Part shown: piece after piece, positions 1-64,000 of the stretch
How positions within the stretch are numbered: the first letter of the stretch is position 1
How the letters are laid out: every line of letters begins with the position of its first letter
Assembly: GCA_964619725.1 (NCBI GenBank)
Contig: CAZUFC010000004.1
Coordinates: 64,001-128,000 of the forward strand
Direction of reading: 5' to 3'
Length of the DNA: 64,000 bases
From: an uncultured bacterium
GTDB taxonomy: Bacteria; CSSED10-310; CAZUFC01
Position numbers and translations under genes: made by a program
Notes under the pieces: generated by a model
Databases searched by the model: none
Told to the model about the DNA's origin: nothing
Seen by the model: the letters and a program-made list of their open reading frames with translations, nothing else

Positions 1-2
1 TT

Positions 3-107
3 GAAGATTTGTTGTCCGACAAGCAAATCGAGTTAGAAAAAGAAAGACCTGTTCGTTTCGCGATGGATAAATTCCTTTATTTCAATGCATATGAAGAGAA
101 GGAGTGA
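3..107 (+). CDS. 3' end of an unidentified gene running in from the window edge
   Basis: Open frame EDLLSDKQIELEKERPVRFAMDKFLYFNAYEEKE* ending 3 nt before the next ATG. Confidence 0.5.
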   Translation, partial: EDLLSDKQIELEKERPVRFAMDKFLYFNAYEEKE

Positions 108-110
108 AAA

Positions 111-398
111 ATGAACTCAAAGGTCACAACAGTGGAAGGTGAAAACAAAGGTTCGGTTATGCTTTTTGCCTTAAGTACCTGTGTGTGGTGTAAAAAAACG
201 AAAAAATTTCTGAATGAATTGGGCATCCGATACAAATACGTTGACGTGGATAAATTAGATGTAAACGAAAAAGCCGATACCATGAATGAGTTAAGTAGGT
301 TCAATCCTCGATGCTCTTTTCCTACATTGGTTGTGGATGACGAGAAATGCATCGTCGGATATGATGCTGTCAAAATAAAAGAATCTCTTGGAAAATAA
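111..398 (+). CDS. Glutaredoxin / NrdH-like redoxin
   Basis: CVWC active-site motif, cis-Pro motif SFPT, IVGYD, 95 aa; RBS AAGGAG upstream. Confidence 0.9.
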   Translation: MNSKVTTVEGENKGSVMLFALSTCVWCKKTKKFLNELGIRYKYVDVDKLDVNEKADTMNELSRFNPRCSFPTLVVDDEKCIVGYDAVKIKESLGK

Positions 399-424
399 AC
401 TTCAAAGATTAATTTCCCGCAAGT

Positions 425-479
425 AAAGTCGACAACCGCTCGCCGGACATTGAGCCTGCGGTTGTCGACTTTCATTTTT
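425..479 (+). terminator. Long stem-loop, probable intrinsic terminator after the glutaredoxin
   Basis: Perfect 15-bp inverted repeat AAAGTCGACAACCGC (425-439) / GCGGTTGTCGACTTT (458-472), followed by CATTTTT. Confidence 0.65.
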
Positions 480-686
480 CAACAATTTTTCAAATTTTCT
501 GAAATTATTTGGAAAATTGATTGGAAATATTCGACTGGTTGTGCTATGATTTTTTTGTAACTTAAGAGATGATCGGATATTTCCGTTCTTTTGCTTTTGA
601 AACCAGGAAGATTTGGGGACTTTCTTTGCTGAGTTCAGGGAATGAAGGATGAGATGAGCTTTAATGAAAAATGAGAGAAATCGGAC

Positions 687-2423
687 ATGGAAAAAAAGGT
701 TCAGAAAAAGCAGGAAAAAAACGAAGGAAACTTAAAGAAAAATTCTCCTGACGGGCGCTTGCCGGGAAATAATTCCAGTTCATGGTTAACGAGCCGTTAT
801 GCTCAGAAATATTTGGATATCGCCGGCGCAATAATAGTGATTATTGACCCGAACGGAGAAATTTCGCTGATCAATCAAAAGGGCTGTAAGATTCTGGGCG
901 CGAAAAAAGAAGAGTTAATCGGCAAGAATTGGTTCGATATGTTTATTCCGAAGCGCCTTAACAAAAAAGTTAAAAAAGTCTTTAATGAGCTGATGAAGAA
1001 TCCGGATGAAAAACATCAGCATTACGTCAACCCTATTATTGATGCTGCGGGAAAAGAACGTTTAATTTCATGGAGAAATACGATCCTTTTCGATGCAGAA
1101 GGAAATGTCGCGGGTTCATTGAGCTCAGGAGAGGATATTACGAATATAAAAGAAGCCGAGTTGGCTTCGAGAATCTATGCCGAGAAACTTGAAGCGATGC
1201 GCCGGATTGATCGGGTTATTTTGGAGGCTGAAACGAAAGAGGAAATGGCGCAATCAAGTTTGCTGCAGGTTGATCAACTATTGCCTTATGACAGAGCTTG
1301 TATAATGCTGTTTGATTTGAAAAAAAACAAGGCTGAGGTTATCGCATCAGTCGCTAAAAAAGATATGATCCCGGAAGACCGGATCAGCATGAACGATTTA
1401 GATTTCATTTCCGATTTGTCTGATGGAAAGCCTGTTCTGAAAAAAAACATCAGGAATGTTTCATGCGTATCTCCCTATTTTGTAAAAACTTACCGTCAAG
1501 GCATCAGATCATTCGTCTTATCGCCTTTAATTTATCACGGTGCATTGCTTGGAGCGTTATCCCTGCAAAGCAAAACACCCAGTACTTTTAAGGTTGATAA
1601 CCTCGGATTACTCAAAGACCTGACTGACCATTTGGCCATTGCCGTTAAACAGTCCTCTTTGCATGAAACTCTCGAAAAAAATGCCGTATTGCTTAAAACT
1701 AAAGTGCAACAAAGAACTGCGCAACTCAAAAAAAGAAATACTGAACTCGAAGCTTTCGCCGCTTCAGTTTCTCATGATTTGAGAGCTCCTTTAAGAGCTA
1801 TCAGAATTTTTTGTCAACTGCTCAGCGCTGACTGTAAAAAAAATTTGAACGAAAAAGGAATACGGCATCTTGAGGGCATCTCAAGATCAGCCGAATATAT
1901 GGATGAACTTATTCAAGACCTGATGGAATACAGCCGCTTGGCTTTAGATCAAGTGAAACTGACTCCCCTCAAACCAGATAAAATCCTGGATGACGTCATT
2001 TGTCAATTAAAACCAGATATCGAAATGAAAAATGCCGAAATTATCATTCGTAAACCGCTCCCTGAAATTTACGGTCAGAAAACTGTTTTATCGCAAATCT
2101 TCTTCAATCTCATCGGTAATTCGCTGAAATTCGTCGAACCGAGTGAAAAACCCTTAATCAAGGTCTGGGCTGACGACGATAATGACTCCGTTCGATTCTG
2201 GCTTCAGGATAACGGCATTGGTATCGATAATAAATATTTCCATAAAATTTTCAACGTCTTTGAGAGATTAAATCCTCAAAGCGAATATCCCGGAACTGGG
2301 ATCGGATTAGCGCTAGTCAAAAAAGGAATGGACAGATTGGGTGGAAAAGTGGAGGTCTATTCGGAAGTTGGAAAAGGCACCAAATTCGGACTTGAATTAA
2401 AAAAGCCTTCCGCTCCTCTTTAA
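687..2423 (+). CDS. Soluble PAS-GAF sensor histidine kinase
   Basis: PAS (GKNWFDMFIP...ERLISWRN...GEDIT), GAF, H-box SVSHDLRAPL, N-box NLIGNSLKF, DNGIGI, GTGIGL. Confidence 0.92.
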   Translation: MEKKVQKKQEKNEGNLKKNSPDGRLPGNNSSSWLTSRYAQKYLDIAGAIIVIIDPNGEISLINQKGCKILGAKKEELIGKNWFDMFIPKRLNKKVKKVFNELMKNPDEKHQHYVNPIIDAAGKERLISWRNTILFDAEGNVAGSLSSGEDITNIKEAELASRIYAEKLEAMRRIDRVILEAETKEEMAQSSLLQVDQLLPYDRACIMLFDLKKNKAEVIASVAKKDMIPEDRISMNDLDFISDLSDGKPVLKKNIRNVSCVSPYFVKTYRQGIRSFVLSPLIYHGALLGALSLQSKTPSTFKVDNLGLLKDLTDHLAIAVKQSSLHETLEKNAVLLKTKVQQRTAQLKKRNTELEAFAASVSHDLRAPLRAIRIFCQLLSADCKKNLNEKGIRHLEGISRSAEYMDELIQDLMEYSRLALDQVKLTPLKPDKILDDVICQLKPDIEMKNAEIIIRKPLPEIYGQKTVLSQIFFNLIGNSLKFVEPSEKPLIKVWADDDNDSVRFWLQDNGIGIDNKYFHKIFNVFERLNPQSEYPGTGIGLALVKKGMDRLGGKVEVYSEVGKGTKFGLELKKPSAPL

Positions 2424-2628
2424 GTTCCACTCGCCTCGCTTGTCATTATCAATCAAGAAGTCCCCGGATGCCTGAAAAATAAGCTTTGCAGCCCCAGCAC
2501 GCAACGTCTTTTATTGAGCATTCCTGAAATCAGAAGATTCTCGTCTTTCATTCATTGATGTTTCAACAAGAGCGCTTGACCAGGGAATTTTCATACTTTT
2601 TCTGCAGTCCGATAAGCAACGGACAAAT

Positions 2629-2657
2629 TTGACAAAGCGGCAATTATCTGGTAAAAA
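2629..2657 (+). promoter_or_regulatory. Sigma70-type promoter
   Basis: TTGACA-17 nt-TAAAAA with an extended TG, upstream of the kinase operon. Confidence 0.55.
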
Positions 2658-2891
2658 TAGTAATTGTGGCAAAACCGGAAGCCCCTGCGGCTTCCTTTGA
2701 GCCGGGGTTGCATTTTTTTAAGGTAAGGGACGGGTTGGGAATCCACTTAATTATTCAATAGACAGCAGCCAGTTTTTTCTGAAGTGCATTTTTGGAAAAA
2801 CAAAAGCGAAATTCAGGAGCTGCATGTGGAAAAAGACAAGAGAGGGGGAAGGTTGAGCGAGCGAGGCCGGGGAGTAAGAGAAGAGATAAAT

Positions 2892-4628
2892 ATGGAAGAG
2901 GCGCTTGGCGATGAGAGCAATCGAGATATTTCATATTTATGGGATATTTCTCGTGTTCTTGGTGCGGAGTATAATTCACGGGAATTTTTAAATAAGGTAT
3001 TGGAACAGGTAGTAAAGTATTTGAAAGTTTCCAAGGCGACGATATTGCTGAGGAACAAGAAGGGAAAGTTATCGATCAGAGCATACAAAGGCATGTCTCC
3101 GGATTTGGCGGAGAAGGTAAGCGTCACGCCTGGGGACAGGATAGCGGGGTGGGTATATGAAACAGGCAATCCTTTATTGATCCGGGACATAGAAAAGGAC
3201 CCCCGATTCGGGAAGCCTTCAGGCCGAAGGTATAAGAGCCGATCGTTTTTATGTTATCCGTTAAAAACGCGAAGTCGAGTAATAGGCGTAATAAATGTAA
3301 ACGACAAAACCAACGGAGAGTCTTTTAATGACTATGATCTGCATTTACTTGGAATAATAGCGACAGAAGCAGGAATGCGGCTTGAGACGATATCGTTGCA
3401 TAACCGTCTTATGGTAACGATAAGGTCTCTGAAGAAGAGCAATTTCAAGCATCTGAAAGAAAGGCGACGTCTGGAGTCATTGATCAACAACATATCTGAT
3501 GCATTAGTGCTTAAAAATTCTCAGGGCCGGATAGTATTAAAGAACGATACGGCTGAGGAATTGTTGTTTCAGAGTCACCGGAGTACAAAAAGGATTACGA
3601 TTCCACAAAGCAAAAAGGATATGCCTTTGGAATGCGATAATTTTACGGACAATGAATTTCGGCGATTGCTGGAGAGTCATGTGGGAAGATTGAGGAGGGG
3701 CGAATTAAAAATTTCGGAGGAATTTGAAACATACGACAAAAATAAGGGTAAGGTTCATTTGCTTGTTTTAAGCACGGTGATAAAGAAGAACGACGCGAGA
3801 GTGCAAAATTATCTTCATTTGATTCGAGACATAAGCATTGAAAAGGAGACGGAGGAAAAAAAGCAAGAGTTCATTTCATTAATATCTCATGAACTGCGAA
3901 CGCCTTTGACTCCCCTTAAGACCTATATGACTCTTTTGCTTGAAGGTTCCATGGGTCGTTTGAATGAGGCGGCGCACGAGACGCTTGAAATTATGATGGG
4001 ACAATTGAGAAGGTTGGAGTTGGAGATCAAGAATTTACTTTTCATATCGAATCTCAATTCAGATGATGTTGTACCATTTTGGGAAGAAGTCGAGTTAAAC
4101 GCATTGGTAAAGGAAACTTTAGAGAAGTATGAATTTTTGGGCAGGCAACGAGGGATAAATTTTCAGTTGAAGTCCAATTCGGAGCGAGTAATCATCAGGT
4201 CAGACCCCAAACTGATTTCGATAATATTGGCTAATTTGCTTGCTAACGGAATAAAATTCAGCTCGAAGGGCGAAAACATCAATATCACGATAACCGATGG
4301 AGACAAGTATGGAGATGAGATCGACGGAAAAATGGATCAATTGGAAGAGGATTCGGTATACATTTGCATAGAAGATCAGGGAATAGGCATACCCAGGAAT
4401 GATCAGGAGAGGATATTCAAAATGTTCGAGCAGGTCGAGTCGCCGCTGACGAGGCGTCATGGGGGCAGCGGTCTGGGTTTATACATCGTAAGACGCCTGA
4501 CCGAGATTTGCGGCGGTCGTATTTGGGTCAACAGCCGTATGGGAAGAGGTAGTCGATTTTTTTTAATGTTTCACAAACAGAGGAAAAGTAATTATGCAAA
4601 AGAATGCGGAACAATTTGTTCAAAATAA
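2892..4628 (+). CDS. Soluble GAF-PAS sensor histidine kinase
   Basis: GAF (IAGWVYETGNPLLIRDIEKDPRF...SFLCYPL), PAS-like segment, H-box ISHELRTPL, NLLANGIKF, DQGIGI, GSGLGL; ATG 2892 preferred, frame open from 2784. Confidence 0.9.
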   Translation: MEEALGDESNRDISYLWDISRVLGAEYNSREFLNKVLEQVVKYLKVSKATILLRNKKGKLSIRAYKGMSPDLAEKVSVTPGDRIAGWVYETGNPLLIRDIEKDPRFGKPSGRRYKSRSFLCYPLKTRSRVIGVINVNDKTNGESFNDYDLHLLGIIATEAGMRLETISLHNRLMVTIRSLKKSNFKHLKERRRLESLINNISDALVLKNSQGRIVLKNDTAEELLFQSHRSTKRITIPQSKKDMPLECDNFTDNEFRRLLESHVGRLRRGELKISEEFETYDKNKGKVHLLVLSTVIKKNDARVQNYLHLIRDISIEKETEEKKQEFISLISHELRTPLTPLKTYMTLLLEGSMGRLNEAAHETLEIMMGQLRRLELEIKNLLFISNLNSDDVVPFWEEVELNALVKETLEKYEFLGRQRGINFQLKSNSERVIIRSDPKLISIILANLLANGIKFSSKGENINITITDGDKYGDEIDGKMDQLEEDSVYICIEDQGIGIPRNDQERIFKMFEQVESPLTRRHGGSGLGLYIVRRLTEICGGRIWVNSRMGRGSRFFLMFHKQRKSNYAKECGTICSK

Positions 4629-5370
4629 TAAGATTTTGACGAGTTCGCTGAAAAGAGCCGGAATACAGTTTAAAAAAAAGAAGCAGGAGAGTTTTGATTA
4701 TGCTGCTGCTTTAGCCCATGAAATCAGAACGCCTTTAAGCGCCGTCAGGATAATGGTTCAAATGTTGATAAGAGAAACGCTCGGCCCGTTGAACAGCGAC
4801 CAGAAACAGACCGTCGGGGATGTAATGAGCGGTATCGACCGGGTCCTCCGCATGATCAACGGGATGCTGGAATTGGCTCAGATCGATTCCGGCATGTTCG
4901 ATTTAAAGAAAGAGGTTGTGTTGGTTGATGAAGTGCTCAAAGAGGTGAATCAACTTTTGCAGCCGCAAGCTGAAGAAAAGCAGATCGATATTCATATTCC
5001 ATCCACCGGAGCGCTGGTAAAAGCAGACCGGGATAAACTCATTCAAATTCTGACGAATCTGGTTAACAACTCCATCAAGTATACGCCAAAGGGAGGAAGG
5101 ATATTTCTTTCCGGAAAGTCTGAAGGCAAACATTTCGTTTTTTCAGTTAAGGATACGGGATATGGATTAAGCGAAAAGGAAAAGAAGGAGATTTTCAAAC
5201 AATTCGTAAGAGCGAAAAGGGCGAAAGAGCAGGGAATCAGGGGGGCAGGCCTTGGATTGACTATTGCGCAAAGGCTGATAGAACTCCACGGAGGAAATAT
5301 CAGGGTTGAAAGCAGGGAAGGCGAGGGCTGCGAATTCCTGTTTACCGTGGATCAGAAAAAGGTAAATTAG
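4594..5370 (+). CDS. Minimal histidine kinase (HisKA plus HATPase, no sensor domain)
   Basis: LAHEIRTPL, NLVNNSIKYT, DTGYGL, GAGLGL; overlaps the upstream kinase. Confidence 0.9.
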   Translation: MQKNAEQFVQNNKILTSSLKRAGIQFKKKKQESFDYAAALAHEIRTPLSAVRIMVQMLIRETLGPLNSDQKQTVGDVMSGIDRVLRMINGMLELAQIDSGMFDLKKEVVLVDEVLKEVNQLLQPQAEEKQIDIHIPSTGALVKADRDKLIQILTNLVNNSIKYTPKGGRIFLSGKSEGKHFVFSVKDTGYGLSEKEKKEIFKQFVRAKRAKEQGIRGAGLGLTIAQRLIELHGGNIRVESREGEGCEFLFTVDQKKVN

Positions 5371-5377
5371 GAGGAAA

Positions 5378-5788
5378 ATGATGTTGAAAAAGAAAGTCTT
5401 GATAATTGATGATGAAAAATTGATTTTGAAAGCAACTCAGTTAGTGCTCAATTCTTATGGTTACGAAGTGGCGACAAGCGTCGACGGTGAAGATGGTTTG
5501 AAAAAAGCCCGTTCTTATTCTCCTGATGTTGTTCTACTGGACATTATGATGCCGGGAATGGACGGATGGCAAACGCTTCGCCGTATGAAGTCCGATCCTC
5601 AAACAGCGGATATTCCCGTCATTATTTTCACGGCCAAGGAATATTTCAGAGGCAGAGAGCTGAGCAGACAGGCCGGTGCGGCGGAGTACATCAGCAAACC
5701 TTTTGAAGCTGAGGATTTGATTGAGACCATCGATCAAATACTGAATAAAAACCGTACGGAGAAAAAGGCCGTGGCCATGGACAAATAG
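5378..5788 (+). CDS. Single-domain response regulator (receiver only)
   Basis: IIDDE, LLDIMMPGMDG, FTAK, KPF; RBS GGAGG. Confidence 0.93.
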   Translation: MMLKKKVLIIDDEKLILKATQLVLNSYGYEVATSVDGEDGLKKARSYSPDVVLLDIMMPGMDGWQTLRRMKSDPQTADIPVIIFTAKEYFRGRELSRQAGAAEYISKPFEAEDLIETIDQILNKNRTEKKAVAMDK

Positions 5789-5840
5789 ATGCGCCTTTAT
5801 TTCGTTGATAAGTTTCCAAGCCTTTAAGGGAGGTTGAATT

Positions 5841-6887
5841 GTGCTTCAAATGAAGACTAATTATATGAAGGAAAATGTTCTTGAAAAGCTCCCCCTCGGT
5901 ATCATTATTTGTGAAAACGGCGGAAGAGTTTTATTCGCTAATGCCGAAGCGCGCCGGCTGTTTCAAAACAACGGTAGCGAAAATGCAGACGAACTTCCGT
6001 TTGAAATGACCAAAAAATCGCAACTCGCCAAATTGTTTCGCGCCGTTGATTCAAATTCGAATAATAAACGACGGACCATCGAATTCCTGAAAAATGATCG
6101 CTATCTGAAAGTGACAGTCGATCTGTTGAACGATGAAGATGCGGACCATTGTCACTTCCTTCTCATAATTCAGGATGTGACATATGTGAAAGAACTGGAG
6201 AATGTAAAGGCGGATTTCGTCCTCTCTACTCTCCATAAGTTAAGAACTCCCTTGACTACCGTAAAAACGGGCCTTGATTTTCTCCTTAAATCTCAGAATC
6301 TCTCCCTGACTGAACAGGTTAAAGAGATTATATCGATGTGCCGAACTGAAACCAATCGATTGACCTTTTTCCTGAATGACCTGCGGGACCTTTTCGTTAT
6401 AGAGAGCGATACGGCGAAAAAATACCTTTCTCCAGAACCGGTCGCAGTCAGACGAATCATTCAAAAAGCTTTAGCTGCCGTCAAACCCCTTATCCTGGAA
6501 AAAAAATTAGTCGTCAAAAACCAGGTTGAAGACTCAGGCGAATATATCACCGTGGATCGCGAAGCCGTCTATCGCGTCGTCGAAAATATCCTTCAAAACG
6601 CTGCCGTCTTCACTCGGGAATTCGGCATCATTACTTTGTCTCTTAATGATGAAGAATCTCATGTCAGATTGTCGATTGCTGATACAGGAATAGGAATTTC
6701 CAAGACCGAAATAAATAAAATCTTTGAAAAATTTTACAGAGTCGATAACGAGATTACCAGAAAAACGATCGGATACGGACTGGGTTTATACATCAGCAAA
6801 AAAATGATTGAATTGATGGACGGGAATATTTATGCCTACAGCGTTGCAGACAAAGGCTCACAGTTTGATCTGCTCTTGCCGAAATAA
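5841..6887 (+). CDS. PAS-domain histidine kinase-like protein with an atypical H-box
   Basis: PAS (LPLGII..ANAEA..IQDVT), H-box LHKLRTPL, NILQNA, DTGIGI, GYGLGL. Confidence 0.88.
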   Translation: MLQMKTNYMKENVLEKLPLGIIICENGGRVLFANAEARRLFQNNGSENADELPFEMTKKSQLAKLFRAVDSNSNNKRRTIEFLKNDRYLKVTVDLLNDEDADHCHFLLIIQDVTYVKELENVKADFVLSTLHKLRTPLTTVKTGLDFLLKSQNLSLTEQVKEIISMCRTETNRLTFFLNDLRDLFVIESDTAKKYLSPEPVAVRRIIQKALAAVKPLILEKKLVVKNQVEDSGEYITVDREAVYRVVENILQNAAVFTREFGIITLSLNDEESHVRLSIADTGIGISKTEINKIFEKFYRVDNEITRKTIGYGLGLYISKKMIELMDGNIYAYSVADKGSQFDLLLPK

Positions 6888-6957
6888 CTACTTTCAGGCC
6901 TTTGTTTTTCATCCCCAACGCGTTACAAACCGAAACCGCAGGAACTAAAAAGCAACC

Positions 6958-7617
6958 CTAATCTTCTCCCATCTCTAAAAAAGGCCGGAAAGGCTGATAA
7001 CGCCGGCGTTCGATCCTCCTGTCTGTCATACTTCCGATTATGTCGATATATCTAAAAATCTCCCTGTTACGTCGCAACTCATACATTCCGGAAGAATGGA
7101 ACCATTCATAAGCCCTTTCCTTACTGGAAAATCGGCTTTGAAATTTGCCCGTCTTCAGAAAATCAATACTGACGTTTGTTCCGCTCTTTTTTACGTAATC
7201 TTCCAATTCCTCCAATTCGCTTCTATACTCTTCGGTATAAAGCACGCGCAACTCCATTCTTTCCTCAGAAGCCAAAAACAATCCTGCCCATATTACTCCT
7301 TCGCTTCCGATTCGCCTGCTTAATCCCTTCCCAAACTCTGACTGACTGATAATCAACGCCTTTAGCTCCCATAAATAACTGAATTTCTTATTCAATGAAA
7401 AATACTTCGTCTTTCCCTTCTTGCGCGAAACAAGCAATCCGGCGTCAACCAGTCGGTATATCTCCCGGCTCACATTTTGATAATCCTCTTCCGTCGCCCT
7501 GGACATCTCACGTAAATAAAAAGGCTTGCCGGGATTAAGGAAGAACATTTCCAATATTTTTAATCTTATCCTGGATGTGATTATTTTTGAAAGCGATTCA
7601 TAACCCATATTTTCCAC
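6958..7617 (-). CDS. Winged-helix (ArsR-like) DNA-binding protein with a degenerate C-terminal domain
   Basis: SRIRLKILEMFFLNPGKPFYLREMSR...VSREIYRLVDAGLL...GKTKYFSLN pattern. Confidence 0.7.
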   Translation of the reverse strand: MENMGYESLSKIITSRIRLKILEMFFLNPGKPFYLREMSRATEEDYQNVSREIYRLVDAGLLVSRKKGKTKYFSLNKKFSYLWELKALIISQSEFGKGLSRRIGSEGVIWAGLFLASEERMELRVLYTEEYRSELEELEDYVKKSGTNVSIDFLKTGKFQSRFSSKERAYEWFHSSGMYELRRNREIFRYIDIIGSMTDRRIERRRYQPFRPFLEMGED

Positions 7618-7834
7618 TCCATTCCACGACGTTTAAGCTTCATTAAGGACGATACACGATTATCAGAGTAAGGTCAATGCCTTACTGACTCAAATGTTTG
7701 CAAAGGGTGATAAGGCCTTTTTTGAAGTTCAAAGCTCCTTTTTCAATTATGCGGTTCTCGGGCTGCACAGGTACGAAATCAGCGGGGGCAGCGCGAAAGT
7801 TCCGGCAAAGAGCTGTAAAAATATGAAAAAAAAT

Positions 7835-7863
7835 TTGACATTTTTTCAATAACAAATTATAAA
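7835..7863 (+). promoter_or_regulatory. Sigma70-type promoter
   Basis: TTGACA-17 nt-TATAAA with an A-rich UP-like tract. Confidence 0.65.
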
Positions 7864-7908
7864 AAAAATGTTGAAGGAAAACCTTCGACCAAAGATGGAA
7901 GGAAAAAA

Positions 7909-8388
7909 ATGGCAAGCCTGACAATCGAAGCTGAGACGCTCGATATTTTATTGATTGAGGACGATGAAAACGATGTCCAGTTTTTAAAAAGGGCTCTCAG
8001 ATCAAGAGACATAAAAAACAGGATACGATCGGTTGCCGACGGGGAAGAGGCGTTGGATTATATTTTCCATCGCGGTCAGTATTCGGATGTGAATCTTTAT
8101 CCAATGCCCGGCCTTGTTTTGCTGGATTTGAACATACCCAAGTTAGACGGTGTCGATATCCTCCGCATTGTGAAGAAGGATTCTAGGCTGAAGACGATAC
8201 CGATCATAGTACTCAGCACTTCCAGCCAGAAGGAAGATATACGGAATTGTTACAAGGTGGGAGTCAACAGTTACGTGGTTAAACCAACGGATTTCGGCGA
8301 ATTCAAGAGGGTGATCGGTGATCTTGCGAATTACTGGTTATCGATGAATCGTCTTCCTGATATTTTCAGAAAGCAACTGGAAAACTGA
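7909..8388 (+). CDS. Single-domain response regulator (Rcp1-like subfamily)
   Basis: LLIEDDEND, LLDLNIPKLDG, LSTS, GVNSYVVKP, YWL. Confidence 0.92.
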   Translation: MASLTIEAETLDILLIEDDENDVQFLKRALRSRDIKNRIRSVADGEEALDYIFHRGQYSDVNLYPMPGLVLLDLNIPKLDGVDILRIVKKDSRLKTIPIIVLSTSSQKEDIRNCYKVGVNSYVVKPTDFGEFKRVIGDLANYWLSMNRLPDIFRKQLEN

Positions 8389-8584
8389 AGATAAAGGAAG
8401 GCGGCCGTCGGAGCTGGTAAGCGGAGAAATTTTCAAATGTTCCCCTTTAATTTGCGGTGTCTGTGATAGGCTTAATCAACCGAATTTTAAGGGGAGATTT
8501 AAATTTTGAAGCGCCGAAAGGACAACAAGTTATTGAGCTTCAGAATTTGTTAAATAAGAAATAAAAGAAGAAAAACGTTAAGGA

Positions 8585-9403
8585 TTGCGAGCGGTTATGA
8601 GGAACAGCAAAGCGGGAGACGAACTGGATAAACTTCTTAAAGTTCTATACCGATTAAGGGGACCGCAGGGATGTCCGTGGGACAGAGCTCAGACTCGTGA
8701 ATCGCTGAGAGAGTATATTCTGGAAGAAGCCTACGAACTTTTTGATGCTGTAACAAAAGAGGACGAATCAAAAATCTGCGAAGAGCTGGGTGATTTATTG
8801 CTTCAGATATTGCTGCAGAGTGTAATAGCAGAAGAGATGATGAGTTTTTCGTTAGAAGATGTTGTTAAGAACCTGAAGTTGAAGCTGGTAAGGCGACATC
8901 CTCACGTTTTCAAAGGTGAGACGGCAGATACGGTGGAAGATGTTTTGAAAAAATGGGAGAAGGCGAAGAAGGAAGAAGGCGGCGAGGAAAGCGGCGCTGA
9001 TCCGTTATTCAGGGAATTGCCGGCGGTTATGCCTGCCTTGTTCAAAGCCTATAAAATACAAAAGAAAGCGGCTGGGATCGGATTTGAATGGACAGGGACG
9101 GAGGAGATACTGGCGAAAATCGATGAGGAGGTGGCGGAGGTTAAGCAGGCGCTTCTTTCTGGCGATGAAGAGGATATAAAAGAAGAACTGGGGGATTTGT
9201 TGTTTGCAGTAGTAAGTCTTGCCAGGTACAAAAATATTAATCCGGAGATTTCACTGACAGCTTCAAACCGGAAATTTATTCGTCGATTCAGGCGCATGGT
9301 GGAATTATCCGAGAATTCGGGTTCAGGATTAGAGGAGCTCACTGTCGCAGAGATGGATACTCTGTGGCAAAAATCGAAAGGTTCAAAAAAGGAACAAAAT
9401 TGA
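8585..9403 (+). CDS. mazG: Nucleoside triphosphate pyrophosphohydrolase MazG
   Basis: GCPWDRAQT, EEAYE, EELGDLLLQ, KLVRRHPHVF, second EELGDLLF repeat. Confidence 0.95.
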   Translation: MRAVMRNSKAGDELDKLLKVLYRLRGPQGCPWDRAQTRESLREYILEEAYELFDAVTKEDESKICEELGDLLLQILLQSVIAEEMMSFSLEDVVKNLKLKLVRRHPHVFKGETADTVEDVLKKWEKAKKEEGGEESGADPLFRELPAVMPALFKAYKIQKKAAGIGFEWTGTEEILAKIDEEVAEVKQALLSGDEEDIKEELGDLLFAVVSLARYKNINPEISLTASNRKFIRRFRRMVELSENSGSGLEELTVAEMDTLWQKSKGSKKEQN

Positions 9404-9427
9404 AGGCTGTATGATCACCGGCGCCGG

Positions 9428-10660
9428 TTATCTATTTTTCAGTTTTATAACAGGTTCTTTAGGGTATTCGGTAAAATTTTCAGGCTGTCCGTTTTGGTCT
9501 ATCCATAAAACGTCTTCGAGTCGAATTCCCCAGCCTTTATCGGGATAATACAGTCCCGGTTCTACAGTGAAAAGATGCCCTTTCTGCAGTTTTTTTCGGT
9601 TTGCTACATGTATGCTGATCGCCGGACTTTCGTGTATTTCCAGTCCCAGCCCGTGTCCCAGAGAATGGCAATAACCCTGTGTCGCAGAGGGCTCCTGTCT
9701 GTAGGTCACATGATTGGCCGACTCGAAAATGTCGCAGGCTAAATTATCGAAATAGTTGAGAGGGCGACCCGTTTTCAGGGAGCTGATAACGGCTTCCTGA
9801 ACCTTCCTCACCGTCTCGTATGCCTCTAACAACCTCGGCTCTGCTTCATTCAGAAACACCGTCCGGGTCATATCAAAACAATATCCCGATTCCTTATCTC
9901 TCGTGAAAAAATCAAATACGATGCTTGATCCGGTTTTCAACCTGGAGTCCGAATCGCCCTGGTGGTGAGGTATGCCGGCTTCGCTGCCCTGAGAAAAAAT
10001 TACGCCTGATTCTTCCAGCAAATCCTGCCTTGTCATTTCAAGCGCTATCACTTTCTTCACCGCACCGATGGTTACCGGCTCCCCCCATTTCGTAACGGCA
10101 TGTCCATTCACAGCGCTCAGTGAGCTTAAATAATCGAATACGTTACTCATTACTTTTTGAGATCGTCGGCCGACATTTTTGATCCGGGCGGCTTCGGTTT
10201 CATCTTTAGTCTCCCGGACGCCGGCAATCAAATCATTTCCGAAATCGTTGACCAGTTCTATATCGGGGACTTCCTGCACTAATTTGGTCCATAGGAAGAA
10301 GAAGTTTTTGACCTCAGAGTTTCCATATATTCCGATCCGACCTTTCATATTGAAAAACTTAATGTATTGCTTTAATATTTCCACATTGCGTCTGAAAGGC
10401 TCGGGATATTTTTTTATGATATTATGGAGTTTGAGTTTTTTGATATTTACGAGATTCAGGCCGCTTTTTCTCGCTTCATCCCGATCCATATCGGTATAGA
10501 CCAGCCATGGTTTTTTTCCTTTTTGTTTTATGATGGCGGCTTTGAATAAAGTATAACGACCGTTCATGTATACGAAAGGCGGGTTGTAGAAACTTGAGCC
10601 TACGATCCAGAGGAAATTCATATTTCTTTTATCCATTTCGTTGTCTATTTCGTTTTTCAT
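9428..10660 (-). CDS. M24 family metallopeptidase (Xaa-Pro aminopeptidase-like)
   Basis: DMTRT, HSLGHGLGLEIHESP, TVEPGLY, GIRLED; ATG 10660 follows a GGAGG RBS. Confidence 0.9.
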   Translation of the reverse strand: MKNEIDNEMDKRNMNFLWIVGSSFYNPPFVYMNGRYTLFKAAIIKQKGKKPWLVYTDMDRDEARKSGLNLVNIKKLKLHNIIKKYPEPFRRNVEILKQYIKFFNMKGRIGIYGNSEVKNFFFLWTKLVQEVPDIELVNDFGNDLIAGVRETKDETEAARIKNVGRRSQKVMSNVFDYLSSLSAVNGHAVTKWGEPVTIGAVKKVIALEMTRQDLLEESGVIFSQGSEAGIPHHQGDSDSRLKTGSSIVFDFFTRDKESGYCFDMTRTVFLNEAEPRLLEAYETVRKVQEAVISSLKTGRPLNYFDNLACDIFESANHVTYRQEPSATQGYCHSLGHGLGLEIHESPAISIHVANRKKLQKGHLFTVEPGLYYPDKGWGIRLEDVLWIDQNGQPENFTEYPKEPVIKLKNR

Positions 10661-10990
10661 AGCGGACCTCCCAATCACGAAAAACGGACAGATGATATCA
10701 AACCTCAATTGATGCAACAAGGCGCGTATAAATCTGAAATTTTCATTTATAAAAGATACGCGTTAAGAAAGGCAGAGGTTTTAAATTCAGCAGGGGCGAA
10801 TAGTTCGCGGGGATCGAACGAATCCAGAATGGGAAATGAATCCCGGTCGGCGCTTCTGAAGTATCCTCTAAGAAGTAATAGGGTTCCTGTGTTTTTTTGG
10901 GGCCTTTAATCTAAGGAGATGATGAAGCGTTCATGGCGTTCTCAGGGGATGAAGCCAGAAATGTTCGGATGAATCAGAGCAATCGAAGGT

Positions 10991-11020
10991 TTGACTCACA
11001 GACCTGTTTGAAGCTATAAT
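10991..11020 (+). promoter_or_regulatory. Sigma70-type promoter
   Basis: TTGACT-18 nt-TATAAT. Confidence 0.55.
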
Positions 11021-11030
11021 TGTTTGGGTT

Positions 11031-12473
11031 TTGCGTCGTCTCAGCATTTTTGTCCTGGAAGGAAGCTGGATTTTGAACGACAGAAGACGAAAAGGGAAAA
11101 GGCTGTATATTTATCCGAAAGTAACGACATTCATTATCGGGATTGTTGCATTATTGTTTTCCTACAGCGTACTGCTGCTTTTCATCACGCGGTTTCTCAT
11201 TCATCATACAGAGTTGCTCAAGCGTGCTCACATTCAATTAATCACGGAGAAACTGGATTTATATTTAGAGGCGGAAAATTACAACCTGCTTTTCTTTAGT
11301 TCTTTGATTTTATTTATAGTTTTGATGTTCGTCTATCTGATACGATCAGTGAGATTCATCAGGAAGTCGCATGAAGAATATTACGTCAATCTTGCGAACA
11401 AGGAGATTATTGAGTATTTAAGCGACGGAATACTGATTTTTGATTTAAAGGGACGGCTTATCCATTGCAATTTTCCTGCAAGCAGGTTTTTAGAGCTTGA
11501 GAATCAGGAAGACGAGAATCTGACGAACGGACATTATAAGCAATTATTTGGTGATGTAAGAGATTTAACGACGATAATAGAATCGGGTTTACTGAATCGT
11601 AAGCTTGTGAAAGAGCGCACGGTGAGGTTGGGGAGCGAGAAGGATTCAAAGGAACTGTTGGTTTCATCGTTTTTTCCGGAAAATGAGCAATCGTCATTAA
11701 TAGGTCTTGCTGTTTTGCTCCAGGACAGTGAGCGATTAAATCAGGTGAGTCAGCGTATAAGAAGGACGGAGAGGCTATCTGCTGTCGGGAGACTGTCATC
11801 GGAAATTGCGCATGAGATACGCAATCCTCTCAGCGCAATGGGGATGAATTTACAGCTTTTGCAGGAAAAGTTATCGAAGATTCTCGAAGACATGACGTAC
11901 GACAAAATCAGGAATCATCTGAATGTTTTGGATTATGAATTAAAGCGATTGACGAACTTTTTAGAATATTTTACTCATATATCGCGAAAGCGTCCATTGC
12001 GATTAAAATGGGTGGATATTCACAAGCTGACGGACGGGGTATTAAAACTGATAAAACCCAATGCCGGCGAAAACAATGTTGACATCAAGAAGACTTATGC
12101 GCCGGCCTTACCCGCGACGAGGTGCGATCCCGATCAGATACGCCAGGTGGTCTTAAATCTTATCAATAATGCTCTTTATGCTATGAGAGACGGGGGGACA
12201 TTAAGCATCAGCACGGAGCATAATATAAAGAAGGATACGGTAGAAATCCACATCAAGGACACCGGCGTGGGAATTAAGGCGTCAGAAATGGACAAAATAT
12301 TTGATTGGTATTACACGAGCAAATCCGGCGGAACAGGACTGGGACTGGGTATTGCTCATCAAATAATCACGCGACACAAGGGGACGCTGGACGTAAAAAG
12401 TCGAGTCAATGAAGGGACTCGCTTTGTTATTGAATTGCCAGTCGCCGGTCCCTGGAGGCAGATGGAGGAGTAA
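11031..12473 (+). CDS. Membrane PAS sensor histidine kinase (NtrB/AtoS-like)
   Basis: Two TM helices, PAS, IAHEIRNPL, NLINNA, DTGVGI, GGTGLGL; true start may be TTG 11073. Confidence 0.92.
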   Translation: MRRLSIFVLEGSWILNDRRRKGKRLYIYPKVTTFIIGIVALLFSYSVLLLFITRFLIHHTELLKRAHIQLITEKLDLYLEAENYNLLFFSSLILFIVLMFVYLIRSVRFIRKSHEEYYVNLANKEIIEYLSDGILIFDLKGRLIHCNFPASRFLELENQEDENLTNGHYKQLFGDVRDLTTIIESGLLNRKLVKERTVRLGSEKDSKELLVSSFFPENEQSSLIGLAVLLQDSERLNQVSQRIRRTERLSAVGRLSSEIAHEIRNPLSAMGMNLQLLQEKLSKILEDMTYDKIRNHLNVLDYELKRLTNFLEYFTHISRKRPLRLKWVDIHKLTDGVLKLIKPNAGENNVDIKKTYAPALPATRCDPDQIRQVVLNLINNALYAMRDGGTLSISTEHNIKKDTVEIHIKDTGVGIKASEMDKIFDWYYTSKSGGTGLGLGIAHQIITRHKGTLDVKSRVNEGTRFVIELPVAGPWRQMEE

Positions 12474-12475
12474 TA

Positions 12476-13840
12476 ATGGGAGATGCCGACCGCGTATTAA
12501 TTATCGATAATGAAGAGAACATACGAACGGCTTTGAAGGAAGCTTTGGAGGAGGAGAATCTGGTAATTGATTCTGCCGAAAATGGAGAAACGGGTATCAA
12601 AAAAATTGAGACTGCGCCGGCCCCTTATAATGTAATCATCACAGATTTGAAAATGAAAGGCGTCGATGGCTTGAAGGTACTTGAATTTTCCAAAGATCAT
12701 TCTCCTTTGTCGGATGTTGTGCTCATAACCGCGTACGGGACGATAGAAACTGCCGTTAAGGCTTTGAAGTTAGGGGCTTATGATTATTTAACGAAACCTT
12801 TGGATTTGATTCACTTCAGAAATGTCGTTAAAAAAATCCTGGAAAAACAGAATTTGCTCCGTGAAAACGTTGAATTAAAGCAAATCCTCGACATTAAAAG
12901 CGGCGACGGACTGGTCGTCGGATCAAGTAAAAAGATCAGAGAAGTTTATGACATAGTCGATCAGGTGGCGGACACGGACGTTACGGTATTAATTGAGGGA
13001 GAGAGCGGAACGGGAAAGGATGTCGTAGCGAAAACGATCCACCGGCGAAGTTCCAGGCATGATAAGCCTTTTATAATAGTCAATTGCGGAGCTTTACCGG
13101 AAACGCTTCTTGAAAACGAATTATTCGGTCATGAAAAAGAGGCTTTTACAGGAGCTACAGGCATTAAAAAAGGACGTTTCGAGCTGGCGGACGGAGGCAC
13201 TTTATTTCTGGACGAAGTCTCTGAGATGGGGAAGAACAGCCAGATTGATTTTCTCAGGGTGCTGGAGGACGGAGTTATTCAGCGAATAGGAGGAACAACG
13301 CCGCTCAAAGTTGACGTAAGAGTAATTGCCGCTTCCAATAAACCTTTGACAGAGCTTTGCGAGCAGGACCTTTTTCGGGAAGACCTTTATTATCGTTTGA
13401 ACGTAGTATCTATTAACATGCCTTATTTGCGAGAGAGAAAAGAAGACATTCCTATCCTGGTGGAAGCTTTTCTGACGGAATTCGGCATAAAACACAAAAA
13501 AACAGATATTCAAGTTTCCGAGGAAACCATGAAACTGCTCACAGATTATCCCTGGCCCGGAAATGTCAGGGAATTGAAAAACTGTCTGGAAAGAGCCGTC
13601 ATATTGGGTAAAGGCAATGAAATACTAGCAAAACATTTTCCTCCATCTTTGCAGGAATTTTATTTTCCGAAGCATAAAATAGAAATCGAGGTCGGCGCAT
13701 CATTATCTGAAATTGAACAGGAAGTCATTTCAAAAACGTTGAAGGCTTTCAACGGACACAGAAGGAAAACGGCTGAGATTCTCGGCATCAGCTTACGTTC
13801 TCTTCAGTATAAGATTAAGGAATACAACCTTGAAGTATAA
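12476..13840 (+). CDS. Sigma54-dependent response regulator (NtrC/AtoC family)
   Basis: Receiver, Walker A GESGTGKD, EAFTGA (GAFTGA-like), LFLDEV, WPGNVREL, Fis-type HTH. Confidence 0.95.
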   Translation: MGDADRVLIIDNEENIRTALKEALEEENLVIDSAENGETGIKKIETAPAPYNVIITDLKMKGVDGLKVLEFSKDHSPLSDVVLITAYGTIETAVKALKLGAYDYLTKPLDLIHFRNVVKKILEKQNLLRENVELKQILDIKSGDGLVVGSSKKIREVYDIVDQVADTDVTVLIEGESGTGKDVVAKTIHRRSSRHDKPFIIVNCGALPETLLENELFGHEKEAFTGATGIKKGRFELADGGTLFLDEVSEMGKNSQIDFLRVLEDGVIQRIGGTTPLKVDVRVIAASNKPLTELCEQDLFREDLYYRLNVVSINMPYLRERKEDIPILVEAFLTEFGIKHKKTDIQVSEETMKLLTDYPWPGNVRELKNCLERAVILGKGNEILAKHFPPSLQEFYFPKHKIEIEVGASLSEIEQEVISKTLKAFNGHRRKTAEILGISLRSLQYKIKEYNLEV

Positions 13841-13933
13841 GACGGAATTTGTTTCAGACTGATTTAATTTTCATTTTTGTCGATTCAGTGAAAATTACGG
13901 GATGGAGTCTATGCCGTTTCTTCGAGAAATGGA

Positions 13934-15286
13934 GTGATAGCAATCGATTTATTCGATAGACAGAAAAACATCGCCAAGATGAGAAATGCCCCTTTAGCGC
14001 ATCGAATGCGTCCTCGAAAGTTGAATGAAGTATTAGGGCAGAGTCATCTGACGGGAGAAGGCAAGCCGTTGTATCTGATGTGCCGAAAAAAGCGGCTGTT
14101 CTCTGTAATTTTCTGGGGTCCTCCGGGTACGGGGAAAACGACTCTGGCGCGGTTGACAGCATCGGCAGTAAAGGCTGAATTTTTTACATTAAGCGCAGTC
14201 GCTTCAGGAGTTGCCGATCTTCGTAAGGTCATCGCCAGGGCAGAGGACAACTTGGCTGCCGGAGGCAGGAGAACCGTTCTGTTCATCGATGAAATTCACC
14301 GTTACAATAAATCTCAACAAAGTCTTCTGTTGCCGAACGTTGAGGATGGAACGATTACTCTGATCGGCGCGACGACCGAGAATCCGGCATTCGAAGTAAT
14401 CGGTCCTCTTCTGTCAAGAATGAGGATATTTCGGACAAAAGCGCTGGATGAGGCAGATTTACGCAACCTATTAAAGAAGGCTTTAACAGACAATGAAAAC
14501 GGACTGGGCGCTTTTACTGTTCAGGCGGACAAAGCGTTTATTAAAGCGGTCGTAGACCGCTCTGCAGGCGACGCCAGGCAGGCTTTAAATTGCCTGGAGA
14601 CGGCGGCTCAGTTGAATGCTGATTATGGACAGGGGAAAATCCATTTGACCATTGAAGATTTTGATAATTCAAGCGGTATTGACCGACCGCTGTATGATAA
14701 GGGGGGAGCGGAACACTACCAGACTGCTTCTGCTTTCATTAAGAGCATCAGGGGTTCTGATCCTGACGCAGCTTTATTCTGGATGGCGAAGATGATAAAA
14801 GGCGGAGAAGACCCGAATTTTATCATGCGGCGATTGGTAATTGCAGCGGCTGAGGATATAGGAAATGCAGACCCTACAGCCTTGATACTGGCTTCTGCCG
14901 CTGCCCGGGCTGTCGAATTCGTCGGACTACCGGAAGCCGAGATCATTATGGCGCAGGCTGTAACCTATGCCGCCTGCGCTCCCAAAAGCAATTCATCGAT
15001 TGTCGCCGTAATGAAAGCCATGCAAGATGTTCAGAATGAATCCAACCCCCTGGAAGTCCCCGATCATTTAAAAGGGGGATATACGAAACTGGATAAAAAT
15101 CAGGGCTGGGGCATAAATTATAAATATCCTCATGATTTCGATCATGCATTCATCGAACAGCATTACTTCCCTGACGGCATGACGCCCAGAAAATATTACG
15201 AACCTTCCGACAGCGGTCATGAAGCAGGCTTTAAACGCAAATTAGAAAAAAACTGGAAAAATCGCAAACGCGCATCAAATGATTGA
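13934..15286 (+). CDS. rarA: Replication-associated recombination protein A (RarA/MgsA)
   Basis: PLAHRMRP, WGPPGTGKTT, FIDEIHR, GATTENP, SAFIKSIRGSDPD. Confidence 0.95.
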   Translation: MIAIDLFDRQKNIAKMRNAPLAHRMRPRKLNEVLGQSHLTGEGKPLYLMCRKKRLFSVIFWGPPGTGKTTLARLTASAVKAEFFTLSAVASGVADLRKVIARAEDNLAAGGRRTVLFIDEIHRYNKSQQSLLLPNVEDGTITLIGATTENPAFEVIGPLLSRMRIFRTKALDEADLRNLLKKALTDNENGLGAFTVQADKAFIKAVVDRSAGDARQALNCLETAAQLNADYGQGKIHLTIEDFDNSSGIDRPLYDKGGAEHYQTASAFIKSIRGSDPDAALFWMAKMIKGGEDPNFIMRRLVIAAAEDIGNADPTALILASAAARAVEFVGLPEAEIIMAQAVTYAACAPKSNSSIVAVMKAMQDVQNESNPLEVPDHLKGGYTKLDKNQGWGINYKYPHDFDHAFIEQHYFPDGMTPRKYYEPSDSGHEAGFKRKLEKNWKNRKRASND

Positions 15287-15359
15287 ATTCCCGCACAGGA
15301 TAAGCAAAAAAGCGTCGAAGCGTTTCCTTAAATTATGAAGCATCGGTTTTCTGGAAGAA

Positions 15360-17666
15360 TTAATTCCGGTTGAAGAACTTTTTGAGTTTGGTCAGGTCTT
15401 TTGTAGAGGCGGGATCGTGCGGAGAAGGCTTCCTGGGTTTCCTGGGTTTGCGTTGCTGCTTTTTTGAGGGTTTAGGACGAGTCAGTGATTTCATACTAAG
15501 TGAGATTCTTTTAAGTTCCGGCTTTACTTCCAGAATTTTGACTTTGACGACATCTCCTACTGAGGCAATATTCTGAGGATTCTTTACGAATTCATGAGCC
15601 ATTTCTGAAATATGAACCATCCCGTCCTGATGAACGCCAAGATCGACGAATACTCCAAAATTGGTTACATTTGTTATTCGGCCTTCTAAAATCATACCGG
15701 CTTTCAAATCGTCGATATCCATAAGGTCTGCCCTGTATTCTGGAATTTTGAAATTTTTCCTGGGATCCCTGCCTGGTTTTTTTAATTCTTGTGCAATATC
15801 TCTGATGGTGGGCATACCTGTTTTTTCCGTCACGAAACGTTTTAAATCAAGTTCGTTGATTAATTTATTATTAGCAAGCAACTCCGTAACGGTCGAATTT
15901 GTCACCTTGCAGATGTCATTAACGATTTCATAGGACTCTGGATGTATTCCAGTATTGTCCAGCGGGTTCTCGGCCTCTCTGATCCGAAGGAATCCTGCGG
16001 CGAGCTGGAAAGTTTTCGGTCCCAAACCTTGCACGTTTATAAGTTGAGAGCGGTTTATAAACTTCCCGTTTGTATTTCTGAAATCAACGATGGATGCGGC
16101 GATCGAATCGCTTAATCCTGATACGTACGAAAGCAGACATTTGGATGCTGTGTTTAACTCTACGCCTACGTAATTAACGCAAGATTCGACTACGCTGTCC
16201 AGAGATTTTTTTAAACGTCTCTGATTGACGTCATGCTGGTATTGACCGACGCCGATTGATTTGGGGTCTATTTTAACCAGTTCGGCCAATGGGTCCTGGA
16301 AGCGTCTGGCGATGCTGACGGCCCCCCTGATTCCCGCATCAAGATCGGGCAGTTCTTCTCTGGATACGGCAGAAACTGAATAAACGCTTGCCCCGGCTTC
16401 ATTGACGGTTACTACGGGCGGTTTCGGACCGGAAGACTCGCCATATGCTTTTTTAATGAATATGTCTGTTTCGCGAGAACCTGTTCCGTTCCCCATAACC
16501 AGCGCTTCAGGTTGATACACACCGATGAATTTAGTGAATTCCTTCATAGCTTCAATTTCTTTTTCCTGGCCGGAATGAGGATAAATAATAGTATGCGACA
16601 GATAGCGGCCGGTCTCATCGACTGCTGATAATTTACAGCCCGTTCTCAATCCCGGATCAATGCCGACGACGCGGATGCCTCCGGCATGAGGCGAGAGCAG
16701 GAGTTTTCGAAGATTTTCGGAAAAAACCTTAATGGCTTCGCAATCGGCCCTTTCCTTCAGTTTGGTACGTACGTCGAGTTCGATTTGGGGCAATATTAAT
16801 CTTTTGTAGGAATCTTTAATGATGCCTAGAAGATAACTGCCGACATCCGGATCGGCTGTCGTAAGGAAGACTTCTTCCATGTAATCCATTGATTTTTCAT
16901 GAGGAACCGACAAATGCATTTTCAGGAAGCCTTCCCGGCATCCCCGTCTGATCGCCAGATATCTGTGAGAAGGAATAGATTCTAGAGGTTCGTTGTAATC
17001 AAAGTAATCCTTAAATTTTTTTCCTGCTTCCTTTTTCTCCTCAACAGCTTCCGAAACCACGGCGCCGTCTTTGTAGAAAAGCTCTCTCAGAAAACGTCGC
17101 ACCTCTGCATTTTCAGACATCCATTCAGCGATAATATATCCTGCTCTTTCGAGGGCTTTATTGACGTCCGGCGTTCCTTTTTCTTCGGAAACATATTTTT
17201 CAGCTTCCGACTTCAGATCAATTTGATCTTGTTCGGTCAATATTTTTTTTGCTAGAGGTTCGAGGCCCGCTTTTCTGGCATCTTTAGCCTTGCTTTTCTT
17301 CTTTGGCCGGAATGGGAGATAAAGGTCTTCCAATTCCTGCTTCACGCGGCAATCTTCGATCGACTTTTTCAACAGAGGAGTCAGCAACCCTTTATTCTCA
17401 ATCGTACTTAAAATTTTCTGTTTTCTTTCTTCCAGTTCCTTGAAATAATGGTATCGCGATTCGATGTTACGTATGGTTACTTCATCCATTGATCCCGTCA
17501 TCTCTTTTCGATAGCGAGCAATGAACGGAATTGTAGCGCCTTCATCGAATAAACGGATAAGATTGTCGATGTATTTCCTTTTAGTTTCAAATTCCTGATC
17601 AAGCAATTCGACTGCTTTATTTTCAATATCGGTTAAATTTTCCTTCTCCATGCGGTTTATCCTCAT
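15360..17666 (-). CDS. tex: Tex family RNA-binding transcriptional accessory protein
   Basis: GATIPFIARYRKEMTG, DPGLRTGCK, EAGASVYS, IGVGQYQHD, C-terminal S1 domain. Confidence 0.95.
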   Translation of the reverse strand: MRINRMEKENLTDIENKAVELLDQEFETKRKYIDNLIRLFDEGATIPFIARYRKEMTGSMDEVTIRNIESRYHYFKELEERKQKILSTIENKGLLTPLLKKSIEDCRVKQELEDLYLPFRPKKKSKAKDARKAGLEPLAKKILTEQDQIDLKSEAEKYVSEEKGTPDVNKALERAGYIIAEWMSENAEVRRFLRELFYKDGAVVSEAVEEKKEAGKKFKDYFDYNEPLESIPSHRYLAIRRGCREGFLKMHLSVPHEKSMDYMEEVFLTTADPDVGSYLLGIIKDSYKRLILPQIELDVRTKLKERADCEAIKVFSENLRKLLLSPHAGGIRVVGIDPGLRTGCKLSAVDETGRYLSHTIIYPHSGQEKEIEAMKEFTKFIGVYQPEALVMGNGTGSRETDIFIKKAYGESSGPKPPVVTVNEAGASVYSVSAVSREELPDLDAGIRGAVSIARRFQDPLAELVKIDPKSIGVGQYQHDVNQRRLKKSLDSVVESCVNYVGVELNTASKCLLSYVSGLSDSIAASIVDFRNTNGKFINRSQLINVQGLGPKTFQLAAGFLRIREAENPLDNTGIHPESYEIVNDICKVTNSTVTELLANNKLINELDLKRFVTEKTGMPTIRDIAQELKKPGRDPRKNFKIPEYRADLMDIDDLKAGMILEGRITNVTNFGVFVDLGVHQDGMVHISEMAHEFVKNPQNIASVGDVVKVKILEVKPELKRISLSMKSLTRPKPSKKQQRKPRKPRKPSPHDPASTKDLTKLKKFFNRN

Positions 17667-17986
17667 CTCCCATGAACGTTATCAGAAAATACAATTGGCA
17701 TCGGGAAGACTGTTATCCCGATGAAGATTGAAGGTAGCAATTCACCTTCTTTTTTTCAAGCCCGCATTTGAAATTTCCGAGGTTCCGGCAATGAGCCTGA
17801 TTTTTAAAGGTAATTCCCGGGTTAAAAGTCGTCGAGTCACCCGCATTTACCGAACGATGCCTTTACTGAAACCTGTTGAAACAGGTAAAGCCGGGAAGCG
17901 CGGTTCAGCCCGGTTTGATTATTATCCTCTGCCTGGACTTGGAAATTTACAGTCAATCGGCAGATTGAACTTCAGGGCACATTTCA

Positions 17987-18016
17987 TTGACATGGGGATT
18001 GAGGAGAGTATATAAA
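17987..18016 (+). promoter_or_regulatory. Sigma70-type promoter for the M16 peptidase operon
   Basis: TTGACA followed 16-18 nt later by TATATA/TATAAA. Confidence 0.5.
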
Positions 18017-18050
18017 GATCATTCGGCCAAGGACGTGCACTCCTCGCTTT

Positions 18051-20774
18051 ATGGATCGAATGATGAAAAAATGGGAAATTTCAAATAATTACGGTTTGCT
18101 GCAAAACGTCAAAAAAATGCGTCTGAAGAATGGCTTGCAAGTGATAACAAAAGAGGATTTTTCATCTCCTTTAGTCGCTGTTTTTTTGACTTATAACGTG
18201 GGATCGAAAGATGAAAAACCTGGCTTAACCGGTGTTTCGCATTTTATTGAACACATGATGTTCAAAGGAAGTAAAAATTTCAGACCGGGAGAGATCGACA
18301 GAATAACGCAGGAGTACGGCGGATACAATAATGCCATGACCTCGCCGGATTTCACGACTTATTTTTTCTCTTTCGTTTCTGACGGATGGAAAAAAGCCCT
18401 TGAAATCGAATCGGACAGAATGGTGAATTGCCTTTTCGATCCGTTGGAGTTTCAAAGAGAAAGGCGCGTCATAATTGAAGAGTCGCTTATGTACCGGAAC
18501 TATCCAGTAAATACGCTTTACGAAAAGGTACATCAAAAAGCGTTTCTTGAAAATCCGTACAGAAATCCCGTGATCGGCCAGCTTGGTGATCTGCAGAATC
18601 TTGAATACAAAGATTTGTTTGAATTCTACAGACAAAAATATGTCCCGTCGAACGCTCTAATGGTGGTCGCCGGAAATGCCCTTCATACTGAAATAATGGA
18701 GACTGCTGAAAAATATTTCGGCACGCTTCCTTCTGGAAATGTAAAAGAAACGAAATTTCCGCAGGAACCCGATCAAAATAGAGAGCGATGCGTTACCATT
18801 AAAAAAGATGTGCAGATTCCGATTATTCATCTGGCATACAAAGCGCCTCGAGCCTTCAGTGATGATTTTCCGGCTTTGACGCTTTTGTCTTTCATTTTCT
18901 CTGAGGGAAAAAGTTCTGTGTTGTCGAAGATGCTGATTGAGGAGAAACAATCGGCATCTTCATTATTTACTCAGTACAGGGCTTCCTATCTGGACTCTCT
19001 TTTTGACGTTGTAATTTCAATTCATCCGGAAATCGACTACAGAGAGGTGATCCGGGCTTTCGATGATACTGTAAGGACATTAGCTGTTGATTTAAAGGAT
19101 TCGATCGTGGAAAAGGCTAAACATCAGATGGAGGCTGATTTTGTAAAATCGCATGAAAGAATCGAAGATCAGGCCGCTATGCTCGGAGAATGGGAATTGC
19201 TGGGGGGCATTGAAAACATCCCGGATTTCATTAATCAATTAAAATCATTGACTGCCAGAGACATAAGGGCTGTTATACGCAAGTACTTCAAAAAGAAAAA
19301 CCGGGTACGAGGAGTTTTGTTGCCTGAGAAGGCATCTCACAGGAAAACCGTCAGAAAAAAAGGCCCCTTCCGTGGGATCGTTTCCTACCCGGCTGATTCT
19401 GTAACACTGGATTCCCAAAAGAAAATTCAAGTTAAAAATGAAACGCCAGTCTCCTTTAATAACTTCCGAAAATTCAAAATTCTCAAACCGGATCAATTTA
19501 CCCTTGATAACGGGTTAAAAGTCGTTACGCTGCATAGACCTGCCCTGCCGCTCATTACTTTAAAATTGCTCATGAATTTCGGCTCAGTCCTGGAACCCGA
19601 CGACAAATCGGGACTGGCCTATATGACTGCACGGATGTTAAAAGAGGGAACGATAAACAGGAATGCAATGGAAACTGCCGAAGCTCTGGAAAGAGTGGGC
19701 GCCGATTTAAGCGCTCGCTCCGGCGCTCTGACTACACAAATTTCCCTTGAATCTCTTTCCAAGGATTTTGAATTAGGAATTGAAATTATCCTGGATATTT
19801 TACAGAATCCTGTTTTTGATGAAGATGAACTGATTCACGAAAAGCAACTGGTTACAGACTCGATTAAAGGCAAGTTGGATTCTCCCAAGCATGTGGCATC
19901 TAGCTGGTTCAGAAGGCTTATTTATAGAGGTCATCCTCTAAGCAGAGCGGTCGAAGGAGAAATTCAAACCGTCGAAGGCCTGACGAAATCAGATTTGATT
20001 GAATTTCATTCAACTTTTTACAGACCCGACAATGCCTTTCTCGTGATTGTCGGAAACCTGGATAAAGGAAAGGAATATATTAATTTATTAAAAAAACTCG
20101 AATCCTGGACCGCTTCCGGGGTTACTGCCGCTCCGCCGCCCGAAGTCAGGACGGAAAGGAATTCATCCATCAAATGCATCGAAATGGATAAGGAGCAATT
20201 AAATATTTTCATGGGGCATCTGGGTATAAAAAGGAATTCACCTTATTACACTCCTTTGTTTTTAATGGACAACATACTCGGCTGGTCTTCGGGGCTGACC
20301 GACAGAATAAATTCCAGGCTAAGAGAAACTGAAGGGCTGGCGTATGATGTCTACTCCCACATTACGGTTACCGCTTCAAAAGCGCCGGGAGTGTTTCAGG
20401 CTTTTATCGGCACATCTCCCGAAAATGCTTCAGTTGCAATAAAAGGAATAAAAGAAGAAATTCGAAATATCAGAAGAAATCCAGTCAATAATGATGAACT
20501 CACACGCGTAAAAAATTATAAGCTTGGGACTTATCTCACTAATTTTGAGACAAATGGGGACGTAGCCAATTATCTGCTCGACGTTCTTTATTATAATCGT
20601 TCATGGGATTACAGAATCCAGTTCGTGGAGCGCATGAAATCTGTGACTCCGGAAGAGATACAGGAAGCTGCGCAAATATGCCTGGACGAGGACAACCATG
20701 TTATAGTCATGGCAGGTCCGATTCCTCCGGAATTCAAAAATGAAGTACACCGGGACATCAATTTAGATATATAA
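18051..20774 (+). CDS. M16 (pitrilysin/insulinase) family zinc peptidase, fused two-module type
   Basis: HFIEH inverted zinc motif, NAMT, RLRETEGLAY; second module lacks HxxEH. Confidence 0.93.
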   Translation: MDRMMKKWEISNNYGLLQNVKKMRLKNGLQVITKEDFSSPLVAVFLTYNVGSKDEKPGLTGVSHFIEHMMFKGSKNFRPGEIDRITQEYGGYNNAMTSPDFTTYFFSFVSDGWKKALEIESDRMVNCLFDPLEFQRERRVIIEESLMYRNYPVNTLYEKVHQKAFLENPYRNPVIGQLGDLQNLEYKDLFEFYRQKYVPSNALMVVAGNALHTEIMETAEKYFGTLPSGNVKETKFPQEPDQNRERCVTIKKDVQIPIIHLAYKAPRAFSDDFPALTLLSFIFSEGKSSVLSKMLIEEKQSASSLFTQYRASYLDSLFDVVISIHPEIDYREVIRAFDDTVRTLAVDLKDSIVEKAKHQMEADFVKSHERIEDQAAMLGEWELLGGIENIPDFINQLKSLTARDIRAVIRKYFKKKNRVRGVLLPEKASHRKTVRKKGPFRGIVSYPADSVTLDSQKKIQVKNETPVSFNNFRKFKILKPDQFTLDNGLKVVTLHRPALPLITLKLLMNFGSVLEPDDKSGLAYMTARMLKEGTINRNAMETAEALERVGADLSARSGALTTQISLESLSKDFELGIEIILDILQNPVFDEDELIHEKQLVTDSIKGKLDSPKHVASSWFRRLIYRGHPLSRAVEGEIQTVEGLTKSDLIEFHSTFYRPDNAFLVIVGNLDKGKEYINLLKKLESWTASGVTAAPPPEVRTERNSSIKCIEMDKEQLNIFMGHLGIKRNSPYYTPLFLMDNILGWSSGLTDRINSRLRETEGLAYDVYSHITVTASKAPGVFQAFIGTSPENASVAIKGIKEEIRNIRRNPVNNDELTRVKNYKLGTYLTNFETNGDVANYLLDVLYYNRSWDYRIQFVERMKSVTPEEIQEAAQICLDEDNHVIVMAGPIPPEFKNEVHRDINLDI

Positions 20775-20791
20775 ATTTAAAGGAGAGAGAA

Positions 20792-21907
20792 TTGAAAACA
20801 GTCGTACCGTTTATCGATCTTAAGAGCCAGTATGAAACTTTAAAATCGGAAATATGGGACTCATGGCAAAAGATTCTGGAAAACACGGATTTCATATTAG
20901 GGGAAGAGGTAAAAAAATTCGAGGAGGAATTTTCGGAATATCTGGATATCGAAAGAGGAATAGGAGTCGCCTCCGGGACTGATGCAATACATTTAGCTTT
21001 AAGGGCAATGGGAATAGGGGAGAATGCCGAGGTCATTCTGCAAGCGAATACATTCATTGCCACGGCTTTTGCTGTTTCTCAGGCCGGAGCCGTTCCCGTA
21101 TTCGTCGATGTGAATCCGGAAACGCTTCAGATAGAACCGGATAGAGTAAAGGAGGCAATAAGCCCTCGAACGAAGGCGATAATACCGGTTCATCTCTTTG
21201 GCATGACGGCGCCGGTACAAGAAATATTAAACATCGCCGATCATTATGGTCTTTCTGTCATTGAAGATGCCTGTCAATCACATGGAGCGGAAATGAACGG
21301 TAAAAAAGCGGGTTCTTTCGCCCAGCTCGCCGCATTCAGTTTTTATCCGGGGAAAAACCTGGGAGCATACGGCGATGCGGGTTTCGTTGCCGTAAATGAC
21401 GGCGAATTGGGCAAACGTATAGAAATGTTAAGGAATTACGGCCAGGCGGAAAAGTTCAATCATCTGCATAAAGGGTTCAACAGCCGTTTGGATACGCTGC
21501 AGGCTGCTGTATTAAGAATCAAACTGAGGAGACTTGAAGAGTGGAATGTAAACAGAAGAAAAGTCGCTGATTATTATCGGGAACGCTTGAAAAATACGAA
21601 TGTAAAGCTGACCAAAGTTCCTGAAAATTGTACTCCCGTTTATCATTTGTACATCGTTCGAGTTTCTTCTCGAGACAAGATCAGGGAGGGGCTGAATGCA
21701 TCGGGAATTCAAACGGGGTTGCATTATCCGTGCCCGATACATCTGCAGCCGTGTTACAGTGAGCTGGGCTATAAAAAGGGTGATTTCCCTGTTGCGGAAG
21801 AAGCCGCCGAACAGATGATCTCTTTGCCTGTTTTTCCTGAAATGACTGAGGAGCAGGTTGATTATACAACGAGTAAATTGTTGGAATTAATTTCTGAAAC
21901 GGCATAA
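20792..21907 (+). CDS. DegT/DnrJ/EryC1/StrS nucleotide-sugar aminotransferase
   Basis: SGTDA, IEDACQSHG, FSFYPGKNLGAYGDAG, NSRLD. Confidence 0.94.
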   Translation: MKTVVPFIDLKSQYETLKSEIWDSWQKILENTDFILGEEVKKFEEEFSEYLDIERGIGVASGTDAIHLALRAMGIGENAEVILQANTFIATAFAVSQAGAVPVFVDVNPETLQIEPDRVKEAISPRTKAIIPVHLFGMTAPVQEILNIADHYGLSVIEDACQSHGAEMNGKKAGSFAQLAAFSFYPGKNLGAYGDAGFVAVNDGELGKRIEMLRNYGQAEKFNHLHKGFNSRLDTLQAAVLRIKLRRLEEWNVNRRKVADYYRERLKNTNVKLTKVPENCTPVYHLYIVRVSSRDKIREGLNASGIQTGLHYPCPIHLQPCYSELGYKKGDFPVAEEAAEQMISLPVFPEMTEEQVDYTTSKLLELISETA

Positions 21908-21918
21908 GAGGTGATGCA

Positions 21919-22938
21919 ATGATAAAAACCGCTATTATAGGATTGGGTCCCTGGGGATGTAATTATCTTAGAATATTCAGCAAATCATCTGCAGCCCGGT
22001 TGGTCGGCGTTGCTGATTTGCGCCCTGATCGTCTTGCCTGGGCCAGAGAAAATTATCCGGAAATTCCGGTTTATCAATCCAGCGATGATTTACTGGACAA
22101 GGAAAAAATTGATGCCGCCGTGATCTCTGTACAGGCTGAAGCTCATTATCCAATAATAAAAAAATCACTGGCGATGGGGCTGGATGTGCTTGCTGAAAAA
22201 CCCATGACCATAAAAACGGAACAGGCGAGGGAGTTGTTGAATCTGGCTGAGGAGAAAAATTCCATTCTCATGGTCGGTCATACCTTCATGTTCAATGACG
22301 CTGTTCGCAAAATGAAAGAATTTATTCAGAACGGAAGGATCGGAGATATTTATTACATGCATGCCGTAAGAACTCATCTCGGACCGATCAGAGAGGACGT
22401 CAATGCCGTTTGGGACCTGGCTGCTCATGATATTTCAATTTTTCATTACTTTCTGGATCATTTGCCGATAAGCGTGAGCGCTGTTGGAGAAGGTTTTCTG
22501 AAAAAGGAACGGGCGGATGTGGCCTTTATAACATTGAAGTATCCCGGGGGAGTCATTGGAAATATTCACGTCAGCTGGATCAATTCTAATAAAGTCCGTG
22601 AAGTCACTGTAGTGGGAAGCAAAGGTCGAATCGTCTTTGATGATTTGGATAATCTTGAAAAAATACGGATATTTGAGAAAGGAATATCAATCAATAAATC
22701 AGTGGACAATTTCGGCGAATTTCAGTATTTGTTGAGAGACGGGGACATTGTGAGTCCCAAGCTGGAGCTGAAAGAACCCTTGAAGAATCAATGTTCAGAA
22801 TTTATTCGAGCCGTTCAGAGCAGAAAGTCTCCTATTTCAGACGGTCGAATAGGGCTGATGGTGGTGGATGTGCTTCAGGCGGTCGAGGAATCGCTGAAAA
22901 ACGACGGTTGCCCTGTTGCTCCGAGCGTAACGCGCTGA
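21919..22938 (+). CDS. Gfo/Idh/MocA family oxidoreductase (nucleotide-sugar dehydrogenase)
   Basis: GLGPWG Rossmann motif, EKPM, VGH, DLAAHD. Confidence 0.9.
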   Translation: MIKTAIIGLGPWGCNYLRIFSKSSAARLVGVADLRPDRLAWARENYPEIPVYQSSDDLLDKEKIDAAVISVQAEAHYPIIKKSLAMGLDVLAEKPMTIKTEQARELLNLAEEKNSILMVGHTFMFNDAVRKMKEFIQNGRIGDIYYMHAVRTHLGPIREDVNAVWDLAAHDISIFHYFLDHLPISVSAVGEGFLKKERADVAFITLKYPGGVIGNIHVSWINSNKVREVTVVGSKGRIVFDDLDNLEKIRIFEKGISINKSVDNFGEFQYLLRDGDIVSPKLELKEPLKNQCSEFIRAVQSRKSPISDGRIGLMVVDVLQAVEESLKNDGCPVAPSVTR

Positions 22939-22941
22939 GGA

Positions 22942-24093
22942 ATGAAAGTAATGAGAGCCGAAAAAAGCGAATGGCCGGTTAATATTGACTGCCGGTGGTA
23001 TATAGGAGAAAAGCCCTGCAGATTCCAAAGGCATTGTCGGGATTGCCCTCATTATTCGCCTATGGGCCTCAGGATAGTCATAATCAAATTCGGAGCGATG
23101 GGAGATGCATTAAGAACTACGCCTATCCTCAGAGTAATCAGGGAAAAATATGATTCCGTGTATGTAACCTGGATTACCGATCAAATTTCTTCTCCCCTGC
23201 TTAAAAATAATCCTCTGATCGACAGGCTGCTGGTTCATAATCTTGAGACCAGTTTGCTGATGCAGGTTGAAACTTTCGATAAATTGTACAATTTCGACAA
23301 GGTTCCTGCAGCGCTCGCTCTAGCTGAAATTATCAACGCGAAGGAAAAATTGGGATTTAAACTGAGTTCTGTCGGCACACTGGATATTTACAATCCCGAT
23401 TCGGAGTATTCCTTGAGATTGGGTATTGATGATCCGTTGAAGTTTTACCAAAATGAAAAGACCTATCAGGAAATAATCTTTGAAATGGCGGGGATGAATT
23501 ATAATCGGGAGGAATACGTTTACGAATTATCGCAAGAGGATCGGCTTTACGCGGATGACTTCTTCAAAAGGCTTGGAATCTGTCCTGATGAGATGGTCAT
23601 TGGGTTTAATACTGGATGCGGACCGGTTTTCGCTACGAAAAAATGGACGGAATCCGGCTTTATCGAGCTGGCTAAAATGATAAAAGAGGATTTTGACGTT
23701 AAAATACTGGTTCTGGGCGGACCGGATGAAGCTGAGAGGAACGAAAGAATCTCATCAGCCGTACCTGAGCTGGTCATCAATGCGGGAACGAATCATCCTA
23801 TCAAAAAGTTTTCTGCCATCGTGGAAAAATGTGATCTGCTCATTACCGGCGACACCGTAGCCATGCATTTGGCCATCGCATTAAAAACCGATGTTATCGG
23901 ATTATTCGGTCCGACTTGTCCTCAGGAAATCGATCTTTATGGGAGAGGGGAGATACTTTTCACAGACTTCGAATGTGCTCCCTGTTATAAGAAAATATGT
24001 CATCATCACGTAAGTTGCATGGAAAATTTAACGGCAGAACAGGTATACAAAGCTGTGTTGAGAAATCTTTCAGCCAGGCGAAGAATTCGATAG
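22942..24093 (+). CDS. Glycosyltransferase family 9 (heptosyltransferase-like) with a Cys-rich N-terminus
   Basis: GAMGDALRTTP, KKW, LGGPDE, TGDTVAMHLA, LFGPT. Confidence 0.88.
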   Translation: MKVMRAEKSEWPVNIDCRWYIGEKPCRFQRHCRDCPHYSPMGLRIVIIKFGAMGDALRTTPILRVIREKYDSVYVTWITDQISSPLLKNNPLIDRLLVHNLETSLLMQVETFDKLYNFDKVPAALALAEIINAKEKLGFKLSSVGTLDIYNPDSEYSLRLGIDDPLKFYQNEKTYQEIIFEMAGMNYNREEYVYELSQEDRLYADDFFKRLGICPDEMVIGFNTGCGPVFATKKWTESGFIELAKMIKEDFDVKILVLGGPDEAERNERISSAVPELVINAGTNHPIKKFSAIVEKCDLLITGDTVAMHLAIALKTDVIGLFGPTCPQEIDLYGRGEILFTDFECAPCYKKICHHHVSCMENLTAEQVYKAVLRNLSARRRIR

Positions 24094-25559
24094 TGAGAGA
24101 TTTACCTGCAAACAACTGCCATAAATCAACTCATTCGGAATTTCTAAAACGTTACTATTCCAAAGTGATGGTATTGTTGCAGGTGATAATTGATTTTTCA
24201 GTATTTTTCATTTCTTTCTTTCTGGGCTATCATTTTTATCATCTCTTCGGCCTTTCTATAGGATTGGGGCAGGGTCCCCAACCTCTATCGCTTTATTTAA
24301 AATTATCCCTGATCGGCGCGTTTATCTTTCTGTTTATCTTCGAAAGATTCGGATTATACACTCTTCAATCCAGCATAATGAACATGGAGGAGATAAAGCG
24401 AATAATCAAGGCTGTGATAGTAGGAGCCATGCTTCTTTTCACGGTTCAGTTTTATTACCGCGACTGGACTTACTCTCGATTGATAATTTCTTACTCGCTG
24501 ATTTTCCTGACGATCCTGACGATTGCCGAAAGAGTGATCATATACAAATTGCAGCAGAAATCTTATGTGAAAGGGCGAGGCATACACAGGGTTCTTATTT
24601 ACGGCGCGGGAGAAATCGGACAGAGTTTAATGCGACGTTTGTATCAATCGCCTAAACTGGGAATGAAGGCGATCGGATTCATTGATGACGATCCTTCGAA
24701 GAAGAATATGGTCGTCAACGGCATGAAGGGAAGCCCTGAGACGAGTTTGAAAGTTCTGGGCGATTATGATGATCTGTGCAGGATAATTCGCGATCATGAA
24801 ATCGGCGAAGTTCTGATAGCAATGCCCTCAGCGTCGCCGAAAAAAATATATCAGATAATAAAAGTGTGTTCTGATCAGAAAGTGAAATTCAGTTTTGTAC
24901 CTAACCTTTTTGATCTCATGATTCAAAATGTGCAATTTGAAGAAATCGACGGAATACCGGTCCTTCGTTTAAAGGAAAGTCATACGAGTTACCTTTACAG
25001 AATCCTTAAGCGTACTTTCGATATTGTGTTTTCATGCACCATGCTGCTCCTGTTTTTGCCTTTTTTTCCCATTGTGGCGTATCTAATTGAGAAGGATTCG
25101 GAAGGTCCGATTTTCTTCAGACAAAAGCGTGTGGGAAAGGACGGAAAAATTTTCAACATCTACAAGCTGAGGACCATGAGATACGATTCGCCGAAATACA
25201 TGAAGACTCCTGAAGACCCGAATGATCCCCGCATAACAAGGATAGGCCGTTTTCTGAGGAGATTCAGCATTGATGAAATCCCTCAATTCATCAACGTATT
25301 GAAAGGGGATATGAGCGTGGTGGGACCAAGGCCGGAAATGCCCTTTGTCGTTGAATCTTATAACGCTGCCCAGATGCAGCGACTGAAAGTGCGTCCGGGC
25401 ATTACAGGAATCTGGCAGATAAGCGCAGATCGGGCTTCACCGATACACGAAAATATCGATTATGACACTTATTACGCGGAAAACCAGTCCCTGCTGCTGG
25501 ATTTCATCATAATCGTGTATACGATCGTATCAGCCATTCGCGGCATTGGAGCGGTTTGA
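24093..25559 (+). CDS. Undecaprenyl-phosphate hexose-1-phosphate transferase (WcaJ/WbaP family)
   Basis: Four N-terminal TM helices, GAGEIG domain, KRTFDI, KLRTM, DEIPQFINVLKGDMSVVGPRP; GTG start overlaps the upstream stop. Confidence 0.92.
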   Translation: MRDLPANNCHKSTHSEFLKRYYSKVMVLLQVIIDFSVFFISFFLGYHFYHLFGLSIGLGQGPQPLSLYLKLSLIGAFIFLFIFERFGLYTLQSSIMNMEEIKRIIKAVIVGAMLLFTVQFYYRDWTYSRLIISYSLIFLTILTIAERVIIYKLQQKSYVKGRGIHRVLIYGAGEIGQSLMRRLYQSPKLGMKAIGFIDDDPSKKNMVVNGMKGSPETSLKVLGDYDDLCRIIRDHEIGEVLIAMPSASPKKIYQIIKVCSDQKVKFSFVPNLFDLMIQNVQFEEIDGIPVLRLKESHTSYLYRILKRTFDIVFSCTMLLLFLPFFPIVAYLIEKDSEGPIFFRQKRVGKDGKIFNIYKLRTMRYDSPKYMKTPEDPNDPRITRIGRFLRRFSIDEIPQFINVLKGDMSVVGPRPEMPFVVESYNAAQMQRLKVRPGITGIWQISADRASPIHENIDYDTYYAENQSLLLDFIIIVYTIVSAIRGIGAV

Positions 25560-25633
25560 TACTAAAAAAGTTCTCGCTTGAATTAAACTTGTCGAACATT
25601 CAACGGCAAAGAAAAAACGACGAAAGTATTGCA

Positions 25634-26137
25634 ATGGCAGTAAATCAACATTTAACAACAATAAAAACGGATTCGCCGGCCCATACTATAGACCTGGGTC
25701 GATTCATCGGTTCGAAACTCGACGCCGGAGATCTGATCGCTTTATTCGGTGATCTGGGCAGCGGGAAGACATGCCTGATCCGGGGAATTTGTTATGGATT
25801 GGAAATAAGTGATGAGGAACATTTTTCGAGTCCCAGTTTTACTTTAATGAACAGATACGAAGGGCGTTTACCTATCTATCATTTTGACTTCTATCGACTT
25901 GCAGACGCGTCGGAAGTTTACGATACGGGTATAGAAGATTTCTTCGACGGTGAAGGAGTCGTACTCATAGAGTGGGCGGATCGATGTCTTGAAATGCTGC
26001 CTGAAGAACGCCTGGAAATATCTATTGAATTTGGTTCCTCGGATGATAGCGAAACAAGAATCTTCAGATTAAATGTTAAACACGAATCCCACGCTCCAAT
26101 AATAAGGGAATTGAGAGATGTTTATTCTGGGAATTGA
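25634..26137 (+). CDS. tsaE: t6A biosynthesis ATPase TsaE
   Basis: GDLGSGKT, SPSFTL, YHFDFYRL, IEWA. Confidence 0.95.
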   Translation: MAVNQHLTTIKTDSPAHTIDLGRFIGSKLDAGDLIALFGDLGSGKTCLIRGICYGLEISDEEHFSSPSFTLMNRYEGRLPIYHFDFYRLADASEVYDTGIEDFFDGEGVVLIEWADRCLEMLPEERLEISIEFGSSDDSETRIFRLNVKHESHAPIIRELRDVYSGN

Positions 26138-27101
26138 AACCTCTTGCGACGATACCTCGGCTGCGGTCGTAGAAGACGGCCGGATAATAAAATCAAACGT
26201 CATCTCGAATCAGACGCTTTTTCACAAAGAATACGGCGGCATAGTGCCTGAAATAGCATCAAGAAAACATATAGAGAACATATTGCCTGTCGTATATGCC
26301 GCTTTGAAGGATGCAAAAGTCAGAGCGGAAGATTTATCAGCAGTCGCTGTTACCTTTAAACCAGGATTGATAGGGTCTTTGATCGTGGGAGTCGCTGCTG
26401 CAAAATCCCTCTCCTATGCCTGGAAATTGCCCTTGATAGGCATTAATCATCTTGAAGCTCACTTGTATGCCAATTTTTTCGAGAAACTCAAGTATCCCGA
26501 ACAGCACCTGGCTTTGCTGGTTTCAGGAGGCCACACCATGTTGGTCCGAATAAATGATCAGGGGCAGTTCAGTATTGTGGGAGGAACGGTTGATGATGCT
26601 GCAGGAGAGGCTTTCGATAAGGCCGCAAAATTGCTTGGATTAGGATTTCCAGGCGGACCAATAATAGAATCGAAGGCAGCTAAAGGTGACCCGGAAAAAA
26701 TAGTATTTCCTCAACCAATGCGCGATAGCGGCGATTTCAACTTCAGTTTCAGCGGATTGAAAACAGCTCTGCGGAATTACCTTTTGAGGAATCCTGATTA
26801 CGATTTGGTCGATGTCTGTGCAGGCTTTCAGAAAAGCGTTGTTGAAATATTAACCTTTAAAACTTTTAGAGCCGTTCGGGACCTTCATTTCAAAACAGCA
26901 GCCATCGCAGGCGGAGTGGCAGCTAACGGCGCTCTGCGGTCAGCATTTGAAAGAGAGGGAAAAATACGGGAATGCAGAGTAGTTTATCCGTCTCCAAAAC
27001 TTTGCACGGATAATGCCGCAATGGTAGCCGGGCTGGCGTATCATAAACTTGCGGAAGGAATACGACATGATATGACCCTGAACGCTTATCCGTCATTTTA
27101 A
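26118..27101 (+). CDS. tsaD: tRNA N6-threonylcarbamoyltransferase TsaD
   Basis: LGIETSCDDT, GGIVPEIASRKH, HLEAH, SGGHT, GEAFDK, FSFSGLKT, TDNAAM. Confidence 0.97.
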   Translation: MFILGIETSCDDTSAAVVEDGRIIKSNVISNQTLFHKEYGGIVPEIASRKHIENILPVVYAALKDAKVRAEDLSAVAVTFKPGLIGSLIVGVAAAKSLSYAWKLPLIGINHLEAHLYANFFEKLKYPEQHLALLVSGGHTMLVRINDQGQFSIVGGTVDDAAGEAFDKAAKLLGLGFPGGPIIESKAAKGDPEKIVFPQPMRDSGDFNFSFSGLKTALRNYLLRNPDYDLVDVCAGFQKSVVEILTFKTFRAVRDLHFKTAAIAGGVAANGALRSAFEREGKIRECRVVYPSPKLCTDNAAMVAGLAYHKLAEGIRHDMTLNAYPSF

Positions 27102-27141
27102 ATTGAAGCATATCGTTAATGCTGAATAAAAAACTTCTGCG

Positions 27142-29169
27142 ATGAAGATTATATTAAAATTGATGATTTTCTTTTCGCTAATTCTTTTCTATTCCGTATC
27201 CTCCTTTATTTCATTTGCTGAGGGCGTCTCATCATATCTGCCGGATGATCTTTACAAAATATCGGAGCTTTCTCAGGGAAAATCGAAAATTCGCGCAGGA
27301 CAGGTTTCAAGTTTTGACCGCACGGGAGGAAATGATGATGGTTTCAGCGGGAAATATTCTTTTCTTCGAAGAGAAGGCGGAAAGTTGGTTTTAGCTGATC
27401 TGGAAGGTCCCGGCTGCATCACCAGAATCTGGACGCCCACATTACTGGATAGAAACATCGAATTTTATTTTAACGAAGCTGAAGAGGCCGCTTTAATCAT
27501 TCCATTCAGAAAACTGTTCGACGGTTCGTTTTTTCCTTTCATCTCTCCATCAGCGGAATCAGCATTGGGAGGTTACGTTTCTTATGTACCGATTCCGTTC
27601 AGCGAATCCTGCAAGGTTGCAATCGACAGCGAAAAAATGAATTTCTATCAGATAACGTATCATCAGTATGACGAACAACCCTTAGAATCATTTCCGTCGA
27701 TTCCCGACGAAGAATACAGGAAGCATCATCAGATGTTTGAACTGAAAACTCTTTCTGCGATGAAAGGTGAATTCAGGCACGCTCGATCTGAAACGAGAGA
27801 GATTCCTCAAATGCTGCTGGCCCCGGGTCAGAAAGCGACATTGTGGGAATGCCACGGAGCTTATAAGATATTGAATATTGAACTGGAGTCGTCTGATTAC
27901 GACGGCGGGGTATTGCGAGCTGTGATTTTGCGTATATTCTGGGACGGTTCGCCTTTGCCCGCAGTGGAAGTCCCGCTGGGTGACTTCTTCGGACAAGCTT
28001 TCGGCGAATCGGTTATTCAATCATATGTTATTTCTTCAAAGCCCGGGTTCCGATGTTCTTTTCCCATGCCTTTTAAAAAGAAGGCCGTTTTTGAGTTGGA
28101 TTACGAACAGAATTATCATGATCAGTTCGACAAGTTACTGGTCCTGTCAGGTGAGGTAGCCGTTCAACCGATAAATCCTGAACAGATGAAAAATGAGAAA
28201 TATTTCCATGCCGTCTGGAGGAGAGAGAATCCCACGACTAAGCATTTGCCTTATTCTATCCTCGATGTGGAAGGATCGGGGCATTTCGTCGGTTTTCAAC
28301 TGCAGTGCACGGGGAAAATACCGGGATTATTGGAATATTTCGAGGGCGACGAACGTATTTTCGTCGACGGAGAATTAGCCATTCATGGAACTGGATCGGA
28401 AGATTGCTTTAACGGAGGTTGGTATAATATCACCGGGCGTTGGGATCATCAGCAGAATTTGCCTTTGTACGGCTGCACACGCTTCGATCTCAGCGCTTCG
28501 CAAACCGGCGCCTATAGATGGTATATAGGCGATTTCGTCCCCTTCTCCAGGAGCTTTCGCATGGAAATCGAACACGGTCCCGTTAACAACAACATCTTAA
28601 CGGATTATTGCTCAACCGCATACTATTACGAAGCTTCTCCTGCTGGTAACGGCAAAAAAATACCTGGCCTGGATGAAAGATCAATCATGGCGCCTGATTT
28701 GTTGGTTTTCGAAGGAGAACAATTGCCGATACCCCAATGGTCTTTCACAGGGCCCCCCGTCGACAAACCCGCGGTCGACAAAGAAAAATGGAGCCAGGCA
28801 AGATATTTGCGATTAAAAGGCGACGGCAAATGCCCCTTAGGTTATGAATACATTATGACCGTCGTTGAAATCGAAAAGGAAGACGATTATGAAGTCCAAA
28901 TATTTTATGCTGCAGGACAGGAATTCGGTTCCGTGCAGCTCTTCCTCGACGGATTTGCCTTCGGCCCCAAAATAAACTGTTTCTCTGAAAAATTTCAAAG
29001 AAAAGGTCCCATTTCTTTGGGCATCAAACATTTTCAAAAAGGTAATCACATTTTTGAATTCAGAATCTTTTCAGAGAATAAAGAAATCGGGAAACATCAC
29101 TTCGGTTTGGATAAAATAGAATTCAAACGTCTGCGCCACAGATTGCTGAACGATCCTAAGAAAAAATAA
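27142..29169 (+). CDS. Secreted DUF2961 / GH172-like glycoside hydrolase with a C-terminal beta-sandwich (CBM-like) domain
   Basis: Signal peptide, SSFDRTGGNDD, GPGCITRIW, PLGDFFG, FPMPF, EGDE...GTGSEDCFNGGW, IEHG. Confidence 0.82.
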   Translation: MKIILKLMIFFSLILFYSVSSFISFAEGVSSYLPDDLYKISELSQGKSKIRAGQVSSFDRTGGNDDGFSGKYSFLRREGGKLVLADLEGPGCITRIWTPTLLDRNIEFYFNEAEEAALIIPFRKLFDGSFFPFISPSAESALGGYVSYVPIPFSESCKVAIDSEKMNFYQITYHQYDEQPLESFPSIPDEEYRKHHQMFELKTLSAMKGEFRHARSETREIPQMLLAPGQKATLWECHGAYKILNIELESSDYDGGVLRAVILRIFWDGSPLPAVEVPLGDFFGQAFGESVIQSYVISSKPGFRCSFPMPFKKKAVFELDYEQNYHDQFDKLLVLSGEVAVQPINPEQMKNEKYFHAVWRRENPTTKHLPYSILDVEGSGHFVGFQLQCTGKIPGLLEYFEGDERIFVDGELAIHGTGSEDCFNGGWYNITGRWDHQQNLPLYGCTRFDLSASQTGAYRWYIGDFVPFSRSFRMEIEHGPVNNNILTDYCSTAYYYEASPAGNGKKIPGLDERSIMAPDLLVFEGEQLPIPQWSFTGPPVDKPAVDKEKWSQARYLRLKGDGKCPLGYEYIMTVVEIEKEDDYEVQIFYAAGQEFGSVQLFLDGFAFGPKINCFSEKFQRKGPISLGIKHFQKGNHIFEFRIFSENKEIGKHHFGLDKIEFKRLRHRLLNDPKKK

Positions 29170-29223
29170 AATTCAGGCGACGGCCGAACTTCGAAATTCT
29201 GACTTTAATCGAACTGCCAGGCA

Positions 29224-30903
29224 TTAATCCGTTTTTCTGTGATAGACCGCAAAATCTTCTATGGCGGTAATTCGTTTATAATCAGACTCCAAATAATCAT
29301 AAAGCTCCGGGAAATTTCGTAATTGCACTTCAGAGGTGAACAGTTCCAAATCATTCCTATCTCTCTTCAACACCAGAAAAAGCTCAGGCTTGTTCTTTTT
29401 TAATTCCTCGATGCATATCCGTCTTCGCTTTGTTTTGTTCCATTCGATTACCGAAAGGGGATAATCAAAAATGAACCGGGAGGCAGGTCGGCGGTCGCTT
29501 AGAGCATAAACAAGAGGTTCATATCCCCAGATGAAAATTTTTTCTGAATCCTGGACTTCCTTTTTGATATAATCAGCTACGAGCACATCAGCATAATAAT
29601 TAAAATCATTGAGTCCCCACCTGAATCGAGAATAAAAAATTTTTCGACTCAGTTCTCCTTTATAGTAGTCCCAATATCCCTGAGATTTGTAATATCTTGA
29701 ATGAAATGCCGTATAAGGAACCAAAGAGGCCGCAAATAAAGCGCAGAATAAATATTTCAGAAAAGACGAATAAGGTCTGCGGGTTAATTGCATTATCCAG
29801 TTTTGTCCGAGCGATGCCATTATCGCCAGGGGTAAAACGATATTCTGGTAGTGATACAGCCAGAATTTTCTTTGAACGAATACGCTGCAAAGAACAGCGA
29901 TCCACCATAACAGGGGGATTGCTGCGTATCGTATGTCAACGGAACGCCTTCCGGCAACTAAACCGATGATTCCCAGTAAAGACAAAATGTAGAGAGGAAA
30001 CAAATAGGGGAAAGCAAACAGTATTCTCGGCCATAGTGGGAGCGTACCCATAGAAATTGACCCGGCGCTTGAATGATAAAGATTGAAAATTATCGTCGCT
30101 TCGACGAATTCGGACAGAATGCCGGCAAAATAAAGTAATGGAAAAAAGAGCATCCAAAGAAAGGCACAACCAAAACAAAACCAGAAGAGGGATTTTAACT
30201 TGTTTGTTTTTCCATGAATTGCTGCTGCAGCCATACAAACCGGAACGAGAAGGACGGCGGTGGTTTTTGCCGTAAGGGCCAGGCTGATGCATAATCCTGC
30301 CAGAAATTCATTGAAGTAAATCCAATGGCCTTTTTCAACCCTGCGGGTTCTTCTTAAAATCAACAATAAGCTGCATAACATGAAAAAGTCGATTAGAATT
30401 TCAGCTTGCAGTCGATTCCAGTAGCCTCCGAAGGGTAGCCTGTTGAAAAATATCAGATAAAGGAAAAGAGCGAATAAAGAGAAAAAATGTTTCTTTATCG
30501 GACGCTTTTCGAAATCTTCGGCCGGATAAATCAGTCGCAGCAAGACGCCGCTCAACTTGTACAGCAAAATTCCATTGAGCAGAACGATGATTATTTCCAT
30601 TATTGTTATTCCGATAAAATCATGAAAGAACACTTGAGCGACCATGTAAACAAAATACACGCACGGAGGTTTATGATCCCAAATATCCTGGTAAGGTTTT
30701 TCACCATTAAGCATGCCTTCTGCGACCACCCAGAAAACTCCCTGATCTCTTCCAGGAGGTTCAATTAAATCCGGCATACGAATCAATACTCCGAACAACA
30801 GAATGACCATGAATATTAAATTCAGTTTCAGATGTGATTTTTGGTTCATATCAGGATGTTCTGTTCTAATGGAATCATTCCGAATCCCTGCTGATCGGCG
30901 CAT
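29224..30903 (-). CDS. Polytopic GT-C fold glycosyltransferase (ArnT/GT39-like)
   Basis: RDQG..W, PYQDIWDHKPP motif, many TM helices, C-terminal IFIWG periplasmic domain; start may be 30849. Confidence 0.8.
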   Translation of the reverse strand: MRRSAGIRNDSIRTEHPDMNQKSHLKLNLIFMVILLFGVLIRMPDLIEPPGRDQGVFWVVAEGMLNGEKPYQDIWDHKPPCVYFVYMVAQVFFHDFIGITIMEIIIVLLNGILLYKLSGVLLRLIYPAEDFEKRPIKKHFFSLFALFLYLIFFNRLPFGGYWNRLQAEILIDFFMLCSLLLILRRTRRVEKGHWIYFNEFLAGLCISLALTAKTTAVLLVPVCMAAAAIHGKTNKLKSLFWFCFGCAFLWMLFFPLLYFAGILSEFVEATIIFNLYHSSAGSISMGTLPLWPRILFAFPYLFPLYILSLLGIIGLVAGRRSVDIRYAAIPLLWWIAVLCSVFVQRKFWLYHYQNIVLPLAIMASLGQNWIMQLTRRPYSSFLKYLFCALFAASLVPYTAFHSRYYKSQGYWDYYKGELSRKIFYSRFRWGLNDFNYYADVLVADYIKKEVQDSEKIFIWGYEPLVYALSDRRPASRFIFDYPLSVIEWNKTKRRRICIEELKKNKPELFLVLKRDRNDLELFTSEVQLRNFPELYDYLESDYKRITAIEDFAVYHRKTD

Positions 30904-31185
30904 TCCCTCATTGGCACAAATTCATAATAACAGTCCGGCTGTTTTTTTCAATCAAAAATGCTGTCATATTTTTCATGAGTTTCTATTGACAAACGGTGAG
31001 TTTTTCCAAAGCCGGCGTCAGCTTACTGTTTTTCTCCATTACCCTCTGAGTAATATGCCTTCCCGGCAAATTTCGGTTTTAAACTATAACTTTTTTCGAT
31101 ATATTAAAGGGGGAAACGCTGAATCGCTTTGTGGACGTATGCATTTCAGAAAAGTTTAAACTATCGCAACCAAAGGAGAAGCAAA

Positions 31186-31923
31186 TTGCTGATTTTAGCT
31201 GTCGATACGGCCACCCGTTGCAGCAGCGCAGCGCTGCTCGACGATGATCTGCCTTTAGCTGAAGAGACGGTCTTATCGGCTCACACACACTTGGCGAATT
31301 TAATGCCTTCAATAGACAGGCTTCTATCAAGAATTGACGCTGATATTAAAGATATTGATTTGTTCGCTGCTGCAGCAGGACCCGGCTCATTTACGGGGTT
31401 GAGAGTAGGAGTAACGACAATAAAAACACTGTCCTTCAGTCTAAAGAAACCTGCTTTGGGAATATCCACGCTGGAGGGATTAGCATGTAATGTTCGCGAG
31501 CACGCGGGATTTATAGCGCCGATGATCGATGCAAGAAAAAAAGAAATATTTGCAGCTCTTTATCAATCGAACGGCAGAGAATTACGCCTGTCTGCAGGTC
31601 CTTTCGTAGAACCTGTTGAGAAATTCATCGCTCGAATCGAAAAACCGGCTCTTCTCGTCGGCAATGCAATAGATGCATATAAGCGCCGAATAGCCGATTG
31701 CGAATCCGATGCATTGACCTTAAGCGACAGAGATCGCAGCATACATCACGCTTCCAGTATAGGGCGCCTGGCATTTAAACGTTTTGAAGCAAAAAAAGAG
31801 GAAACTGTTTTTGAATGGAGTATGGAATATTCAAGTAATGTAAATCCCGTATATGTCAGACGGCCGGAAGCTGAAATCAATAGACTGAAAAGAAAAGAAA
31901 AAAATGAAAAAAACTCTTTATAA
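31186..31923 (+). CDS. tsaB: t6A biosynthesis protein TsaB
   Basis: ILAVDTAT, GPGSFTGLRVG, DARKKE, PVYVR; TTG start after an AAGGAG RBS. Confidence 0.95.
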   Translation: MLILAVDTATRCSSAALLDDDLPLAEETVLSAHTHLANLMPSIDRLLSRIDADIKDIDLFAAAAGPGSFTGLRVGVTTIKTLSFSLKKPALGISTLEGLACNVREHAGFIAPMIDARKKEIFAALYQSNGRELRLSAGPFVEPVEKFIARIEKPALLVGNAIDAYKRRIADCESDALTLSDRDRSIHHASSIGRLAFKRFEAKKEETVFEWSMEYSSNVNPVYVRRPEAEINRLKRKEKNEKNSL

Positions 31924-32914
31924 CGGTTTTCTGCAACAATACGCGGTAAAAAGAAATCTGGCTTTCAACAAATCAAGGCTATCATCTTTTGGAAAACTAA
32001 AAGGAACTGTTGCTGGAGCTAACGTTGAAATTACATGGACCGATCGTCTGCCGGGTTATGCTGGAAAGCAAGGCAGAAAATCTAAAAAGGAATATTTTAC
32101 ACGCGTCGCCGTCTATTTCTTCGGCGGATTAGCGAAAAAAAAATTGGAATCATCTTCTTTTCTTCACGTGACAAATGATCCCGAAAGTTCATCTTACGTT
32201 ATTGAATATAATCCACGCTATTTTCATAAAGAAAACGAACAACTGGAGACGCTCCTTAACGAATTTGAATGGTCTGATCATATTATCGACATCAGCCTGT
32301 TTCCGGCGACTGAGAAAACCCGAAGTCAAGTCATCATTCATCATGAAGGACTGGTGCAAAGATCGGAGCTGCTGGACAAATTGTTGAAAATCGCTCTTTA
32401 CATAACATCGGTCATGACGGGCGAACATTTTTCAGAATACAGTTTTGAATTGATCGAGCCGGTTTTCAAGCCTGTGAAGAAGCGGCGATCAGCGGCTGCA
32501 TTCATCATCATTCTGGTATGCCTTATCGCTTTAGGGGCTTTTGTTTTCTACAACAAAGAAAAAATAAAGGAATCTGGTTTTTATGAGAATCTGCGACAAA
32601 TAAACTTGCCTTTCGCCGGTTTTCAGTCAAGGCCTGAACAGGCGCGGCAAGATTTACAAGAGTTGGTCAATTTATTGAACGAGTATTTTCTGAATAATCA
32701 GAATGTTTATCCTGACTCATTGGCGACAATGATTCCTGAATACATTGAGGAAATCCCGAAAGACCCGTGGGGAGCTGTTTACAATTACAGGAAATTCAAC
32801 GAGACCGAATACGTTTTGTATACATTCGGAAAAGACGGCAGGCGAGGCGGAGAAGATGCGGCCCGGGACATAATAGTGGACAGCGGAATAATCATGGAAG
32901 AAACGAACCAGTAA
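31904..32914 (+). CDS. Membrane protein with a C-terminal GspG (type II secretion pseudopilin)-like domain
   Basis: Single central TM helix; C-terminal YP.SL..IPKDPWG..Y.Y...G.DG..GGE...DI motif. Confidence 0.7.
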   Translation: MKKTLYNGFLQQYAVKRNLAFNKSRLSSFGKLKGTVAGANVEITWTDRLPGYAGKQGRKSKKEYFTRVAVYFFGGLAKKKLESSSFLHVTNDPESSSYVIEYNPRYFHKENEQLETLLNEFEWSDHIIDISLFPATEKTRSQVIIHHEGLVQRSELLDKLLKIALYITSVMTGEHFSEYSFELIEPVFKPVKKRRSAAAFIIILVCLIALGAFVFYNKEKIKESGFYENLRQINLPFAGFQSRPEQARQDLQELVNLLNEYFLNNQNVYPDSLATMIPEYIEEIPKDPWGAVYNYRKFNETEYVLYTFGKDGRRGGEDAARDIIVDSGIIMEETNQ

Positions 32915-32930
32915 AATTGGATAATTAAAA

Positions 32931-32968
32931 AAAAGAAGCCTGACCATGTATGGCAGGCTTCTTCTTTT
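32931..32968. terminator. Bidirectional intrinsic terminator
   Basis: AAGAAGCCTG(A)CCAT / ATGGCAGGCTTCTT stem flanked by A and T tracts, between convergent genes. Confidence 0.8.
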
Positions 32969-32977
32969 CGTGATTCA

Positions 32978-34228
32978 TTACAGCCCATATTGAGCGATTA
33001 TTTCTTTTTTGTCTTTGCCTAGAATATCGTATTTCTTGCCGACTTTGATGAATGCTTCAATGGCTTTGTCGAGGTGCTCACGGGTATGAACGGCTGATAT
33101 TTGAGTCCTGATTCTAGCTTGACCTTTGGGAACGACGGGAAAAGCGAAGCCGATGACGTAAATGCCTTCGTAATAAAGGTCTCGGGCCATATCCTGAGCG
33201 AGTTTAGCATTGTAAAGCATAATAGGAGCGATGGGGTGAATTCCCTCTTTTATATCGAATCCGGCTTCAGTCATTTTTTTCCGGAAATACATCGTATTTT
33301 CTTCCAGAATATCTCTTCTTTCAGTAGTTTTGGTTATAATGTCCATAACGGCATTAGCGGCTGAAACGACGACAGAGGGCATTGAATTGGAAAAGAGATA
33401 GGGTCGCGCTTTTTGTCTGCATAGTTCGACGATTTCCTTCCGGCCGCTGACGCATCCTCCGGCCGCACCGCCTAATGCTTTGCCGAGCGTAGTGGTTATG
33501 GCATCTATCCTGCCTAAAACTCCGAAATGTTCATGCGTTCCGCGCCCCTTCTTACCGACGAAACCTGTGGCGTGTGAATCGTCAACAAGTACCATGGCGC
33601 CGTATTTTTCTGCCAGATCGCACATTTCGTCCAATTTCGCCAGGTCACCGTCCATAGAAAAAACGCCGTCTGTTATGATCATGCTGAATCGACAATCTTC
33701 TTTGGCTTCTTTTAATTTCTTTTCCAGATGTCGCATATTGGAATGCTTATACACATAGTGCTGCGCCTTACACAATCGCATTCCATCTACTATGCTGGCG
33801 TGAACCAGCTTGTCTGCAATCATGGCATCTTCAGGTCCCAGAACGGCTTCAAACACGCCTGCGTTGGCATCCATGCACGAGGGAAATAAAATTGTGTCTT
33901 CAGTGCACAAAAAGTCCGTCAGTTTCTTTTCTAAGGATCGATGAATGTCCTGCGTCCCGCAAATGAAACGAACCGAAGACATTCCATATCCTCTTTCGTC
34001 CAATCCTTCATGGGCCGCTTTAACAACATCGGGATGACTGGATAATCCTAAATAATTATTCGCACAGAAGTTTATAACAGTTTGCTTCGGAGCTCCCTTG
34101 GGGAATTCCACCTCGATGTCTGCTCCTTGAGGTGAATGGATGAAGCGTTCTTCTTTAAATAGCCCCTGTTCTTTTATGCTGTCCAGTTCTCCTTGAAATG
34201 TGTTCCTGATAGTATCTGGATAAGCCAT
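32978..34228 (-). CDS. kbl: Glycine C-acetyltransferase (2-amino-3-ketobutyrate CoA ligase)
   Basis: NFCANNYLGL, SSVRFICGTQ, HASIVDG, TDGVFSMDG, DDSHATG, TLGKALGG, RPYLFSNS. Confidence 0.92.
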   Translation of the reverse strand: MAYPDTIRNTFQGELDSIKEQGLFKEERFIHSPQGADIEVEFPKGAPKQTVINFCANNYLGLSSHPDVVKAAHEGLDERGYGMSSVRFICGTQDIHRSLEKKLTDFLCTEDTILFPSCMDANAGVFEAVLGPEDAMIADKLVHASIVDGMRLCKAQHYVYKHSNMRHLEKKLKEAKEDCRFSMIITDGVFSMDGDLAKLDEMCDLAEKYGAMVLVDDSHATGFVGKKGRGTHEHFGVLGRIDAITTTLGKALGGAAGGCVSGRKEIVELCRQKARPYLFSNSMPSVVVSAANAVMDIITKTTERRDILEENTMYFRKKMTEAGFDIKEGIHPIAPIMLYNAKLAQDMARDLYYEGIYVIGFAFPVVPKGQARIRTQISAVHTREHLDKAIEAFIKVGKKYDILGKDKKEIIAQYGL

Positions 34229-34282
34229 CTTTCCTCCTTCATAGATTTCATTCAGGAAATTTCGCTAAAAAAATCATTAAAC

Positions 34283-34552
34283 TTATTTTAGTTGATCTTC
34301 AGGTACGTACTCCTTTAAAAGCTCTATAATGCTGTTGACGGAGTCGAAAGCGTCGGGGGTCGCTTTAGCATCAGGTATCTGGATTTTGAATTTTTTCTCA
34401 AGATACGTTTTCAAAGAAACCATGGAGAAGGAGTCGACGATTCCGCTTGAAATAAGAGGCGTATCCGCCTCGATATCCATTTCATCATCATCATCTTCTT
34501 CTTCAAGATATTCATCCTCAATGTATTCAATTATTTCATCTTTTAAGGCCAT
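34283..34552 (-). CDS. Stand-alone acyl/aminoacyl carrier protein
   Basis: 89 aa, very acidic, LISSGIVDSFSMV phosphopantetheine motif (Ser41). Confidence 0.9.
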   Translation of the reverse strand: MALKDEIIEYIEDEYLEEEDDDDEMDIEADTPLISSGIVDSFSMVSLKTYLEKKFKIQIPDAKATPDAFDSVNSIIELLKEYVPEDQLK

Positions 34553-34574
34553 AATTCACGTCTCCTTTCGTAAT

Positions 34575-36275
34575 TTATTCTTCTTCAAGTGTTGAAGTGT
34601 CCCCGATGGGTTCACCAGTTTCTTTTGCCCTTAGAAGCCGCCGCATAATTTTCCCGCTTCTGGTCTTCGGAAGAGAAGGAACGAATTCTATTTCCTGGGG
34701 CATAGCCAATGGAGAGAGCCGTTTTCGAATATGATTCATGATCGAAAGTTCCATATCATCGTCGTGTTCGAATTCCGGTTTAAGCGCGATGAAAGCCTTG
34801 ACTACTTCCATATTTATCGGATCGGGTTTTCCGATGGCGGCGGATTCGGCGACAGCCGGATGCTCCAGCAACGCTGATTCAATCTCAAAAGGACTGACCA
34901 GATGACCGCCGGTATTTATAACGTCGTCATCACGGCCGACGAACCAGAAATAACCCTCCTCGTCGATTCGGCTTCTGTCGCCGGTTATGTACCAACCGTT
35001 TTTAAATTTTTCTTTGTACACGTATTCATTTTTCCAATAGTTGCGAAACATGGAGGGCCATTTCGGTTTGAGAGCCAGTAATCCCAACTGACCGGCCTTT
35101 TCCACAGGCTCATACGTTTTAGGCTTTAAAACGGCAGCCTCTATTCCGGGAAACGGTTTACCCATCGAACCCGGCTTAATCTTCATGCCCGGATAATTCG
35201 CAATCATGATGCTGCCGGTTTCTGTCTGCCACCATGTGTCATGGAAAGGCAGACCGTATGCTTCCTCAGACCATACTACGGCCTCGGGATTTAACGGTTC
35301 TCCCACGCTGCACAAGTGTCTCAACGATGACAGATCGTATTTTTTGATTATCTCTTTCCCTTCACGCATGAGCAGGCGGATAGCCGTCGGAGCGGAATAC
35401 CAGACTGTTATTCTATGCTTCTGGATGGCCTCATACCACCTTGAAGGAAAAAAACCGCTGTCGAGGACATACTGAGTAATTCCAAGGCTCCAGGGTCCGA
35501 TTATTCCGTATGAGGTTCCTGTTACCCAGCCCGGGTCTGCTGTACACCAATAAATGTCGTTTTCATCCAGATCGAGAACCCATTTCGTCGACAGATATTG
35601 AGAAAAAATTGAACTGTGAACGTGCAAAGCCCCTTTCGGCTGTCCCGTTGTTCCCGATGTGTAATGAAGGACAGAAGGCGTTTCTTCATCCGTTTCGCAT
35701 ATATCGAAATGTTCCTTCCTGGGCGCAGCTTCCACTGAAAAGGGAATTTCTTTTTCCTTTAAGGTTTTTTCGCCGGCATCGATAACGATTATATGCTTTA
35801 AGTCAGGCAGCTTCTCTTTTATCGGTCTGACCTTCCTCAACAATTTTCGCATCGTAATGATTACATTGGCCCCTGAATTTTCTATCCTCGTCAATAATGA
35901 TTCCTCACCAAAGGCCGAAAATAGCGGAACCACAACACAACCGTTCTTTAATATTCCTAAAAAGGAAATATAAAGCTCCGGGACCCTGTCAAGATATAGA
36001 CATACTCGCTCGCCTTTGTTTACGCCGAGTTCTTTAAGCAAATTCGCGAATGCGTTGCTGTAATATCGCAGGTCGTTGAAGGTGTATTCTTTTGACTCTC
36101 CCTTGAAGTTTTCCCACAATAATGCCTTTTTTTCTCCGAGTCCGAGCTCGCATATTCTGTCGCTGCAATAATACCCTATATTGATGGATTCGCCTGGTTT
36201 ATAATTCAGTTCGCGCTTGGCAATGTCCCAAGAGAAGTTTTTTCTGGCTTCTTCATAATTACCGATGTTGTTCAT
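34575..36275 (-). CDS. acsA: AMP-forming acetate--CoA ligase family enzyme
   Basis: YTSGTTGQPKG, TADPGWVTG, SVGEP, DTWWQTETG, LPKTRSGKIMRR. Confidence 0.9.
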   Translation of the reverse strand: MNNIGNYEEARKNFSWDIAKRELNYKPGESINIGYYCSDRICELGLGEKKALLWENFKGESKEYTFNDLRYYSNAFANLLKELGVNKGERVCLYLDRVPELYISFLGILKNGCVVVPLFSAFGEESLLTRIENSGANVIITMRKLLRKVRPIKEKLPDLKHIIVIDAGEKTLKEKEIPFSVEAAPRKEHFDICETDEETPSVLHYTSGTTGQPKGALHVHSSIFSQYLSTKWVLDLDENDIYWCTADPGWVTGTSYGIIGPWSLGITQYVLDSGFFPSRWYEAIQKHRITVWYSAPTAIRLLMREGKEIIKKYDLSSLRHLCSVGEPLNPEAVVWSEEAYGLPFHDTWWQTETGSIMIANYPGMKIKPGSMGKPFPGIEAAVLKPKTYEPVEKAGQLGLLALKPKWPSMFRNYWKNEYVYKEKFKNGWYITGDRSRIDEEGYFWFVGRDDDVINTGGHLVSPFEIESALLEHPAVAESAAIGKPDPINMEVVKAFIALKPEFEHDDDMELSIMNHIRKRLSPLAMPQEIEFVPSLPKTRSGKIMRRLLRAKETGEPIGDTSTLEEE

Positions 36276-36339
36276 TTATCAAGACTCCTTTTTGATTTGA
36301 AGCTGAAGATAGGTTCAGATCGCGTTTGGAGCGGTTTCT

Positions 36340-37398
36340 TTATTCTTCACCCGGCATGGGATAAAAAACTATTTTAGATGAGCTTCTTGTTGGGTCCGCA
36401 GCAAGCTCAAGGCCTTCTATCGCTTTTGAAAACGGCATCGTATGAGTTATTACGGGGGTCGGATCCACAAGTTGATTGTTTAACAATCGGCTGATCTGTA
36501 TCCAGGTCTCAAACATCTTACGACCGTTAATGCCGATTATATTGGCTCCCTTGAAGATTATATTATTCGCCAAGTCAAACTTGATCGGCTCAGGAGGTAT
36601 GCCGAACGCAGTGTAAGACCCTCCGCGTCTCAACATCGCAAAGGCGTCCGCAACTGCTTTCTCGTTGCCCGCCATGTCCAATACTACATCTACTCCGCCG
36701 TTTGTGCTCTCAAGTATTCGTTCAATGTAATCCTTCTCTTTCATTACATTATATGTGTAATCAGCTCCCATCTTCCTGCAAATGTCGAGATTGAAATCCT
36801 GCATACCAATATTGTAAATCTTCGCTGCTCCCACAGCACGAGATATCCCGACGGCAAAAGCCGCAATCGGTCCGTCGCCCACTACGCCTACTCGCTGCAA
36901 AGATACACGACTTTCCATAACTGTGTATGTCGCATTGCCGAACGGTTCCTGAATGGATGCTATCACTGGAGAAAGTGATGCAGCGTTTTTCCAGCAGCAT
37001 ACCTCCGGAACGGTTATGTATTCGGCAAAACTTCCATTCCTGTCTACACCCAGAATCTCGACGTTTGAACATATATGCATCTGTCCCGTTAAGCATTGAA
37101 GACAATTTTGGCAGGGAATATGGGTTTCACCCGAAACATAATCACCTATCTTGATGTTTCTGACGCCCGAACCAATCTCCACCACTTCGCCTGCGAATTC
37201 ATGTCCGAGAATTTGCGGGGTTTTAATGCGACTTTGAGACCATTTATCCCAAGTGTATATGTGAACGTCGGTTCCGCATACAGATGTCGCTTTTATTTTA
37301 ATCAAAGCTTCATTTTCACCCGGAATGGGTCGATCAACCTCAACCATCTCAGCTCCATAATCGGGCTTTAGCTTCACTATCGCTTTCATCTTTTTCAA
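36340..37398 (-). CDS. tdh: L-threonine 3-dehydrogenase-like zinc dehydrogenase
   Basis: CGTDVHIY.WD.W, GHEFAG, ETHIPC..C..C...HIC, EPFGNA, GINGRKMFETW. Confidence 0.88.
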   Translation of the reverse strand: MKKMKAIVKLKPDYGAEMVEVDRPIPGENEALIKIKATSVCGTDVHIYTWDKWSQSRIKTPQILGHEFAGEVVEIGSGVRNIKIGDYVSGETHIPCQNCLQCLTGQMHICSNVEILGVDRNGSFAEYITVPEVCCWKNAASLSPVIASIQEPFGNATYTVMESRVSLQRVGVVGDGPIAAFAVGISRAVGAAKIYNIGMQDFNLDICRKMGADYTYNVMKEKDYIERILESTNGGVDVVLDMAGNEKAVADAFAMLRRGGSYTAFGIPPEPIKFDLANNIIFKGANIIGINGRKMFETWIQISRLLNNQLVDPTPVITHTMPFSKAIEGLELAADPTRSSSKIVFYPMPGEE

Positions 37399-37511
37399 TG
37401 CTTTACTCTCTCCTTTTTAAATATTTTTGCTTTCTTCGAAATTTGCTTATTAATTCATCAAAAGACAAGATCATTACCGCTTGCGTTGCAGCGACCCTAA
37501 ATCAAAAAGCG

Positions 37512-37802
37512 TCAGAATTTTACCAGCGAGCCGTCCACGAGTATCTCGTCGATTATGCCGACAACTACCGTTCGCACCGGCGCTCTCTTGTTATCAAGGA
37601 TAAGTCGTGCTGAATTGCCTTCGTCAAGAACCAGAACCGTATCTCCGATACCGGCATCCACTTCACTGCATAAAGCCATCTGAGCGTCGCCGGTCTCGTT
37701 CAATTCCCTGTCTAAACGTCGTACAAGCAACATCCTGTGATTTTTCAGTTCCGGGTGCTTAGCTGTCGCCCAAACATTTCCTACTACCCTCGCTACAAAC
37801 AC
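37512..37802 (-). CDS. BMC vertex protein (EutN/CcmL, BMC-P)
   Basis: MFVARVVGNVWATAK...DAGIGDTVLV..EGNSAR..VVGIID. Confidence 0.93.
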   Translation of the reverse strand: MFVARVVGNVWATAKHPELKNHRMLLVRRLDRELNETGDAQMALCSEVDAGIGDTVLVLDEGNSARLILDNKRAPVRTVVVGIIDEILVDGSLVKF

Positions 37803-37804
37803 TA

Positions 37805-38074
37805 TTACACCTCATTAAAATCAGCGCCGTCAATAATCCCTACGATTGCGGCATCAACCGCCGGAACTGTTTTGTAGGATACAGCCGCCTCACGCGAACC
37901 CACATAAAACACGAACTCCTTATAACCCGCTCCTACAGTGTCTATAGCCACGATCGGGTCTCCCCGGGGATTCCGTTTCCAATCTGTCGGCTGCAATAAA
38001 ATCAACTTCAAACCCTCTAACGGCTCATCCTTCCTGGTTGCTACTACACGGCCAATAACGATTCCTGGCTTCAT
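37805..38074 (-). CDS. BMC vertex protein (EutN/CcmL, BMC-P)
   Basis: VIGRVVATRK...AIDTVGAG...SREA..DAAIVGIID. Confidence 0.93.
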   Translation of the reverse strand: MKPGIVIGRVVATRKDEPLEGLKLILLQPTDWKRNPRGDPIVAIDTVGAGYKEFVFYVGSREAAVSYKTVPAVDAAIVGIIDGADFNEV

Positions 38075-38077
38075 ACC

Positions 38078-38395
38078 TTATTTCTTTCCGAAATACTCCT
38101 GAGTTCGTGACTTATCGAAGACGATGCGGCCGTCACGCTCAATTAAATCCACTATCGCCATGATTGCACAGTCACAAGGAGACCCCTCCGTTAATGAGGT
38201 TTGTCTCGCTGACGAACCGGAGGCGAACAATATCAATTCTCCCTCTCCGGCGCCTACAGCATCGACTGCCACCAGAACCGTTTCTGATGGTTCAAAATTA
38301 AGGTCAACCGGCTGGATAATCAACAGCTTCCGGCCGCCTATTCTTTCTTCTTTTTGCGTCGCTACGACATTTCCTATTACTATGGCAAATTTCAT
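38078..38395 (-). CDS. BMC vertex protein (EutN/CcmL, BMC-P)
   Basis: VIGNVVATQK...AVDAVGAGEGE...GSSAR..DCAIMAIVD. Confidence 0.93.
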   Translation of the reverse strand: MKFAIVIGNVVATQKEERIGGRKLLIIQPVDLNFEPSETVLVAVDAVGAGEGELILFASGSSARQTSLTEGSPCDCAIMAIVDLIERDGRIVFDKSRTQEYFGKK

Positions 38396-38433
38396 TTGTT
38401 CCTCAAGTGTTCAGCGAAAAAAAACACCGAAGG

Positions 38434-38463
38434 AATTTACCATATGGGTCTCCGGGATGTCAA
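38434..38463 (-). promoter_or_regulatory. Sigma70-type promoter for the BMC-P genes
   Basis: Minus strand TTGACA-18 nt-TAAATT with an extended TG, about 40 nt upstream of the ATG at 38395. Confidence 0.6.
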
Positions 38464-38711
38464 TGCCGTTCGTTTTTAATCTCATATTTACACTTTTCTT
38501 TTGAAAATATTATGAGTCGCTCCGGTTTCAGACATCAACCGATTCAGAAGGACGTTTGGACCTCTTTAAAGCGACATCCGCAAGACGAATAAATCACACC
38601 GACATTTACTCACAACCCAAAGAGAATTTAAATCCTTTTCCTGTTAAAACGGAATTTCCGGCCGTCCCTAAGCTGAAAACTGAAATGAAAGGTTTAATTG
38701 ATGATATTAAA

Positions 38712-38724
38712 AATCAATGGCTTA
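38712..38724 (+). promoter_or_regulatory. IHF-like binding site
   Basis: AATCAATGGCTTA matches WATCAANNNNTTR, in an AT-rich context. Confidence 0.5.
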
Positions 38725-38777
38725 TAAAATAGTCAAGCATTACTGAAAGTTAGAGATACAAATGAAAGACAATGATA

Positions 38778-38833
38778 GAATGCACAGTTTTTCCACAAAG
38801 TAATCACAGGTTTTCCACAGACTTTGTGAAAAA
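38778..38833. promoter_or_regulatory. DnaA-box cluster (candidate replication origin element)
   Basis: TTTTCCACA at 38789-38797 and 38811-38819, inverted TGTGAAAAA at 38825-38833 (all match TTWTNCACA), plus degenerate GAATGCACA and GTAATCACA. Confidence 0.6.
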
Positions 38834-38874
38834 TCATAAAACTTCAAGTTATTTCAAGAAAAATTGGAGTGAAG

Positions 38875-39056
38875 AGGGGGGAAACGGAATTTAGTAATTT
38901 GATATTTCATCATAAGTTAGGCATCACCGATAATGATTGCGAAAATCGATGTTTCATTTTACCCCACCCGACAGAGTCAACCCTACGTCCCTGTCGAATC
39001 TTTACCGGAGCCGTTGCTCATAAAACGGGAGACAGATTTTATACCGTTTCCCCCCT
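38875..39056 (-). ncRNA. Candidate 182-nt structured RNA (6S-like size) closed by a 13-bp stem
   Basis: AGGGGGGAAACGG / CCGTTTCCCCCCT perfect inverted repeat; internal hairpins pair better (G-U) on the minus strand. Confidence 0.3.
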
Positions 39057-39296
39057 GATCTTAAGGATTGCAGAATTGTTTGTTCAGAAGGTGAATCGGA
39101 CAAGAAGTGTCCGCGATCGAACAGAAATTCGCACCCTCAATCGAAGAGTCAAGGGTTCCACTCAACCGCTATAATGGGAAGCAATAAAGGCGCCAGACGT
39201 ACAGATTCAACTCTCAATAGTTCTCTGTACGTTAAAAGCAGTGAAATAAAACTGATAAAAAGTCGTGAGCTGTTGGGTGGAACTGTTCGTTTTCGT

Positions 39297-40334
39297 TCAT
39301 ATCTTTATAACTGCATCATCTTCTGCATTCTTTATTTTTTGAAACGCGTAAAGGCTTTTCATGAATCCGAAGGGAATGAACACTGTGGGAAGATCGGCCA
39401 GTCCGTAATGAGGGATTTGAGCGTGAAAAGCTACATCACCGACAGCAATAATGAAATAAGGGACAAAAGCGACCGCCATCGACCAGAATATCCAACTCAG
39501 GGCTCGGATTTCGATTCTTGATAATTTAGTTTTAAAGTTTTGGAGGAAGGAGATGACTCCGCCGAGGAAAAAGACGAACCAGAGGAGAAAACCCAGTATC
39601 ATTAGGTTCATTTCAAATAAGAGAGCGTTTTTTCCTTTTCTAAGAATGATCAGATTCATTATTTGCGCTGACGAGAATAAAAAGAGCGACGGCAGATAAA
39701 TCCAGAATTGGAAACGAGGAAATCTTCTTAGCCAGTTCACTTTTCTTGGAAAAAGCAGGAAGAAATGAAAGAAAAGGACCGGCAGCGTATAGAAAATAAA
39801 GAGATAGACAGCCCTGTAGGCTTCGGAAAGAACAGTTGAGGAGAATCTTGGAGGAGCAGTTTTAAAAAAGCAGAAACCAGTGCAAAGCAGGAAAAAGAGA
39901 ATCCCGAGTTTTTTTTCCGGCGGATTCAGAAATACAAAAACACCAACCGCCAGAAAAAGCAAGCCGACGATGTTGTTTATCGAGCGCTCCAGTACGGCAT
40001 GCGCGGGTAAGGACTGAAAAGTTAAAGGAATTTCCAGGATATCATCTTGTCTTTTAACCTTGTAAACGACAGTATCGCCGACCTGGAAATTTCTTCCTAT
40101 CTCAATAATGTTTTTGAAATTGTCGACCGGTTCGCCGTTGACTTCAACTATTTTATCGTTTTCCATAAAACCCGCTTTTGCAGCCGGACCAGAAGGTTCA
40201 AGGTTTTTGATAAGGAAGCTTTTTTCTCCAGACCGGGACCAACCGGCATATGGAAACGAGAATGAATCAATGATTCCTGCGCCCGAGATAATCGTCAGAA
40301 TCAGAACGGCGGCAAAAACAGTAATTTTTTTCAT
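39297..40334 (-). CDS. PDZ-domain polytopic membrane protein (sensor-like module without an output domain)
   Basis: N-terminal TM, PDZ (SGPAAKAGFMENDKIVEVNG), 6-7 TM helices including FFHFFLLFP; starts 4 nt after the tsaC stop. Confidence 0.75.
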   Translation of the reverse strand: MKKITVFAAVLILTIISGAGIIDSFSFPYAGWSRSGEKSFLIKNLEPSGPAAKAGFMENDKIVEVNGEPVDNFKNIIEIGRNFQVGDTVVYKVKRQDDILEIPLTFQSLPAHAVLERSINNIVGLLFLAVGVFVFLNPPEKKLGILFFLLCTGFCFFKTAPPRFSSTVLSEAYRAVYLFIFYTLPVLFFHFFLLFPRKVNWLRRFPRFQFWIYLPSLFLFSSAQIMNLIILRKGKNALLFEMNLMILGFLLWFVFFLGGVISFLQNFKTKLSRIEIRALSWIFWSMAVAFVPYFIIAVGDVAFHAQIPHYGLADLPTVFIPFGFMKSLYAFQKIKNAEDDAVIKI

Positions 40335-40338
40335 TTCT

Positions 40339-41010
40339 CTACTTCGCATGGAATTGATTTGTTTTACCTCCAATAGCGGATTCAATGTCGGTTTTGGTCA
40401 CAGGACCGTTTCTCAATATCAAGGGCGGTCGACGTGTGATATCCAGGACAGTGGAAGAGCGGCCGAGACTGCACTTACCGGCATCGAAAATTTGTATCCC
40501 CTTTTCGATTGCAAATGAGTTAGTCAAATCGGCGGCGCTTTTTGCCGGTTCCTCACCTGAGAGATTAGCGCTGGTGACTACAAGAGGAAAACCGGTTTCT
40601 TTGAGAAGATAAAGGCAGAACAGTTCATCTGGAATTCTAATTCCTAATCGTTTTTCCGGACCCGTCAGCCATTCAGGAACGTTATTCGCTGCCCTGCATA
40701 TCATCGTCAGAGGTCCTGGCCAGAATTCTTTCATAATTTTTTCTGCAAAATTTGGGAGGGCAGACGTTAATCTTCTCGCTTCAGCGATGTCGTGCACTTG
40801 CAGGGGAAGCTTGTTCGTAATTTTCCTGTTTTTAATTTTATAAATTTTCATGACAGCAGCTTTATTTCGGGCATCGGCCGCTAACCCGTAAACCGTTTCT
40901 GTCGGTATGACGATGAGCATTCCTCTTTCCAGCAGGCTTGCAGCAAACCTGATGATATTTCTCTCCGGTTTTTTCCGGTCGACTTTTATTATATCTGGAG
41001 GGTGATTCAT
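40339..41010 (-). CDS. tsaC: L-threonylcarbamoyladenylate synthase (TsaC/Sua5 catalytic domain)
   Basis: PTETVYGL, KIKNR, FWPGPLT, GIRIP, TSANLSG, SSTVLD. Confidence 0.93.
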   Translation of the reverse strand: MNHPPDIIKVDRKKPERNIIRFAASLLERGMLIVIPTETVYGLAADARNKAAVMKIYKIKNRKITNKLPLQVHDIAEARRLTSALPNFAEKIMKEFWPGPLTMICRAANNVPEWLTGPEKRLGIRIPDELFCLYLLKETGFPLVVTSANLSGEEPAKSAADLTNSFAIEKGIQIFDAGKCSLGRSSTVLDITRRPPLILRNGPVTKTDIESAIGGKTNQFHAK

Positions 41011-41200
41011 TTTTGGGAATTCTGAGTAATTATTAGACTTCATCAAGCTTCGTTGAAGCTTGAGTTTGCGTTTGTGATTTTAACAAGAAACGATTGATGC
41101 GGCAAGAATTCAAATCGTTTTTACGATTTTTCCCGAGAAATGACTTAAGGCCTATATTGCTGCTTGCATGTTTCAATTCAAAATAATATATTCGACAACT

Positions 41201-42091
41201 ATGAAGGAAGTTCAGCATAAAACGGTCTGTTTGATAGGAGCGGGAAAAGTCGGTTCCACATTGACATATCATTTGGTTCAAGGGAAATATAGGCTGAAGT
41301 CTTTATTCGACATCGACAACGACAAGGCAAACGTTCTGATTAAGAAAATCAAGCAGGGAACCGTATTCGATAAAGCTTCCGAAGCCGTTAAGGGATGCAA
41401 TTTGATTTTGACGGCAACCCCGGATACAGAGATACCGCAAATCGCCCGGAGCATAATTGCAAGCGTTGAACCAGGCAGTATAATCATGCACGCATCAGGA
41501 GCCCTGCCGGCGGCAATATTAAATCCTGACGATCGGAGAGACGTGCATGCCGTTTCTCTTCATCCTCTTTTCAGTTTTCCCGAATTGATCAAGTCGCCTG
41601 AATCGCTGCGAGGGATTTGCTTCGCTATAGAGGGTGATGTTGAAGGCGTGAAAGAAGCGGCGGCGATTGCAGAAATTCTTGGTGGAAAATACATAATAAT
41701 CGAAACGAATAAGAAGGTTTTATATCACACTGCAGCCGTTTTTTCAGCCAACTTTACCGCCCTGATGCTGTGGATAAGTCAAATTCTGTTGCGTTCTCTT
41801 GATATTGAGGAAGATTTCATAAGAGAAGGAATCGGGCAATTAGCAGGAGGGGTTTTGGAAAATTTCCGGAAAGACGGGGCGGAAAAAGCTTTGACGGGGC
41901 CACTGGTCAGGGGAGATGCTGAAGTAATTGAGAAACATCTTGCGACTTTAAAGCGCAACAATCCGGAATTCCTGGAGACCTATGGAACACTATCGCTTGA
42001 AATCATAAATATGCTTCGTTCTCAAGGAAACAGAAAAAGCGAAACTTTCGATGCGATTGAAAAGCTGATTAAGGAATTTAGTCAGAAGTAA
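41201..42091 (+). CDS. Rossmann-like plus DUF2520 domain oxidoreductase (PanG-like ketopantoate reductase candidate)
   Basis: IGAGKVG, TPD, HASGA, SLHPL, YHTAAVFSAN, ALTGPLVRGD. Confidence 0.85.
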   Translation: MKEVQHKTVCLIGAGKVGSTLTYHLVQGKYRLKSLFDIDNDKANVLIKKIKQGTVFDKASEAVKGCNLILTATPDTEIPQIARSIIASVEPGSIIMHASGALPAAILNPDDRRDVHAVSLHPLFSFPELIKSPESLRGICFAIEGDVEGVKEAAAIAEILGGKYIIIETNKKVLYHTAAVFSANFTALMLWISQILLRSLDIEEDFIREGIGQLAGGVLENFRKDGAEKALTGPLVRGDAEVIEKHLATLKRNNPEFLETYGTLSLEIINMLRSQGNRKSETFDAIEKLIKEFSQK

Positions 42092-42403
42092 TAAATCTGC
42101 AGATCAACGCCCGGCTGAAATCTCGTCAAGGAAACCTAATCTTTTCAGGTTCATTCAGCAAATAAAAAATACGATCCAGTATTACAGGAAAAACCCATCT
42201 TGCGAGCAGAAAAGAATTAGAACCGCAAAAGACTCGAGTCCAACTCGTTTCTTTTGCAAAAAGGAAAGAACAAATAGGGTGCGAGTGTAATTTTTCTTGT
42301 TTTTTATGGAACATCCATAACCCCCCGGATTAAACAATGCCTCTTAGCGATCAATCTGAGGGGTTATGGACGTCATACGTTGATGCGACAGCAGACATCC
42401 TGT

Positions 42404-43786
42404 TCAGAAGAGTTTAAATTTCTTTTTCTTTTTTGAATCTTTTATGTCGTCCGATTTTTTATTCTTGTCGTCCTTCGCTTCTTTTCTATCGATATTCTTT
42501 TTGGGAGCTCTGTCAATGTTTTTGTCTTTTTGTCTCATTTCCCGCTTTTCTCGTTTCTGAGGTTTCCTTTGAAATTGTTTTCTTTTTTCCTGGTTTTCGC
42601 GGGGCGCTAATTTAGGTCGTCTGTAATCCGGTCTTGTTTGAATATGGGGTTTGGAATCTCCTGGACGTGAAAAATTAGTTTTAGGATTATACTGGGAGTC
42701 CAAATTTCGTTTTTGATTTTCTTTGCTTTTCGGGATTTCGTATTCCAGGTTTCTTTTCGACCTATCGCCCTTCAATGACCTCGAATCGTCGTAATATCGC
42801 TGCTTTTTTGATTGTTCTAAGTCACGCGAACCGCCATCCTGTGTTTTTCTGTGATTTATTGATTTTTTTTCGGCACGCTTCTTGATATAGGTTTTTTCAA
42901 TTTTGGGACTTATTTTTTTGATCTGGTTCAGTTGGTCTTTCGGTCTTACGATTTTTACGGAGCGGCCGTTGACTTTTGTCGTTTCGATGTTAGTGTCGAC
43001 TTTTTCGAAACGCTTATCGGTCGCTCTTTCTATCATAGATTTTGCTGGAGGTTCTGAACTGTATTTGCTTTCGTTGAAGTATCGTTTGAGAGCCGCATTC
43101 TGTCCTGGAGTTTGAGCCACATCAATGATATTGGAATTTCCGAACTGCTGCTTGGTTACAAAGGTCCAACCTTCGTATTGAACTTCATGAGGATATGCCA
43201 TAGGATAGTTTCTCTTCGAGTAATCATCACGGTCTCTGCGCCTGCCGTCCCAGCCTCTCCTGCTGTATTCGCCGTGATATCCGGAATAACTGTAGCTGCT
43301 GTAGTAACTGCGAGGAGGCAACGGTCCCCATCCTATGTATACGGAAGCAACGCGCCATGTCACCCAGGCCGGACTCCATTCGTAACCCGGAACCCAAATC
43401 CAGCCGTAATAGGAATCATATATCCAATTGCCGTAATGGTGCGGGATGTAGCCCCAAGGTTCGTACGACATCCAATACCAGCCGTAGTCAGTCCATATCC
43501 AATAACCGCATGAGTAGGGTCTCCAGCCTGATTCAACATAGGGTACCCAGACTCTTCCGTAGGAAGGAATATAAACCCAATATCCATAACCTTCCAGAGC
43601 CGTTTGAAAACTGAAATCCGCGTGACTGTAAGAGCGTGAACTGCCATACCAGAAATCATGATCGAAATGAAAAGATACCGGGCCGGCATCAAAACCGAAA
43701 TACCATCCGCCGGCTTCCACATTCCTCGAAGCGCCGGCGATCAGCGCCGTCGAAAACATTAATGAGAGAATAAGTAATTTTTTCAT
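42404..43786 (-). CDS. Secreted Trp/Tyr/Gly-rich (DUF6600-like) protein with a long basic low-complexity tail
   Basis: Signal peptide MKKLLILSLMF..VEA, GWRPY..GYWIWTDYGW..EPWG..HYGNW..WSPAWV..GWGPLPP; RBS AAGGAGG before ATG 43786. Confidence 0.78.
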   Translation of the reverse strand: MKKLLILSLMFSTALIAGASRNVEAGGWYFGFDAGPVSFHFDHDFWYGSSRSYSHADFSFQTALEGYGYWVYIPSYGRVWVPYVESGWRPYSCGYWIWTDYGWYWMSYEPWGYIPHHYGNWIYDSYYGWIWVPGYEWSPAWVTWRVASVYIGWGPLPPRSYYSSYSYSGYHGEYSRRGWDGRRRDRDDYSKRNYPMAYPHEVQYEGWTFVTKQQFGNSNIIDVAQTPGQNAALKRYFNESKYSSEPPAKSMIERATDKRFEKVDTNIETTKVNGRSVKIVRPKDQLNQIKKISPKIEKTYIKKRAEKKSINHRKTQDGGSRDLEQSKKQRYYDDSRSLKGDRSKRNLEYEIPKSKENQKRNLDSQYNPKTNFSRPGDSKPHIQTRPDYRRPKLAPRENQEKRKQFQRKPQKREKREMRQKDKNIDRAPKKNIDRKEAKDDKNKKSDDIKDSKKKKKFKLF

Positions 43787-43850
43787 TTGAATCCTCCTTT
43801 CAAAGATCGTGATTATCTTTTCCCTCACGAAATCAAAACCGACATTTAAA

Positions 43851-43868
43851 TATCAAATACCGTGCCGG
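43851..43868 (-). promoter_or_regulatory. Sigma54 (-24/-12) promoter candidate
   Basis: Minus strand CCGGCACGGTATTTGATA versus consensus TGGCACG-N4-TTGC; IHF-like AATCAATGAATTA (43885-43897) just upstream. Confidence 0.55.
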
Positions 43869-44242
43869 CTCATCTGAATAAAACTAATTCATTGATTTTA
43901 AATGATATTATCCTCACAGCTCGCAGTTCCCGTTGCAGGCGAATTCGTCCTCTTTTAACAACAGACATGTATTCTTGAGAGGACAGAATGAGCATATTAA
44001 TCGTTGACAGAACTGAGCGGCCTGAATAGAGTGAAAACCCTTAAATCCGGGAATCAAGGAGGCACATTCGCCCCGGTTTTAAGCTCTTGATGAGCTTACG
44101 TGATAAAACAATGCATCGAATCTTAAAAAGAATTCAACAATACGGCAAAATTGAACTTGGCAAGAAGTCGTTGATTTGCTAAAAATTTGTAGATCGGTTT
44201 CGCTTCCGACGGGAAACCGAATTTTTGGATTAGGAGCAAAAA

Positions 44243-46021
44243 ATGAAACGAACAGATTATTGCGGTCATTTAAGAGGAACAGACGAAGGACGTTCTGTAT
44301 TTTTAACGGGTTGGGTAAGAAAAAGCAGAATTCTGGGTAATTTGATTTTCATAGATTTATGGGACCGTGAAGGTATAGTCCAGATAGTATTCGATCCCGG
44401 CGTATCCGCGGAATTGCACGAAAAGGCCGGGTCTTTGAGGAGGGAATACGTCATCGGCGTAGCGGGGAAGGTGCGGAAGAGACCCGAGGGTATGACGAAT
44501 CCTGAGATGAAAACGGGCGAAATTGAAGTCCTGGTCGATGAGATGGAAATATATTCGATTTCATTAACACCGCCTTTTCATCTTTCGGATAAAACGGAAG
44601 CCTCTGAAGAATTACGTTTAAAGTATCGGTTTTTAGATTTGCGAAGAAAGAAAATGATGAAGAATCTGATTCTTCGACACAACATATCCAATTCTGTAAG
44701 AAACTGTTTGCATGAACAGGGATTCATTGAAGTTGAAACTCCTTTTTTCACCAGGTCGACGCCGGAAGGAGCCCGGGATTTTCTGGTGCCGAACAGAATA
44801 CATAAGGGATACTTTTATGCCTTAGCGCAATCTCCTCAATTGTATAAGCAACTGATGATGGTGGCGGGAATAGATCGTTACTATCAGATTGCAAGGTGTT
44901 TTCGGGATGAAGATTTACGCGGCGATCGGCAACCTGAGTTTACGCAGATTGATCTGGAGATGTCCTTTATAACTGAAGAGGATATTTTTGAAGTGGTGGA
45001 AAAGATGATAAGCGATATATCGAAAACAGCGCTTGAGAATGAAATCTCGATTCCTTTACCTCGAATGACATACAAAGAGGCGATGTCCAGATATGGAACC
45101 GACAAACCGGATATTCGATACGGTATGGAAATTTTCGAAGCGAATGATGTTTTCGGGAATTCCGAATTTAAACCTTTCAAACGGACGCTCTCTCAAGAAA
45201 GTGGATTGATTGCCGGTATAAACGTAAAGAGTGCTGCAGACGAATATTCCCGAAAAAAACTGGATGAATTGACCGAACTGGCTAAAAAGCAGGAAGCGCC
45301 CGGACTTTTTTGGATAAAATTCATGGCTGACGGTTCAGTAAAATCTTCCTTCGCCAAATACGCCGGACAAACGGAGATGGATTCTCTGAAGAAGACTGCC
45401 GAAGCGGAGCCGGGAGATTTGGTTTTACTGATAGCCGACGATATCTTCAGAACCAGAAAAACGCTTGGAGCGCTGAGGATTGAGTTGGCGCGTCGCAGAA
45501 AAATGATTCCTAAAGGCGAATACCGTTTTCTATGGATAACTGAATTTCCGCTGTTTTCCCCGGAATCTACCGGAGACAGGCTGGATTCGGAACATCACCC
45601 TTTTACAGGTTTTATCGGAGATACTCCCGATTCTTTAAAAAAAGATCCTCTGAGCATTATTTCCCGATCGTATGATTTGGTTTTAAACGGAGTAGAATTG
45701 GGAAGCGGAAGCATAAGGATTTTCAGGAAAGACTCTCAGCAAGCGATTTTCGATCTCCTTGGAATCAGCAATGAGGAAGCCAGGTCGAAATTCGGATTTC
45801 TGCTGGATGCTTTTGATTATGGGCCGCCCCCGCACGGCGGGATCGCCTTGGGACTGGACCGTCTTATAATGATTTTCGCCGGGATGGATAGCATCAGAGA
45901 CGTTACCGCTTTTCCCAAAACGCTTAATATGACCTGTCCTTTAACCAATTCCCCGGCGCCGGTCAGCGAAGAGCAACTGAAAGAATTAGGATTATCCCTG
46001 GATGTTGATGTCCCGCAATAG
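44243..46021 (+). CDS. aspS: Aspartate--tRNA ligase
   Basis: RTDYCG, STPEGARDFLVP, QSPQLYKQ, CFRDEDLR.DRQPEFTQ, PPHGGIALGLDR. Confidence 0.97.
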   Translation: MKRTDYCGHLRGTDEGRSVFLTGWVRKSRILGNLIFIDLWDREGIVQIVFDPGVSAELHEKAGSLRREYVIGVAGKVRKRPEGMTNPEMKTGEIEVLVDEMEIYSISLTPPFHLSDKTEASEELRLKYRFLDLRRKKMMKNLILRHNISNSVRNCLHEQGFIEVETPFFTRSTPEGARDFLVPNRIHKGYFYALAQSPQLYKQLMMVAGIDRYYQIARCFRDEDLRGDRQPEFTQIDLEMSFITEEDIFEVVEKMISDISKTALENEISIPLPRMTYKEAMSRYGTDKPDIRYGMEIFEANDVFGNSEFKPFKRTLSQESGLIAGINVKSAADEYSRKKLDELTELAKKQEAPGLFWIKFMADGSVKSSFAKYAGQTEMDSLKKTAEAEPGDLVLLIADDIFRTRKTLGALRIELARRRKMIPKGEYRFLWITEFPLFSPESTGDRLDSEHHPFTGFIGDTPDSLKKDPLSIISRSYDLVLNGVELGSGSIRIFRKDSQQAIFDLLGISNEEARSKFGFLLDAFDYGPPPHGGIALGLDRLIMIFAGMDSIRDVTAFPKTLNMTCPLTNSPAPVSEEQLKELGLSLDVDVPQ

Positions 46022-46174
46022 ATTGTTGGTTGAAAAAGCGATGCCGGAAATATGCATTTTACTCCCTGGAAAAGGATTTTTAGAATTATATTTCCTTTTC
46101 AGGGAGCTCATTGTTTTCTTGACACGATAAATCACTGATGTTAGAAAAAAATGGGAGGCTGCTGAAATAGAAAT

Positions 46175-47155
46175 ATGGGTGATAATGACGAAATAGCGAC
46201 CGTAAAGCTGCCCATCACCAGGAATTTTCATTTTCCACTGCTTTTCGGTCAACAATGCAATCATCAAAAACTCCTCGAAAGATCATTCAATGTAATAATA
46301 AGTCCTGGCGAGAATAATATTTCGATCAAGGGCAACAGGGAAGCTGCGGAGAGGGTAGCGGCGATATTGAGAGAACTGGAGTCGCTGGCTTCGGAGGGGT
46401 ATCCCTTATCGGAAAAGGATGTATCGCTGATCATTAAAAAATTTGGAAAGGAGCCGACGCAACGTCTGCGTGAGGCCCTTTTCGACACGATACTGATTTC
46501 TTCCACAAAAAGGAAAATCTTTCCCAAGACTCCCAATCAAAAAAGTTACATTGACGGCATTCGAAATTACGATCTGGTCATTGCAATCGGACCTGCCGGA
46601 ACCGGGAAGACCTATCTTGCGATGGCCATGGCTGTTGCGGCTTTACTGAAAAAGGAAGTGGTCCGCATTATATTGGCGAGACCGGCAGTTGAGGCGGGGG
46701 AATCATTGGGTTTTCTGCCTGGAGATATGTACCAGAAAGTAAATCCTTATTTGCGACCTTTGTATGACGCCCTTTATGACATGCTGGACGTAGAAAAGGC
46801 CAATCGGCTTGTGGAGCGGGGTTCTATTGAAATCGCCCCTATAGCTTATATGAGAGGCCGCACCTTGAACGATTCTTTCATCATTCTCGATGAGGCTCAG
46901 AATACTACGCCGGAACAGATGAAAATGTTTCTTACGCGGTTAGGATATAATTCCAAAGCCGTAATTACCGGCGATATAACGCAAATTGACCTGCCCAGAG
47001 ACAAGATCAGCGGTTTAGTTCAGATCAGAGAAGTGCTTGCGGGAATTCCCAGAATACATTTTATCGAATTCAACGAAAAAGATGTCGTCAGGCATGATCT
47101 TGTGCAGGCCATTGTAAAAGCCTATGAAAAATACGAAGCCAAAAAGACCAAATAG
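46175..47155 (+). CDS. phoH: PhoH family ATPase
   Basis: GPAGTGKT, RPAVEAGE.LGFLPG, YMRGRT, DEAQN, GDITQIDLP. Confidence 0.95.
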   Translation: MGDNDEIATVKLPITRNFHFPLLFGQQCNHQKLLERSFNVIISPGENNISIKGNREAAERVAAILRELESLASEGYPLSEKDVSLIIKKFGKEPTQRLREALFDTILISSTKRKIFPKTPNQKSYIDGIRNYDLVIAIGPAGTGKTYLAMAMAVAALLKKEVVRIILARPAVEAGESLGFLPGDMYQKVNPYLRPLYDALYDMLDVEKANRLVERGSIEIAPIAYMRGRTLNDSFIILDEAQNTTPEQMKMFLTRLGYNSKAVITGDITQIDLPRDKISGLVQIREVLAGIPRIHFIEFNEKDVVRHDLVQAIVKAYEKYEAKKTK

Positions 47156-49523
47156 CTTCGAAAAAAGAAAAGTATTCTATAAAAGGCTGCTCAGGCGTCT
47201 TAATTCCGTCATGCCGTCGGAGAAATGGCGCAAAAGAATCACTGCGCTTCTCACGGGATTAATCATTACGCTTATCATTATTCCTTCTCGAACCCCTTCT
47301 ATTCCTGATTTTCGAGTCGGTGAAATCGCCCCTAAAGACATTCGGTCGATATACCATTTTTCTATTGAAGATAAGGAAACGACGGAGAAAAGAAGAGACG
47401 AGTCTGCGTCAAAAGTTAGACCGATTTATGATTTCGACAGCTCGTATGCTGAAATGACGGCTGATTCTGTAAGGCAGTTCTTCAGAGAAGGCAGGATTAG
47501 GCTTGTTGAGGAAGAGAAAGTTCATGAAGAAGAACAGAGGCCGGAATCTCAACAGGAAGAAAGGCAGCAAGAGCAGATAGAGATGACCCCGGCAGCAGAT
47601 GAGGAATCCGGTGAACCCGGCGAGCAAGGTCGGGAGATTTATAAAAATTTAACGGAGAGGTATAAAATTCCGATTTCGTACGAACAGTATGAAATCATTA
47701 AATCGACTGGATTCGATCGTTTACTGGAGAACAGAATAGTTGAATTGTTGAATCTCATTTTCAATATCGGCGTAGTGGATAATAAAGCTATGTTAATTCT
47801 CGAAGGAACCGAGGGAATTAAAAAAAGAAATACTCAAACGAATTATAGGACGCGTGTTACCGATCTTGAACGTTTTCTGTCCATGGAAGAAGCTAGAAAG
47901 CGCGTGGAAAGAGAAGCCCAAAGAATATTTCCCCTGGATGATCAAAAAAGAAAGATAATCGTTGAAATGGTCACAGGTTTCCTTAAACCCAATCTTTCTC
48001 CTAATTTGGTGTTGACTAAAAAAATCAGACGGGAAGCTCGAGAAGAGGTCAGCCCAGTCTTTTTTCAGGTTAAAAAAGGAGAAATGATCGTCAGGGAAGG
48101 AGATCGCATCAATGAAGAAGATGTCGCAATTTTAAGGCATTTAAAGAAAATGAGGCAGTCAGGTAATGTTGAATTGAATTTCGCTGGATACTTTTTAGTC
48201 GTTATTCTGATATTATACGTTTTCCAGGCCATTGTCGAAAAAGTGACGGGCGAGAATAAATTTCCTGATAAAACGTTTAACGTCATTTGCGTGATCCTTG
48301 TACTGGGAATTCTGACTCCCAGGATATTCATTTTTTTATCGGAATACGTGGCTGATGCTGCAGAAAAATTTCCTTATAATTCAGTCCATTCTTATTATTT
48401 TGCAGCGCCCTATGCCCTGGGGCCATTAATAATTGGTTTTCTGGTGAATCTGCCCGTAGCGGTTATTTCATCAGTAGTCTTCGGACTGATGAATTCTCTC
48501 GCCGTTGGAACAGACCTGGAAATAGGACTTTTTGCAACAATCGGCGCTCTTTTCGGATTGCTGGGGATACCTCGATACAAACAAAGGACCGTAATTTTAT
48601 TCAGCGGTTTGCTTGTAAGTCTCGCCAATATAGGATTACTCACTGCTTTAAATCTTTCCAGAGACTTTACCTCGATTCTGTTAGGATCGTTCGAAATTTT
48701 GTGCGGAATAATAGGAGGATTGCTCACTGCTTCAATAGCGATGGTGATAATCCCCGGTCTGGAAAGTCTTTTTCAGATATCCACGGATATGCGTCTCCTG
48801 GAATTATCCAACTCAGAACATCCTCTTCTCAAAAAATTGGCGCTTGTAGCTCCGGGAACTTATCATCATAGCATTATGGTCGGCACCCTGGCTGAAGCCG
48901 CTGCGGAAAAAATCGGGGCTAATACTTTGTTGGCAAAGGTCGGAGCTTATTATCACGATATCGGTAAAATCTCCAAACCCCTTTATTTCATCGAAAATTG
49001 TCCGCATGCGAAAAGACGTCACGATAACCTCGCCTCGCACCTCAGCCGGCTGATTCTCATTTCTCACGTGAAAGAAGGCGTTGAAATGGCTAAAAAACAC
49101 AGATTGAGCAAAGAGATAATCGATATCATTCAGCAACATCACGGCACAAGTTTAATTTCTTATTTCTATCGAAAAGCGATAGAAACGGAATCGCCTAAAC
49201 AGTCTTCTGTAAAAAAAGAAGACTTTAGATATCCGGGCCCCAAGCCCAAGACCAAAGAAGCGGCTATCGTACTGTTGGCCGATTCGGTCGAAGCAGCCTT
49301 CAGAGCTCAATTTAACTCAAATCCCAATACTTTTAGGGAATTGATACGAAAAATCACTAACGAAAAATTCCTGGACAGACAGTTCGATGAAAGCAATCTT
49401 TCCTTTAAAGAGTTTACGAAAATACATGATGCGCTGTTTCAGACCTTGTTGAAGTATAATCATCAGCGAATCCCTTATCCTGAAGAACCTGCAGAGGATA
49501 AGAAGATTCAGCGAATCATATGA
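47124..49523 (+). CDS. 7TM-HD phosphohydrolase (PgpH-like c-di-AMP phosphodiesterase family)
   Basis: Large extracytoplasmic domain, 7 TM helices, APGTYHHS, YYHDIGK, HHGT, FRYPGPKP, LADSVEAA. Confidence 0.92.
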   Translation: MKNTKPKRPNSFEKRKVFYKRLLRRLNSVMPSEKWRKRITALLTGLIITLIIIPSRTPSIPDFRVGEIAPKDIRSIYHFSIEDKETTEKRRDESASKVRPIYDFDSSYAEMTADSVRQFFREGRIRLVEEEKVHEEEQRPESQQEERQQEQIEMTPAADEESGEPGEQGREIYKNLTERYKIPISYEQYEIIKSTGFDRLLENRIVELLNLIFNIGVVDNKAMLILEGTEGIKKRNTQTNYRTRVTDLERFLSMEEARKRVEREAQRIFPLDDQKRKIIVEMVTGFLKPNLSPNLVLTKKIRREAREEVSPVFFQVKKGEMIVREGDRINEEDVAILRHLKKMRQSGNVELNFAGYFLVVILILYVFQAIVEKVTGENKFPDKTFNVICVILVLGILTPRIFIFLSEYVADAAEKFPYNSVHSYYFAAPYALGPLIIGFLVNLPVAVISSVVFGLMNSLAVGTDLEIGLFATIGALFGLLGIPRYKQRTVILFSGLLVSLANIGLLTALNLSRDFTSILLGSFEILCGIIGGLLTASIAMVIIPGLESLFQISTDMRLLELSNSEHPLLKKLALVAPGTYHHSIMVGTLAEAAAEKIGANTLLAKVGAYYHDIGKISKPLYFIENCPHAKRRHDNLASHLSRLILISHVKEGVEMAKKHRLSKEIIDIIQQHHGTSLISYFYRKAIETESPKQSSVKKEDFRYPGPKPKTKEAAIVLLADSVEAAFRAQFNSNPNTFRELIRKITNEKFLDRQFDESNLSFKEFTKIHDALFQTLLKYNHQRIPYPEEPAEDKKIQRII

Positions 49524-49536
49524 GTAGATAATAATT

Positions 49537-50058
49537 GTGGACGAATCTCGAAAAATCAATTGCGTTGTCGACGTGGTGCAGGATGAAGAGAGCTTATTGA
49601 TCGATTACAAAAAATTAAAAGCATTCATCGTCGACATTGCCGGAATTTTACTTTTAGATTCCATAGAAGTCTCAATCCTTTTGACGAATGATGAACGAAT
49701 TAAAAAAATAAATTACAAATATCGAAATATAAACGAAAAAACCGATACCGTCTCTTTTCCGCAGTTTGAAAAAAATGATTTGAATCAGTTATTGAAACAA
49801 AAAGCAAACGGCCTCGAAGTGACTCCTCCGATTATCCTGGGAGACATCGTAATCTCTCTGGAAACCATAAGAAAAAGCGCAGGACCTGATTTACAAAAAT
49901 TAAACGCTGAATTCAAATTCATTCTCATTCATTCGTTTTTGCATTTGCTGGGTTATGATCATGCAGGAACAAAAGAAAGCCTTGAGATGAAACGAATGGA
50001 AAATAAATTGATCGCTGAATTAAAACATTACGACCAAATTGTAAAATCGTACTCATAA
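49537..50058 (+). CDS. ybeY: rRNA maturation endoribonuclease YbeY
   Basis: TDTVSF, LGDIVIS, HSFLHLLGYDH. Confidence 0.93.
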   Translation: MDESRKINCVVDVVQDEESLLIDYKKLKAFIVDIAGILLLDSIEVSILLTNDERIKKINYKYRNINEKTDTVSFPQFEKNDLNQLLKQKANGLEVTPPIILGDIVISLETIRKSAGPDLQKLNAEFKFILIHSFLHLLGYDHAGTKESLEMKRMENKLIAELKHYDQIVKSYS

Positions 50059-50070
50059 GGAGGGCTTTAG

Positions 50071-51342
50071 TTGGAGGATTTACACTGGTTTGTCATTCTG
50101 TTGATCCTCTCAGGAATCTTCGCATATTACGAGATGCTTTTTAAAATCTTCTCTCGCGTGAAAATACGTTCCATGTTACAGGGAGAGATAGAGGAGAGAG
50201 AAAAGAATCTGAAAGAGACATTCGATTCGAGACTGCTTCAAATTTCCGTTCAGCTCGCTTTAATTCTCGTAAACATCCCCGTCGTCATATGGTTTTTTAT
50301 TGTCGCGGAAGATTTAATAATGAAAAATACGTTTCTGTGCCGATTGACTGCTTTCGGTTCCGCTTTTATCGTTCTCGCAATCTTGAACGTATTGTTGCCG
50401 GCTGCGTTGGTAAGAAAAAAAAGGTCCCAATTCACCGCTCTGGAAATTTATTTCCTTAAATTGGTTCATTATGTTTTTTGCCTGTTCAGCAAACCCATCT
50501 GGAAAATCATTATCTGGGCTCGATCCTTGAACAGCTTTCAGGAAGACTTCGATGCCTCAAAACAGGAAATGGAAACAGAAACCATTATCGACGTCGGAGA
50601 AGAAGAAGGCTTAATAGAAGAAAATCAGAAAAAACTGATGAACAGCATAGTGGAATTCTCCGAAACGGTCGTACGAGAAATTATGGTTCCCAGAACTGAT
50701 ATGTCCTGCATAGAGGTTTCTTCAAATCTGGATGATTTCAGAAGACTAATCATTGATACGGGTTATTCGCGTTTCCCCGTGTACGAAGGTAAAATCGATC
50801 ACGTTATCGGAATCGTCAATGCCAAAAATCTGTTCGCCTATTGGGAAGCGGAAAAACAATCCGCCTCCATTAAAGACTTTATGCGGCCCCCTTACTTCAT
50901 TCCTGAAACGAAAAAAGTAACCGATCTGCTCCAGGAATTCCAAAGAGAAAAAATTCACATGGCTATCGTCGTTGATGAATACGGCGGCGTCGAAGGACTG
51001 GTTACCCTTGAGGATATACTTGAAGAAATAGTGGGCGAAATACAGGATGAATTTGATCATGAAACCGACACCTTGAAAGTGATCGATAACAACACGATTA
51101 TTGTCGATGCAAGAATCAACATTGAAGAAATTGAAGACTTTTTCTCTGTTTCCTTCCCGGAAGAGGACTATGAAACTGTAGGAGGCTTCATATTTCAGCA
51201 GACAGGAAAAGTCCCCGTGGTCGGAGAACAAATCCGCTTTAAAAGCTTGCTCTTTTCCGTGGATAAAGCCGATGACCGGCGCATTATATCCGTGAAAATA
51301 CACAAAGTCGAAAAAGTTGATGAAGTCAAAAGAAATGAATAG
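50071..51342 (+). CDS. CNNM/hemolysin-family CBS-domain transporter (CorC/HlyC)
   Basis: TM region, VREIMVPR, YSRFPVY, VVDEYGG..GLVTLEDILEEIVGEI.DE. Confidence 0.92.
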   Translation: MEDLHWFVILLILSGIFAYYEMLFKIFSRVKIRSMLQGEIEEREKNLKETFDSRLLQISVQLALILVNIPVVIWFFIVAEDLIMKNTFLCRLTAFGSAFIVLAILNVLLPAALVRKKRSQFTALEIYFLKLVHYVFCLFSKPIWKIIIWARSLNSFQEDFDASKQEMETETIIDVGEEEGLIEENQKKLMNSIVEFSETVVREIMVPRTDMSCIEVSSNLDDFRRLIIDTGYSRFPVYEGKIDHVIGIVNAKNLFAYWEAEKQSASIKDFMRPPYFIPETKKVTDLLQEFQREKIHMAIVVDEYGGVEGLVTLEDILEEIVGEIQDEFDHETDTLKVIDNNTIIVDARINIEEIEDFFSVSFPEEDYETVGGFIFQQTGKVPVVGEQIRFKSLLFSVDKADDRRIISVKIHKVEKVDEVKRNE

Positions 51343-52294
51343 CGCATCGAACGCTGATCATGATAAATCATTGCCGGAAGAGCAGCTTTTGCAAAACTCA
51401 TCAGGATTTCGATCAGGATTCATCAGCATTGTCGGCCGGACAAATGTGGGAAAATCAACCCTTCTTAATCGCATACTTGAAAAAAAAGTTTCAATAGTTT
51501 CAGATAAATCCCAAACGACAAGACGGCTGATACAAGGAATACTTACTAAAAGCAATGCCCAAATAATCTTTATCGATACCCCGGGTTTCCATAAAGCGAA
51601 ACACTCCTTGAATAAATACATGATGAAAAAAGCGGCTGAATCCGTCTCAGGTGTCGATGCCGTCGCTTATGTCATTGAACCTTATGAAAAAATCGGACCG
51701 GTCGATTCAGAAATTATCTTTCATCTTAAAAATTCCGACCTTCCCGTCTTGCTTTTAATCAATAAAATTGATCTCATTCCAAAAACCAACCTCTTGAAAA
51801 TTATCGAAAAATACAATAACGCTTTCCAGTTTAAAGAAATAATTCCCATATCTGCTCTCAAAGGTGACAACGTTTCACGCCTGGGCGAATCTCTGATCTC
51901 CACTCTCCCTCCTGGTCCCTTATACTTTCCAGAAAATACCATCACCGATCAGTCAGACCTGTTTTTCTTCTCTGAAATTATCAGAGAAAAAGCGCTTCGT
52001 TATACTTATTCAGAATTGCCGCACTGCATCGCAGTCAAAATACAAAACTGGAAACAAGACGAAAATAATAACGTCGACCTCATTAATGCCGTCATCTTCG
52101 TCGAAAAGCATTCTCAAAAAGTCATCGTCGTAGGAAAAGGCGGAAATAAAATCAAACAAATCGGTTCGGCTGCCAGGCAGGAGCTTGAGTTCTTCCTCGG
52201 CAATAAAGTTTTCCTTAAGCTTTGGGTTAAAGTAAGAAAAAATTGGCGAAATGATCAGAGCTGGATGAATATTCAAGGTATAACTGCCGTTTGA
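51317..52294 (+). CDS. era: GTPase Era
   Basis: GRTNVGKSTL, QTTR, DTPG, NKID, ISA, KH domain VVGKGG, LWVKV. Confidence 0.96.
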   Translation: MMKSKEMNSASNADHDKSLPEEQLLQNSSGFRSGFISIVGRTNVGKSTLLNRILEKKVSIVSDKSQTTRRLIQGILTKSNAQIIFIDTPGFHKAKHSLNKYMMKKAAESVSGVDAVAYVIEPYEKIGPVDSEIIFHLKNSDLPVLLLINKIDLIPKTNLLKIIEKYNNAFQFKEIIPISALKGDNVSRLGESLISTLPPGPLYFPENTITDQSDLFFFSEIIREKALRYTYSELPHCIAVKIQNWKQDENNNVDLINAVIFVEKHSQKVIVVGKGGNKIKQIGSAARQELEFFLGNKVFLKLWVKVRKNWRNDQSWMNIQGITAV

Positions 52295-52329
52295 TTTCAT
52301 AAAAAAGTTTCAAGGCTGAGCCAGGCAAA

Positions 52330-52377
52330 CCACTAGATTATGTATGCTGCTTCAATGTTCCATACTATATATCGTGT
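52330..52377. promoter_or_regulatory. Tandem NrdR-box-like palindromes
   Basis: CCACTAGATTATGTAT (52330-52345) and ATACTATATATCGTGT (52362-52377), starts 32 bp apart, versus consensus acaCwAtATaTwGtgt. Confidence 0.4.
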
Positions 52378-52447
52378 ATAAAGTTGTAAAATTTAGCTAA
52401 GTTTTTATAAAAAAAGAAAAAAATTATGCCGCAGGCTCATTTCCGGC

Positions 52448-52476
52448 TTGACAACGCCCATGAAATGGTATAGATT
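52448..52476 (+). promoter_or_regulatory. Sigma70-type promoter for mraZ
   Basis: TTGACA-17 nt-TAGATT (overlapping TGnTATAGA). Confidence 0.55.
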
Positions 52477-52584
52477 GGAATACAGAACCTGAATTTCCCA
52501 TTTATAGGCATTTCAATGTGGGGCGGGAAAGAGGTTCAATTTCCTTTACCGACAAGTCCGTTAATTTTTTCAAAGAAGGAAGCG

Positions 52585-52998
52585 ATGGCCGCATTTTTCG
52601 TGGGAACATATCGCCACGGCATTGATGAAAAAGGCAGAACATCGATACCCTCGAAATTCAGGCAGGCTGTGGAGGAAAATGCGGGGAACAAGCGATTGTA
52701 TTTATTACCCAAAGAGGAACACTTAGAGGTTTATACGAGCGATTTGCTGGAAAAGATAACGGAAGGATTCGATCCTCAGAAGTTATTCGATAAGAAGAAT
52801 TTAATTGAGATGCGCGAGAAGGCGCGAAGATATGTTGAATTGAGTTTCGACAAGCAGGGTCGCATAAGTTTGCCCGAAAATTTCAGGCAATGGTTCAAGG
52901 ATGAAGAAGAGGTTGTTTTTATTGGATGTTTTCAAATATTCGAGATATGGCCGAGCGTGAGCTGGTCGAAGAATCGAGCCGAGGGCATTGAAGAATAA
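52585..52998 (+). CDS. mraZ: Division/cell wall cluster regulator MraZ
   Basis: FVGTYRHGIDEKGRTSIP and second DKQGRISLP repeat, FIG..FEIW; ATG after an AAGGA RBS. Confidence 0.9.
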   Translation: MAAFFVGTYRHGIDEKGRTSIPSKFRQAVEENAGNKRLYLLPKEEHLEVYTSDLLEKITEGFDPQKLFDKKNLIEMREKARRYVELSFDKQGRISLPENFRQWFKDEEEVVFIGCFQIFEIWPSVSWSKNRAEGIEE

Positions 52999-53010
52999 GG
53001 GGGAATAATT

Positions 53011-54339
53011 ATGTTCAGGAGCGTATTGAGGAGGCGTCGAGAATTAAAGCTTCGTCAATTTTTAGAAAATGCTGAATTGTCATGTGAAAGGAACGTAGCC
53101 GGTTTAAGCATAGGTGACGGAGAGCTAAGCATGGCGATTTGTCGAATGCAAGATCATAAGGGGATGTATCCATTGGCTTACAGTAAAGCCAAGCTGGGCT
53201 TAGGTCGGCATTACATACCGTCGCTGGACGATATGACGGCGGCGATACAGAATTGTTTCGATCGAATCCGGATGCATTGCAGGATGAATTTCAGTCGTTT
53301 TTATCTTGGCATACCGTCCTGGGACATCAGTTATCATGAAACCGGCGTAGAGATACCGATAGAGGGAGAGGTATCCCGGATCAATGAAAAGCATGTTGAA
53401 AGGTTGATGGACAAGATAAGAAAGAATTCAATTCCTGAGAGTTATGTAGTGTTGGACATTATACCCCGTTATTTTGTTTTGGACGACAAGCGGAGTGTAA
53501 GGGATCCCGTGGGCATGCATGCGGAGAAGTTGAGTTTGCAGGCTTTATTGATATGCGCTGACGTGGGACTTGTGAATACGATATTGGAATGTCTTCAGAA
53601 ATTAGGAATCCGGGTCGATCAAATGGTATCGGCTCCAGTAGCGGCGTCAACGGGAACGTTAAGCGAGGAGGAGAGGGAAACGGGCGTTGTTCTTGTAGAT
53701 GTAGGACAGATGAGCGCTTATTGCAGCTTTCATTATCATCGTCAGATGTTCAACATAACCGCTGTCGATATGGGAGGACATCGTATTTCCGAGAACATTT
53801 CAAGGAGCATAGGTACAAGTTACTTAGAACTGGAAAGGATTGTTCAGGGTAAGGAGCAATGGATGCTTGACGATTCTGTGGATTCAAGAGCGTTTTCGGA
53901 TTCGATGACAAGATATCCTTTGAAGACTGTATCGACGTCTCAATTTCATGAGCTGATCAAATTGTCTTCAGAGGAAATGGCTTCTTTATTATTCGAGAAT
54001 TTGAATGTAGCTCAGGGACACATGGATTTTGCTACTGCCGGGATCGTCTTCATAGGAGAAAACTATCTTTCATTGAAGGGAATTTACGAGGTTACCAAGA
54101 GCCGGTTGGGTATGCCCATAAGAATCGGCAATCCTCAAAATATCAGCGAATGTCGAAACGGGTTTATCGATCCTTCTTATGTCCGTCTGTCAGGATTAAT
54201 CATGCACAGTTGGTTCAACAAATCCTTCGAGCATTACTATTTAAAGAAATACTACGAATCTCCGGTTCAATATTTACACAAGGAGTACCGGACTATTTTA
54301 AAAACGAAGTTAATCGGTTTTATTCAAAACCGTTTTTAA
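53011..54339 (+). CDS. Divergent FtsA-like protein
   Basis: SHS2/1C domain (IIPRYFVLDD..VRDPVGM..KL), LSEEERETGVVLVDVG, MGG..IS..I, GMPIRIG.P, amphipathic C-terminus; nucleotide motifs degenerate. Confidence 0.8.
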   Translation: MFRSVLRRRRELKLRQFLENAELSCERNVAGLSIGDGELSMAICRMQDHKGMYPLAYSKAKLGLGRHYIPSLDDMTAAIQNCFDRIRMHCRMNFSRFYLGIPSWDISYHETGVEIPIEGEVSRINEKHVERLMDKIRKNSIPESYVVLDIIPRYFVLDDKRSVRDPVGMHAEKLSLQALLICADVGLVNTILECLQKLGIRVDQMVSAPVAASTGTLSEEERETGVVLVDVGQMSAYCSFHYHRQMFNITAVDMGGHRISENISRSIGTSYLELERIVQGKEQWMLDDSVDSRAFSDSMTRYPLKTVSTSQFHELIKLSSEEMASLLFENLNVAQGHMDFATAGIVFIGENYLSLKGIYEVTKSRLGMPIRIGNPQNISECRNGFIDPSYVRLSGLIMHSWFNKSFEHYYLKKYYESPVQYLHKEYRTILKTKLIGFIQNRF

Positions 54340-54350
54340 AGATACGAAAT

Positions 54351-55217
54351 TTACAGGGATAAAAGTCCGCCGATTTCAGCTTTTCCGAATTTCAAAACAA
54401 CATAATTTTTGGGGAGTAACCCGTATTTTTTGAAGAAACGATAACCTTCGATGGACATAATGCGGGATATAACCAGGTCAGCGGCTTTTTTGTTTCTGGA
54501 GTAATTCGTCTTGTAAATATCTAATGTGCCGATCCGAGGGACTTTGAAGAAATCGCCGGCCAAAGGGTCAATGATATCGACTGCGGATTTGAAGATTCGG
54601 TGAAGGCTTCTCCAGCCTATACCCACATCGGCTTTTCCAGAAGAAATTTTTGCGACCATATCGATTTCATCGCGACAGAGAACTGTTTTGTCTTTAACGT
54701 CCTGGAATGAAATACCGTTTTCTTCCAGTATTTCCAGTGAAAAAGCGCCCAGATCACAGGAGTTTTTTTCGACAAGAGCGAGTCTGACGTTTTTTTCTAG
54801 GATGTCTTGTATGCGGGATATGCGGGTTGGATTGCGTTTCTTTATAATAAGCGCGGGAAGGAGGTAAACGGGCGTGGAACGTGAGGAGATGTCGATCAGT
54901 CCTTTTTCCATGAGGGGATAGTAATAATCCGGGGAGGAAGTTATCAGTATGTCGCAAGGTTTTTTTTCGGATATATTGTTGAAAATGACCGAGTTGTCAG
55001 CAGGATGAATTTTCGATTCTACGTCGGAATTGAATTGAAGCTTGCTTTGAAAATCTTCCAGAGGATACCTTGCAATGTTATCGATATAGCAGTGAATGAT
55101 GCCTGGGGGAATGACCGGCGCGATAATGCGGCTAAGAAACGGATCGCTGAAAAAAGAAAGAGACAAAAAAAACAAGCCGGAAAATAAAAAAACGATGAAA
55201 TTTTTCTTCTTTCTCAT
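54351..55217 (-). CDS. ModA-like periplasmic substrate-binding protein (no permease or ATPase adjacent)
   Basis: N-terminal hydrophobic segment, NPTRISRIQDI...LALVE...LG, GKADVGIGW, EGYRFFKKYG. Confidence 0.6.
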   Translation of the reverse strand: MRKKKNFIVFLFSGLFFLSLSFFSDPFLSRIIAPVIPPGIIHCYIDNIARYPLEDFQSKLQFNSDVESKIHPADNSVIFNNISEKKPCDILITSSPDYYYPLMEKGLIDISSRSTPVYLLPALIIKKRNPTRISRIQDILEKNVRLALVEKNSCDLGAFSLEILEENGISFQDVKDKTVLCRDEIDMVAKISSGKADVGIGWRSLHRIFKSAVDIIDPLAGDFFKVPRIGTLDIYKTNYSRNKKAADLVISRIMSIEGYRFFKKYGLLPKNYVVLKFGKAEIGGLLSL

Positions 55218-55257
55218 AATATTTAGAGCAATTCAGAAGAAAATCCTAAGTTTTCGT

Positions 55258-55842
55258 TCAGATGAAATCTCTAAAGAGTTCCGGACGAGGACCAGGAATA
55301 ACTACTTTATTGACGAGGACGCCTCTTGCGCCGGCAAGTTCAGCCCCGGCGTTTATTGAAGACTGCACGGCGGCCACATCTCCGGTCAGCAACAAATACC
55401 CTTTTCCGCCGATAGCCATGCAAACGTGAACCCGGAAAAGTTTAACCATGGCAGCTTTTGCTGCAGCATCTGCGCTTTCGATGATGGAGGCGGCCGAGAA
55501 GGTTTCAATGATACCCAGAGCCTTCATATCTTCCAGTTCCAGAAGTGAAGTACAGGTGATGGCCGGAAAAATATCCGGATGAACATTCGGAATAACAAGG
55601 CTTTCAATGATCTCAGCTCCTCCGGTTTGAACGCCTGCTCTGACTGAAGACTCTACCGGACCCACCATTCCGCCCACAATAACGATATATTTTCCGGAAC
55701 AAACCGTACGGGCTGTAATAAGCGTAACTTCAGCGGCTTTAAGCATGGCATCTTCTGATTCATAACCGGCAGCAATACTTGATAATTCAATCATACCGAT
55801 CGCTGTAAGCGAATATCCCTTCGTTTCACTCTCATTTCTCAA
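55258..55842 (-). CDS. pduT: Tandem-domain BMC shell protein (BMC-T, PduT-like)
   Basis: AIGMIELSSIAAG..DAMLKAA, TVCSGKY (Fe-S ligand Cys position), second domain ALGIIETFS..ADAAAKAA..IGGKGY. Confidence 0.88.
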   Translation of the reverse strand: MRNESETKGYSLTAIGMIELSSIAAGYESEDAMLKAAEVTLITARTVCSGKYIVIVGGMVGPVESSVRAGVQTGGAEIIESLVIPNVHPDIFPAITCTSLLELEDMKALGIIETFSAASIIESADAAAKAAMVKLFRVHVCMAIGGKGYLLLTGDVAAVQSSINAGAELAGARGVLVNKVVIPGPRPELFRDFI

Positions 55843-57181
55843 TTCTAATCTCCTTGTTGTCGATATGAACTACTTTTCCAGAAATTGATGCGTGAACAGG
55901 CGCTCCCAGTGCATCGGCGGGAACATCGGCAATTAATTGCCCTTCCTTTACCGTGTCGTTCTTTTTTACTATGGCTTGAGCAGCAACGCCTATGTGCATT
56001 TTCAGGGGCAGAACGACACGGTCGCATTCCATCTTGTGCTTCATCAGCGGTCCTGTATTTGAATAATCCGCCAAGCCCAATTGTTGAATAATCTTCTTCA
56101 AAGGAGCGCGTCTTTGCTTGATCAAGGGGTGAGGTTCCGAAAGCGGATAGCTCTGTTCGTATTTTAAGCCTGCATTCTGCGCTTCTTCTTTGAACATTAT
56201 ACTTACATTGCGCGGGTCCAGGTTTTCAGGACAAGAGAACATGCTGCACAAATTACAACCGCTGCAAAACAGATTGTGAGCCGTGTAACCTTTCTCCCAT
56301 CCTTTAAACATTAGAGCACGCATAGATAAATGGGGTTGAATGGGATGTCCGACAAGATATCGGGGACATAGCTGAGTACAAAAAACGCATTGATCGCATG
56401 CTGATTGACTTAATTTCCTCGAATGCTCCAGCGGTCTTCGGTACCTCCGTATCAGCGGATGATCGACTGGAAAAACCAGAATAGCTCCGCATGTTTTGGT
56501 TACGGGTGTCGCCGCATCTTCCACCAGATTGCCCATCATCACGCCGTCGGATAGAATTTCATACGGTTCGTCCAGGTTCAAACTACCAGCAAATTTCAGG
56601 ACATCCTCCATGAGCATTCCCAGCGGCACTTCCACGGTAAATGGATTTTCCACCGCGCCGCCCACGGTCAGAAACTTCGAAGTGACAGGAACATTCCTGC
56701 TTACGTTGTATACCGTCTCCACATTCTGGACGATCGCACCGACATCAATGGGCAAACCTCCCGGCGGAATAGCTTTACCCAGGATTTCATGTACCATGAT
56801 GACTTCATCGCCTGCAGGATAAAAATCATCAAAAGGATAAATCTCCATCTCATCGGGAATCATCGCTTCAAGCTTTTCTATCAGTTCCTCGTTTTTTTTC
56901 TTTATTCCCAGCACAGACCTGGAAGCTCCCACCATGCTTTGTATGGTCATCATCCCAGATAAGACCTCCAGCATGTAATTTTCCAGTATCTGCTTGTCTT
57001 TATGCAGAAGCGGTTCGCACTCAGCCGCGTTTAATATCAGGACATCAGCCCAGTTTCGCAGCTTGGCGTAAGTCGGAAAACCAGCCCCGCCGGCTCCGAC
57101 GATTCCATTTTTGCGTATTGATTCGACGGTAACTTCCGGATTTGTCGAAACTCTCTCTGCGCCTTCTATTCTATTCATCAT
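55832..57181 (-). CDS. pduS: PduS/RnfC-like flavin and 4Fe-4S oxidoreductase
   Basis: GIVGAGGAGFPT, NAAECEPLL, YPAGDE, SLBB domain, CDQCVFCTQLCP, CSGCNLC...CP, HASISG. Confidence 0.85.
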   Translation of the reverse strand: MMNRIEGAERVSTNPEVTVESIRKNGIVGAGGAGFPTYAKLRNWADVLILNAAECEPLLHKDKQILENYMLEVLSGMMTIQSMVGASRSVLGIKKKNEELIEKLEAMIPDEMEIYPFDDFYPAGDEVIMVHEILGKAIPPGGLPIDVGAIVQNVETVYNVSRNVPVTSKFLTVGGAVENPFTVEVPLGMLMEDVLKFAGSLNLDEPYEILSDGVMMGNLVEDAATPVTKTCGAILVFPVDHPLIRRYRRPLEHSRKLSQSACDQCVFCTQLCPRYLVGHPIQPHLSMRALMFKGWEKGYTAHNLFCSGCNLCSMFSCPENLDPRNVSIMFKEEAQNAGLKYEQSYPLSEPHPLIKQRRAPLKKIIQQLGLADYSNTGPLMKHKMECDRVVLPLKMHIGVAAQAIVKKNDTVKEGQLIADVPADALGAPVHASISGKVVHIDNKEIRIEK

Positions 57182-57205
57182 TACTTTCAGTATTTCCCGC
57201 TCAAA

Positions 57206-58900
57206 CTAAAGGTTTGTAAAATTGGGCCCGCTGCCTCCTTCGGGAGGTTCCCAAATTATGTTATTGTATGGATCAACAATAACGCAAGTCTTGCAATGGA
57301 GACAATTGGAAGGATTAAGTTTCAGTTTGAATCCATCCTCGGAATCACATTCATTTTCGTAGACCTGCGCCGGACAAAATCTTAAACAGGGATTCCCATA
57401 TTCCCTGAAGCATTTTGTCGAACATATTTCTTCATTAATCACGCTGATATGAGAAGGCTGATCTTCCTCATGCGTAATACTTGCGTTGTATACGTCAGTG
57501 AGTTTGTCGCAAGTCAGCTCGCCGTCCGGTTTAAAATCGTTCTTATCGTTTTCACGACTTTCTTTTCTCTCCGCCGACTTAACCATTCTGGAATTATCAG
57601 GCGAAATCGGCAGTCTGTTTTTCAAACCTCTTCCGCCGAGAAGCCAATGTAATCCGGCTTTGGCGACGCCATAATAGACGCCTTTCTCGAAACATTGCCG
57701 GAAATTTCTTGAGCCGTATAGTTCTTTTTCGATCCAACTTTCCTGCATTTTTTTATTGAAATTTTCCTGCAGCCCGATGGAATAATCATCATTCAACATT
57801 GCATCAAAAACGGCCTCGGCAGCTATCATTCCGGATTTAATCCCTATGTGAACGCCCTTGAGGCGTCTCGGGTTCAGTAATCCTGCTGCGTCGCCGATAA
57901 CCAGAACACCCTCTACAGGCGATTTTGTAACTGAATAGTACCCGCCTTCGGGAATGGTTTTGGCGCCGTAGTAAAGGTTTTCTCCGTTTTCGAGTAATGA
58001 GCCGATCAAAGGATGAGTTTTGAACAGTTGAAAACGCTGATGAGGGTCCAGATAAGGATTTTTGTAGTCTAAACCGACAGCCAGCCCGATGCTTGCCAGA
58101 TTATTGTCCATAAAATATATGAATCCGCCGCCATAGGGATTGTTGCCCAGCGGCCACCCAAAAGTATGAATTACTCTCCCCGGACTAACCTTCTCATCAG
58201 ACAGCTTCCAAACTTCTTTAATGCCTACAGCATAAACCTGGGGATTTTTCTCGTCTTCCAGATCAAACTTCTCTTTTAATTTGTCCGTAAGCGAACCTTT
58301 GCTTCCTTCACCTAAAATCGTTATTTTTGAGTGAATATCAGTTCCAGGCTCGAAATTGCTTTTCCGTTTGCCATTCTTGTCGATTCCTTTTGCACCGGTT
58401 CTTACTCCAATTATTCGTTCAGATGAATAGAGAAGCTCATTCCCGGAAAATTCCGTTAAAATTTCAACGCCTTCCTCTTCAGCGATTGAGCCCATCCATT
58501 TCATGAATTTGTTTAAAGACAGGATGTAATGGCCTTTATTTTGGAGAAAAGGCGGAGCGTAGGGCAACCTGAATTTGTTTTTTTCCGTGAGAAAGTATAC
58601 GAGGTCTTCTTTTACGACCGTTTCCCGGGGGAATCCCCGTTCTTGATATTCCGGGACCAATTCCTGCAACGAACAAGGATCAAGCACGGCTCCTGACAAA
58701 CTGTGGGCCCCGATATACTTGCCTTTCTCAATAACCATTATCAAGGGCTCTTCTATCTGTTGTCCCTTTATTTTTCCTTCGTCGACTGATTTGTTGTGTT
58801 TTTTAATGAGTTGAGTTAAATGAAGGGCGCCGGCGATGTTGGCAGGGCCGCCCCCGACAAACAGCACGTCAACGTCAAAAATTTCGTTTTCGACGGACAT
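57206..58900 (-). CDS. Electron transfer flavoprotein:quinone oxidoreductase
   Basis: VGGGPA, GAHSLSGA, GIKEVW, GAKTIPEGG, IGDAAG, C-terminal FCPA..NCLHCKTC..DP, PEGGSGP. Confidence 0.93.
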   Translation of the reverse strand: MSVENEIFDVDVLFVGGGPANIAGALHLTQLIKKHNKSVDEGKIKGQQIEEPLIMVIEKGKYIGAHSLSGAVLDPCSLQELVPEYQERGFPRETVVKEDLVYFLTEKNKFRLPYAPPFLQNKGHYILSLNKFMKWMGSIAEEEGVEILTEFSGNELLYSSERIIGVRTGAKGIDKNGKRKSNFEPGTDIHSKITILGEGSKGSLTDKLKEKFDLEDEKNPQVYAVGIKEVWKLSDEKVSPGRVIHTFGWPLGNNPYGGGFIYFMDNNLASIGLAVGLDYKNPYLDPHQRFQLFKTHPLIGSLLENGENLYYGAKTIPEGGYYSVTKSPVEGVLVIGDAAGLLNPRRLKGVHIGIKSGMIAAEAVFDAMLNDDYSIGLQENFNKKMQESWIEKELYGSRNFRQCFEKGVYYGVAKAGLHWLLGGRGLKNRLPISPDNSRMVKSAERKESRENDKNDFKPDGELTCDKLTDVYNASITHEEDQPSHISVINEEICSTKCFREYGNPCLRFCPAQVYENECDSEDGFKLKLNPSNCLHCKTCVIVDPYNNIIWEPPEGGSGPNFTNL

Positions 58901-58999
58901 CAAAATTCTCCTTTAAACAGTTTTTGAAAATCGGCATCATTTTCCAAATATAATTTCCTTTTTTGTTCGGATAATCAGCAAAAGCTGGATTATCGCGTC

Positions 59000-59029
59000 A
59001 TTATGAAAGCGTGAATCCTTATTTGTCAA
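59000..59029 (-). promoter_or_regulatory. Sigma70-type promoter for the ETF-QO operon
   Basis: Minus strand TTGACA-18 nt-CATAAT. Confidence 0.45.
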
Positions 59030-59133
59030 GCAAATTAACCGCAAATCTCTGGACATTCTTCCCAAATCGTTATATAGATCAATAATGGAGAAATTCGTAA
59101 CGACCATAACCAGTATATTTTCTTTTTCCCAAA

Positions 59134-59568
59134 ATGAGTAAAAAAATCGCAGAATTTTTCATAGACAATTTCGATGAACTGGTTCACAAGACGCATGAGC
59201 GTTTCGCTGAACGGGAATTAAAGTCCTATCTGCAACTCGAAGACAAGGAACTCAAATCACGAATCAGGAAATTCTGCATAGCCGTTTTTCAATCACTGCA
59301 GCACGATAATATCCTTCCTGTCATCAAATATGCGCAGGAGTTCAGCAGCGACCGGATCAGACAGGGTTACAGATTAGAAGACATTCAGATGGCTATGAAT
59401 TGTACCGAAGAGAGCATGATGTCGTTAATCGCTGCGAAAGTTGAGGGAGAGGCGAGTTTAAAATATATAGAAAATGTGGGGATGATAATGAGAATTGCTC
59501 ATAATGCCGTTTCCAAAGTTTTTCGTGAAAATACTCGTGTTAGAAAAGGCGGAGAATCTGATTTTTAA
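59134..59568 (+). CDS. Stand-alone all-helical protein, RsbRD N-terminal (non-haem globin-like) domain
   Basis: YAQEFSSDRIRQGYRLEDIQMAMN pattern, 144 aa. Confidence 0.55.
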   Translation: MSKKIAEFFIDNFDELVHKTHERFAERELKSYLQLEDKELKSRIRKFCIAVFQSLQHDNILPVIKYAQEFSSDRIRQGYRLEDIQMAMNCTEESMMSLIAAKVEGEASLKYIENVGMIMRIAHNAVSKVFRENTRVRKGGESDF

Positions 59569-59653
59569 GTTGAGTGATCTGTTAATAGAGAAAGAAATGT
59601 AAGGCGACGACGAGATTATTTTTTATAATTAAACTTTTAGTAAAAGGGAAGTT

Positions 59654-59797
59654 ATGATCGAGTTAATCAGAAAAAGTTTGTTGTTCAGCATAGGTGCAGC
59701 GGTAATGATGAAGGATAAAGGCGAAGAGGTGATAAAAAAGCTGATTGAGAAAGGCGAGGAGTATACTTCGAGAGATATTCATAAAAAAACGCCGTGA
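59654..59797 (+). CDS. Small 47-aa phasin-like (PhaF/PhaI-type) peptide, possibly truncated
   Basis: MIELIRKSLLFSIGAAVMMKDKGEEVIKKLIEKGEEYTSRDIHKKTP*; RBS AAGGGA; shorter than anything in the ORF track. Confidence 0.6.
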   Translation: MIELIRKSLLFSIGAAVMMKDKGEEVIKKLIEKGEEYTSRDIHKKTP

Positions 59798-59826
59798 TTT
59801 TGAGAAAACACGGCGTTTTAATTTTC
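59783..59826. terminator. Bidirectional intrinsic terminator
   Basis: AAAACGCCGTG (59786-59796) / CACGGCGTTTT (59809-59819), between convergent genes. Confidence 0.8.
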
Positions 59827-59844
59827 CTGTCTGCTCGAATCAGT

Positions 59845-62800
59845 TTACTCTTTTTTCAAGAAGTCATATTCGATGTTTTTGAAGTCAAAATCGAGTTTTT
59901 CCAGTTGTTGGTAAATGTGATATCTGGCGAGAACGTCTTTCTGGGCTAATTCGAGAAGCGCTGAAGCGCGATCCGGCATGGAAGCTTTGAGGGTTCGGTA
60001 TCTGATTTCTTTATAGATGTAGTCTGCCATGGAGATGGAAGGGGTTTTGCTGTCGATCTGCAGAGGATTTTTGCCTTCATCGCTGCGTCGCGGGTCGAAA
60101 CGATAGAGAATCCAATGACCTGAATCAACCGCTCTTTTTTGTTGTTCCAGACTTTTTGTCATATTGATGCCATGTGCTATGCAATGAGCGTATGCAATCA
60201 AGATCGACGGTCCGTCATAACTTTCCGCTTCAGCAAAAGCTTTAACCGTCTGATTCATATCGGCGCCATAGGCGATTTTTGCGACATAGATATTTCCGTA
60301 AGTCATAGCCAACATGCCCAAATCTTTTTTAGGCAATGGTTTGCCGGCCACAGCAAATTTCGCCGTCGAACCTCTGGGAGTCGCTTTTGACATCTGTCCG
60401 CCCGTATTTGAGTAAACTTCCGTATCCAGAACCAGGAGATTGACGTTTTTTCCGGACGCCAGGACATGATCGAGACCGCCGTAACCTATATCGTATGCCC
60501 AGCCGTCTCCGCCGATGCCCCAAGTCGATTTTTTCACGAGGTAATCCGCCAGAGAGTAAAGATGTTCGTCTTTCGATTTGATCAGTCCCTTAAGCTCTTC
60601 GACTCTTTTTCTCTGATCGTTTATATCTTCGTCAGTTTTTTGCTCGGAATCCAGGATAGCTTGTTTGAGTTCGGCCGGAACATCAGCTTCTTTGAGCAAT
60701 CTTTGAGCGGTTTCGGTGAATTTATCGACGGTTAAACGGAATCCCAACGTTATTTCAGCGCAATCCTCAAAGAGACTGTTCGTCCAGGCCGGTCCACGTC
60801 CGTCAGCTCCTTTGGTATACGGGGTTGTAGGTAAATTTCCGCCGTAAATGCTCGAACAGCCGGTTGCATTGCTTAAAATGGCCCGGTCGCCGTACAATTG
60901 AGTCAATAATTTTATATAACACGTTTCTCCGCATCCTGCACAGGCGCCTGAGTATTCGAACAAGGGGCGAATCAACTGGCTGCCTTTTACTGTCGTTTTT
61001 TTAATCAGTTCCGGACTCGTTTCCGGTAAACTCAGGAAGAAATCGTAATTATCTCTTTCGTCGTCGCGCAGTTTAAGTTGATCCTTCATTTCCAGAGCCT
61101 TATTTTTCGGAGGACACACTTCAACGCATACTCCGCAACCCACGCAATCTTCCGGCGCCACCTGAACCGTGTATTTCATCCCTTTGAACTGTTTGCCTTT
61201 TCCGTCAACGCTTTTGAAAGTCGGAGGAGCGCCATTCAGATTTTCTTCATCATAGTATTTCATTCTTATGGTCCCATGAGGGCAAACCATCGAACAAAAA
61301 CCGCACTGAATGCAATTTTCCGGTTTCCATACTGGGATTTCTACTGCTACGTTTCTCTTTTCATATTGAGTGGTTCCCGTAATAAACTGTCCGTTTGCGG
61401 GCATTTGCGATACTTTTACTTCATCTCCTTCTCGTCGGATGATTTTCGCTGTAACCTCCTTGACAAAGTCAGGAGTATGTTCCGGGACCGTCGGAGGCAT
61501 TTCAATTTCGCTGTTTGCTTCATTCGGATAATCAACCTCGTAGATGTTTTTCAAAGCAGCATCAACTGATTTCAAATTCATGTCGACTATGTTCTGCCCT
61601 TTGCTGCCATAGGTCTTCTTGATGAATTTGCGGATCAATTCTATCGCCTCATCTTCCGGAATAATGCTCATTATTTTGAAGAATGCTGTCTGCATGATTA
61701 TGTTGATGCGGCTTCCCAGTCCCAGTTCCTCTGCTAAATCATAAGCATTAATGACATAGAACTTCGCCTTTTTGTCAATGATCTGCTGTTGAACTTTTTT
61801 CGGAAGATGATCCCAAATTTCATCCCGTCCGAACGGACTGTTCAAAAGGAAATAACCTTCCTCCTTCAGATATTGGAGCATGTCGAATTTTTCGAGAAAA
61901 GAAAAATTATGACATCCCAAAAACTGTGCTTCATCGCACAAATAAGGACTGCGTATCGGTTTTTTTCCGAATCTCAAGTGACTTACAGTAACGGCGCCTG
62001 ATTTTTTGGAATCATATTGGAAATACCCTTGCACGTTGTAATCCGTAGCTTCGCCGATGATTTTAATTGAGTTTTTATTTGCTCCCACCGTACCGTCCGA
62101 TCCCAATCCGTAGAACATAGCCTGGAAAGCGTCTAAACTTCTGTTCCTGTAGGATTTGTCCCATTCCAGACTCGTGCCGGTAACGTCATCATAAATTCCC
62201 ATGGTGAAGTGATTTTTGGGTTCATCTTTTTCCAGATTGTCATAAACGGCCATAACCATGCCGGGAGTGAATTCTTTGGAGCTCAACCCATACCTTCCGC
62301 CGATCACGGTGGGGTTCCGTTCAAATTTCGCCCATCCCGCATCCGCTGCTTCGGTGACGGCGGTTGAAACATCAAGATAAAGAGGTTCGCCGGTTGAACC
62401 CGACTCTTTCGTCCGATCAAGCACAGCAATCTTTTTTACGGTAGTCGGCAATGCATCTATAAAACGCTCGACGGAGAAGGGACGATACAGGCGGACCTTA
62501 ATCATTCCTATCTTCCGATCATTATGCACCTGGTCTTCGACAGTTTCATGCACGGTTTCCGCTCCAGAGCCCATTACGACAACGATGTTTTCAGCCTCCG
62601 GATGGCCCACATAATCAAAAAGCCTGTATTCGCGTCCCGTCAGCTTCTTGAATTTATCCATATATTTTTGAACTATTTCAGGCGCTTTATCATAGAAAGG
62701 ATTCACGGTTTCCCGCCCCTGGAAATAAACGTCCGGATTCTGACTGGTTCCGCTGATCATCGGATGATCCGGCGACAGACCGTTATTTCTGTGCCTGATG

Positions 62801-63402
62801 ACAAATTCATCCTCAATCATTTCTTTCATGATTTCCTTGGTTACATTATCAACCTTACTGACCTCATGAGACGTCCTGAAACCATCGAAAAAATGAAGGA
62901 ATGGAAGCCGGGCTTCCAGCGAAGAAGCTGTGGCGATAAGCCCCAGGTCAAGGACTTCCTGTACGCTTCCTGAAGGGATCATGCAGAAACCTGCAGCCCT
63001 GGTCGTCATTACATCGGAATGATCGCCGAAAATCGATAGAGCTTGGCAAGCAATGGATCGCGCTGCGATGTGAAATACAGTCGGAAGCAACTCTGCAGCG
63101 ATTTTAAACATATTAGGAATCATCAGCAGCAACCCTTGCGATGCCGTGTAAGTAGTCGTTAAAGAACCGGTAGCCAAGGCTCCGTGAACTGCAGCAGATG
63201 CGCCGCCTTCTGATTGGAGTTCAGAGACTTCAGGTATAGTTCCCCAGATATTGGTTTCGCCTGCAGCAGATTTCGCATCTGAAATTTCCCCCATCGCTGA
63301 ACTAGGCGTGATCGGATATATTGCAATGACCTCATTGCACGCATGTCCGATGGTAGCTGCAGCAGTGTTGCCGTCAATAATGATTTTACTTTGATTCGTC
63401 AT
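59845..63402 (-). CDS. nifJ: Pyruvate:ferredoxin (flavodoxin) oxidoreductase, homodimeric type
   Basis: YPITPSS, QSEGG, DGFRTSHE, GSDGTVGANK, two CxxCxxCxxxCP motifs, ACAGCGET, GGDGWAYDIG, YSNTGGQ. Confidence 0.97.
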   Translation of the reverse strand: MTNQSKIIIDGNTAAATIGHACNEVIAIYPITPSSAMGEISDAKSAAGETNIWGTIPEVSELQSEGGASAAVHGALATGSLTTTYTASQGLLLMIPNMFKIAAELLPTVFHIAARSIACQALSIFGDHSDVMTTRAAGFCMIPSGSVQEVLDLGLIATASSLEARLPFLHFFDGFRTSHEVSKVDNVTKEIMKEMIEDEFVIRHRNNGLSPDHPMISGTSQNPDVYFQGRETVNPFYDKAPEIVQKYMDKFKKLTGREYRLFDYVGHPEAENIVVVMGSGAETVHETVEDQVHNDRKIGMIKVRLYRPFSVERFIDALPTTVKKIAVLDRTKESGSTGEPLYLDVSTAVTEAADAGWAKFERNPTVIGGRYGLSSKEFTPGMVMAVYDNLEKDEPKNHFTMGIYDDVTGTSLEWDKSYRNRSLDAFQAMFYGLGSDGTVGANKNSIKIIGEATDYNVQGYFQYDSKKSGAVTVSHLRFGKKPIRSPYLCDEAQFLGCHNFSFLEKFDMLQYLKEEGYFLLNSPFGRDEIWDHLPKKVQQQIIDKKAKFYVINAYDLAEELGLGSRINIIMQTAFFKIMSIIPEDEAIELIRKFIKKTYGSKGQNIVDMNLKSVDAALKNIYEVDYPNEANSEIEMPPTVPEHTPDFVKEVTAKIIRREGDEVKVSQMPANGQFITGTTQYEKRNVAVEIPVWKPENCIQCGFCSMVCPHGTIRMKYYDEENLNGAPPTFKSVDGKGKQFKGMKYTVQVAPEDCVGCGVCVEVCPPKNKALEMKDQLKLRDDERDNYDFFLSLPETSPELIKKTTVKGSQLIRPLFEYSGACAGCGETCYIKLLTQLYGDRAILSNATGCSSIYGGNLPTTPYTKGADGRGPAWTNSLFEDCAEITLGFRLTVDKFTETAQRLLKEADVPAELKQAILDSEQKTDEDINDQRKRVEELKGLIKSKDEHLYSLADYLVKKSTWGIGGDGWAYDIGYGGLDHVLASGKNVNLLVLDTEVYSNTGGQMSKATPRGSTAKFAVAGKPLPKKDLGMLAMTYGNIYVAKIAYGADMNQTVKAFAEAESYDGPSILIAYAHCIAHGINMTKSLEQQKRAVDSGHWILYRFDPRRSDEGKNPLQIDSKTPSISMADYIYKEIRYRTLKASMPDRASALLELAQKDVLARYHIYQQLEKLDFDFKNIEYDFLKKE

Positions 63403-63503
63403 ATAACCACTCCTTTAACTCTTTTCGAGCATCCCAAAACAAGAAAATCTTGTCGCATTCGAAATCAGTCGCCGGCCTCGCGTCCGGCGAAACAAACGAG
63501 TAA

Positions 63504-63532
63504 AAGTTAGAACTACAATTTCTTTATGTCAA
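63504..63532 (-). promoter_or_regulatory. Sigma70-type promoter for PFOR
   Basis: Minus strand TTGACA-17 nt-TAACTT. Confidence 0.55.
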
Positions 63533-63672
63533 GTATAATAATTCTTCAAGTATCGGGGCATTATTTTTTTAGGGCGGTTTTTGTCCATAACGGCGATTTT
63601 TCCGAATGCCAGGTCAGGCTTCGGATTTTCTCAGTCAGCGTATAACCAGACGGCATTCGAATACGTTCTGTG

Positions 63673-63999
63673 CTATTTCTTCAGGGAAGGGCTTTCCGAA
63701 GCAGCCATCAGCAAACCCAGGATAACAAAATTGGTTATCAGGGAACTTCCTCCTCTACTTATAAACGGCAACGTAACGCCGGTGACCGGCAATAGTTTTA
63801 TCACGCCCCCGATATTGATGAAAACCTGGACAATAAGGATCGACGTCAATCCGATTATAGTCAACCGCGTAAACTGAACTCTGGCATCAGAAGCGATTTT
63901 AAAACATCGAATGCAGAACATAAGATAAACAGCAATAACGGCCAAACACCCTAAATAACCCAACTCCTCTCCGATAGCGGCGTATATGAAATCCGTGCT
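63673..63999 (-). CDS. C-terminal part of an FtsW/RodA/SpoVE (SEDS) protein, truncated by the window edge
   Basis: TDFIYAAIGEELG, Q.FINIGG...LLPVTGVTLPFISRGGSS. Confidence 0.93.
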   Translation of the reverse strand, partial: STDFIYAAIGEELGYLGCLAVIAVYLMFCIRCFKIASDARVQFTRLTIIGLTSILIVQVFINIGGVIKLLPVTGVTLPFISRGGSSLITNFVILGLLMAASESPSLKK

Positions 64000-64000
64000 G

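Follow-up and report, generated by a model that had tools for sequence, protein, structure and literature searches.

A conserved ligase–carrier–KblA trio, here beside a threonine dehydrogenase gene, that probably handles acetyl groups on a private protein arm

Threonine 3-dehydrogenase (Tdh, EC 1.1.1.103) and 2-amino-3-ketobutyrate ligase (Kbl, EC 2.3.1.29) form the textbook catabolic route of threonine. In a different context, stand-alone adenylating enzymes load small carrier proteins such as PltL, PigG, DltC and the aminoacyl carriers, and the DltA/DltC, PltF/PltL and PigI/PigG systems load amino acids. In the AasR/AcpR/SPT system of Caulobacter and other Rhodobacteria (PMC9386255), a specialised carrier is loaded by a dedicated ANL ligase, and the AcpR acyl thioester is the preferred substrate of serine palmitoyltransferase (SPT), an α-oxoamine synthase. 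Here we describe a locus best explained as a trio of genes that runs the Kbl reaction on a private carrier, with a threonine dehydrogenase gene attached. We found no description of this module in the literature.

The locus lies in a window of 64,000 nucleotides, the whole stretch of DNA that was analysed, and comprises the following features, together with shell-protein genes discussed below.

36340–37398, minus strand: tdh, Zn-dependent L-threonine 3-dehydrogenase, 352 residues (NF003808; Pfam ADH_N and ADH_zinc_N)
34575–36275, minus strand: AcsA-type AMP-forming acetate-activating ligase, proposed acetate:carrier-protein ligase, 566 residues (NF003313, PRK04319 type)
34283–34552, minus strand: stand-alone phosphopantetheine carrier protein, 89 residues (PF00550, PP-binding)
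32978–34228, minus strand: KblA, proposed carrier-linked paralogue of glycine C-acetyltransferase (2-amino-3-ketobutyrate ligase), 416 residues (TIGR01822)
38078–38395, 37805–38074 and 37512–37802, minus strand: three tandem EutN/CcmL (BMC-P) vertex-protein genes (PF03319)
55258–55842: PduT-like shell gene, within the window

The four co-directional open reading frames, separated by gaps of 64, 22 and 54 nt, are present exactly where the original prediction had placed them, as are the motifs it had quoted: GIVDSF (carrier residues 37–42), GWVT (ligase residues 249–252) and DTWWQTE (ligase residues 346–352). Tdh and KblA are clear homologues of the threonine-cleavage enzymes (solved Kbl structures 1fc4, 7v58 and 3tqx), and both genes stand in one operon, as in Escherichia coli kbl-tdh. 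However, the ligase and carrier genes lie between them in the source locus, and the proposed thiol acceptor is a protein rather than CoA. Tdh, the only one found in a search of the source genome, scores 384.1 bits on NF003808 (cut-off 380) and 393.9 bits on TIGR00692, below the cut-off of 458.35. Its reading frame starts at a TTG (37398), with an in-frame ATG at 37389, and the protein is 62% and 46% identical to the module-adjacent Tdh proteins of locus L057 and genome G017, respectively.

The conserved unit is the trio of ligase, carrier and KblA, with tdh as an occasional fourth member. The carrier has 4,069 relatives at E ≤ 1e-3, and no fewer than 564 stretches of species genomes contain its gene. 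Of the 80 best loci, 62 have a ligase motif upstream of the carrier (9 of the other 18 have less than 1.1 kb of upstream DNA), and 70 have a KblA-specific motif downstream of it. Closer inspection of 12 loci showed the ligase beside the carrier to be 60–72% identical to the source ligase in every case, and the gene following the carrier to be 69–79% identical to KblA in 11. The three genes stay adjacent across many phyla, an arrangement far beyond chance, and module ligases across phyla share 60–72% identity with one another. Thirty sampled relatives divide into 13 that carry all three genes and 17 that carry no module-type versions. In the 13 carrier-bearing relatives, the module-type KblA always adjoins the carrier, as does the ligase in 12, with the thirteenth on another short contig; no KblA-type gene was detected in any of the 17 carrier-less relatives.

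The linkage of all four genes, which had been put forward as the module, is confined to a minority of loci: a Zn-type Tdh accompanies the trio in at least 11 of the 80 best loci, and an SDR-type TDH in three. The former adjoins the module in the source genome, L057, L086, G017 and others; the latter does so in L027 (E 5e-115 to 2yy7) and, as judged by motif, in L060 and L061. Two unrelated enzymes thus link the module to threonine. A link to acetate is provided by an ActP symporter gene following KblA in L068 and a SatP/YaaH channel gene in the G017 operon.

The carrier scores 25.1 bits on PF00550 (cut-off 20.8), and its best NCBIfam match is the ornithine-lipid acyl carrier protein family NF052616, at 51.7 bits well under the cut-off of 130. 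Its proposed attachment site, Ser41 in GIVDSF, aligns with the serines of GILDSLSM (6cxt_A), GILNSMN (PltL) and GVIDSLG (2my5), and is invariant. Among 21 picked members, identity across phyla is 63–80%. The closest relatives of the carrier are 86% identical, against a ceiling of 56% for any match to the aspartyl-tRNA synthetase (AspRS) of the source genome. An AcpS gene lies directly upstream of the ligase in four loci (L086, G003, G009 and G017), and none is present in the operon of the source genome. The invariant serine, these AcpS neighbours and the nearest solved structures (PltL, PigG, DltC and aminoacyl carriers) mark the carrier as a genuine phosphopantetheine protein. The module shares the two-gene ligase and carrier layout of DltA/DltC, PltF/PltL and PigI/PigG, but its ligase has the pocket of an acetate enzyme, and its downstream enzyme is a PLP-dependent α-oxoamine synthase.

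The ligase scores 796.3 bits on NF003313 (cut-off 729), and its best solved relative is the 572-residue acetyl-CoA synthetase 9g79 (E 8.5e-173). Residues V251/T252, V324 and W349 correspond in the alignment to V310/T311, V386 and W414 of Salmonella Acs, bearing out the acetate pocket that had been read from its motifs. Since these four acetate-pocket residues are invariant in all 13 module ligases, the enzyme is probably specific for a C2 unit. In one family (P0130), ligase and carrier form a natural in-frame fusion of 659 residues, whose three full-length members come from independent assemblies and include an NCBI Vicinamibacterales record; AMP-binding_C is joined to the carrier in three further clusters. 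The fusion, the AcpS genes of the four other operons and the strict co-occurrence support the earlier view of the carrier as a real, dedicated partner.

KblA scores 617.9 bits on TIGR01822 (cut-off 493), is on a par with canonical Kbl in clearing the Kbl equivalog cut-offs, and matches solved Kbl structures with E values of about 1e-142 to 1e-145. It retains TLGKA, the region of the PLP lysine, and the region SHA(T/V)GF. A C-terminal tail of about 13 residues and a change of LNHASIIDG to LVHASIVDG occur in all 12 KblA sequences, and both are absent from two of two adjacent canonical Kbl proteins and three of three solved ones. With further substitutions in the active-site region, its sequence places KblA in a clade of its own, apart from CoA-using Kbl. 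A canonical Kbl motif is found in the flanks of 33 of the 80 best loci, an observation that condensation by the module does not explain. We also predicted the complex of two KblA chains with the carrier, by a procedure calibrated on 80 solved complexes and 110 mismatched pairs, whose pass mark was reached by 58 and 2 of these, respectively. The prediction scored 0.45 (best control, 0.00), within the range up to 0.60 that accounts for only 7 of the 80 solved complexes yet for both passing mismatches; the runs shared at least 83% of contacts, with a partner pLDDT of at least 80. This result lends weak support to a KblA–carrier complex.

These observations suggest the following mechanism. The ligase, with the pocket seen in its sequence, would adenylate acetate and then load the acetyl group onto the phosphopantetheine thiol of the 89-residue carrier, instead of, or in preference to, CoA. 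KblA would condense the acetyl-S-carrier with glycine to yield 2-amino-3-ketobutyrate and free holo-carrier, and in the source genome the Zn-dependent Tdh would reduce this product with NADH to L-threonine. The acetyl-S-carrier step is suggested by the ligase–carrier fusion, the in-operon AcpS genes, the invariant pocket, the KblA substitutions and tail, and the weak complex prediction, and we consider it reasonably probable, whichever way the reactions run. The sphingolipid logic invoked in the original prediction provides an apt parallel (PMC9386255): AasR/AcpR/SPT and the module have in common a dedicated ligase, a carrier and an α-oxoamine synthase. By contrast, the unit in the module would be C2 rather than a long chain, and the amino acid presumably glycine rather than serine; the ligase is of the AcsA type of Acs, not FadD-like, no lipid genes lie nearby, and KblA is not an SPT by NCBIfam cut-offs.

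We modestly favour the acetate-consuming, condensing direction as the primary one, although the acetyl-S-carrier link and this direction taken together fall somewhat short of an even chance. No Zn- or SDR-type TDH was found at E ≤ 1e-50 in 8 of the 13 module-bearing relatives, where 2-amino-3-ketobutyrate could therefore arise only by condensation; hence our lean towards acetate and glycine as substrates, with threonine as the end product. Three genomes that are 98–100% complete (G017, G024 and G029) have the module and a TDH and no thrC match. The expectation that module-bearing genomes lack thrC meets with a mixed picture: 5 of the 13 module-bearing relatives have no match, but neither do 4 of the 17 module-less ones, and the source genome has three matches above the cut-off. 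The source genome also has ackA and two genes for ADP-forming Acs-like proteins and can thus dispense with a new route to threonine or to ATP; neither direction is forced.

The same carrier chemistry might run in reverse, a reading that we regard as rather unlikely. Threonine would be oxidised by Tdh and cleaved by KblA with holo-carrier to glycine and acetyl-S-carrier, and the reversed ligase would convert acetyl-carrier, AMP and PPi to acetate and ATP, saving energy in an anaerobe and leaving the CoA pool untouched. Tdh and Kbl are classically catabolic, the window also encodes the anaerobe enzymes PFOR and an RnfC-like protein, and the SatP channel of G017 could export acetate. In addition, G025 and G030 have TDH and Kbl and lack both thrC and the module, so thrC absence can accompany plain threonine catabolism. 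An AMP-forming Acs can operate backwards, as in Syntrophus aciditrophicus, where ATP is made from acetyl-CoA, AMP and PPi (PMC4992975). However, the eight relatives without a detectable TDH of either type would have no source of keto acid for cleavage, the family of ActP in L068 carries the annotation of acetate uptake symporters, ackA and the ADP-forming Acs-like genes already give the source genome ATP from acetyl units, and it is not obvious what a cleavage reaction would gain from replacing CoA.

It is less likely still that the acetyl-CoA synthetase, Kbl and Tdh are all ordinary CoA-dependent enzymes, with a PP-binding protein that is regulatory, structural or part of an unrelated pathway. 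All three enzymes exceed curated equivalog cut-offs for CoA-dependent functions. Like AcsA-type acetyl-CoA synthetases (NF003313/PRK04319, 9g79), the module ligase retains the acetate pocket and also K542, the lysine that is catalytic and acetylated (aligned with K609 of Salmonella Acs), together with basic residues, R150 (at least 90% conserved) and R517 (invariant), at the positions of Salmonella R194 and R584, which contact the 3′-phosphate of CoA. It is the only Acs-family gene of the source genome (identity to the next ANL enzyme, 26%) and of 12 of the 13 module-bearing relatives, making 13 of 14 module genomes, and may therefore simply make acetyl-CoA; furthermore, the carrier-less genome G019 has a 57%-identical ligase. 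Unlike those synthetases, however, the module ligase is adjacent to the carrier and fused with it in one lineage, in independent assemblies. The co-occurrence of the three genes (in all 13 genomes with the carrier and none of the other 17), AcpS within four operons and the conservation of the carrier also oppose ordinary CoA dependence, as do the KblA-specific substitutions and tail: in the many loci with a canonical Kbl beside KblA, a shared use of CoA would make one of the two superfluous.

The original prediction had not mentioned the three EutN/CcmL genes immediately upstream (PF03319, 95.7, 84.6 and 81.8 bits). They end 113 nt from tdh and share its orientation, the minus strand of that gap shows no terminator-like site, and a 1,449-nt contig of run X1, a possible source sample, spans tdh to the second vertex gene; they may be co-transcribed with tdh. 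2-Amino-3-ketobutyrate and aminoacetone are unstable or toxic, and the genome has further shell genes, the PduT-like gene and a BMC-H gene on contig C63, so the operon might encode cargo or accessories of a microcompartment enclosing threonine, aminoacetone or keto-acid chemistry. We consider this very unlikely, and the vertex genes probably do not belong to the module in function: in all six relatives with both, module and BMC-P genes are on separate contigs, and the source query gave no BMC-P match at E ≤ 1e-8 in 7 of the 13 relatives that carry the module. Moreover, neither the ligase nor KblA differs in length from its orthologues elsewhere, so there is no added terminal peptide, and the neighbours of the other shell genes (DeoC and nucleoside phosphorylase genes, or PduS-like and ETF-QO genes) point to a compartment for sugar-phosphate or aldehyde chemistry.

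Least credible is a sphingolipid-like or aminolipid starter pathway, in which a long-chain acid on the carrier is condensed with an amino acid and reduced: the set of ligase, dedicated carrier, α-oxoamine synthase and reductase matches AasR/AcpR/SPT (PMC9386255), and the best NCBIfam match of the carrier is an ornithine-lipid protein, but that match is far below its cut-off, the acetate-pocket residues, including the pocket-closing tryptophan, are invariant, KblA reaches only 322, 280 and 233 bits on three SPT models (cut-offs 640, 500 and 670) against 618 on Kbl, and no ceramide synthase or acyltransferase gene was found beside the module in any annotated locus.

Collectively, the trio probably uses a private protein arm, in place of CoA, to handle the acetyl group. 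A small carrier pool, kept acetylated by a ligase that converts ATP to AMP and PPi, could push the reversible condensation independently of the acetyl-CoA/CoA ratio of the cell. The trio is widespread and uncharacterised, and its gene labels alone would suggest ordinary enzymes of threonine and acetate metabolism.

Four minus-strand open reading frames (ORFs), with 22–64 nt between neighbours, occupy positions 32978–37398 of the window in the ORF list, and curated models assign all four in the tdh–ligase–carrier–kbl arrangement of the original prediction. The motifs quoted there (GIVDSF in the carrier, and GWVT and DTWWQTE in the ligase) were recovered from the translated ORFs.

Genes of the operon, with model scores and cut-offs
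36340–37398, minus strand: tdh, Zn-type L-threonine 3-dehydrogenase (NF003808, 384.1 against 380; TIGR00692, 393.9 against 458.35)
34575–36275, minus strand: AMP-forming ligase of the AcsA/PRK04319 type, acetate--CoA ligase (NF003313, 796.3 against 729)
34283–34552, minus strand: PP-binding carrier protein of 89 residues (PF00550, 25.1 against a gathering cut-off of 20.8)
32978–34228, minus strand: KblA, glycine C-acetyltransferase family (TIGR01822, 617.9 against 493; NF005394, 600.2 against 460)

Tdh lies narrowly above the NF003808 cut-off and below that of TIGR00692, and the next family among the NCBIfam models, IolM, reaches only 189.9. In KblA, K250 (TTTLGKA) aligns with the lysine of TGTLGKA in the solved Kbl structures 1fc4, 7v58 and 3tqx, and is invariant (14 of 14). 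Rfam at gathering thresholds returned zero matches, and so no riboswitch clue, in the window and five module loci, and a promoter and terminator scan gave the same site counts as in shuffled sequence.

The surroundings of the operon include a gene for a DUF2961 protein (27142–29169, plus strand), a 559-residue ORF matching neither Pfam nor NCBIfam (29224–30903, minus strand) and a 336-residue protein whose sole recognizable part is a C-terminal GspG-like pseudopilin region (31904–32914, plus strand). Four t6A tRNA modification genes (TsaE, TsaD, TsaB and TsaC/Sua5) flank the operon within 16 kb on either side (25556–27101 and 31129–31923, plus strand; 40339–41046, minus strand). The t6A modification consumes threonine; the proximity of these genes to a threonine-linked operon may be coincidence.

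The linkage of the four genes was expected to recur elsewhere, and our gene-neighbourhood analysis bears this out for the trio of ligase, carrier and KblA (hereafter the module), whereas tdh joins it only in a minority of loci. The carrier has 4,069 relatives at E ≤ 1e-3, with 63–80% identity to it in 21 picked members from many phyla and up to 86% for the closest relatives, and a carrier-profile search of a representative protein library returned 4,630 matches at E ≤ 1e-3, 164 at 1e-10 and 7 at 1e-30. By sequence, the carrier family is tight; in a protein atlas, it matched unnamed ‘putative ACP’ clusters only. A scan of one genome per species yielded at least 595 carrier pattern matches, at least 564 of them confirmed, and the record titles of carrier loci name Ignavibacteria, Aminicenantes, WOR-3, Zixibacteria, Calditrichota (Calditrichaceae), KSB1, Riflebacteria, Chrysiogenales and others. 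One of the carrier loci (L058) comes from a metagenome-assembled genome labelled Ignavibacterium album, which has the module.

In the 12 loci inspected by ORF list, a ligase 60–72% identical to that of the window is always present, directly upstream of the carrier in 11 and 2.7 kb away in one (L059), and a KblA with 69–79% identity follows the carrier in 11. In the remaining locus (L046), a 415-residue ORF of KblA-like length (L046:3869–5116) proved to be LpxG-like and not a Kbl. Across the best 80 of the at least 564 confirmed carrier stretches (loci L007–L086), 62 have the ligase motif GWVTGTSYG, in an exactly matching degenerate form, upstream of the carrier, 9 of the 18 misses having less than 1.1 kb of upstream DNA, and 70 have the KblA-specific motif LVHAS[IL][IV]DG downstream; these counts, with zero mismatches permitted, are lower bounds, and the corresponding Tdh motif missed two Tdh genes found by HMM.

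Co-occurrence among 30 relatives, from the same phylum at closest, follows the same pattern. The carrier is encoded in 13 of them, and in all 13 a KblA-type gene lies beside it (64–74% identity, with the alignment reaching the last residues); the module ligase is adjacent in 12 and on a separate short contig in the other. A KblA-type gene was found in none of the 17 carrier-less relatives, where the best Kbl matches are 42–59% identical and end before the tail, and a ligase exceeding 43% identity occurs there only in G019 (57%).

The module proteins reach top identities of 86% (carrier), 79% (KblA) and 72% (ligase), as against at most 56% for the aspartyl-tRNA synthetase (AspRS) of the same genome. 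Among 5.8 billion clustered proteins, none exceeds 56% identity to this AspRS (44243–46021, plus strand), and the best relatives, at 56%, belong to mixed phyla; the source lineage is therefore deep. Unlike AspRS, the module proteins have relatives at 72–86% in other phyla. That the trio is far better conserved than AspRS points to strong selection or frequent transfer. The module is real and conserved.

KblA differs consistently from canonical Kbl, the ordinary glycine C-acetyltransferase. Two loci, L007 and L086, have a second Kbl after KblA; it shares 58% and 61% identity, respectively, with the KblA of the window and reaches about 615 bits on the same model. Furthermore, the canonical-type motif LNHASIIDG occurs within the flanks of at least 33 of the 80 loci, and five relatives (G003, G008, G012, G017 and G029) have a second Kbl match (53–61% identical) no more than about 2.5 kb from the module, whose counterpart in G024 is on a different contig. 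Relative to the second Kbl and the three solved Kbl proteins, KblA carries specific changes (LNHASIIDG to LVHASIVDG, ILY(S/T)SCF to ILFPSCM, SHAVGF to SHATGF and GGYT to GGCV) and a conserved C-terminal tail of about 13 residues that is missing from all of them.

Complex prediction with two KblA chains and the carrier gave a score of 0.45 (best control, 0.00), with runs agreeing in at least 83% of contacts and a partner pLDDT of at least 80; of 80 solved complexes, 58 reach the mark for such predictions, as do 2 of 110 mismatches, and at 0.60 or under it is reached by only 7 of the 80 solved complexes and by both passing mismatches. The prediction thus gives weak support to a KblA–carrier complex. 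Along with the KblA-specific changes and tail and the strict linkage to a carrier gene, it bears indirectly on whether KblA takes CoA or the carrier as its thioester partner. As separate observations, a flavoenzyme of the DAO/ThiO/sarcosine-oxidase family, whose substrate could be glycine or aminoacetone, directly follows KblA on a WOR-3 chromosome (L040:9645–10775), and three relatives from the same phylum have metallo-β-lactamase-fold genes close to the module (L113:3654–4526, L114:8305–9360 and L011:4229–5059); the mutual identity of these three genes, just 29–38%, led us to reject them as module members.

The carrier passes as a phosphopantetheine protein of the PF00550 family by its score above the gathering cut-off and its conserved serine. 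Ser41, the predicted attachment site, is invariant (22 of 22) and aligns with the serine of the matching motifs in the solved carriers 6cxt_A, PltL and 2my5. Among solved structures, the carrier is closest to PltL, PigG, DltC and aminoacyl carrier proteins, not to fatty-acid ACPs, and assignment as an ornithine-lipid ACP was rejected on a score of 51.7 bits against the curated cut-off of 130 (NF052616, ACP_for_OlsHI). One carrier locus (L086) and three relatives (G003, G009 and G017) have an AcpS-type gene immediately upstream of the ligase; the operon in the window has none, and the source genome encodes one elsewhere. A small ORF in another locus (L014:5774–6175) is PilZ and not AcpS.

A search for longer proteins revealed a natural fusion of 659 residues (P0130), in which the carrier continues the reading frame of the ligase after roughly five linker residues. 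Its cluster has three full-length members (P0130, P0137 and P0140) from independent assemblies, including one NCBI Vicinamibacterales record, and this one named record labels the fusion a plain acetate--CoA ligase. In three further clusters, the C-terminal domain of the ligase is joined to the carrier. The same search found no carrier fused to a Kbl-type domain. Another apparent fusion (P0124, 661 residues) is a frameshift read-through artefact, and an AcpS–carrier fusion (P0125) is weak, coming from one contig only. The ligase–carrier fusion argues for acetyl transfer to the carrier.

The original prediction also had the ligase retain the pocket residues that limit Acs enzymes to short acids, and alignment with Salmonella Acs (2p2f) agrees: V251/T252, V324 and W349, invariant in all 13 module ligases compared, align with V310/T311, V386 and W414, which form the acetate pocket of Acs. 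Two further features count against a carrier-linked reading. R150 and R517 of the ligase are basic residues at the positions of Salmonella Acs R194 and R584, presumably the contacts of the CoA 3′-phosphate, and their retention is compatible with the use of CoA. Moreover, the ligase is the only Acs-family gene in the source genome and in 12 of the 13 module-bearing relatives. Weighing both sides, we consider the proposed acetyl-S-carrier link, in either direction, probable. A long-chain sphingolipid or aminolipid function is rejected, because the acetate-pocket residues are invariant, with W349 closing the ligase pocket, and KblA scores far below the cut-offs of three serine palmitoyltransferase (SPT) models (322, 280.1 and 232.6 against 640, 500 and 670).

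Several gene associations connect the module to threonine, glycine and acetate. Tdh adjoins it in the window, L057 and L086 and lies about 3 kb upstream in G017, and a relaxed Tdh motif occurs in nine more of the 80 loci, giving a Zn-type Tdh in at least 11 of the 80. L027 instead has, immediately before the ligase, a gene for a threonine dehydrogenase of the SDR type (E 5e-115 to 2yy7), whose GGTTDYA motif recurs at the same position in L060 and L061. The occurrence of two unrelated threonine dehydrogenases in this one place is good evidence for handling of 2-amino-3-ketobutyrate by the module. Acetate transporters of two families also occur in the operon, namely ActP in L068 and SatP/YaaH in G017.

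The direction of the reaction is a finer question, and we lean towards condensation of acetate with glycine over the reverse, threonine-degrading direction. The main reason is that TDH of either the Zn or the SDR type (E ≤ 1e-50) was absent from 8 of the 13 module-bearing relatives (these 8 are 60–94% complete), so that the keto acid would arise there only by condensation. The source genome has three thrC matches above cut-off, and ackA with two ADP-forming Acs-like genes. Absence of thrC from module genomes, a check raised in the original prediction, shows an uneven pattern: 5 of the 13 (G009, G010, G017, G024 and G029) have no thrC match, compared with 4 of the 17 others. Three of these (G017, G024 and G029) are 98–100% complete and combine the module and TDH with no thrC match, a suggestive pattern that G025 and G030 share without the module.

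The position of the operon raises the alternative that it serves as cargo or accessory of a bacterial microcompartment.

Vertex genes upstream of the operon
37512–38395, minus strand: three tandem EutN/CcmL (BMC-P) vertex genes, ending 113 nt upstream of tdh on the same strand

These genes are co-directional with tdh and directly upstream of it, and the junction is bridged by one contig of a possible source run, with no cover in the second-best run (four DNA runs from one microbial-mat study were compared). No BMC-H gene is adjacent to the three vertex genes. However, BMC-P genes and the module lie on different contigs in six of six relatives that have both, and the module proteins have no extra termini, being equal in length to orthologues from loci without adjacent shell genes. 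The adjacency is therefore best read as local and not functional, and a microcompartment role for the operon is very improbable. Other microcompartment-type genes occur further along the window.

Redox and shell genes
55258–55842, minus strand: PduT-like tandem-BMC shell protein, overlapping the next gene
55832–57181, minus strand: RnfC/PduS-like flavoprotein
57206–58903, minus strand: ETF-QO-like protein
59845–63402, minus strand: PFOR

The region 55258–63402 could represent a redox module coupled to a shell protein of a microcompartment. The only single-domain BMC-H gene of the source genome lies at the start of another contig, C63 (L116:289–2894); next come genes for a DeoC-family aldolase and a pyrimidine nucleoside phosphorylase. 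This arrangement suggests a compartment of the sugar-phosphate or nucleoside type, with its genes spread over several loci.

For the proposed acetyl-carrier module itself, AasR/AcpR/SPT is the described system with the most similar logic: a dedicated ligase there charges no carrier but its own, and the acyl-carrier is the preferred substrate of the oxoamine synthase (PMC9386255). The module shares with it a dedicated ligase, a dedicated carrier and an α-oxoamine synthase that co-occur and are adjacent, as anticipated by the sphingolipid-type gene logic of the original prediction. It differs in that AasR/AcpR/SPT uses SPT and a long-chain acid, whereas KblA fails the SPT models and W349 closes the ligase pocket. 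By analogy, the module looks like a C2 counterpart of AasR/AcpR/SPT built from AcsA- and Kbl-type enzymes. We found no description of a ligase–carrier–Kbl unit in the literature searched, in which coverage of subscription journals is poor.

Annotation pipelines name the trio acetate--CoA ligase, acyl carrier protein and glycine C-acetyltransferase, and metabolic models of hundreds of uncultured species would then read it as three unrelated housekeeping functions. We also put forward, as a doubtful extension, ATP-driven joining of acetate and glycine insulated by the carrier from the CoA pool: with TDH, this would be an aspartate-independent threonine route in uncultured anaerobes, and without TDH, 2-amino-3-ketobutyrate would enter an aminoacetone/methylglyoxal-type route, assimilating glycine and acetate as C2 + C2 → C3 + CO2. 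If acetyl is indeed held on the carrier, the module would perform on a carrier protein a reaction of central amino-acid metabolism that classically uses CoA; it would also be a C2 counterpart of AasR/AcpR/SPT and, for anaerobic sediments and mats, a candidate new connection among acetate, glycine and threonine.
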